Source: Chara braunii (lineage: Eukaryota > Plantae > Charophyceae). From it: a DNA stretch of 64,000 nucleotides. The notes under the pieces were generated by a model. The model was not told where the DNA came from. It worked only from the letters and a program-made list of their open reading frames with translations, and did not search any database. The DNA lies in NCBI GenBank assembly GCA_003427395.1, contig BFEA01000003.1, positions 4,239,778-4,303,777 on the forward strand, read 5' to 3'. The position numbers and the translations under genes are program-made. Below, piece after piece: positions 1 through 64,000 of the stretch. Numbering within the stretch: position 1 is the first letter of the stretch; each line of letters starts with the position of its first letter.

Positions 1-12879: not shown

Positions 12880-12934
12880 GGCCAACTCAGTGGTACACAC
12901 AGAACTGTTGAAGTACAGACCTGAGTTCGAACTC
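12880..12934 (+). pseudogene. tRNA-derived segment inside LTR
   Basis: CTCAGTGGTA (A-box-like) and GAGTTCGAACTC (B-box-like) at tRNA spacing. Confidence 0.45.
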
Positions 12935-13024
12935 CAAGAAGTAGATAAGCGGATGATGCAATTCTGAATCACCCTGGGGCGGGGCTGGGGATATCCTAGT
13001 GCCGTGCCCACGGGCAGTCCTTGG

Positions 13025-13057
13025 TACAAGGAGTATTAGCATGACCGGTAGGCAAGG
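13025..13057 (+). pseudogene. Degenerate U6 snRNA remnant
   Basis: TACAAGGAGTATTAGCATGACCGGTAGGCAAGG versus U6 TACAGAGAAGATTAGCATGGCCCCTGCGCAAGG: 24/33 ungapped by eye, in the same relative position as the clear U6 copies in the other LTRs. Confidence 0.55.
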
Positions 13058-13151
13058 GTGGTTGTGTGCAGCTTTTGATCCTGGCCAGCAGAAGGTTGGT
13101 GTGTTCGCTGCCGTGGCCAGCGGTCACAGCTCGAGTAGGATGAGTATTAAA

Positions 13152-13191
13152 GACTACCCGGCCCGACAGCAAAGCCTTATGAAGCTTCACT
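13152..13191 (+). pseudogene. Plastid/bacterial-type 23S rRNA-like fragment
   Basis: GACTACCCGGCCCGACAGCAAAGCCTTATGAAGCTTCACT versus plastid 23S GACTACCTGCACCTGGACAGAAAGACCCTATGAAGCTTCACT. Confidence 0.5.
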
Positions 13192-14099
13192 TCTCGGTTG
13201 GGCTGCTATCGTATTAGCTGCCACTGCGCTCGCATCAAGGAAAAGAGGGGCAGGGGCACGGCCAGGGTATCTGTGGCCCCTCTAAGTGTGAGAGGATTGA
13301 GTGTGAGCATGTCAATGGGATTAGAGGGGTGATGAGCCACTGCCCGAAGTAGAGTGATGGGCCAAAGCAGGTGGCGCTGGTGGAAGCACGCAGGAACAGC
13401 AGTGTGCAACCCGTGCTTCATTCAACAGGCTGGTATAAAGGCAGATGCATCTGGGCGCGATCTCGCGCTAGATACATCTGCAGGTAAGGAAGGAGAAAGC
13501 AACCAGACGAAAGGCTATGGCGGGAATAAACTGCTATACCATGCTCGTTTCTTAATGAAACCAAGCAGGGGAAAGTGGTAGGCGGGGTTCTTGGACTGGG
13601 CGAGTGTAGGAGTAGTGTTGGTTTTGGTGCTAGTTGTGTAGGAGGTCAGTTAGAAGAAAGAAGACGTGCGAGGAGATGGTGAGAAGGGGTGGTGGGGCAA
13701 AAAATGAAAACTAGTGTAACTTTCCCGTTTCTTGATGAAAACGGGCGAGTGAAGGTGCGATTTCGGGGTTTTGGGAGTGGGCGAACGCGTTGGTAGAGGC
13801 GGATTTGAAGGAGGGGTAGTGATTTCGATGATATGATATGTAGGAGCTGCGTCTGGGGATACATACTGATGTTATGTTAAAAATGTAATGTATCTTCCCG
13901 CATTTCAGGGGAAGATTCATTCTCGTCTTACATATTCGGTGAAGCAATGTGCTGGGACATTTTCCTCCTCGAGTGCATCGTTGCTTAGGATTGTTTTCTC
14001 CTCAAGTGGTCAGACTTGTGATCAGAGTCGTTTTTTGTGTTAGTCATCTTCGTGGTGGTGGTCCTTGCTACCCATGGATTCGACCCATGGATTCGACCC

Positions 14100-14345
14100 G
14101 AGAGAGGGAGAGAGAGAGAGAGATTGTACTTACCTCAGGAGTAGCGCATCTGTCCACATTTCGGCATCCTCATACTACGCACCGCCAGGCCCGGCGAACG
14201 GTAAAGCAGAATTGGCAACACGGGATGAACCAAATGTCGAGTAACGGTGCCAAACTGCGCGCTAACCTGGTCGAGAGAGAGGCCAAGTTCATATGAGGGA
14301 AAGGCATAGGGGCGAGGCATGGGGGCCGGCGGTCAGAAGAGAAGG

Positions 14346-14382
<37 letters not shown>

Positions 14383-16210
14383 AAGAGATACTTACCTGGT
14401 CGATAGGAGTAGTAGTGCGGAGCGAGTGGAAAGTGGGGACCTCGGTGTTAAGGAGGTGATGCATGTATCTGCAGTTTAGCAGAAGATTCATTCTTATTCT
14501 GCAGTTGATGTAGGACTGGTGGGGAATCGAGCGGACGATCCGGGTCGTCCCTTCTCATTCTGCAGTTGTGTTTTTTCCCACCTCGAAGTCGCTTTCCCGC
14601 TTGTAACATGTCCTTTTGGCTCGTCATCTTCATCTTCAAGGTCGCGCTGGCCATGGTCCTTATCCTCGAGATAGCACGCATACCAGAGAGAGAAAGAGAG
14701 GGATTGCCCATCTGGTTGGCGACACTTTCACTCCTCGTAGTTTGTTAACTGCCTCGCCTGCCCCTCCCATCTCGGCATTCGGCTGCCTCCCTTGATAATG
14801 TCTTTTTGTCTTTTATCTTTCTTTTTATTTTCTCTGAATCTGGCCATATTCCCGACCAGGTGCATGGAGAACAAACGGAAGAGAAGGGGGTGGAGGGAAT
14901 CCACCTATTCGTTGTGGATTTCGATTGTAATTGTTGGGGGCCGTATTTCCCACGATCTTCCGAGAGATTCATTCTCCTTTTGCACATTTGGTGGGTAGTG
15001 GGGAGGAACTGCTATTTGCTCACCCCATTAGCAGTGCTCGTTGACTTCGTCGTGGAAGTCACATTTTGTCTGCGCCGCCGCCTGTACATCTAGAGAGAGG
15101 GAGGGAGAAAAGGAGTGTTGCGAGAGGGGCAAAGGGAACTGACAGCGGCACGGTCAGTCTGTGGCTACGTTAAGAGGGTACTGCTGATATTTGGGGTGTT
15201 GCTGCCGTCCAGCCTGGTGAATTGCCGCTTGGTGATGTTGTATGTCTGAGGAGTTGTGGCTGCGAGTAAGAGTTGCAGCAGTAGCTTGGAGCTTGGTGCT
15301 GATCTTTCTTCGGTGCTAAAGTGCTTATGCCCAAACCACTAGGAGTTGTTGTTGCCGACATCTCCAAGTTTAGGCTCACAGCGATTATGATTCCGACAAT
15401 CTACGGTCATCCTATGTCAAGTTGTCGCCTGTGACCAGGGTGGTGGTACCGTTGTAACAGTGGGACAGCCAGTATGACTGACTGAGTGTTGTGGTGTCTG
15501 TCGCATCATGCTGGATTACTGTTGCTGGAGCCAGTGGTACGGCGGTGTAATCAAAGTGGCACCTGTTGTTATACAACATCTGCTTTCTTCGATAACACTG
15601 ATTGCAGGGCACTGTTCACCACGGTGAGCCGCCATTACTAAAGTTCGAGACTTGAGCTACAGCAGTCAGTGTACGCTGCTACAGCAAGGGTAACTGATGC
15701 CACCGTATTTGCGCTGCGGCTACCAAACGCCATTAGGACGGCTGCTGCAACAACTACTTGTGCTTTCCAGAGCTACGACGACGACCTGAGCTGCTGCTGT
15801 AGATTGATTACCAAGGTTTAGTGCTGCTGTACTTCGGTCATTGGGGGGCATGCGGAGCGAACGGTACATTTGCTGTGCACATTTGGGCAGAACGGTAAGG
15901 TTGCGCCTTTGAGTTTGTTGTATGCGGGACACAGTGCTTTTATCAGAAACGATAACTGAGCAGGGCGCTGCTGCTGCCCAGAGCACTGTTCCTCATTTGC
16001 GCGTCACCACAGTGCACCATTTCCTCTTCACGACGGGGCCGCTGCTGCGAGTTGGAGTTTTGTTGGGGGACTGTTACTCTGCGCTTCGGCCGTGGCTTGG
16101 TCGTCTTCACTACTTTTTATTTGACCATCATTGCGGGGCCCTCAGGAGATTGAAGGAACCAAGACCCTCTCTCGCGAGTTGAGTCAGTCTTCTTCTTGTA
16201 TCTCTGGAGG
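14100..16210 (-). pseudogene. Decayed coding-like region, probably TE-derived; family not recognised
   Basis: Short interrupted ORFs; consensus 5' splice sites on the minus strand (AG|GTAAGT at ~14133 and ~14396). Confidence 0.25.
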
Positions 16211-16620
16211 CAGGGAACACTCAGGTATAACTTTCGTCTGACGCGTGTGATCCTTTCCCCTAACTACGATTATTCCTTTGGACTATCTGAAAACATAATT
16301 ATGAAAGGTTATTACTTTTTATTTTTGTTATATATGTCAGGACATGCTTTTGAAAAGGTTAAATTAACAAGTATATATGAGAGTCAGATACTTTGAGCGA
16401 ATTCAGACAGAATGAATTGGAGGAAGGCGGGAGGAAGATGTTTTGCATGCTTTGACCGGGTCAACCCAAGGCTGAGTTCCCCTAGGTTGGTGTGGACTCA
16501 GTGCTATGTTTATTTTTGTTTGCTGGGCTGTCTGAATGACCTTTTTTAGGATTGGGCCAGACCTGATGTTTCTTTTAATGAGTTATGGTGCATGTTTTTT
16601 CTGAGGGAATAACGACATAA

Positions 16621-17646
16621 GACTAAGCGTACCCTAGGGTTAGGGCGGCTTAGTCATGAGCCACGAATTAACTAGCCAACCAAAAGTATAAATTTTGATA
16701 TATATATTTTATTGAACTTGTACTTCTGACAGACGGGCACCCCGGGTGGGGAAAGCCAGTCAGTAAGTTAGGTAGAACTAAGGAAGAGGGAAAAAGATGA
16801 AAAGTAAAACAAAGGTAACTGGGCAGACTGAACGTACCCTAGGGTTAGGGCGGTTCAGTTATATGCTCATGATAACACTAAGGAGCAGAGAGTTACTATA
16901 AATCTGTTTTATTTTCCCTTCTAGACATGAGGCAGGATCGGAAGTTCCATTTATTATAAAGGTCCGGTCGACTGCTTAATAACAGAAGGAAAAACATAAA
17001 GTCTGTGAAAGTATTTGTACCATATTTTATGTTGTATGGCTACCTAGGTCTAACCCTAGGGTTAGGGCGGCCTAGCGATAAACCTTTGTCGTTTAAAGTA
17101 AGTTGGACGTACCCTAGGGTTAGGGCGGTCCAGCGTTCGGTGTTTATAACTGTTCAGGCAGATCAGGCACACCCTAGGGTTAGGGCAACCTGATCACATT
17201 GCCTTATGTAACTTAAACTGTTGTGGCTAGCTAAGCGTACCTTAGGGTTAGGGCGGCCTAGTGATATGCCTTTGTCGTTGATGTGCTGTAGGTTGGACGT
17301 ACCCTAGGGCTAGGGCGGTCCAACTTGTTGTTGTTTGTATTTATGTTCAGGCAAGCTAGACCTACCCACCCTGGGTAGGGATGGTCTAGAATGATGCCGT
17401 ATGTAACTTTGTTTAAAGCTGATTGGGCACACCCTAGGGTTAGGGCAGCCCAGTTCTATGCTATTTGTCGTCAGTTAGACAAAAGTCAGACGTACCCTAG
17501 GGTTAGGACGGTCTGGCCATATGCCTTATATGTACAGTTCATGTTATGTTGGGCATACCCTAGGGTTAGGGCAGTCCAAATGTGCGTACTTTACTTGTGT
17601 ACCTAGGCAGGTCAGGCATACCCTAGGGTTAGGGCCTTGTCTGACC
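16621..17646. repeat. Array of ~12 stem-loops with conserved core (T/C)ACCCTAGGGTTAGGGC and variable, self-complementary flanks
   Basis: Copies at 16621, 16826, 17044, 17102, 17161, 17230, 17291, 17356 (variant), 17421, 17485, 17549 and 17610; period ~60-67 nt from 17044 onward. Confidence 0.9.
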
Positions 17647-19454
17647 GTATGCCATAGGAAAGGGGGACGTAAAAGGGAAGGAACTAAGCGATTTAACGAA
17701 CTACTTGGACTAAATTAATGTGGGATTGTGAGAGATGTTTGGTTATGCATGCTTGTGGGCTCTCACTCTGGGGCATCTCTTTGATAGTTTAGTTGCTTTA
17801 GGTGCTCGTTGAGTGCTAAAGCTATAGGCATGTAGGATGGATGATGGGAGGTAAAACTTGGGATAAGATAGGACTGACTCTACTAGGAGTTAGGATCAGT
17901 GTTATCGCACAGCCTCATCAAGAGGTCGTACAAATTATCGCTGATTCTACCTTCCAAGTAAGTGTCAGAAGTTAGTCTCAAATATAGCTTTGCTTTGTCT
18001 TTTTGATTTCAGCTTTGTATAAATCTTGGCAGCCTCCTGCTCCTACGGGAAGCGCTGCCGAAATTTTGCAGAATTTAGAGAGTTAAATTATTTTCAACTA
18101 GGAGAAATCTGGCAATCCATCCTGTTTAGGGGATATGCTGCCGGTATTTCTTACACTTTTAAATAAACATTAGATGTTCGTTAGGAAGATAGGATTATTT
18201 CTTGATCACTCAAGCATGGCTTGGGTACTGGCCTGTGCTGCATTGCAGTGCATTGCAGGTCACCTTTATTCATATTGATTCAAGGCTTGACTATCTTCAA
18301 GCTGATCCTATAAGGATCACCTTCTGTTATCCTTAGATAACTGTTATCCTTAGATAACAGGTTTGTTTCCGACTCAACTCTAATTCACGCTTGCCACTCA
18401 ACCTAAAAGGCTTTAGCCGTGTGGTTTGATTTATTGGCTGTGTTTTTACTCGGACTTTAATTGAATGACCATTTAATAAAGATGCTGAGTACTTTATTTT
18501 GAGAGTTGCGCAAAGAGTGAGGCTTGTATGGCTAAAGCAACGGGTATGAGCACAAAGAATGGTTAAAGTTGACCCCGTGTAGTGTGTGCTCTGTTGATGT
18601 GGATTTTTGATGTGATTACATGTGTGTTCTGTGAAGTGAAGTCCAAACTTGGTTTTGCGTATGATTATATGTGTATATATATATTTGAAGGAAGCCACAC
18701 TGTGATTGTGAGAGTGATCGTCTTCTATCTCATGACTTTTATATCATGTTTCTTGTGTTCGCCCGACCCATTGAGGCCGCGCATAGTGATTAAGTAGGTG
18801 TTGCACTGAGAGAAAAAAAAAGGTCTCCTTTGACCTTTTGGTTCTTAGAGTTATTATGGTTGGACGTTGTAGTCTGTGGCAACCGTCAAAGTCAAACCCC
18901 TTGATATTTGACCGCTACGACATCTTGGAGCTGTCTACTTAACCCCTCTGCACAGGGTGCAGAAAAGGGTGTGGTCTTCAACCGCACATGGCGGTTGTCT
19001 GGCGTCGGGAGATTACTCCTCAAAGCGCCTGTCAGCCGACACTTGAGCGTCGAATGCGACCCTCGAGATTATCAAGGGCCGCGGGGCTACGAGTACTACA
19101 TAGTACCCCATCAGCGCGAGTGTTTGCGTATGCCCGCATGGTTGTTTGATATGAGGAGGCCATACGCTCGCTCGGTACTTATAAGGAAAATCCAGCGCGC
19201 GATACCTATCTGATTCTTGCTGCATAGAGTTATGGGTCGGATACTGAAGGGATTAGGAGTATTGTGGTGTGGTGGTGTTGTTTGTAGTGGTTGTTTTGTG
19301 TGTGTCCATGTGTTATGCGTGGTAAGTGTGAGTGTTGTGGCGTAACGCGTGGTGTGTAGGGTGCGTCCTAGTCGACCGACGCCGGGTCGCGCTTGGGACT
19401 TCAGCCCCCCAGTGCGTCGATTCGAGTGCGGGTTCGATTTTGGGCGTTCGATCG

Positions 19455-19486
<32 letters not shown>

Positions 19487-19773
19487 GTTTTTTTTTTTTT
19501 TTTTCTCTCTCTCTCTCTCTCTCTCTCCGAACAAATATAGCATCATTACTTTGGAGGAACGCATGCCGCATGAGACGCGGTTTGATGTCTGTCTTCCTGA
19601 CTCGATTTCTCTCTCTCACACACAAACACACACAAAAGATTGATACAATAAGCAAGATAACAGAAAAAAAGAAAAAAATAACAGAAAAATGATCGAACAA
19701 AAAAAAAGCAGCGGATATTCAAGCTATCTTTCAAGTTCAAGTCATGCATGGCTGGGGCAGAGTTTTCTCTCTC

Positions 19774-19806
<33 letters not shown>

Positions 19807-19948
19807 TGCGTGCGCGCGCTCCTGAAATACAATGACCAAGAAGATGAACAAGAAGAAAAATGAACAAAACAGAAACACCAATGGGGAGCAACAGCGCATG
19901 ACACTGCATTCAAACTATCTTTCCAGTCCCATACCTCCCCCCCCCCCC

Positions 19949-19980
<32 letters not shown>

Positions 19981-20213
19981 CCAAAATGACGAGCAAGCAG
20001 GGAAAACGGANCCCCCCCCCCCCAAAAAAAAAAAAAAAAAAGATAAATACAATACCCAAAATGACGAGCAAGCAGGGAAAACGGATAAACGAACGGACAA
20101 AAAAATCAGTGGGGTGCGACAACACGCACATTGCATTATATTGAAGCTATCTTTCCAGTCCAATACAGGGATGACACGGGCGAATTTTGATCTCTCTGTC
20201 TCTGTCTCTCTCT

Positions 20214-20217
<4 letters not shown>

Positions 20218-20282
<65 letters not shown>

Positions 20283-20298
20283 TGTGTGTGTATGTGTA

Positions 20299-20336
<38 letters not shown>
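20218..20336. repeat. (GT)n microsatellite
   Basis: GT run with few interruptions. Confidence 0.95.
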
Positions 20337-20338
<2 letters not shown>

Positions 20339-21165
20339 TGTGCCCCTGTAAATGATGAACAAGAAGACGACTACAATGGACAATAACAAGTAGAAAACAA
20401 CAAACAAAAAAGACACGGTATGTCACATTATTGAAACTACCCACCTCTCTATCGCCCTCCTCTCTCTCTCCATACACAAATACAGTGGTGTATGCGTATG
20501 ACAATGAAGCAGCAATGAATGAGGAGTAGCTGGGGCACAAGGTGGGCACAAAGGAGGACGGGAAAGTACGGAAGGAGGAGGAGAAGACTACCAAAAGGAT
20601 TGCAGAAACGAGGAAAAGACGGAAACTGAGACAATCGAGGAGGAAGAGGAGGTCGGGAGGGGAGACAACAGGAAGTAGAACAAAAGAAAAGGGAATGTGG
20701 GATAGGATGATGCAGGAGAACGAAGCATGGCTCACCTTCTTGCCACATTCAGGTTGGTGTAACTTGCCATTCCATGCACGTGCATGCTCATGGGCGGCCA
20801 ACAACCGTGGGCGACATCGTTCGTAACAACGGCACGGCGGGTGGTGAACGTCGGTAGCATGGGCAAGGTGGTCCTGGCTTTCCTTCCGGGTGAATAAGTT
20901 TGCTTGCAACACGAATACCAGCTTGGACCCTCAACCCGCCATTTTCCATATCATTGGGCGGGGCCACCTCGGCTAAAATTCCGATGGGATACTTGTGGCG
21001 CAATGGCCAGTGGAACCCTCACCGCCATCACTTTCGTCCACAGGCAGGCAAAGTCTCGGCTTGTGCTGGCCTGTGGCTGAGGTTGGGGGGAAGGGGAGGT
21101 AACAGGCCCCCAGGGGAGCATTACTACTTCCGAGACACTTCTCTCCGACCCTGAAAACGCTCTGC

Positions 21166-21331
21166 GCGCCAAAAAAAAAAGAAGAGTGTGGCCTCCTTTT
21201 GGCTGGTGCCGCCAGCCATTCTGCTTTGGCAGAGCTCTAAAAATCACGCGCCAAAGGAAAACAAATCAGCATGGCCTCCTTTTGGCTGATGCCGCCAGCC
21301 ATTCTGCTTCGGTAGAGCCCTAAAAGTCACG
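21166..21331. repeat. Tandem duplication of an ~83-bp unit containing two small hairpins
   Basis: GGCCTCCTTTTGGCTG(G/A)TGCCGCCAGCCATTCTGCTT(T/C)GG(C/T)AGAGC..TAAAA.TCACG occurs twice. Confidence 0.85.
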
Positions 21332-21809
21332 GCACGTATGTGACAAGTGCCTGCAGTCGACCTATGGGCCAAGTACTGCTCGTGTAACATAGGGCGCTCC
21401 CTTCCAAGGAAAAAGTAATTGTCATTGATGAGCTGAAGCGCAGTCGCACACTCAAATTAAAGCCGAAAGTCATAATATGGGTGAAATATTAAATGTTACA
21501 CTGAGAGTTCAACTTTCAAGCATGATTTCAGTTTATAAATTTTATGTTGGAGAGTGACTGCTCATCTCAGCGCCTCGGGTAGCTACTCGTGGGTTCCTCT
21601 CGCTCACATTCCTCCAGGACTCAGATCCTCTGCGATCCCATCGGAGCGAATATGAGGCTCGAGGTCTATATCGATACAGTTGTTGCTCGTGTTCTATCAT
21701 GACAGGGTACTCATATCCTGCTCCTGGCTTCCACTACTGTCTCATCGAAGAACAATTCTGCGAGTAAGTACCCGGCTGACCACACCATTACCTCACATGT
21801 TATCTTGGT

Positions 21810-22774
21810 CTAAAAGGTTACGCACTCCAGAACTCCTGGTCTGTATTCCCGAATAAACTCCCTGGCTTGCAGGACACTCTCCTTCTCGGTCATCTTGTCC
21901 TCTATGAGCGCCCTGAGCAGGACAGTAACCGTGAACCCCTCATTCACTAATTGCCTGCTTACCTCGACTCCGATCGATCTGCGGTCTGGCATACCTTCTG
22001 CTTTCTAAATAAATACCTCAAGTCCTCTAGTCCAATGCACTTTTCCTCCACACGCCTCCGGCAATATTCGACTAAGTCGACTGACCTCAGACAGTCTACC
22101 CAGCACGTCGCATCTATAAGATCTCTCAGCTCCCCATCTTCGAAGTGCCTCCACCATAGACTGACCGCGAAATAAGTCTTCTTGAACCGTGGCGCCAACC
22201 CCGATCCAAGGGCAAGGTTTGTATGCTGGACTGCTCGCGTTAGGCTCCTAACTCCCCCATAGACCTGATCTATCACGAACTGCGGAAGAGTCCACCTCCA
22301 GCCCTGTACAGGATGAAGATCCTGCACCGGCGGTCCGAACACGATACGCACCTGCGGTCAACTATCACCTGCTATCGATCTTGCCTTTCTAGTCAGAAGG
22401 ACTCTCGTCAATGCTTCGTACCTCCACAAGTTTCTCTCAATGCCAACTAGAGTCAGACTCACTTCAACTTCCTGCGTTCGATCAAAGATAAGGTGTCCTA
22501 TCAGCTCTACCTGTCTTCCACGTCCTGGTACCTCTACTTCTACAATTACTATCCAAAGAAAATCTCCTTCTGTCACCCACGTCCCGATATATTTGAGTGG
22601 CACTCTATCGCTATTCTCCAGTGGCACGGGAAGCGGTATGTCGTAGCCGAGCGCAGTCTCCCTAGGCTCTACCAACCTCCTCACTCTGTAAGAGTCCGAG
22701 TCTCTCAATAGGACATACGCCCACCATGCACTCGAATCACTCCTCATTACCATACGTCGCTCAACCAGTACCAC
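21810..22774 (-). pseudogene. Paralog P4 of unrecognised TE-borne protein family (frameshifted)
   Basis: ORFs 22358-22774, 21959-22351 and 21810-21992 contain ELIGHLIF, WRWTLPQFVIDQVYGG and LRSVDLVEYCRR, matching P2/P3 motifs. Confidence 0.55.
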
Positions 22775-22818
22775 TCTAGTCCTTTCAGCGCGCTCGATCT
22801 CCAGATGCTACTAGCTCC

Positions 22819-23079
22819 TCAGGCCATCCTACCACTAAGGCTCAAAACAGTTGAGTAGGTGTTGTGCACCCTCCCGTCAGCTCCATGGAAGCAGATGGTG
22901 TACTCGATGTATCTCTCACCTCTCCGTATCGCTAGGGCATGTTCGGTCATGAGTCTGATCCGGCTGGCAACATCGTCCACCGCCTCATCTTCCCAACCTT
23001 TTGTCCTATCTCGTCGCACAGCAATTGTCACTCTCAACGTGTCCCTATACGCCATCCCTATCGCCGCGTCCTGTCGCAC
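22819..23079 (-). CDS. Small hypothetical ORF between paralogs P2 and P4
   Basis: 86-aa ORF with protein-like composition on the same strand as the neighbouring ORFs; no recognisable motif. Confidence 0.3.
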   Translation of the reverse strand: MRQDAAIGMAYRDTLRVTIAVRRDRTKGWEDEAVDDVASRIRLMTEHALAIRRGERYIEYTICFHGADGRVHNTYSTVLSLSGRMA

Positions 23080-23166
23080 TCGTCCTGTCTAAAGTTATCT
23101 GCTCGAGTCTACCAACCGTTTTCCCACTAATCTTGCCTCTAGACTGCGCCCGGATATGCCCTGCCT

Positions 23167-23882
23167 CTAATCGTCTCTCACATCTAGCATATCCTCATCT
23201 CCGTCCTCGTCCCCTCGCCCCCAAGGGATGGCCTCCTGTCCCTCGGCCTGAAGGAGATGTCCCCAACCGTCCTCAGGTTGTGCTACTCCTCCTGCCGGCT
23301 CCTGGCGATCACCTATCACCATGTCTCCCCAGCCCTGGTCTCGATCTCCCCAAGGCTCTATATCGTTTGCAGCCTCCCACTCTCTGTCCTCAGCGTACCA
23401 CCCGACATCCTCCCCCTCTGGGTGTTTCCGCTGATAATGCTGCTCAACCTCCCAGGACGGAATAAACGGGGCAGGCCTGTCCTCTGGTGTCTCACTCAGG
23501 AGCGCGCCTAGGCCCTCCAGATAATCCACCGGTCTCTGGGCCTCTCTCTCCAAGGCTAGCCAGAACTCTAAGGGCTGATATGGGTAGGAGGAGTCCTGCT
23601 ACCCTGAGGGCGCTAGGGACCGTATAAACTCTATGAGTTGAATCCCTCTCTCCCCTGTAAATGGCCCTCCGATGAACTGAGCGTATGCAATCCAATCGTG
23701 ATCTGCTAACCCTCTCCTCAGTCCGTCTAACTAAAGACTAGCGGAGTAGGTCTCAACAATGTAAGTCAGTCCCCAGAGCTCCTCCACTACAAACAAGGGA
23801 AGCCTCACCCGCAGTCGTACCGAGGGGAATGCAAAAGCCCCTCCGATCCGGAGGGTCGTCCTCGTCTCCCTAATCGGGCCGT
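23167..23882 (-). pseudogene. C-terminal half of paralog P2 (N-terminal half at 36094-36491)
   Basis: GPIRETRTTLRIGGAFAFPSVRLRVRLPLFVVEELWG..ERGIQLIEFIRSL..FWLALEREAQRPVDYLEGLGALLS, then an acidic W-rich tail; stop and frameshift present. Confidence 0.65.
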
Positions 23883-24632
23883 TGTCGACGCGAATACCCT
23901 TACATGGGTATCCGCCCTGGTTTTTGCAAATGACAGGAAGTAAGTATGGATTAAAAGTTTGAATATACCGCGCGAGTCGCGGCACTCTCTGTTGTTTATG
24001 CGGCTGATGGTTGACTGCAATAAAGAGTGTGTGGGCGCGCGGATTTGAGGCGCGCGTGATCCTTTTAGCTGTCGATGATTGAGGAGCCGGCACGACCGCC
24101 AGCCGAAATGTTTTCTGATTAAATAGGGATTAAAAAGATTATGTCTCATTGACTGATGTGCTTGTCTGTGACCTGTGCGTACGTGCGGAGGACGGCATCG
24201 ACGACAATATGACTTCTGAAGGTGTTTCGGTAGTCCAGCGCGTCGCACAGTGTCTGTTCCTTTGGGCGTCCGCCAGCGCTAGACCCAGACTTGGGCCTAG
24301 CGCTATTTAATTACGGTGTCGGACTTTTGTTAGAGAGATTCAGGGATCGAGGACGAGCGGCGATGGCGCGAAGGGCCCGACGGGGCCATCCCCCTTGGTT
24401 TTGCCATCAGCGGCGTGGGCATGAAGCCGGCAGTCGTTTTTTCGAGTTTGTTTTTTTATTATTAATGGTTGTTGTCATCATTTGACTTTATGGTTTGAAC
24501 TCTCATAAGTTAGGCACGACACTGGCCATGGTCGGCCGTCATGGCAATCGAGGACTTTGAGCGCATTTTTCTTTTTGATTGACCTGCAGGTTCTTATGTG
24601 TTTGAGAAGCTGGCGATTTCTTCCCTACCTTA

Positions 24633-24858
24633 CTGTCTTGAAAACATGGGCTGAGGAGCTCAACGTGCATGCGAGCTGGTGGGTGATTAGTCCGCGAGGC
24701 GGAAGAGACCTGGGCGGTGCGGGCCTTTTGTGGGCGTGCCGCCTGCCTGCCACAAGATTGCCGTGAGAATTTTTGAGTGTGAGTATGCGCGCTGGACCCT
24801 GCCAGGATGGTGAGTTATGCTTGGGCAGGGGCCCAGAGGCACCAAGGTGGAGGCCGCG
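24633..24858 (+). pseudogene. LSU rRNA-derived fragment (sense) in 5' LTR; same at ~33793-34015
   Basis: CTGTCTTGAAAACATGGGCTGAGGAGCTCAACGTGCATGCGAG..TTTGAGTGTGAGTATG..GGACCC..GATGGTGAGTTATGCTTGGGCAGGG..CCAGAGG..GGTGGAGGC. Confidence 0.8.
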
Positions 24859-24869
24859 GTGGAGGGTTG

Positions 24870-24975
24870 TCCACATGAAGTCCTTTCCACTTCGGTCTTC
24901 AAAGTTCTCAGTGGGATATTTGTTACTACCGCCGAGAGCCGCGACTGGCCCAGTCCGCGGAGGCCTACTCTGAGC
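24870..24975 (-). pseudogene. LSU rRNA-derived fragment (antisense) in 5' LTR; same at ~34030-34130
   Basis: CACATGAAGTCCTTTCCACTTCGGTCTTCAAAGTTCTCAGTGGGATATTTGTTACTACC is the reverse complement of a conserved LSU segment. Confidence 0.8.
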
Positions 24976-25096
24976 TCTGCAACAGGCTGCGCCACGGCCG
25001 TCTGTCTGCGTAAGGGCTGGCTATTGGAAGCCCGAGGCGGTGTGGGTTCTGCTTGAACAGAACAAGGGGGAGTGGCCGTGGCGGAGCCGGCCCATA

Positions 25097-25143
25097 CAAG
25101 CTGATCGTTGGACTTGGGCATAGGGGCGACAGGCAAATCGGCC
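25097..25143 (+). pseudogene. Further LSU rRNA-derived fragment (sense)
   Basis: GATCGTTGGACTTGGGCATAGGGGCGACAGGCAAATCG versus LSU TTCGTC.GACTTGGGTATAGGGGCGAAAGACTAATCG. Confidence 0.7.
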
Positions 25144-25445
25144 TTCCGATACTCAGCCACTTTCAGACTGCCCACGGACTGTGCTGGGCGTCGCGGGGCC
25201 AATGGCATATCGCCTGGGCAGCGGGTCAGGCCGGTATGCGTTAGGCAGCCACAGGTGGAGCGGGGGAAAGAGGGCCGGCTAGGAAAACAGCGCAGGGGGA
25301 GAGGGTGAAAGCGGAGTGAACCTGGACGCACGTCGCGCCGGGTGTGCACGGGAGAAGGGGGCGAAGGGCTGGTTAGCCCGTCCCGTAGTTGGGTCCGCCC
25401 GACGGCTGCCTGTTGCGGTGGCGAAGGGGCGCCCACCAGCTATAA

Positions 25446-25538
25446 GTTCTTCGGGACATCCGTTAAAATTGGAACGATACAGATAAGATTAGCATGGCCC
25501 CTGCGCAAGGATAACGCGCATAAATCGGGGCGGGGTCC
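25446..25538 (+). ncRNA. U6: U6 snRNA-derived copy in 5' LTR (variant or pseudogene)
   Basis: GTTCTTCGGGACATCCGTTAAAATTGGAACGATACAGATAAGATTAGCATGGCCCCTGCGCAAGGATAACGCGCATAAATCG..GGTCC is close to plant U6; no USE/TATA at canonical spacing and no oligo-T end. Confidence 0.9.
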
Positions 25539-27047
25539 GACGGNNNNNNNNNNNNNNNNNNNNNNNNNNNNNNNNNNNNNNNNNNNNNNNNNNNNNNNNN
25601 NNNNNNNNNNNNNNNNNNNNNNNNNNNNNNNNNNNNNNNNNNNNNNNNGCGCATAAATCGGGGCGGGGTCCGACGGCCAAACACTTCTCTGATCCTTGAC
25701 ACTTACGTGCCGTCGGACCGGCACTGCGCGGTATCGGGGGACAGTCAGAGTTGCCGTTGATATTTTGCCTTTCTTTCTGCTGTGCATGTCGGTCGAACCG
25801 ACGAGGGACAGCGCTACAGGAAGGCGGAGTAGGCCAGCCCCAACGGAGGAACGAGGAGTGAACCTGGATGCGGGCCGCGTCAGGTGCTTGCAAAGCGAAC
25901 GAAGCCATGGTGGAGCTCAGCAGGAGCATGGCGGAGCAGGGAGAGGAGTTTTCGCCCGATCCGTAATAGAATCGGGCAAAACAAAAGTTGAGGCAGGGGT
26001 TTCTGGCTATGGCGAGCCTGATCGTGTGGCTGGAAGGGCATGAGAATTAGCAAATCGCGAGTTAGTTGAAGGAGGGAAAACGCGAAGATGGTGGTGGGGG
26101 GATATGTGAGGCATGCGGGAGAAAGAAAGTGTTTAGTTCAATCGATTCCCAATGGAATCGGGCAGGAGAAACGGTTATTCAGTACCTTGAGGATAGGCAA
26201 AACTGACTCTGAAGTTAGTTCTAGCTAAAAGTTAGTAAGACTAATGTTAGTAGAGAAATGGGTTGCGCGAGCCATGGCGGAAGGAGGGAATGATGAGAGG
26301 GTAGAAAGCTTGATTTTGGCTGTTTCTTGATGGGAACGGGTACGGGAGGACTCTAACTAAGGGTTTTTCGGGATTGCGATCCCGATTTTGTAGTTAGTCT
26401 GGGTAGTAAGTTAGTAAAATAGAAGCTAGATGAGAAGGCTGGTGCGTGGAGGCGCCGGGAAAGGTGGATCGAGACATTACTTGAGCCTTAATAAAATCGA
26501 GGGAGGGGAGATTCGTTCCCGGGGTTTTGAGTCCGGGCGAATCGATTAGTAGTGTTAGATTTCGGAGTTAGTAAGAGGAGTGATTAATAGAGGGGTTAGG
26601 AGTTGCGCGGTATAAGGGTGATGATTAGCGGGGAAAGAGACTTCAAGATGGCGATGTATTTTTCCACGATCAAGTGCAGATTCATTCGATTTTGCTAAGT
26701 TTATGCCACGGGAATAGCATGAAGACAACGTGAGGCTAATTGTGCAGCTGGAAACTCGTCGTGTGATCGGCGTCGAAGAAGGAGCCAGACAAGCCGTGCG
26801 CAGACGGGGTTGCTACGAACTAAGTCATTGCATGAGTGCGAGAGGGGAGTGGGCAATGGGCAGAAAAGAGATACGCACCTATCCTGTCGTAGGGGCACGC
26901 GAGAGGTATGGCTGGCGCACTCGGCCGGAGCGGCCTATTGGAAGCTTCATTGTATCATTCTGTGACGAGGTGGTCCAACTCCCGCGTGACGCGGCCGGGA
27001 GGGTCTCGCGCTGCCCCGTGCGGTGTCGGACCGATGCGCTCGACAGG

Positions 27048-27060
27048 TGGCGCCGTTGCC
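27048..27060 (+). promoter_or_regulatory. Primer-binding site complementary to the 3' end of tRNA-Asp
   Basis: TGGCGCCGTTGCC lies 2 nt after the LTR end; it is the PBS type known from Athila-like Ty3 elements. Confidence 0.9.
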
Positions 27061-28373
27061 TCGGATAACGGTTGCCTACCGTTGTCCCTAGTGGAACGAC
27101 ATCCGGGTATTGGAAGCGAGAAAATAGACAAATGAGAAGTTTTCGTTAGGACTATATGAGCGACGAGCTGATATCTCGACTACTGATTGGAAGGGTCGTA
27201 GAATTGAGAGATCCTTAAAAATCGGGTCTAGATTTGAGGCAGGTTAATGATTTAGGCGAGGTGACCACTTCTGCCTTACGGATTGGTTTGGGCAGAATGG
27301 TTGATAGCAGTCAGTGCTGGATAAAAAGCGTGAAGTGAGGGTTGGTTAGATGATGTGGTTTTGATTGATGTGACCTGATTTGGATTAATATGGTATGAAT
27401 GACTCGAGGGTGATAAGTGTTTTGATTTTGCGTTCACCGACTTTGACTAGCATGATGGTATTTGAGATAGGTAACCCGTCTGATTTGATAGTTAGCAGGC
27501 CTGGGCAATGCTTTGCGTGTTTGGCGTGGCTAAGGTTAAGTATGGCTATTGTGAGAGTTAACCCTATGATGTACCATTTTTGACTACCATAAAAGTCGTC
27601 TGAGTAATTGGGGAAGCATCGTAATACGGTTGCATCAGAATGGGGCTAAGGATGAGTGAAATAATATTCCTCTGTTAAGAGTTGAAGGTATAGACCCTCT
27701 CTTAGGTGTTAGGTTAGAAATCTTCTGTGCGCTTTGAGGAGAAGTCGGTTAAGGAAAGTTGAAGGATATTACTGGCATGGACTTAGATGTTTGAGTCTGG
27801 ATTCTAAGCGGTTGCTTTGCTACGAGACGTAGTGAGTCTGGGTAATACCCTCTTTACATGAAGGACATCTAATCCTAGAGGGAGTTGGAGTAGCAGTGGA
27901 AGAGCTAACACTTAGACTATTTCGCTCACCTTTAATGGAGCGGTGGGTAGTAATTGATGTTGACCTTCGCCTGAACCGTTCCAGGTTGGACCATCCACTT
28001 AGGAAGATAAAGGTTTGAGGTCTTTTGTTTTGAGGATGTTACTTTGAGTTATATATTGGACTCATCTATGGATGTCAGACCTTGTAAACCTAGTTTACGC
28101 CTAATTATGTGAAGTTGTATGTTTAAGTAGACATCCGTTTCAGGAGTATTTCGTGTGGGTTATTTTATCAGGATTATACTTGGGGTTTTATTAGTTTGTA
28201 GAAATTTATATGAATGTGTCTAGTCTAGCCCTTGGCTCATGGTTGGTCATTAAGCCTGTACTTTTGGATCGCTCTTCCAAGAGGGGTAGGGATTGTCAGT
28301 TTAATAACGGAAGGCGCATGCTGGACGTTTGTCTGTGATGGGCAGAACCCAGACAAAGCAAAGGTAACTCAGG

Positions 28374-29048
28374 ATGCCTTATGCACGGGAAGACCCGTGG
28401 ATGCTCGGGCCAATTGAGAAAGAGGGAGGGCTCGAGGTGTCTTTGCCCAGGCGGGTCAGAGCAGGAGACTACCTCTCTTCATGGTGGGGCATGTCGATGG
28501 GCACAAACATCTTTGTCTGGATCGAGTCGGGGTTTGATGATGAGTGGGAGTGTGCGATTGTAAGGGTGACGATGTACGCCTCGCCCTCATTTTGGGTCGA
28601 GCATGGGATAGAGTTGACGCTTGGGCATGGAAACCTGCTTGCTAGGCCTCTGAGGGTAGCAGAGGCAGCTACAACAAAGTGGGCGAGGGAAGTGTCCCGT
28701 GACGGGGAAGAGCAAGTGCTAACCCGTGTAGAGGTTAAGTGCGCTGGAGAGTTCGGGCTTCCATCGGCTCCGCTACGAGTAATCCTGCCTGGGTTTCTCA
28801 TAGAGAAGAGTTTTGGTGGACAGGCGAGGGTAGAGGCGGCAGCTGAAGCGGCTTTGAGGGCGCTAAGATGGAAATATGAGCGCTACACGTGCGAATTGAT
28901 ATATGGGTTGTATTTAGACTTGAAGTGTTCACTCCCTAGTCAGTGGCTTAGGAACATGGCCAGCACAGTGGACGTATATACCAGTACTCATGACCCAGAT
29001 GAAGGGGGTGGAGACTGGGAGGAGATTCGGGCAGCAGTGGACCGATAG
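28374..29048 (+). CDS. 224-aa extra ORF upstream of gag; paralog P1 of unrecognised TE-borne family
   Basis: Uninterrupted ATG-TAG ORF; LEVSLP..SSWWGMSMGTNIFVW and LRVILPGFLIEKSFGG match P2-P4. Confidence 0.65.
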   Translation: MPYAREDPWMLGPIEKEGGLEVSLPRRVRAGDYLSSWWGMSMGTNIFVWIESGFDDEWECAIVRVTMYASPSFWVEHGIELTLGHGNLLARPLRVAEAATTKWAREVSRDGEEQVLTRVEVKCAGEFGLPSAPLRVILPGFLIEKSFGGQARVEAAAEAALRALRWKYERYTCELIYGLYLDLKCSLPSQWLRNMASTVDVYTSTHDPDEGGGDWEEIRAAVDR

Positions 29049-29290
29049 GGGATGTCTTCTTTCTCCACTAAATGCGCTTCTTTTGACTTGGTTGTGGTCG
29101 TCTCTCTACCCATTACCGCAGTTATAAAGGTGAGCGTCTGGGTAACTAGGGGTTGAGGCTTGATTGCACAAGTAAAAGGGTAGATATTGTGATTTAAGTG
29201 TTAGCAGGTTGTCTTTGTCTGCCTGAGTTTACTTGAATCACTTTTTGATGATCTATTGCCCGCTATGCGTATCAGGTTGTTGCCAGCATC

Positions 29291-30720
29291 ATGGCGGAAG
29301 AAAGCGGCTTCGCCAAAATCCTGCTTTGGAGGAATTTTCGTGCCTCATGAAGGTGCTGCTGCACGAAGTGTTGCAGGAGTCAATGCTCCCAGATCTGTGC
29401 GCCCTGCTGTTCCAAGGAAGGAACCTGTCTAGCTTTTTGCGCGACTTTTAGGATTTTAGCCTTATGAAGACGTGGGACAAGAAGGCGATGTGGCACATGT
29501 TCCTCTTGTTCGTTTGTGAAGGACTAAGTGAGGAGGTATATGCCCTCAAGCAGAAGGCGAAGACGTGGGATGAGTTGGAGAGTTCCTTAAGGCTAAGATT
29601 CTCGGAAGATGGAATAGAAGGCCAACGTGGGGAATGCTCTGTGCCACCAGTTGCGGGTGCACCACCACAGGCAGAGTTAAGTGGGTTACAAAGATAAGTA
29701 GGGGCATTGGAGGAGAGGTTGGTACGGCTGGAAGAGGCCAGGAAATGCAAGCAGAAGGTTTCAGAAGATTCCCCAAGTAAGCCGACTGGTCAGGGTGAAA
29801 GAGGAGTAGAGAAGGATGACCAAGAGTAACCCCTCTAGATAGAGGCCCCAAAGAGGCGTGTCGGTGTTCAGGCGAGAGACAAAGACGAAGGATCTATTGA
29901 AATAAAGGAGGAGAAGGATGCTAATGTGGCCCTGCCTGTTATTGCGCCAGATCCAAAGAGGGGGCTCATTAACGTGGAAGCATCCTCAGCTGCGGGTCGG
30001 AAGAGGCAAAAGAGTGGGTGGTGGCCAAAGCATTGGGTAAATGTGGTATGTGATTGTTGGGGAAAGACTGACCGCACCCCCCAAGGAAGTAAAGAGAAGG
30101 GTGTGGCGGGAGAAAAAGGGAAGCTTGAACCTCCCAAGTTGACAAAGGCGCAGCGGAAGGCAAGGAACCTCGCTCAAGGCGGTCAGGGCACCGAAAAAGG
30201 GCAGAGTTCGCGGCAGGGAGCGATTACCCCGTGAGAGTTGGAAAGCGAGGTGAGACCAAGCGAGCCTCCTCTGATCGAGCAGGCACTACTTGGGTTGTGG
30301 GCGCCGGATAACCGAATGAACTTGTGGCCGACACAGAATCCTTATATGCTCTGGGCGCAAAGTGATTACATGGGCCCTTGGTTCAACATGGTGCCCCATG
30401 GACCCCCGCCAGTCCAAATCCACCCTGTCGGACCGTTGTGGCCACCGATACAAAAAGTTTTGCAGGACAGTATGACATGGGGAAGGGGCCAAAGGCAAGC
30501 AGTTGGAAGGGGCCGCGGAGATGGGGCGTGGCAATGCGGGTCGCAGAAATGGCGGGCGTGGCAATACGGGCCGTGGAGATGGTGGACGCGCCAATGGAGG
30601 TCGTGGGAGTGACAAGCAAGGCGCCGAGGGTCGCGATGGGAGCCAGCGGAACCATAAAGGGGCTCAAAGAAGAAAGGGACATGACGGTGCTAAATAAGAT
30701 GATCCTTAGAGTGAGCTAGG
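29291..30720 (+). pseudogene. gag: Degenerate gag-like ORF
   Basis: FQGRNLSSFLRDF*..KTWDELESSLRLRF resembles the retrotransposon gag capsid pattern (FxG..FL..; TW.EL...L..RF); GR-rich C-terminus; several stops and frameshifts. Confidence 0.55.
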
Positions 30721-31779
30721 TGATCCGGGGTGCGGAGAGGGTAGATGAGACGGCTAGGGCAGGGGAAAGTATAGCAGGGTGTAATGGGGATTCACCCTAA
30801 CGCCTGGGTTGGGAAGTTTCTCTCAGTCGTCTGCCCTGGACTCTTGGATTCGTGTTGGCAAAGTCTAGGTGTACATGTATTGATCTGGAAACTGGGGTAG
30901 CAGGCTAACCGTTGCGTGACCCTAACCCCGTACTAATTGGTAAAGGCTAGTTGCGTATTATGTGAGTCACGACGGACATATACTCTGATGTGTATATGTG
31001 TATAGGCTAGCTCCGGGGAGGGGTTTCGCAATAATGGTCCGGTAAAGTAACTTAGGTTGTAGATAGCTCAGCCATATAGGTGAAACCAGGGGGGCAATGA
31101 GTGAGTGGAGACTGGTTCGCCTATACATTAGTAGGATTAAAGCTTCTTGTATATAGAGACGGAGTTAGATACGTGCATATCTAGGTGTAGTCACAACTAT
31201 CTTATCCATCTGTACATAAGCAGGATGTAGTACTGGATGAATCTATTGTTCCCTCCTTTGGTGTGATTTAGATGGTTGTGTCCAGATGTGTGATATGTTG
31301 GCGTGTTGGGGTAGACTTGCGAGTTTTGAGCTTTTGTGTATGTTTGGGTATATTCCGAGGTACTCGTGTCTTCAAGACATGGGTTACTCAGCAGAGTGGG
31401 ACGTGAGGGTTGGGTACCTATGTTGTTTTTGAGAGAGACATATTAATTTGGTGTACATGTTGAGTTGAGACCCTATGAGGTTTGGTTTTTGTGACGATCA
31501 CTATCACTCTCACTTGTGTGGTTTTACCCTGATGAATGTTGGCTTTGCGTGAAAAATATATGAATGTGTGACCTGTTAAGCTGCCTGCTCCTCAGTATAC
31601 TCGTGCGACCTGCTCACGGGCAGCTGATGGGGCAGAGTATAAGGGGAGAAAGTGCAGTCCGTTTGTGAAACGTTGTGAGAAATTTTGAAAGATTTACGAG
31701 TCTTTGAGACTCGGGTGCTTCACCATGCCGGTTGTTGATTGCTTAAGTTGTAACGAGGACCTATAAGATGGTCTCTCAG

Positions 31780-31918
31780 TGATGTTTTGTTCTATAAAGA
31801 GACCCCCTTGATTTTTTTAGAAGGGGGTATTGTGTGTTATGATGAGACCCTTCAGATTTTTGGAGGAGGGGATGTTTTGTTCTATGATGAGACCCCCTTG
31901 GATTTTTGAAAAAGCGGA
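31780..31918. repeat. ~45-50-bp tandem repeat, 3 copies, in the 3' internal region
   Basis: GATGTTTTGTTCTAT.A.GAGACCCC.T..ATTTTT..A.G is repeated three times. Confidence 0.7.
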
Positions 31919-33022
31919 TGGTTCTATTATTGGAGGACTCACCTTCAAAGGTGAGTAAACTGATTTATGGCATGGTAAGTTGTCTGATGAGTGATAAAGC
32001 CTGACGAAAAGGGTCATATTTGTTTGGAATGCTTGAGAAGGTCGCAATGAGTGCAGGGCGAGAGATGTCTCAGGATGGGTGGCTGCTGGCTCTGATCAGG
32101 TCAGGGGCCACGACCTTGTGGACCTAGTGGTGATTTTGTTTGTGAGCATGCAAAGGATGTCATGCCTTTATGGGAGAGTTGGTGAATGCCTTCAGACCCC
32201 TACGTAATCGCGCAGTGGGCCCGTGATTTTGTTTTGCGACGCTCCGTCTAACCACTTGTGCTAGTTCTGGGACATATTGAGGAATACCAAGCTAAACGGT
32301 AAAGGTTAGTACCTCCAGGGTGTAACCCCAGGGGATGGCTGCGAGCCGGCGCAACCTGGCTGCGAGACCGCAGGGTAAGAGTTTAAGGGGAGTTGCCCGC
32401 CCCAGGGAAATTACTCCGTGGGATAGTGAAGATTGAGGTTTTGGGGAATCTGGATTGAATGCTTATCAGGAGATAACATATCGTTGCGTAACCAACGAGG
32501 GTACTGCCGCTAAAATAACAATGCGGTGGGCCGTAGTCCTTGTCCGATCAGCCAGACTATGGTGGGCCAAGATAGAGACCTAGCCTTTCTGTACTAGACT
32601 ACAAAAAGAGCTGAGTGAATATTAAGTATACATATATACGTATGTGTATTTGATTGCGAGAATTTTTTTGAGAAGGAAGACCAGAGTGCATTCGAAGGTC
32701 TCGGTAAGGGCCCGCGTCGCTAGTTTTTGCCAGGACTAGGGGCACCCAACGAGAAGCCGAAGGTTGTCTAGGAGCGGGGGAAAAGGACGATTGGGAAGGT
32801 CTTTGGAACTTATGCTGTCAGCATCCTAATGCCCGGGCGGAAAGGACCTGGGTTACAAGCCTGACATTATATAGTTGCAGAGACATGGTTTGATGGAGGC
32901 CTCCACCCTGAGTCTGTCGGCTACTCGGATTGGTCCCTCCTTTCGTCAGCATCTTGGGTAATCCGATAGCTTTTCGATTTTTGCGAAGCGACGGGGACAT
33001 CGCTTAATATGGTCCGGTAAGT

Positions 33023-36000
33023 TGTCGACGCGAGTACCCTTACAAGGGTATCCGCCCTTGTTTTTGCAAATGACACGAAGTCAGTCTGGATTAAAAGTTT
33101 GAGTATACCGCGCGAGCCGCGACAGTCTCTGTTGTTTATGCGGCTGATGGTTGACTAGAATAAAGAGTGTATGGGCGCGCGGATTTGAGGCGCGCGTGAT
33201 CCTTTTAGCTGTCGATGATTGAGGAACCCGCGCAACCGCCGGCCGAAATTTTTTCTGATTGAATAGGGATTAAAAAGATTATGTCTCGTTGACTGATGTG
33301 CTTGTCTGTGACCTGTGCGTACGTGTGGAGGACGGCATCGACGACAATATGACTTCTGAAGGTGTTTCGGTAGTCTGGCGCGTCGCACAGTGTCTGTTCC
33401 TTTGGGCGTCCGCCAACGCTAGACCCAGACTTGGGCCTAGCGCTATTTAGTTACGGTGTCGGACTTTCGTAAGAGAGATTCAAGGATCGAGGAGAAGCGG
33501 CGATGGCGCGGGAACATCGGGGTGGCGCAAAGGGCTCGACGGGGCCATCCCCCTTGGTTTTGCCATCAGCGGCATCAGGACGAAGCCGACAGTCGTTTCT
33601 TCGAGTTTGTTTTTTTATTATTAATGGTTCTTGTCATCATTTGACTTTATGGTTTGACCTCTCATAAGTTAGGCACGACACCGACCGCGGTTGGCCGTCG
33701 CGGCAGTCGGCGACTTTGAGCGCGCTTTTCTTTTTGATTGACCTGCAGGTTCTTATGTGTTTGAGAAGCTGGCGATTTCTTCCCTACCTTACTGTCTTGA
33801 AAACATGGGCCGGGGAGCTCAACGTGCATGCGAGTTGGTGGGTGATTAGTCCGCGAGGTGAAAGAGACCTGGGCGGTGCGGGCCTTTTGTGGGCGTGCCA
33901 CCCGCCTGCCGCAAGCCTGCCATGAGAATTTTCGAGTGTGAGTATGCCTGCTGGACCCTGCCGGGATGGTGAGTTATGCTTAGGCAGGGGCCCCAGAGGC
34001 ACCAGGGTGGAGGCCGTGGTGGAGGGTTGTCCACTGGAAGTCCTTTCCACTTCGGTCTTCGAAGTTCTCAGTGGGATATTTGTTACTACCGCCGAGAGCC
34101 GCGACGGGCCCAGTCCGCAGAGGCCTACCCGAGCTTTGCAGCAGGCTGCGCCGCGACCGACTGTCTGCGTAAGGGCTGGCTATTGGAAGCCCGAGGCGGT
34201 AGTGGGTTCTGCTTGAACAGAACGAGGGGGAGTGGCCGTGGCGGAGCTGGCCCATACAAGCCGATCGCTGGACTTGGGCATAGAGGCGACAGACAAATCG
34301 GCCTTCCGATACTCAGCCACTTTCAGACTATCGCCCACGGACTGTGCTGGGCGTTGCGGGGCCAATGGCATATCGCCTGGGCAGCGGGTCCAAACGTTAC
34401 ACGTTAGGCAGCCATAGGCGGAGCGGGGGAAAGAGGGCCGGCTAGGAAAACAGCACAGGGGGAGAAGGTGAAAGCAGAGTGAACCCGGACGCAGGTCGCG
34501 CCGGGTGTGCATGGGAGAAGGGGGCGAAGGGCTGGTTGGCCCGTCCCGTAGTTGGGTCCGCCCGACTGCTGCCTGTTGCGGTGGCCAAGAGGCGCCCACC
34601 GGCTTTAAGTCCTTCGGGACATCCGTTAAAATTGGAACGATACAGATAAGATTAGCATGGCCCCTGCGCAAGGATAACGCGCATAAATCGGGGCGGGGTC
34701 CGACGGCCAAACACTTCTCTGATCCTTGACACTTACGTGCCGTCGGACCGGCACTGCGCGGTATCGGGGGACAATCAGAGTTGTCGTTGATATTTTGCCT
34801 TTCTTTCTGCTGTGCGTGTCGGTCGAACCGACGAGGGACAACGCTACGAGAAGGCGGAGTAGGCCTGCCCCAACGGAGGAACGAGGAGTGAACCTGGACG
34901 CGGGCCGTGCCAGGTGCTTGCAAAGTGAACGAAGCCATGGCGGAGCTCAGAAGGAGCATGGCGGAGCAGGGAGAGGAGTTCTCGCCCGATCCGTGATGGA
35001 ATCGGGCGAAACAAAAGTCGAGGCTGGGGTTTCTGGCTATGGCGAGCCTGATCGTGTGGCTGGAAGGGCATGGGAATTAGCAAATCGCGAGTTAGTTGAA
35101 GGAGGGAAAACGCGAAGATGGTGGTGGGGGATATGCGAGGAATGCGAAAGAAAGAGAGTGTTTAGTTCAATCGATTCCCAACGGAATCGGGCGGGAGAAA
35201 TGGTTATTCAGTACCTTGAGGATGGGCGAAACTAACTCTGAAGTTAGTTCTAACTAAAAGTTAGTAAGACTAGTGTAAGTAGAGAAATGGGCTGCGCGAG
35301 CCATGGCGGAAGGAGGGAATGATGAGAGGGTAGAAAGCTTGATCTTGGCTGTTTCTTGATGGGAACGGGTACAGGAGGACTCTAACTAAGGGTTTTTCGA
35401 GATTGCGATCCCGATTTTGTAGTTAGTCCGGGTAGTAAGTTAGTAAAATAGAAGCTAGATGAGAAGGCTGGTGCGTGGAGACGCCGGGAAAGGTGGATAT
35501 GGCGGGAGTAAAAGATCGAGACATTACTTGAGTCTTAATGAAATCGAGGGAGGGGAGATTCGTTCCCGGGGTTTTGAGTCCGGGCGAATCGATTAGTAGT
35601 GTTAGATTTCGGAGTAAGTAAGAGGAGTGATTAATAGAGGGGTTAAGAGCTGCGCGGTATGAAGGTGATGATTAGTAGGGAGAGGGACTCCAAGATGGCG
35701 ACGTATTCTTCCATGATCAAGTGCAGATTCATTCGATTTTGCTAAGTTTATACCACGGGAATAGCATGAAGACAACGTGAGGCTAATCGTGCAGCTGGAA
35801 ACTCGTCGTGTGATCGGCGTCGGAGAAGGAGCCGGACAAGCCGTGTGCAGACGGGGTTGCTACGAACTAAGTTATTGCATGAGTGCGAGAGAGGAGTGGG
35901 CAACGGGCAGAAAAGAGATACGCACATATCCTGTCGTAGGGGCACGCGAGAGGTATGGCTGGCGCACTCGGTCAGAGCGGCCTATTGGAAGCTCCATTGT

Positions 36001-36093
36001 ATCATTTCCATGACGAGGTGGTCCAACTCCTGCGTGACGCGGCCGGGAGGGTCCCGCGATGCCCCGTGCGGTGCCGGACCAATGCGCTCAACA
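33023..36093 (+). repeat. 3' LTR
   Basis: TGTCGA...TCAACA; direct repeat of 23883-27045. Confidence 0.92.
34609..34701 (+). ncRNA. U6: U6 snRNA-derived copy in 3' LTR (variant or pseudogene)
   Basis: GTCCTTCGGGAC 5' hairpin, ACAGATA in place of ACAGAGA, AGC triad and ISL GGCCCCTGCGCAAGGAT. Confidence 0.9.
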
Positions 36094-36491
36094 CCATGCA
36101 ATCCCTCACTACCCACACGGACACTATCTACCAGTCCAGATAAAATCCCTCTAGCCTTCTGCTCACAGCGCCAAAACTCGTGCACCAAACCATGAAAATA
36201 GGTTGCGGACCTCACCGAGTGCAAATAATAAATGTGTCCAATAGCCTCAATACTCGTCGTCCCTGGCGCCCGCGTGCGCTGAGCATCCAGTTGATATGTC
36301 TCAACCGCATACGCCCATAAGTGCACGTTTAGTCCCAGCCGTGTCGATCTCCAAGCGGAATGGAGCCCGGGCTCAGCCACGCTCTTGAGCGGTAGTTCGA
36401 ACTCTAGCACGTCGGGCTCCACCGTCTCAGGAGGCCTAAGCCATCTGGCACTGGCGATTGCGAGCTCCACTCTACCAGCTTGCTCTACCAT
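36094..36491 (-). pseudogene. N-terminal half of paralog P2
   Basis: LEFELP..SAWRSTRLGLNVHLW..EAIGHIYY..EGLHG joins in frame to GPIRETR at 23882 once the insertion and one TSD copy are removed. Confidence 0.65.
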
Positions 36492-36576
36492 CGAACAGCC
36501 TATAGCTACCGCTCGACGCCAATCACTGCTCTCTCTCAGTCTCTACACCTAGCACGTCTCGTCTGCGTGCTGCCTC

Positions 36577-37600
36577 CTAAGTCCGGACAACAACCCCTAT
36601 CCTAGGAAAGTGGGCGTCAGTGGTGTCAATCTCCTCCTCCGAGTCAGAACTCTCGCTCTCGGAGTCAACCCAATCGGGCTCCCAAGCCCCCTCCTCGTTG
36701 TCTCTGCCCCACCCCTCGTCGTCGAACTCGTCCTCGACGCGGTACGGGGCCTGACCTATGGCCTGATAATACTGTGTCAGCTGGTGGCTGTATATCAGAG
36801 GTCGTCCGGCGTCCTCGCTCCACCAGCCACCCAGTCGTTTGAGAAGAGACTCCCTATAGAGGTCACGTACTCGGGGCCTGCTCGGAGCTCTCGGTCCAAC
36901 CAGTCCCAGACGCACAGAGCCTGAGGCCAGTCGTCGTCCACCGAGCGGATCAGCTCAATAAGCTGGACCCTCTTGTCCATCCAACGAAGTCCCCCGGTCG
37001 CAAGGAAATAGTACAGGTAGACGAGGTCCCAATACCCCCTGGCAAGGACCTCAAGCTCTCGAAACGCTAAGTACGCCTCGACTACCCCACCTATGCCCCC
37101 AAAGATAGAGTCTACAATACAACCGGGTATTATCGCCCTCAGACATGTGCTGCCGTATAGGAAAAATTGGTCTCGAGCTATCACAAGTTCGCTCCCTATA
37201 CTGAGAGGAGGTCGCCCGTGGAATAACGTCCACTCGTAGCGCGCGTCGTCCACTCGAAACGCGGCGACCTCGTCCCGCAGACATCGTAGGGCCCTGCCGA
37301 TCGCGTCGCTCACACCCGTCGTCACAAAACTGAAGGCAGCCTCTTTGGCCGCGTCCTGCCCTAAGTACAGATAACCTCTCACAAGGCCCCTCTCCTGACC
37401 AGGTCTGACCTCCCTATGAGTCCAAAGCCATGTGCCGGGGGATAAGACGACGGATCTCAACCCAAACTGTCTGACGATGTGATCTCCACCCCAGGCAGGG
37501 ATCGTAAGCTCAACTAGATCTCCCTCTAACAGCTCGGCGGCTCTACGTCCCAGGCGTGACTAGCCTCGTAGACCTCGATCGGCGCAAACGGCCACATCCG
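36577..37600 (-). pseudogene. Paralog P3 of unrecognised TE-borne family (frameshifted)
   Basis: ORFs 36795-37460 and 36577-36915: LRAIIPGCIVDSIFGG, DKRVQLIELIRSV, VWDWLDRELRAGPEYVTSIGSLFS and an acidic W-rich tail. Confidence 0.6.
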
Positions 37601-38195
37601 ACTGAATACCCAAAAGATAATAGAGGGACGTAGCTAGAGAGAGCGAGAAAGGAAATATAGATGCAGCAAAATCCTAAAAACAATTTCGACAGCGCTTCGC
37701 CTCCCTTCGTTGGGAGCCCCGATGAAACGCTACCGATCTGACCCTAGTCTATCCCTAGAGTGCCCTAGAGTACTATGGCACCGAAAACCGGCCCCGAACG
37801 GGCCAAAAAGGCCCTATATAAAAGTTCCCTCGAATACCAAGCATGTGCTCTTTTCGAGGGAACCCAGTCTGCTGCACCCTTGGCCAGCCCTCCGGGGTAC
37901 AGATACCGCTTTCTAATTAAGAATCAAATTTGAATACCCTTCACCCTCTTTCTACCATTTTCTACGCTATTTTGATATTTTTATGGAATTTTACTAAATT
38001 TAAATTTTCTAGAATTACTCTTAACCTAGAGAAACACACTGGCTCACCTCCAGAGTCTAGGAGTACGCTGGGTTACCCCTAGAGAGTGGGGCGGCTAACC
38101 TGTTTCTCTCCCCGGCACTTTGTCCCTATTTATTTTTATTTATGGCAAATAAAGTCCAAATAAATAATTTTAAATATGAAAAAATACCTGTGACA

Positions 38196-38213
38196 GTACC
38201 CACCCCTCAAGAA
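38196..38213 (-). promoter_or_regulatory. Polypurine-tract-like sequence abutting TGTCACA
   Basis: Minus strand ..TTGAGGGGTGGGTAC-TGTCACA. Confidence 0.55.
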
Positions 38214-38871
38214 GAGGTCAGGGAACCACCTTTTCATTTCGGCAGTCCGATTTCTCTTTCCTTTTCCTATCTAGGAAATTTTCTTATATTTTCTTATATT
38301 TAATTCAAATAAAACGTGTTCTTTAAAGATATTCTCCGTTACCTATTTTACATATATTAAGGTCCTTTATATTTATCACCTTGCAAAATTTCACGATTTA
38401 CAGAGAATCCTATGAATTGTGACGAAATTTCAAAAAAAAATCGGCAACACTTCGCCTCCCCCCATTGGGATGGGGTTCGGGCGAAGCCCACAACAAAAAC
38501 CACCAGAGAAAGAAATATCCAAGGAATATAAAAAAAAAAAAAAAACAGCTCTCTAATTTATACCGAATTTTTAACGATTTTAAATAATTAATTTGAAAAT
38601 AATTCAAAAAAAGTAAAAAAATTCCGAGAATGTTTCGGCAGCAATTTCCCTTCCCCCATGGGAATGGGGTTCGGGATAATTGTCCCTAAATCCGTTGTCC
38701 GAAAGAGCTGGAAAAACACTTTTTAAACAATGTAGAATGAAAAATTGTTATTTTTATTAATTTTTAATATTTTTATCAATAAAATATTTTAAATTTGGGA
38801 AAAATACAGGATTTTAAGTTTTCGCATGTATATAGTTTCACTATAATTTACGGGGTTGTATTCGCCTCCTA

Positions 38872-38938
38872 AACCCCTAATTAGGGTTTCGCCTAACTAG
38901 GGTTTCTCCTAGTTAGGGTTTCTCTAATTAGGGTTTTA
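38872..38938 (-). promoter_or_regulatory. Cluster of telo-box-like motifs (AAACCCTA)
   Basis: TAGGGTTT four times at ~15-16-nt spacing. Confidence 0.55.
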
Positions 38939-41900
38939 GTTACTTGTGCGCGCTCGCGCGCTCACCACAAACCCCCGATTATCGTAGAAAAGTTTTTGTT
39001 GAGCTTCTTTAGACTCCAAAAGAAAATCTATCGGATCACTTTGAACGAATTTTTCTCTCTTTTAATTTTTACAAAAAAAATAAAAATAAAAAAATTTCCA
39101 TTAATTTTCTCCTTTTTCTTTTCTGTTAGGGGTTACCGCTCGCTCAAACGGCGACCGTTTTTTTTTTTTTCCCGACTAAGGTCTCAAAATGTTGGGAAAA
39201 ATATAAGAAACAACTTTGGTCCGGGCGGTATCCGCCAAATTCTGCTTCCTTTTCTCGCAAAATAAATAAAACCAAAATTTATTATTTCGAAATTAAATTT
39301 AGAAAATTATAAAAAATTCAATATATTTTTTTTTCACCATTAGAATTTTTCGAAAAACGTATCAAAAGGTTCGCCTCGATGAGAGGATGAACTTTACTCC
39401 CGGTGATGTTCGCGCGAAAGCACGCAGATTTGAAAATATTTAAAAAAAAACGAAATTTAAAATTAATAAAAATTTAAAAAAATCAACTAATCAAACTGTT
39501 CGGATCTTAATTACCTCCAAGCTAATTAGCCAGGGCACCCCCGTTGATTGGGGAAGGTCGTGGCCTTGGGGGTGCTATCCCCTCCCCGGCAACAGCGCCA
39601 AAGTTGTGAGGAAACTCGGGGAGGGGCTCCTACTGTTCGCCGAAGCCAAGGGCTACGACGCCTGTCACTCGCCGCGCCCGCTTCAGAGGTCCTCAGGGAC
39701 CAGCAGGATGGCAAGGGTCATAAGGACTGTCTCGCCCCCCCTTTCTTGGGAACGATAGAGGCCACAATATTCCCGAGCCGAAACAAGACTCGTCTCACAC
39801 CAAACCAAGTGGGTGATCGTACTTCAGAAGAACAATCGATTCACAACAATCACCAAGGATAATAATAAGCCAAAGTAAGGCCCGATTCACGCTGAAGCAA
39901 GAGCATCCATGAATCAAAATAAATCTCAACTCATACAGTCGGCGAGAGTATACACAAGTCCCAAGCATAACTTAATTCAGACTGAACAGAGAGAACAACC
40001 GCAAATCAGAATGAAGCTCAGCTCATACAGTCCGCGACAATATACACAAGTTCTAAGCGAAGCTGGATTCACACTCAAGAGCTATAGTTTCTCTGATTTT
40101 TTTCTACCTGACCATTCTTCCTTCGCAGATGGTCGTTTGAACGGGCACGGTATCGCAAATGCGATCAAGCCTGGAGCAAAATTTCGAACTGCAGTTCCCT
40201 GAGGTTATCATACACGAAGCTTTTCCATTCGACTGCAGATAACAAACCTTCCGACATCCCGGATTTGATAAAGGGGAGAAGGCAGGTTTCAGCCCGCACT
40301 TTTGCTGTCAAGTTCACCTACTAATAAAAAAACATGATGAAAAAGGGAAAGGAAAAAGAAGGAAACAGAAAACACTCGTCTAACTGATGATCAGGCGACG
40401 CACAACAGTCAATTGAACAAATGGTGACGGGTTACACGCAGTAGTTCTCAACCAATGCCACAGAGGTCACTTGGACGACCAGCAATAAAACGGTACCTGC
40501 CCTTGCATGAAAGAGAAACAATACCAGTTCATTTTCTCACCGATCCCACCTGATCGGTCAGTGTCACTCAGCGCAGTGACTGATGCACGTATGAGCTCCC
40601 GCGGGCGAGTGCCCGTTTTAAGAGACCATGACTTCAGACTCAGTCTGAGTGTAACCAAGAATGGTATATGCTGACGCTGATCACTGCGCAGAAATTTGTT
40701 GTATCATGAACATGATCCACTCTCCCACTCTCTCTCACTCGCTGTACTCTTCCTCTCTCTCTTGTTCACACACGCACAAGCAACCTCTCTCTCACACACA
40801 GTCTCTTTCTCACACACTGACACGCGCCCACGTAGTCTCTCTCTCACACACAGTCTCTTTCTCACACATACACACGCGCCCGCGCAGTCTCTTTCTCACT
40901 TCTGTCTTTCTTCCTCTGATGCTCAGGTTCAACCCTTGCGATCAAGATTGCGTTGAAATAATTATAACAAATTAAGCGATTCATTCATAAGGCTGGACCC
41001 GCTACCCTAGATTAGGCAAGTTACATCCAGAACTACGATGTTTCCGAGTTCTTAGCTCTTACCTTTTTCTCCGTCTCACCCGTGCCGCGATGGTTGCTGT
41101 TCCACCCCTCGGAGTGAAAATGAGTAGTTTCATTAGCGGCGGATATGAAAATGGAAGGTTGCCGGATCAATAACTACTTTGATCAACCAATCGGAGGAAC
41201 TCGCTCAATTGACGGATCAACGAAAGTAAATCAACTGGCTTGCCCGCGACGGGAGGCTTGATTTTTCATTCGTCAATTTTAAGATAGCCGGTGATTGCGT
41301 GAACAGTGAAATTGGCTGCTCAGCGAAGATCGCCTGACTAGCGGATCTGCTAAAGGACAGTCTGACCAGCAGAAGTCTCTCGATTGGCCAACCTGCGAAA
41401 ACTTAACTCGCTCCGTCGCCAGTGCCCATCCTCGATTGCTCAAATAACAAAGTAAAATAACTAAACTGCTGGAAGGCTTGATTCGTCAATCGACTAGCAT
41501 GGAGGAAATGGATGATAGCCCTCCACACATTGCACCCTGTTCACTATCTCCCTGTTGGCCGCAGCGGCACGTTCCACTCCGCTCACACATTCTGCATGTC
41601 CGCACTAGCTCACTAGCTCTTTCTTGATGCACGATTGTCGCGCGTCCGTGCACGAGAGAGAGAGCCGTTTAGCTGTTTGCGCTATGAGTGGCGCAAGCCT
41701 AGCACCTCAGTTTTCCCCATTACAAGCCGAAACGAGCTGTCCTTAGATGCAGCGTGAGCACGTTCCCGTGAACAGACATACACCATGCAACCCCCAATCT
41801 GCCGCCCTCTTACTTTTGCTACTCCTGTCGCACCTTCCCTTACATTCCAGGTACTTCGCACTCACACAAATTCAGATCCTGCTCCGATTCTACTACCCGA

Positions 41901-41986
41901 TGAGCTCTCCTGGCTCGACTTGCGAAGTGGGCGGGTAACCTCGCGCACACTATCAGCGTTCTCCTGTCAACAGCACGTGCACAACG

Positions 41987-44900
41987 CACACCTAGAACCA
42001 CGCCTAGAACCACGCCTAGAACCACGCCTAAAACCACACCTAAAACCACGCCTAGAACCATGCCTAAAACAACGCCTAAAACAACGCCTAGAACGACACC
42101 TAAAACCACGCCTAGAACCACGCCTAAAACCACGCCTAAAACCACGCTTAAAACCATGCCTAAAACCAAGCCTAAGCCACGCCTAAAACCACACCCAAAA
42201 CCCACGCCTAAAACCACGCCTAAAACCACGCCTAAAACCACGCCTAAAACCATGCCTAAAACTACGCCTTAAACCACGCTAAAACAAAGCTACAAACCAC
42301 GTTAAAACAACGCTAAAACCACGCTAAAACAACCCCAAAACCACGCTACAACCACACTAAACCACGCTAAAACCACGCCTAGAACCACGCTAAAACCAGG
42401 CTAAAACCACCCCTAAAACCACGCCTAAAACCATGCCAAAACCACGCCACAACCACGCCTAAAACCACGCCTAAAACCACGCCTAGAACCACGCACACCT
42501 AAAACCATGCCTAGAACCACGCCTAAAACCACGCCTAAAACCATGCCTAGAACCACACCTAGAACCACGCCTAGAACCACGCCTAGAACCACACCTAAAA
42601 TCCGCCTAGAACAACGCCTAAACCACGCCTAGAACCACGCATAAAACAACGCCTAAAACCACGCCTCAAACCACGCCTAAAACCACGCCTAAAACCATGC
42701 CTAAAACCATGCGTAGAACCACGCCTAGAACCACGCCTAGAACCACGCCTACAACCAGGCCTGCAACCAGGCCTACAACCAGGCCTACAACCAGGGCAAC
42801 AACCAGGCCTAAACCACGCTAAAACCACGCTAAAACCACGCTAAAACCACGCCTAAACCACGCCTAAACCACACCAAAACCACGCCAAAACCACGCCAAA
42901 ACCACGCCAAAACCACGCCTAGAACCACGCCTAAAACCACGCCACGCCAAGAACCACGCCTAGAACCACGCCTAGAACCACGCCTAAAACCACGCGTAGA
43001 ACCACGCGTAGAACCACGCCTAAACCACGCCTAAAACCACGCCTAAAACCACGCCTAAAACCACGCCTAGAACCACGCCCAAAAACCACGCCCAAAACCA
43101 TGCCTAAAACCACGCCTAAAACCATGCCTAGAACCACGCCTAGAACCACGCCTAAAACCACGCCTAGAACCACGCCTAAAACCACGCCTAGAACCACGCC
43201 TAAACCACGCTTAGCACCATGCCTAAAACCTCGCCTAAAACCACGCCTAAAACCACGCCTAGAACCATGCCTAGAACCACACCTAGAACCACCCCTAAAA
43301 CCACGCCTAAAACAACTCCTAAAACCACGCCTAAAACCACGCCTAAAACCACGCCAAAACCACGCCTAAAACCACGCCTAGAACCACGCCTAAAACCACG
43401 CCTAGAACCACGCCTAGAACCACAATTGGAACCATGCCTAAAACCACGCCAAAACCACGCCTAAACCACACCTAAAACCACGCCTACAACCACGCCTACA
43501 ACCACGCCTACAACGTCGCCTACAACGACGCCTAAAACCACGCCTAAAACCACGCCGAACCACGCCGAGAACCACGCCTAAAACCACGCCTAAAACCACG
43601 CCTAGAACCACGCCTAGAACCACACCTAGAACCACGTCAGAACCACGCCTAGAACCACGCCTAAAACCACGCCTAAAACCACGCCTNNNNNNNNNNNNNN
43701 NNNNNNNNNNNNNNNNNNNNNNNNNNNNNNNNNNNNNNNNNNNNNNNNNNNNNNNNNNNNNNNNNNNNNNNNNNNNNNNNNNNNNNNNNNNNNNNNNNNN
43801 NNNNNNNNNNNNNNNNNNNNNNNNNNNNNNNNNNNNNNNNNNNNNNNNNNNNNNNNNNNNNNNNNNNNNNNNNNNNNNNNNNNNNNNNNNNNNNNNNNNN
43901 NNNNNNNNNNNNNNNNNNNNNNNNNNNNNNNNNNNNNNNNNNNNNNNNNNNNNNNNNNNNNNNNNNNNNNNNNNNNNNNNNNNNNNNNNNNNNNNNNNNN
44001 NNNNNNNNNNNNNNNNNNNNNNNNNNNNNNNNNNNNNNNNNNNNNNNNNNNNNNNNNNNNNNNNNNNNNNNNNNNNNNNNNNNNNNNNNNNNNNNNNNNN
44101 NNNNNNNNNNNNNNNNNNNNNNNNNNNNNNNNNNNNNNNNNNNNNNNNNNNNNNNNNNNNNNNNNNNNNNNNNNNNNNNNNNNNNNNNNNNNNNNNNNNN
44201 NNNNNNNNNNNNNNNNNNNNNNNNNNNNNNNNNNNNNNNNNNNNNNNNNNNNNNNNNNNNNNNNNNNNNNNNNNNNNNNNNNNNNNNNNNNNNNNNNNNN
44301 NNNNNNNNNNNNNNNNNNNNNNNNNNNNNNNNNNNNNNNNNNNNNNNNNNNNNNNNNNNNNNNNNNNNNNNNNNNNNNNNNNNNNNNNNNNNNNNNNNNN
44401 NNNNNNNNNNNNNNNNNNNNNNNNNNNNNNNNNNNNNNNNNNNNNNNNNNNNNNNNNNNNNNNNNNNNNNNNNNNNNNNNNNNNNNNNNNNNNNNNNNNN
44501 NNNNNNNNNNNNNNNNNNNNNNNNNNNNNNNNNNNNNNNNNNNNNNNNNNNNNNNNNNNNNNNNNNNNNNNNNNNNNNNNNNCGCCTAGAACCACGCCTA
44601 AAACCACGCCTAAACCCATGCCTAAACCACGCCTAAAACCACGCCTAAAACCACGCCTAGAACCACGCCTAGAACCACGCCTAAAACCATGCCTAAAACC
44701 ACGCCTAGAACCATGCCTAAACCACACCTAAAACCACGCCTAAAACCATGCCTAAAACCACGCCTAGAACCACGCATAAACCACGCCTAAACCACGCCTA
44801 AAACCAGGCCTAAAACCACACCTAAGACCACGCCGTGGTTTTAGCGTAGTTTTAGCGTGGTTCTAACCGTGGTTTTAGTGTGGTTTTAGCGTGGTTTTAG

Positions 44901-47900
44901 CGTGGTTCTAGGCGTGGTTCTAACGTGGTTTTAGCGTTGTTCTAGGCGTGGTTTTGGCGTGGTTTTAGCGTGGTTTTAGGTGTGGTTTTAAGCGTGGTTT
45001 TAGGCATGGTTTAAGGCGTGGTTTAGGCGTGGTTTAGGTGTGGTTTTAGCGTGGTTTTAGCATGGTTTTGGCGTGGTTTTGGAGTGGTTTTAGGCGTGGT
45101 TTTAGGCGTGGTTCTAGGCATGGTTCTAGGCGTGGTTTTAGGCATGGTTTTAGGCGTGGTTCTAGGCGTCGTTTTAGGCGTGGTTTCGGCGTCGTTCTAG
45201 GCGTCGTTCTAGGCGTGGTTTTAGGCGTGGTTCTAGGCGTGGTTCTGGGCCTGGTTCTAGACGTGGTTCTAGGCGTGGTTCTAGGCGTGGTTTTAGGCAT
45301 GGTTTTAGGCGTGGTTTTAGCGTGGTTTTAAGCGTGGTTTTAGGCATGGTTTTAGCGTGGTTTTAGCGTGGTTCTAGGCGTGGTTTTACCGTGGTTTTAG
45401 CATGGTTTTAGCGTGGTTTCAGCGTGGTTTTAGCATGGTCTTAGTGTGGTTCGAGGCGTGGTTTTAGCGTGGTTTTAGCGTGGTTTTGGCGTGGTTTAGG
45501 CGTGGTTTTAGGCGTGGTTTAGGCCTGGTTTAAGGCCTGGTTCTGGGCGTGGTTCTAGGAGTGGTTTTAGGCGTGGTTCTAGGCGTGGTTTTAGGCGTGG
45601 TTCTAGGCATGGTTTTAGGCGTGGTTTTAGGTGTGGTTCTAGGCGTGGTTCTAGGCGTGGTTCTAGGNNNNNNNNNNNNNNNNNNNNNNNNNNNNNNNNN
45701 NNNNNNNNNNNNNNNNNNNNNNNNNNNNNNNNNNNNNNNNNNNNNNNNNNNNNNNNNNNNNNNNNNNNNNNNNNNNNNNNNNNNNNNNNNNNNNNNNNNN
45801 NNNNNNNNNNNNNNNNNNNNNNNNNNNNNNNNNNNNNNNNNNNNNNNNNNNNNNNNNNNNNNNNNNNNNNNNNNNNNNNNNNNNNNNNNNNNNNNNNNNN
45901 NNNNNNNNNNNNNNNNNNNNNNNNNNNNNNNNNNNNNNNNNNNNNNNNNNNNNNNNNNNNNNNNNNNNNNNNNNNNNNNNNNNNNNNNNNNNNNNNNNNN
46001 NNNNNNNNNNNNNNNNNNNNNNNNNNNNNNNNNNNNNNNNNNNNNNNNNNNNNNNNNNNNNNNNNNNNNNNNNNNNNNNNNNNNNNNNNNNNNNNNNNNN
46101 NNNNNNNNNNNNNNNNNNNNNNNNNNNNNNNNNNNNNNNNNNNNNNNNNNNNNNNNNNNNNNNNNNNNNNNNNNNNNNNNNNNNNNNNNNNNNNNNNNNN
46201 NNNNNNNNNNNNNNNNNNNNNNNNNNNNNNNNNNNNNNNNNNNNNNNNNNNNNNNNNNNNNNNNNNNNNNNNNNNNNNNNNNNNNNNNNNNNNNNNNNNN
46301 NNNNNNNNNNNNNNNNNNNNNNNNNNNNNNNNNNNNNNNNNNNNNNNNNNNNNNNNNNNNNNNNNNNNNNNNNNNNNNNNNNNNNNNNNNNNNNNNNNNN
46401 NNNNNNNNNNNNNNNNNNNNNNNNNNNNNNNNNNNNNNNNNNNNNNNNNNNNNNNNNNNNNNNNNNNNNNNNNNNNNNNNGTTCTAGGCGTGGTTTTAGC
46501 CATGGTTCTAGGCGTGGTTCTAGGCGAGGTTTTAGGCGAGGTTCTAGGCGTGGTTCTAGGCGTGGTTTTAGGCGTGGTTCTAGGCGTGAATTTGGGCGTG
46601 GTTTTAGGCGTGCTTTTAGGCATGGTTCTAGGCGTGGTTTTAGGCGCGGTTCGAGGCGTGGTTAAGCCGTGGTTTTAGCGTGGTTTAGGCACGGTTTAGG
46701 CGTGGTTTTAGGCGTGGTTTTAGGCATGGTTTTAGGCATGGTTTTAGGCATGGTTTAAGGTGTGGTTTTAGGCGTGTGTCTAGGTGTGGTTTTAGGCGTG
46801 GTTCTAGGCATGGTTTTAGGCGTGGTTTTAGGCGTCGTTTTAGGCATGGTTTTAGGCGTGGTTCTGGGCGTGGTTCTAGGCGTGGTTCTTGGCGGGTTCT
46901 AGGCCTGGTTTTAGGCGTGGTTGTAGGCGTGGTTCTAGGCGTGGTTCTAGGCATGGTTGTAGGCATGGTTCTAAGCGTGGTTCTAGGCGTTGTTTTAGGC
47001 GTGGTTTTGGGCGTGGTTCAAGGCGTGGTTTTAGGCGTGGTTTTAGGCATGGTTTTACCGTGGTTTTAGGTGTGGATTTAGCCTGGTTTTAGAGTCGTTC
47101 TAGGCGTGGTTTTAGCGTGGTTTTAGCGTGGTTTAGGCGTGCTTTTAGGCGTGGTTTAGGCGTGGTTCTGGGAGTGGTTTTAGGCATGGTTTTAGGCGTG
47201 GTTCTAGGCGTGGTTTTAGGTGTGGTTCTACGTGTGGTTTTAGGCATGGTTTTAAGCATGGTTTCAGGCGTGGTTTTAGGCGTGGTTTTAGGCGTGGTTT
47301 TAGGCGTGGTTTTAGGCTTGGTTTAGGCATGGTCCTACGTGTGGTTCTAGGCGTGGTTTTACGCGTGGTTTTAGGCGTGGTCTTAGGCGTGGTTCTAGGC
47401 GTGGTTTAAAGCGTGGTTTAAGGAGTGGTTCTAAGCGTGGTTCTAGGCGTATTTCTAGGCTGGGTTTTAGGCGTGGTTTTAGGCATGGTTTTGGGCGTGG
47501 TTTTAGGGGTGGTTTTAGGCGTGGTTTAGGCATGGTTTTAGTCGTGGTTTTAGGCATGGTTTAGGCTTGGTTTAGGCGTGGTTTTAGCGTGGTTTTAGCG
47601 TGGTATTAGCGTAGTATTAGCATGGTTTAGGCGTGGTTTAGGCGTGGTTTTAGGCGTGGTTTTAGGCATGGTTTTCGGCATGGTTTTAGGCGTGGTTTTA
47701 GGCATGATTTCAGGTGTGGTCTTAGGCGTGGTTCTTGGCGTGGTTCTAGGCGTGGTCTTAGGCGTGGTTTTAGGTGTGGTTCTAGACGTGGTTTTAGGCG
47801 TTGTTTTAGGCGTGGTTTTAGGCGTGGTTTTAGGCGTGGTTCTGGGCATGGTTGTAGGCGTGGTTTAAGGCGTGGTTGTACGCGTTGTTCTAGGCGTGGT

Positions 47901-50900
47901 TCTAGGCGTGGTTTTAGGCATGGTTCTAGGCGTGGTTCTAGGCGTGGTTTTAGGAGTGGTTCTTGGCGTGGTTTTAGGCCTGGTTGTAGGTGCCGTTTCA
48001 GGCATGTTTTTAGGCGTGGTTTTAGGCGTGGTTTTAGCGTGGTTTTACCGTGGTTTTACCGTGGTTTCAGGCGTGGTTTTAGCGTGGTTTTAGCGTGGTT
48101 TTAGGCTTGGTTTTAGCGTAGTTTTAGGAGTGGTTCTAGGCATGGTTCTAGGCGTGGTTTTAGGCGTGGTTTTAGGCGTGGTTTTAGGCGTGGTTCTAGG
48201 CACGGTTTTTGGCGTGGTTTTTGGCGTGGTTTTTGGCATGGTTTTAGGCGTGGTTTTAGGCGTGGTTTTAGGCGTGGTTTTAGCGTGGTTTTAGTGTGGT
48301 TCTAGGTGTGGTTTTAGCGTGGTTTTAGCGTGGTTTTAGCGTGGTTTTAGTGTGGTTTTAGGCGTGGTTTCGCGTGGTTTTAGCGTGGTTTTCACGTGGT
48401 TTTAGCGTGGTTTTAGGTGTGGCTTAGGCGTGGGTTTAGGCGTGGGTTTACGCGTGGGTTTAAGTGTGGGTTTAGGCATGGGTTTAGGCGTGGGTTTTAG
48501 GTGTGGGTTTAGGCGTGGGTTTGGGCGTGGGTTTAGGCGTGGGTTTAGGCGTGGGTTTAGGCGTGGGTTTTGGCGTAGGTTTTGGCGTGGGTTTAGGCGT
48601 GGGTTTTTGTGTGGGTTTGGATGTGGGACTAGGAGTGGGACAGCGGCAACCCATGCCGCCAAACCCACGCCAAACGCACGCCTTAACCGACGTCCAAACC
48701 CACGCCTAACCCACGCCAAAACACACGCACAAACCCACGCCCACACGCCTAAACCCACGCTAAACCCACGCCTAAACCTATGCCCAAACCCATGCCTAAA
48801 CCCACACTAAACCCACAGCCAAACCCACGCCTAAACCCACGCCCAAACCCTCGCCTAAACCCACGCCTAAGCCCACGCCCAAACCCACGCCTAAATGCCA
48901 AACCCACGCCTAAACCCACGCCAAGCCCACGCCAAACCCACGCCCAATCCCACGCCTAAACCCACGCCAAAACCCACGCCTAAACTCACGCCAAAACCCA
49001 CGTCGAAACCCACGCCCAAACCCACGGCCAAACCGACGCAAAATTCATATGGGTTTTGGTGTGGGTTTCCACGTGGGTTTAGGCGTGGGTTTGGGCGTGC
49101 GTTCGGGCGTGGGTTTGGCGTGGGTTTTGGAGTGGGCTTGGCGTGGGTTTAGGCGTGGGTTTGGGCTTGCGTTTGGAGTGGGTTTAGGTGTGGTGTGGGT
49201 TTGGCCGTGGGTTTGGGCGTGGGTTTGGCGTGGGTGTGGGTTTGCGGCGTGGGTTCGGCGGCTTGGGTTGGGGTGCGTGGGTTTTGGCGTGGGTTTAGGC
49301 GTGGGTTTGGCGTGGGCTTAGGGTTTTGGCGTGGGTTTGGGCGTGGGTTTGGCGTGGGTTTAGGTGTGGGTTTCGGCGTAAGTTTACGCGTGGGCTAAGG
49401 CGTGGGTTTGGCGTGCGTTTGGGCGTGGGTTAAGGCGTGGCTTTGGGCGAGGGCGTGGGTTTGGGCGAGGGTTTCGCGTGGGTTTGGGAGTGGGTTTAGG
49501 CGTGGGTTTGGGAGAAGGGTGGGTTTGGCGTGCGTTTGGCGAGGGTTTGGGTGTGGGTTTGGCATGGGAACCTCCGCCCAACCCACGCGAAACCCACTTC
49601 TAAACCCACGCCCAAACCTTGGCCTAAACCCTCGCCAAAACCCACGCCTAAACCCACGCCTAAACCCACGCCTAAACCCACGCCCAAACCCACGCCAAAC
49701 CCACGCCCAAACCCACGCCNNNNNNNNNNNNNNNNNNNNNNNNNNNNNNNNNNNNNNNNNNNNNNNNNNNNNNNNNNNNNNNNNNNNNNNNNNNNNNNNN
49801 NNNNNNNNNNNNNNNNNNNNNNNNNNNNNNNNNNNNNNNNNNNNNNNNNNNNNNNNNNNNNNNNNNNNNNNNNNNNNNNNNNNNNNNNNNNNNNNNNNNN
49901 NNNNNNNNNNNNNNNNNNNNNNNNNNNNNNNNNNNNNNNNNNNNNNNNNNNNNNNNNNNNNNNNNNNNNNNNNNNNNNNNNNNNNNNNNNNNNNNNNNNN
50001 NNNNNNNNNNNNNNNNNNNNNNNNNNNNNNNNNNNNNNNNNNNNNNNNNNNNNNNNNNNNNNNNNNNNNNNNNNNNNNNNNNNNNNNNNNNNNNNNNNNN
50101 NNNNNNNNNNNNNNNNNNNNNNNNNNNNNNNNNNNNNNNNNNNNNNNNNNNNNNNNNNNNNNNNNNNNNNNNNNNNNNNNNNNNNNNNNNNNNNNNNNNN
50201 NNNNNNNNNNNNNNNNNNNNNNNNNNNNNNNNNNNNNNNNNNNNNNNNNNNNNNNNNNNNNNNNNNNNNNNNNNNNNNNNNNNNNNNNNNNNNNNNNNNN
50301 NNNNNNNNNNNNNNNNNNNNNNNNNNNNNNNNNNNNNNNNNNNNNNNNNNNNNNNNNNNNNNNNNNNNNNNNNNNNNNNNNNNNNNNNNNNNNNNNNNNN
50401 NNNNNNNNNNNNNNNNNNNNNNNNNNNNNNNNNNNNNNNNNNNNNNNNNNNNNNNNNNNNNNNNNNNNNNNNNNNNNNNNNNNNNNNNNNNNNNNNNNNN
50501 NNNNNNNNNNNNNNGCCCACGCCTAAATCCACATCTAAGCCCACGCCCAAACCCACGCCTAAACCCACGCCTAAACCCACGCCTAAACCCACGCCTAAAC
50601 CCACGCCTAGGCGTGGGTTTAGGCGTGGGTTTAGGCGTGCGTTTCGCGTGGGTTTTGGCGTGGGTTTAGGCGTGGGTTTAGGCGTGCGTTTCGCGTGGGT
50701 TTTGGCATGGGTTTAGGAGTGGGTTTGGGCGTGGGTTTGGGCGTTAGGCGTGGGTTTAGGCATGGGTTTAGGCGTGGGTTTAGGCGGCCAAACCCACGCC
50801 TAAACCCACGCCTAAACCCACACGTAAACCGAGGCCTAAACCCATGCCCAAACCCATGCCTAAACCCACGCCTAAACCCACGCCTAAACCCTTGCCCAAA

Positions 50901-53900
50901 CCCATGCCTAAACCCACGCCTAAACCCACGCCTAAACCCATGCCCAAACCCACGCCTAAACCCACGCCTACACACACGCCCAAACCGACGCCTAAGCCCA
51001 CGCCTAAACCCATGCCTAAACCCACGCCCAAACACACGCCTAAACCCACGCCCAAACCCACGCCTAAACCCACGCCTAAACACACGACCAAACCCACGTG
51101 GGTTTGGGCGTTGGTTTAGGCGGCCAAACCCACGCAACCCAAACCTAAACCCATGCCTAAACCCACGCCTAAACCCACCCACGCCCAAACCCATGCCTAA
51201 GCCCACGCCCAACCCACGCCCAAACCCACAACCTAAACCCACGCTCAAACCCACGCCCAAACCCACGCCGAAACCCATGCTGGGCTTGGGAGTGGGTTTA
51301 GGCGTGGGTTTGGGCGTGGGTTTGGCGTGGGTTTGGCGCAGGATTGGCGTGGGTGGGTTGCGCGTGGGTTTAGGCGTGGGTTTGGGCCTGGGTTTAGGCA
51401 TGGGTTTGGCGTGGGTTTGGCGTGTGTTTAGGCGTGGGTTTAGGCATGGGTTTAGGCATGGGTTTAGGCGTGGGTTTTGGTGTGGGTTTAGGTGTGGGTT
51501 TTGGCATGGGTTTAGGGTGGGCTTAGGCGTGGGGTTGGGCGTGGGTTTGGCGTGGGTTTGGGCGTGGGTTTTGCCGTCGGTTTAGGCGTGGGCTTTGGCC
51601 GTGGGTTTTGGTGTGGGTTTAGGCGTGGGTATGGGCGTGGGTTTGGGCGTGGGTTTAGGACCCACGCCTAAACCCACGCTAAGCCTACGCCAAACCCACG
51701 CCTAAGCCCACGCCCAAACCAACGCCAAAACCCACGCCCAAACCCACGCCAAAACCCACGCCCAAACCCACGCCTAAACCCACGCTAAACCCATGCCATT
51801 TTGCGTGGGTTTAGGCGTGGGTTTAGGCGTGGGGCGTGGGTTTGGCGTGGGTTTGGCGTGGGTTTGGGCGTGGGTTTGGGCGTGGGTTTGGGCGTGGGTT
51901 TGGGCGTGGGTCTGGGCGTGGGTTTAGGCGTAGGTTTGGGCGTTGGTTTGGCGTGGGTTCAGGCGTGGGTTTGGGCGTGGGTTTGGGCGTGGGCGTGGGT
52001 TTAGGCGTGGGTTTTGGCGTGGGTTTGGCATGGGTTTGGCGTGGGTTGGGCGTGAGTTTAGGGGTTTGGCGTGGGTTTGGGCGTGGGTTTATTGGTTTAG
52101 CGTGGGTTTAGGCGTGGGTGGGTTTGGCGTGGGTCTAGGTGTTGGTTTAGGCGTGGGTTTAGGCGTGGGTTTAGGCGTGGGTTTAGGCATGGGTTTGGGC
52201 GTGGGCTTAGGCATGGATTTAGGCATTGGTTTAGGCGTGGGTTTGGGTGTGGGTTTGGGCGTGGGTTTGGCGTGGGTTTGGGCGTGGGCTTAGGCATCGG
52301 TTTTGGCGTGGGTTTAGGGGGTTTGGGCGTGGGTTTTGGCGTGGGTTTAGCGTAGGTTTGGCGTGGGTTTGGGCGTGGGTTTGGGCGTGGGTTTGGGTGT
52401 GGGCTTAGGCGTGGGTTTGGTGGGTTTAGCCAAACCCATGCCAAATCCCACACCAAACCCACGCCTAAACCCGCGCCTAAATCCACGTATAAACCCACAT
52501 CCAAACCGACGCTAAAGTGACGCCTAAACCCACGCCCAACCCATGCCCAAACCCACACCTAAGCCCGTGCCTGAACCTACGCGTAAACCCATGCCAAAAC
52601 CCATACTGAAACCCACGCCTAAACCCGCGATGGCTTAGGCGTGGGTTTAGGCGTGGGTTTAGGCTTCGGTTTGAGTGTGGGTTTGGGCGTGGGATTTGGC
52701 GTGGGTTTGGGCGTGGGTTTAGGCATAGGTTTACGCGTGGGTTGACGCCCAAACCCACGCCTAAACCCACGCTAAACCCACGCCTAAACCCAGGCCTAAA
52801 CCCACGCCCAAACCCACGCCTAAACCCACACCCAAACCCACGCCAAAACCCATGCCAAAACCCATGCCCAAACCCAAGCCCAAAGCCCCGCCCAAACGCA
52901 CGCCTAAGCCCACGCCTACACCCATGCCTAAACCCACGCCTTAACCCACGCCTAAAACCACGCCTGAACCCACGCCTAAACCCACGCCCAAAACCTCGCC
53001 CAAACCCAAGTGGGTTTAGCGTGGGTTGTGGCGTGGGTTTTGGCGTGGGTTTAGGCATGAGTTTAGGCGTGGGTTTCGCGTGGGTTTTGGCGTGCGTTTA
53101 GGACTGGGTTTGGGCGTGGGGTTGGGCGTGGGGTTGGGCATTAGGCGTGGGTTTAGGCATGGGTTTGGGCGTGGGTTGGGTGTGGGTTTGGAATGGGTTT
53201 GGCTGGTTTGGGCATGGGTTTGGGCGTGGGTTTAGGTGTGGGTTTAGGCGTGGGTTTAGGCGTGGGTTTGGGAGTGGGTTTTGGCGTGGGTTTGGCGTGG
53301 GCTTAGGTGTGGGTTTGGGCGTGGGTTTGGGTGTGGGTTTAGGTGTGGGTTTGGGCGTGGGTTTGGGTGTGGGCTTAGGCGTGCGTTTAGGCGTGGGTTT
53401 NNNNNNNNNNNNNNNNNNNNNNNNNNNNNNNNNNNNNNNNNNNNNNNNNNNNNNNNNNNNNNNNNNNNNNNNNNNNNNNNNNNNNNNNNNNNNNNNNNNN
53501 NNNNNNNNNNNNNNNNNNNNNNNNNNNNNNNNNNNNNNNNNNNNNNNNNNNNNNNNNNNNNNNNNNNNNNNNNNNNNNNNNNNNNNNNNNNNNNNNNNNN
53601 NNNNNNNNNNNNNNNNNNNNNNNNNNNNNNNNNNNNNNNNNNNNNNNNNNNNNNNNNNNNNNNNNNNNNNNNNNNNNNNNNNNNNNNNNNNNNNNNNNNN
53701 NNNNNNNNNNNNNNNNNNNNNNNNNNNNNNNNNNNNNNNNNNNNNNNNNNNNNNNNNNNNNNNNNNNNNNNNNNNNNNNNNNNNNNNNNNNNNNNNNNNN
53801 NNNNNNNNNNNNNNNNNNNNNNNNNNNNNNNNNNNNNNNNNNNNNNNNNNNNNNNNNNNNNNNNNNNNNNNNNNNNNNNNNNNNNNNNNNNNNNNNNNNN

Positions 53901-56900
53901 NNNNNNNNNNNNNNNNNNNNNNNNNNNNNNNNNNNNNNNNNNNNNNNNNNNNNNNNNNNNNNNNNNNNNNNNNNNNNNNNNNNNNNNNNNNNNNNNNNNN
54001 NNNNNNNNNNNNNNNNNNNNNNNNNNNNNNNNNNNNNNNNNNNNNNNNNNNNNNNNNNNNNNNNNNNNNNNNNNNNNNNNNNNNNNNNNNNNNNNNNNNN
54101 NNNNNNNNNNNNNNNNNNNNNNNNNNNNNNNNNNNNNNNNNNNNNNNNNNNNNNNNNNNNNNNNNNNNNNNNNNNNNNNNNNNNNNNNNNNNNNNNNNNN
54201 NNNNNNNNNNNNNNNNNNNNNNNNNNNNNNNNNNNNNNNNNNNNNNNNNNNNNNNNNNNNNNNNNNNNNNNNNNNNNNNNNNNNNNNNNNNNNNNNNNNN
54301 NNNNNNNNNNNNNNNNNNNNNNNNNNNNNNNNNNNAAACCCACGCCAAAACCCACGCCTAAACCCACGCCTAAACCCATGCCCAAACCCACAGCTAGACC
54401 CACGCCCAAACCCACGCCCAAACTCACGCCCAAACCCATGCCTAAACACACGCCAAAACCCACGCCAAAACCCATGCCCAAACCCACGCCCTAACCCACG
54501 CCTCAAACCCACGCCAAAACCCACGCCTTAGCCCATGCCTAAACCCACGCCCAAACCCACCCCCAAATCCATGCCGAGACCCACGCCCTAACCCACCCCC
54601 CAAACCCACGCCAAAACCCAAGCCCAAACCCACACCTAAACCCACGCCAAACCCATGCCTAAATCCACGCCCAAAGCCATTAGTTGGAACGTGTTTTTGG
54701 CGTGGGTATTGGCGTTTTGGCTTGGGTTTGGCGTGGGTTTGGCGTGGGTTTAGGCGTGGCTTTTGGCGTGGGTTTAGGCCTGGGTTTAAGCGTGGGTTTG
54801 GCGTGGGTTTGGCGTGGGTTTGGGCGTGAGTTTAGGCGTGGGTGTGGGCGTTGGTTAGGCGTGGGTTTGGCCGTGGGTTTAGGCGTGGGTTTATGCGTGG
54901 GTGAAGGCGTGGGTTTGGGCGTGGGTTTTGGCGTGGGTTTGGGCGTGGGTTTAGCGTGGGTTTAGGCGTGGGTTGGGCGTGGGTTTGGGCGTGGGTTGGG
55001 CGTGGGCTTAGGCGTGGGTATTGCGTGGGCTTAGCATGGGTTTGGGCGTGGGTTTAGCGGGGGTCTGGGCATGGGTTTAGCGTGGGTTTGGGCATGGGTT
55101 TAGCGTGGGTTTGGGCGGGGGTTGGGCGTGGGCTAAGGCGTGGGCTTGGCGTGGGGTTTGGCATGGGTTTGGGCGTGGGTTTAGGCGTGGGTTTAGGACC
55201 CACGCATAAACCGATGCCCAAACCCACGCCAAAACCCAGGCCAAAACCCACGCCAAAACCCACGCCCAAACCCACGCCCAAACCCATGCCCAAACCCATG
55301 CCAAACCCACACCTAAACCCACGCCCAAACCCACGCTAAACCCATGCTCAAACCCACGCCTAAACCCACACCCAAACCCACGCCCAAACCCACACCCAAA
55401 CCCACGCCCAAACCCACGCCCAAACCCACGCCCAGGCGTGGGTTTCGGCGTGGGTTTGGGCGTGGGTTTAGGCATGGGTTTGGGCGTGGGTTTGGGCGTG
55501 GGTTTGGGCATGGGAACCCACACCCACGCCTAAACCCACGCGAAAACCCACCCCAAAACCCACGCCCAAACCCACGCTTAATCCCACGCCCAACCCACGC
55601 CTAAACCCACGCCTAACCCCACACCTAAACCCACGCATGGTTTTAGCGTGCTTTTAGTGTGGTTTTAGGCGTGGTTTGAGCGTGGTTTTAGGCATGGTCT
55701 TAGCGTCGTTCTTCGCGTGGTTTTAGCGTGGTTTTAGCGTGGTTCTATGCGTGGTTTTAGCGTGGTTTTAGCGTGGTTTTAGCCTGGGCTTAGCGTGGGT
55801 TTAGCGTGGTTTAGGCGTGGTTTAGGCGTGGTTTAGGCGTGGTTTACGCGTGGTTTTAGGCTTGGTTTTAGGCATGGTTTTAGGCGTGGTTTAGGCATGG
55901 TTTTGGGCGTGGTTTTAGGCGTGGTTTCAGGGCGTGGTTGTAGGCGTGGTTTTAGGCGTGGTTTTAGGCGTGGTTTTAGGCGTGGTTTTAGCATGGTTTT
56001 GGCTTGCTTTTAGGCGTGGTTCTAGGCGTGGTTCTAGGCGTGGTTTTAGGCATGGTCATAGGCGTGGTCATAGGCATGGTTTTAGGCGTGGTTCTAGGCG
56101 TGGTTCTAGGCGTGGTTNNNNNNNNNNNNNNNNNNNNNNNNNNNNNNNNNNNNNNNNNNNNNNNNNNNNNNNNNNNNNNNNNNNNNNNNNNNNNNNNNNN
56201 NNNNNNNNNNNNNNNNNNNNNNNNNNNNNNNNNNNNNNNNNNNNNNNNNNNNNNNNNNNNNNNNNNNGGCGTGGTTCTAGGCGTGGTTTTAGGCGTGGTT
56301 TTAGGCGTGGTTGTAGGCGTCGTTTTAACGTGGTTTTAGGCATGGTTCTAGGCGTGGTTTTAGGAGTGGTTCTAGGCGTGGTTCTAGGCATAGGCGTGGT
56401 TTTAGGCGTGGTTTTAGGCGTGGTTCTAGGCGTGGTTTTAGGTGTGGTTTAGGCGTGGTTTTAGGCATGGTTTTAGGCATGGTTTTAGGCGTGGTTTTAG
56501 GCGTGGTTTAGGCGTGGTTTAGGTGTGGTTTTAGGCGTGGTTTTAGGTGTGGTCTTAGGCTTGGTTTTAGGCGTGGTTTAGGCGTGGTTGTAGGCATGGT
56601 TTAAGCGTGGTTTTAGGTGTGTGTTTTTGCGTGGTTTTTGGCGTGGTTTAGGCATGGTTTTAGCGTGGTTTAGGCGTGGTTTTAGGCGTAGTTTTAGGTG
56701 TGGTCTTAGGCATGATTCTAGACATGGTTTTAGGCGTGGTTTTAGGCGTGGTTGTAGGCGTGGTTGTAGGCATGGTTGTAGGCGTGGTTTTAGGCATGGT
56801 TTTAGGGGTGGTTCAAGGCGTGGTTCTAGGCGTGGTTCTAGGCGTTGTTTTAGGCGTGGTTCTATGCGTGGTTTTAGGCGTGGTTCTAGGCGTGGTTCTA

Positions 56901-58503
56901 GGCGTGGTTCTAGGTGTGGATTTAGGCGTGGTTCTAGGCGTGGTTCTAGGCGTGGTTTTAGGCGTGGTTCTAGGCGTGGTTCTAGGCGTGGTTCTAGGTG
57001 TGGTTTTAGGCGTGGTTCTAGGCGTGGTTCTAGGCGTGGTTTTAGGCGTGGTTCTAGGCGTGGTTTTAGGCGTGGTTTTAACGTGGTTTTAGCGTGGTTT
57101 TAGCGTGGTTTTAGCATGTTTTAGCGTGGTTCTATGCATGGTTTTAGTGTGGTTTTAGCATGGTTTTAGCATGGTTTTAGCATGGTTTTAGAGTGGTTTA
57201 GGCGTGGTTTAGGCATGGTTGTAGGCGTGGTTCGAGGCGTGGTTTTAGGCGTGGTCTTAGGCATGGTTTTAGGTGTGGTTTTAGGCCTGGTTTTAGGCCT
57301 CGTTTTAGGCGTGGTTCTAGGCTTGGTTCTAGGCGTGGTTCTAGGCGTGGTTCTAGGCGTGGTTCTAGGAGTCTAGGCGTGGTTTAGGCGTGGTTCTAGG
57401 TGTGGTTTTAGGTGTGGTTCTAGGCGTGGGTTTAGGCGTGGTTCTAGGCGTGGTTCTAGGCGTGGTTTTAGGTGTGGTTTTAGGCGTGGTTCTAGGCGTG
57501 GTTCTAGGCGTGGTTTCAGCGTAGTTCTAGGTGGGCTTTTAGGCGTGGTTCTAGGCGTGGTTTTAGCGTGCTTTTATTGTGCTTTTAGGCGTGGTCTTAG
57601 CGTGGTTTTAGCGTGGTTCTGGGCGTGGTTGTAGCGTGGTTTTAAGTGTGGTTTGAGGCGTGGTTTTAGGCGTGGTTTTAGGCCTGGTTTTAGGAGTGGT
57701 TTAGGCGTGGTCTTAGTGTGGTTTTATTGTGGTTTTAGCGTGGTTTTTACGTGGTTTAGGCATGGTTTAGGCATGGTTTAGGTGTGGTTTTAGGTGTGGT
57801 TTAGGCGTGGTTCTAGCCGTGGTTCTAGACGTGGTTTTAGGCGTGGTTTTAGGCGTGGTTTTAGCGTGGTTTTAGCGTGGTTTTAGCGTGGTTTTGGCGT
57901 GGTTTTAGCGTGGTTTTCGTGTGGTTCTCGCGTGGTTCTAGCATGGTTTTAGGGTGGTTCTAGGCATGGTTTTAGCGTGGTTTTAGAGTGGTTTTAGCAT
58001 GGTTTTAGTGTGGTTTCAGTGTGGTTTTCGCGTGGTTTAGGCGTGGTTTAGGTGTGGGTTTAGGCATGGTTTAGGCGTGGTTCTAGGCGTGGTTTGGGCG
58101 TGGGTTTGGACGTGGATTTAGGCGTGGGTTTGGGCGTGGGTTTGGGCATGGGTTTGGGCATGGGTTTGGGGGTGGGTTTGGGGGTGGGTTTGGGCGTGGG
58201 TTTAGGCGTGGTTTTGGGCGTTGGTTTGGGCGTTGGTTTGGGCGTGGGTTTGGGCGTGGGTTTGGGCGTGGGTTTGGGCGTAGGTTCAGGCGTGGGTTTG
58301 GGCGTGGGTATGGGCGTGGGTTTAGGCATGGTTTTGGGCGTGGTTATAGGCGTGGGTTTGGGCGTGGTTTTGGGCGTAGTTTTGGGCGTGGGTGTAGACG
58401 TGGTTTTGGGCGTGGTTTTGGGCATGGTTTTAGGCGTGGTTTAGGGCGTGGTTTTAGGAGTGGTTTTAGGCGTACTTTTGGGCGTGCTTTTGGGCGTGGT
58501 GTG
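41987..58503. repeat. Telomere-like 11/12-bp satellite (A-type CCTA(A/G)AACCACG, B-type CC(T/C)AAACCCACG) with many orientation switches; contains five assembly gaps
   Basis: A-type ~41987-48420 and ~55638-58070; B-type ~48420-55637 and, mixed with A-type, ~58070-58500. Confidence 0.95.
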
Positions 58504-58784
58504 AGGATGGGTAGAAATATCGATGGTACAGTCCCAAATAGCCTTACTAATCAAAAGGTAATCCAGCCTCCTCGGAGCTACTCGTCTCCCTGACAATAGT
58601 TGCGGCGAATACCACGTGAAGCCGGGGTTTGTAGGATTAGTTAACCTGAACGGGTCTGATAGTTCAAAATCCATAATTAAACCAAGCAAGGTGTGTAGGT
58701 TTTTGCCGTCTTTTTGTTAGCAGAACAAAAAATTCACATGTTCCAGTCTTGTGCTAAAACTATATCCTCTACATCTCGTAGGAC
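58504..58784 (-). pseudogene. LINE ORF2 APE-endonuclease, C-terminal part; truncated by the satellite
   Basis: IVLAQDWN (GDWN-like), LSDPFR..PGFTW..RRLDYLLIS. Confidence 0.85.
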
Positions 58785-59820
58785 TGTGATGAACTATCTT
58801 CTCTAATCGCGCGACTTCCTGCGCGAGGCTGTTGTGGGGAAACAGGAGGGCTTCGATGGGTGCGGGCGTGAGCGGGGATCGGTTAGGCAAGTTGCATGGA
58901 TGCCCTCGCTTCTTTTTATTTTTTTTGTAATTCGTTGGGCCGGTGTTGGGGAAGCCCCGTGCGGACGATTGAGTAGTAACCACACCCTAGCCAGCGCGAG
59001 AAATAACAGGTGCCATAGCTTCTTTCTTGTTCTGTTGTGAGCACTAGGAATTTTGGCATGATTAGCGCGCGAGAATTTTCGTCTTTTAAAATTTGAACTA
59101 ATGCCGAGCCCCTGCAGGCTCTCGGCGTTGTTTTCTCTTTGATAATTTTCTTTTGCAATAAGGATTTAGACTAGGGATTTAGGCACTTTGCAATTTGGCT
59201 GCGCGACGCTTCTTGCTCGCACGCACCGTGCCTCGACAGGGTCTGGGCTCTGATTTCCATCCGCGCCTCAATCCTGTGTGTAACTATAGTTTTTGTCGGG
59301 CGGAGCCATAACTGTTACAGTAATCTTCTTGTTCTTGATGACCCTTGTATTTCTCTCTTTCCCGCCTCATCTTCCCATGCACACTCTCTTCCTCTATTCT
59401 CAGTGGTTCCCACGTTTGCATGCCTGGATTAATGCGTGTAGAGTGGCCCCGTCCCCCGCACCATGGCCTGGATGTGGCAAATGTAGGCACTTCCTTTCTT
59501 CCCTTTCCCATCACTTGGGCTAATCCCGTATCCTTCGTGCAGGCATGCATGCTATAAATTTTGCAAGTGCGATTAATTGTCTCTCTAAGAAGCATGAGAT
59601 TAGCGCGATCAGTGAGGGTCAACTAACGAGCAAGTTTGGAAGGTGAGTGAGCGTGAGAGTTGGGCGATCCGACGAGCTGGTGATGAGTGCACGGGGTTGA
59701 CGCGTGGTCGCGAAGGACTTTGGCACGTGGGCGAACCTGGCTTGCACACTCAGGCCAAGTGGGTGACGACTCTGTGTGACTTTTGGAGATGCGGGGCGAC
59801 GGACTGCCCGCATTGAGAGA

Positions 59821-59825
<5 letters not shown>

Positions 59826-59884
<59 letters not shown>
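59826..59884. repeat. (AG)n microsatellite within solo LTR
   Basis: AG run. Confidence 0.95.
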
Positions 59885-59885
<1 letters not shown>

Positions 59886-60584
59886 GAGGATATGGTGGAA
59901 TAGTGTCTTCTTCTCCCTACCTTCTATGTAAAGTTTTGATTCCAACGTTGGTCAATTTTGTTGTTGCACCTTTGGATTTCTTGTGTGAATCATCTCGGAC
60001 TATCGACTTTGTGTGTATTTATGCATGAGGGTGAATGAACGCGCGCCCCTTTTTTATTTTATTTTATTTTGAGTTGTCTTTAGTCTCCAATTTTATTTTG
60101 CTCAATTCCAATTTTGTCACTTTCGAGTACCCGTCCGCGTTGCACGGACAACGACCTGCGGAATTTTGGTTATCGCAGGTTGGGCCAGATACGTCCCTCG
60201 CACACATCTTGTCCAATCACTTGTTTTTGAGTCGCGCACGATTGCGTTGATCACAGGGTGCATTGGTTTTTGGATGCTAAACTAACTTTGCCCCCTTTTT
60301 ATATGATGGAGCGAGTATGTATGCAATGATTAGTTATGCCTGAGATTTGGATAACGGTTGCACTGGAGGACCAACTACAAGCATATAGGATAAACCGACA
60401 CACAGGTTAATCGCTTTGTGGCAACTTACTCGCGCATAGTCTTTAATCTGATCAGCCGGCTCATGCGCACGCATGCGTAAGGTAGCCGCCCACAGAGGTG
60501 ACCTGCAGCCTACTCGCGTGCGTGCAAGAGCCAACCCGATCCCCCTCGTTGAAGATGCATGCGCTAAACCCCGCTAAATAGGAT

Positions 60585-61073
60585 ATGGCGATCGAGACTC
60601 CCTTCTGGGTTGTCGATCATGAGAGCCTAAGAGATCCGAAATACCGAGCGTATTGGGAAAGGGAACAAGTCAGACGGCAACAGACCAGACGGCAAAGAAA
60701 CTTGCGGAATCCTGAGTACCCCTGCCAAACTGGAAACGAACAACTGTGCAGGGGCGATTTCCAGTTGGCAATAAACCGAGACTCTCGGATCCCGGATAAT
60801 CCCGACAGTCAAACCCAACATTACCTTCTAACCCCTGGCTTCGTGGCCATCACCACTAACTTCCCTTCCTATTACGTCATCCTCCCGTATCACCAACTAC
60901 TTGTCGTCCCATGGGAGTCCATAGCCCGGTCCTGGCCCCGCCCGTCATGCTCAGAGTGTCAGCAGCACGACGAGGGCTGTCCGGCGGGGATCACTCGACG
61001 AACCCATCCCGAAACGGAACAACGAGAGCGCAATTCATCCTCCTCAGCCTCTAGGACTTGCGCCGGCCAATAG
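60585..61073 (+). CDS. 162-aa hypothetical ORF within solo LTR
   Basis: ATG-initiated uninterrupted ORF with CSECQQH; no recognised domain. Confidence 0.3.
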   Translation: MAIETPFWVVDHESLRDPKYRAYWEREQVRRQQTRRQRNLRNPEYPCQTGNEQLCRGDFQLAINRDSRIPDNPDSQTQHYLLTPGFVAITTNFPSYYVILPYHQLLVVPWESIARSWPRPSCSECQQHDEGCPAGITRRTHPETEQRERNSSSSASRTCAGQ

Positions 61074-61348
61074 TGGTACGACCGTACGAGCATTCGCACC
61101 GGGACACCCGTAGCGCCCCACCCGAGCACCATATGAGGATCAGGCCGCGAGATCGGCAATCACCACAACTCTAAGCCAAAAGCGACACTTGCACTTCTAC
61201 CCCTGAAACTTGACACAGGAAATTCTAGTTCCGACCTGGAACTCCACCCCGCTTTCCTAAAATCCTTGGCACACCCCTTTTTGCACTTCTAGGCCCACTA
61301 ACACTCCGAAAACAGGAAGTCGCGTCGGGCGTGAGGTTGGGCGTCACA

Positions 61349-61754
61349 GGACCGTCAGGACGTCCGACAACAATTCAAAGAATTCTCTCCTTTCCGATTT
61401 ATTTGTCGGCGCATAAATAGAAGCTATCGCCCTTTCCTTACATGATTGAGAGAGCTTCACCCACGCCCAATGCCCTTGTTGATCGAAATTGTGATCCAAA
61501 ATGCTCACATCCATACTTCAGTGGATTATGATAGAAACCCCTCCTCTTGATTCATATGCGGGCGCCCACACTTGCGGGCCGTCCCACCAGGCACCAAGGG
61601 TCAAGATCTTATCATGGGCCAGTTTCGTTTCCTGCAGGCATAGGATTGAGATACGATTATAATGAATCCACGATTTTAATATAGACTTCTTAGTACGCGG
61701 ACCTGTATCTCCCAAGCCCCGAATGTTCCACAAAGCTACTTTAATTTGGTGCAT
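61349..61754 (-). pseudogene. LINE ORF2 APE-endonuclease, N-terminal part
   Basis: MHQIKVALWNIRGL..ILCLQETKL..GGVSII..ASIYAPTN are canonical EEP motifs of L1-type ORF2; internal stop. Confidence 0.9.
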
Positions 61755-63358
61755 GATCGTGGCGGGGAGATAGCCGAGATTGGATGTGGAGAGATGGTGT
61801 CGGGCGGCTGCCTACCAGCCGGTGCACCCTTTTCTTCGAGCTAGACCATCTTGGCATGTTCATTTTTCCTTTTTTTGCATGATTGGACGCTTGTATGCAT
61901 GAGACCTGAGGGGCCTGAGGGGAAATCTTGGGACTTTTTGTTTTGTACTAACGTATGAACAAGCAGAGAACGGGGCAATCCACGCGAGATCGTGAGCGGG
62001 CCCTGGAACGGACCAAATCAAAGATTTCGACATAATATGAAAGAAGCAGCTGAAGTTGGGGTTAAAGGAGGCATCCAAACGGTGAAGAAATGACAGCCAT
62101 GGAGGCCCTCCAATGAGCCAGGAGACTGTGGGTGAGCCTAGCGGTGACACGCGAACACGTGGTAACGCCCGCGGCCTTGGCATAACTACGACACGATGAG
62201 CGGCTCAGGCAGTCAGGCGCCGATAGCCGTAGGATCCAGGTCTAAGGGTCAGCGTTGAAGGGGAATCAGCTTCGCATGCGATGATGGTTGATGACGATCG
62301 TTTTTTTTGGCACTCCCCTAGTACGATCAAGAGAAGTGCAATCGTGCCCGGTGGAAAAATAGGTTTTTTTGCTTTCATGCTTAGGCCAGTACGATGGCTA
62401 CGGGGAATGACCACGATTCCTTTCTACTGATGAGAACGAACTAGCCGCCCAGACAGTAGGGCCAAGAAGGGTTCGAAAGTGGAGTTGCGCATCTACAGGG
62501 CCACCCGTATGTTGAAGTTGGGTCGCACGTAGCATCCAGCGCTAACTGACCTAGCAGGATCCGGCGAGGAAGGATGGGCAGCTGGGATCGACAGTAGCGC
62601 GCCCACAGGTTCTTAGTAACCGAACGGAGAAGGGGCGTGTGCGATACAGTCTTCTTGCCAACTGATTCGACAAAGTTAGTTACACGATGCGCAGCGGAGA
62701 ACTAGAAGCCGCACGCGCTCCCTTGGTCGACGGTCGTGACGATTCTGATTCTCGAGCGAGGGTGTACCTGGGCAAAGAGACTAGAAGCTCGGAGTGTCGA
62801 TTAAGCTGCCAAGCCCGGGGGCGGGAGAAAGAAGACTTGGGGTATTCTGCGAAGAACGAAATAAGGGGAGGCGCGGTCTATGCTTGATCCAGGAGATAAG
62901 ATCCTATTGGGAGAGGGGATGGGGGTACGGATGAAGGCGAGAGAAAGAAAGGAGGCGAGAAAGAAAAGGAGAGAAGGAAAGCAGGAGAGGGGAAGGCGAA
63001 AATTTGGGCAAAAATTCCAACCTTGGCGCCTTGGAAAGGAGAGTTCGGGGTGAGTAGGTAAGGTAAGAAGGATGGAAGGCATAAAAGGTGGAGGGGGAGA
63101 CGACGTTCGGGGGAGCGTACCGGGAAAGAGCACGCTAGGCGCACGCGTGCGTACGGAGGCGTTCGAAGAGCTACACTAGAGCTCGCTTTGGGCTTCAGAG
63201 GAGAGCGCATTAGTAACGCCCGGTACGGACTTAGCGGCCGAGAGGGGAGGAAGAGAGAGGGACTGAGAGAGAGAAAGAGGGAGAAAGAGAGGGAGGAAGG
63301 AGGAGCTCCGCACGGGAGAGAGAAAGACGGGGATGGGCGCGGATGTAAGAGGATCAAA

Positions 63359-63782
63359 TCACTCCTCGCCCATCCAGATGTCCTCGTAAGCACGTATAAC
63401 CTCTTCCTTTAGCTTCTTCGGCAGATCCTTGGAACCTTCTTGAAAGATAACGGTTATGGTGTGTTCCTTCAACCACTTTACTTTGATCTCGCCCAACGAT
63501 GGATTAAGAGTAAAGTGAGCGTTGGTGCCTTCCTCCTTCCACTCTTCAATATCCCATCCGGCAGGAAGGATGCCGATATCGAAACATTTGGCGAGCATGT
63601 CCCTCACTCGCTCGTCCTCCGCCCAATAGTTAGTTTGAGCTCTGGGGGGCGAGCCGTTCTGATTCTCGGCCGCATCCTCCCCTCCCACTTGAGGTTTTGG
63701 CGAGGTTGCCAACCCATTCGCTCCGATCATCCTCACCTCCAGGGGGGCACCTCCATTTCCCCTAGTCAAAGCTTCGTCAACT
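63359..63782 (-). pseudogene. Probable LINE ORF1 fragment
   Basis: Upstream of and co-oriented with the endonuclease; globular-looking KVKWLKEHTITVIFQEG..EVIRAYED segment. Confidence 0.5.
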
Positions 63783-64000
63783 TGTGACGAATCGTTTTCT
63801 GCGATCGCGCAATTTTCTGCGCGGAGCTGCTTCGGAGGTTCGGACAGGTTGGTCGAGTGGAGTGCATGGGTACGGGTCGGCCGGGCAAGTTGCATGGATG
63901 CCCTCGCTTCTTGCCTTTTGGGATTTTCGAGACCAGGGTCAGGAAAGCCCCGCGCAGACAGTTGAGTGGGCACGCCTTAGTGGGCGCAAAAGGACTACTG
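63783..64000. mobile_element. Start of an LTR related to the 58785 solo LTR; runs off the window
   Basis: TGTGACGAA start; shares CAAGTTGCATGGATGCCCTCGCTTCTT and AAGCCCCG.GC.GAC..TTGAGT with 58785-58980. Confidence 0.8.

Follow-up and report, generated by a model that had tools for sequence, protein, structure and literature searches.

A row of covarying GGGU-tipped hairpins in a truncated giant LTR from a Ty3/gypsy family of Chara braunii

The hairpin row and its units

The window, by which we mean the whole 64-kb stretch of Chara braunii DNA analysed here, contains a hairpin row, 12 units of which span 16621-17646; in all it comprises 11 canonical units and 1-3 variants (12-14 in total). 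Each unit is formed by an outer stem, a small internal loop, a short inner stem and a tip. A sequence-only reading of this DNA had counted about 12 units in the interval, and 12 are confirmed. Nine other loci, L001-L009, were taken from the DNA around homologues of the open reading frame (ORF) at 28374-29045 and are referred to as relatives. The features of the locus are as follows.

10970..19438 (end about 19440), + strand: giant LTR belonging to a Ty3/gypsy family of Chara, without its last ~350 bp; from its TGTCG start on, it is colinear with LTRs of 7-8 kb in L001-L008
16120..16204, + strand: conserved block at the onset of the high-copy part of the LTR, where DNA contig depth goes from ~70 to ~5000
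16206..16230, + strand: conserved purine-rich landmark, then a splice-donor-like GT (16225); precedes the array in L001, L002, L003, L005-L007 and L009
16471..16502, + strand: probable degenerate unit, which folds at z -2.6 and is missed by the covariance model
16621..16655, + strand: unit 1, flanks similar to those of a late unit of the L003 array
16726..16764, + strand: probable variant unit, GGGT loop on a CCCC/GGGG inner stem (z -1.9, weak)
16826..16860, + strand: unit 2, flanks matching an L001/L003 unit that has a different core
17044..17325, + strand: units 3-7 (starts 17044, 17102, 17161, 17230, 17291), period ~60 nt
17356..17389, + strand: unit 8, variant core with a possible 4-bp inner stem around GGGT (E 0.37; z -3.8)
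17422..17646, + strand: units 9-12 (starts 17422, 17485, 17549, 17610), located by core and covariance model
16632, 16837, 17054, 17112, 17172, 17240, 17302, 17432, 17495, 17558, 17621: core starts, from a core search at no more than one mismatch
18014..18085, + strand: conserved hairpin that closes the array region, present in all relatives
23883..36093, + strand: related element with short (3.2-kb) LTRs at 23883-27045 and 33023-36093, the array region absent from both

The 14-nt core consists of CCCTA, the loop GGGT and TAGGG, and it contains a 10-bp palindrome. There are 11 copies at zero or one mismatch, and no further copy within one mismatch is found elsewhere in the 64-kb window. The head of the units had been described as invariant; it is near-invariant, with eight exact cores and one change in each of the other three. 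A change in the core, at 17508, occurs in the window copy alone. A covariance model recovers the 11 units at E below 1e-9, as it must by construction, and recovers the variant twelfth weakly at 17351-17394 (E 0.37). The region of this variant, unit 8, is 3 nt shorter in most related copies. The description of a regular array with T-rich spacers of about 25-35 nt holds for the last ten units, where the spacers are 26-34 nt long with 35-50% T, but the first two spacers measure 170 and 183 nt and contain additional hairpins, so that even spacing, with a period of ~60 nt, is confined to units 3-12. In units 5, 9 and 11 the internal loop is changed on both sides together, from G/G to A/A, which could be a purine-purine pair or simply the shared loss of two CpGs.

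The carrier LTR and a short-LTR relative

The array sits on the + strand inside a truncated, decayed giant LTR, because 10970-19438 is colinear with the LTRs of the relatives and stops ~350 bp short. No LTR end was found downstream of 19438 in the window, and no internal region of the array-bearing copy is present there; this copy is one truncated LTR. The mobile element that had earlier been presumed to carry the hairpins is thereby identified as belonging to a Ty3/gypsy family of Chara that shows OTA-like traits. In the relatives, the block corresponding to 16120-16204 lies 240-250 nt ahead of the next landmark. When DNA contigs are matched at 85% likeness, their summed depth is 3,000-11,000 over the array as against 6-9 for single pieces, a figure that is not a copy number; many related copies must nevertheless exist.

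Several smaller features lie in the long LTR. A fragment resembling LSU rRNA occupies 11929-12064. No place upstream of the array is richer in RNA than a very high-copy 35-nt motif at 14965-15000, which has loose ends on both sides; variants of it occur at 13913, 14484, 26678 and 35725, and the motif is a candidate initiator-like element. Antisense splice-donor-like sites are seen at ~14130 and ~14390 of the window, at ~19360 of L002 and at ~6700 of L003; behind the arrays of L002, L003 and L005 such a site lies in or beside a small hairpin.

The related element at 23883-36093 is a member of the same family and provides a natural control: both of its LTRs jump from ~2300 to ~6870 of the L007 LTR, and the array and its landmarks (~4.5 kb) are gone. 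This single array-free copy does not prove that the array is dispensable, because a deletion would reach both LTRs in one round of reverse transcription. Copies of U6 snRNA are found inside both short LTRs (25446-25546 and 34609-34686). Close homologues of this element's upstream ORF (28374-29045) were found in Chara braunii alone, and a distant paralogue lies at 36798-37559 on the - strand. Searches with it gave no Pfam match, no fold match (from a low-confidence model) and no recognisable RNA-binding fold. Its product is a candidate partner of the array. The ORF-like pieces that adjoin the array, searched individually, have no homologue and no Pfam match.

Pairing and covariation of the outer stems

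The array is structured, and its outer stems are unit-specific and covary well above controls. The nine outer-arm pairs listed by the sequence-only reading are all in place, and its claim that outer stems differ between units yet still pair is borne out: with their own arms, 63 of 77 cells are Watson-Crick, as against 42.7 +/- 4.5 when the 3' arms are permuted among units. One unit entered this count one base out of register, the effect of which is conservative. Only 2 of 200,000 permutations reach the observed value, which is no strict probability since the units are kin. In all, 88% of outer-stem cells pair, and six of the eight outer pairs change on both sides. The covariation score, counted among the 11 window units, is 0.368, compared with 0.231 after shuffling (0 of 500 reach it) and at most 0.165 in slid registers; kinship among units inflates such tests, and the slid controls retain that kinship. 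The inner stem shows no covariation among the same 11 units. These results support a selected single-strand structure inside a mobile element.

An Rfam covariance-model search with an E-value limit of 1 gave no match on the array, and no description of it was found in a literature search of incomplete coverage. Pattern scans of metagenome and viral contigs also gave no match, which is uninformative for a eukaryotic repeat.

Related elements

Eight of the relatives (L001-L008) are gag-only and L009 codes for pol. The relatives have LTRs of 7-8 kb, a primer site and an internal part of ~6 kb, which gives an element of ~20 kb. Paired LTRs bounded by TG...CA and a tRNA primer site are seen in L001, L003 and L005-L007; we take the primer site to resemble tRNA-Asp. 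The internal part encodes the upstream ORF and a capsid domain, and a CCHC knuckle is present in L005. The capsid domain, modelled at pLDDT 90, aligns to dArc1 with a TM score of 0.72 (E 0.05) and matches Atlas gag clusters, and the region has no Pfam match. No pol-like ORF was seen in L001, L005 or L007. L009 is a distant relative, tied to the family by LTR blocks and the upstream ORF. It has LTRs of ~11 kb and encodes protease, RT and integrase in gypsy order, its RT being closest to Ty3 in the PDB. Parts of its two LTRs, 2700-4611 and 28450-30361, are identical over 1912 comparable nt, which points either to a very young element or to assembly collapse. The L009 array is near-tandem, with a 73-nt period.

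Arrays and tips of the relatives

In the relatives, arrays of two-tier hairpins with other tips occupy this place in the LTR, bounded by the same pair of landmarks. A GGGT-type array is found in none of the nine loci, and the covariance model, which is tip-specific, does not recover their arrays. The tips are as follows.

L001 and L002: CTA-TAAGTT-TAG
L005-L007: CCA-TAAGAT-TGG
L003: TTC-TAAGAT-GAA
L008: mosaic tips
L009: TGTC-tipped row

The tip is uniform within a subfamily and different between subfamilies. Flanks, meaning outer stem plus spacer, were compared for the 61 units of L001-L008: in 58 of them the flanks find their best match in an array with another core and not in their own array, and the match scores mostly exceed the shuffled maximum. 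This test offered more outside candidates than own-array ones and was repeated pair by pair at equal size, giving 8/11 and 8/10 for L001 against L005, 7/8 and 6/8 for L002 against L007, and a weaker result for L003. The positional mates follow one another in colinear order, in LTRs that are 83-88% alike elsewhere. Core identity behaves the opposite way: between L001 and L005 it is 0.49 to the positional mate as against 0.87-0.89 to the best own-array unit, and over the pairwise tests it is ~0.5 to the mate as against 0.8-0.95. Because flanks match positional mates while cores match their own array, the tips were replaced together at old positions, and the outer stems are inherited by position.

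The window array is more distant from the arrays of the relatives (69-78%). Within it, 17030-17320 resembles 17219-17513 at 70%; unit 2, and perhaps unit 1, retain flanks of L003 units. For nine of the 11 window units the best match is another unit of the same array, so this array expanded largely by local amplification. The earlier argument that simple tandem duplication does not yield such compensatory change is thus partly wrong, as much of this array arose by duplication.

Folding strand and transcripts

Folding as + strand RNA had been proposed from an excess of G-T mismatches. In a strand-neutral count the bias is indeed 7 G-T to 1 A-C in the window, but it falls to 27 to 17 when relatives are included (p=0.17), and mismatches common to at least two loci number 8 G-T and 7 A-C in a rough count for which some registers are imperfect. 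The whole row folds at -245 kcal/mol (z -2.3) on the + strand and at -223 kcal/mol (z -7.6, 20 shuffles) on the - strand, and the palindromic cores pair over long range in the global fold. The strand argument from G-T bias is hence weak, because the overall count is non-significant and the minus strand folds at least as significantly against shuffles. All LTR sequence on the coding strand, be it U3, R or U5, is present in genomic RNA at least once. The position of the array on the gag-coding strand of related elements is a better argument for + strand RNA.

Poly(A) RNA reads over the region are sparse and come from other copies, with only 4 of 2203 reads at least 99% alike to the window copy. 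They run equally in both directions, and their depth tracks DNA depth (rho 0.87). The window copy looks silent. No spliced joint, including any at the donor-like GT at 16225, is among those listed in the RNA reads, whose coverage is low. The reads show no start or end piles at the array, which is a weak test with oligo-dT data.

Proposed function and alternatives

The arrays constitute an undescribed family of LTR hairpin arrays, of which the window carries the GGGU-tipped variant. The reading that we favour, with moderate confidence, is that the array forms a multivalent recognition strip in genomic RNA, specific to the subfamily and read by an element-encoded protein for packaging or export. 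This keeps the multivalent scaffold of the earlier note as the best reading, now with a covarying array placed in an LTR and with subfamily tips; its function is predicted. Each unit would fold locally and expose its tip and internal loop to a single molecule of an element-encoded protein, which might be Gag, through its zinc knuckle, or the product of the upstream ORF. Ten to fifteen such sites would provide avidity and so mark the full-length RNA for packaging or nuclear export. The stems would supply geometry, and the tip and internal loop identity. Short-tract conversion or amplification of units would carry new tip variants along the row, and these would be retained where they suit the partner.

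Support for the recognition strip comes from the covariation within the array, from its presence at the same LTR position in gag-only and pol-coding relatives, each with its own tip, from flanks kept by position while cores are common within arrays, and from the capsid domain and CCHC knuckle of relatives. The internal loops persist, though repair to a perfect palindrome would erase them, and this too would argue for the strip. Counting against it are the element at 23883-36093, which has no array in either LTR, the lack of a recognisable RNA-binding fold in the upstream ORF, and the apparent silence of the window copy.

Other explanations have to be weighed against the same evidence. The hairpins may act in an ssDNA or RNA/DNA step of reverse transcription, where very long strong-stop DNA, pausing or strand transfer would be involved. 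The near-equal G-T and A-C mismatches kept in at least two loci and the good folding of the minus strand fit such a role, as do LTRs of 7-11 kb alongside a short-LTR element that manages without the array. We nevertheless judge it unlikely, as it leaves the uniform, subfamily-specific tip unexplained. Alternatively, the cores may be duplex DNA sites for an element-encoded regulator of the VANC kind or for a host factor, with the stems secondary. Repeats of a family-specific motif in a non-coding, promoter-side region, together with an element ORF, parallel that case (PMC5735166), and the palindrome in the window core suits it. A duplex site, however, requires no paired, covarying outer stems, and the tips of other subfamilies are non-palindromic, which makes this a distinctly unlikely reading. 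We give the same low standing to a neutral by-product, in which unit duplication and template-switch mutation keep stems paired without selection. Template switching is able to create and repair stems (PMC8794818), duplications are evident and the G-T bias is unclear. Against neutrality, LTRs with no more than 69-78% likeness, and a far relative too, have retained the geometry, the internal loop and the position; cores at old positions were also swapped as a set, whereas sequence 10 nt from them was not.

The TTAGGG tracts of the window array could recruit telomere-repeat proteins or form quadruplexes, or its palindrome could dimerise two RNAs. The ten TTAGGG and 31 G-tracts of this array and the long-range pairing of its cores invite the idea, but the homologous arrays have no TTAGGG and no palindrome, and for that reason neither a telomere mimic nor a G-quadruplex switch can be the function common to the family; this reading is very unlikely. 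A telomeric repeat or telo-box array was rejected as a description for the same lack of TTAGGG and because the repeat is not kept across the family. Since tips change together among relatives while stems stay by position, the telomere-like, palindromic look is particular to the window subfamily. Least credible is a CRISPR-like or small-RNA precursor cut to unit-length RNAs. The regular ~60-nt period across ten units is what such a precursor would show, but the spacers are related and inherited by position instead of acquired, the oligo-dT reads, for what that test is worth, do not pile up at unit ends, and Rfam offers no match. The CRISPR-like repeat-spacer transcript of the earlier note is accordingly not supported, and a CRISPR array proper was rejected on its differing stems, its related, inherited spacers and its setting in a eukaryotic LTR.

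Beyond the recognition strip itself, we tentatively raise the rather doubtful possibility of a rewritable identity code in RNA: a subfamily tip on a common stem row would be read by an element protein and rewritten through conversion of the core only, and autonomous elements and their gag-only parasites could thereby compete for the packaging machinery or divide it between them. In grass pararetroviruses, non-coding signals are homogenised between autonomous and non-autonomous partners via region-wide recombination (PMC5491270). A hairpin row with natural tip variants offers matched and mismatched RNA-protein pairs suited to asking how an element picks out its own RNA, as well as how non-autonomous elements exploit autonomous ones. 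Tip replacement at old positions is an unusual mode of concerted evolution, and orthogonal hairpin-protein pairs could serve as RNA tags.

Comparison with known systems

Export elements known in retroelement RNA include the RRE, the RTE of IAP and the MTE of MusD. Like these and retroviral psi, the array is a structured cis element of a retroelement that lies behind a donor-like site (PMC12786077); psi, RRE, RTE and MTE consist either of one complex fold or of a few unlike hairpins, whereas here like units stand in a row. The export of LTR-retrotransposon RNA in plants has not been the subject of direct study (PMC12786077). The alphavirus packaging signal is a series of GGG-tipped stem-loops, of which number, structure and tip all matter (PMC5869531). 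The Chara array resembles it as a row of stem-loops each with a G-rich tip. It differs in that capsid reads the alphavirus signal, which belongs to a coding region in an RNA virus, while the array described here is non-coding, lies in an LTR, has a fixed two-tier geometry and no homology to that signal, and has a function that is predicted. Coronavirus repetitive structural motifs, in SL5 and the Embecovirus signal, have repeated, lineage-specific loops (PMC8206606). Repeated hairpins with a conserved lineage-specific loop are found here as well, but the viral motifs number 2-8 copies; here an LTR of a retrotransposon holds 8-15, and tips have been exchanged at orthologous positions. If the array functions at all, it would act much as the alphavirus and coronavirus signals do, but since it is not homologous to them and its role is predicted, it is not classed with them.

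Among mobile elements, the targets of VANC in VANDAL elements resemble the array as family-specific motif repeats in non-coding sequence for which the element encodes a candidate partner (PMC5735166). They are duplex DNA sites of a DNA transposon and have no covarying hairpins, unlike the LTR hairpins of Chara. Most of the relatives have gag without pol, as do TR-GAG elements in the part of their description drawn on here (PMC4350172), where these are under 4 kb with a single ORF; the relatives are ~20 kb long and have an extra upstream ORF. In having very long LTRs, arrays of repeats and an additional ORF at the 5' end, the relatives are like the OTA (Athila/Tat/Ogre) non-chromoviruses, going by the sections cited (PMC6317226). 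Those sections give OTA LTRs of ~5 kb, as against 7-11 kb here, and their arrays are tandem repeats, with covarying hairpins not described in the cited portions of either source (PMC4350172, PMC6317226).

Other features of the window

Just left of the LTR, 10151-10345 and 10661-10850 form a MITE-like inverted repeat of ~200 nt at 70% identity. Further downstream, a 12-bp telomere-like satellite with many strand flips extends over 41987-58500.
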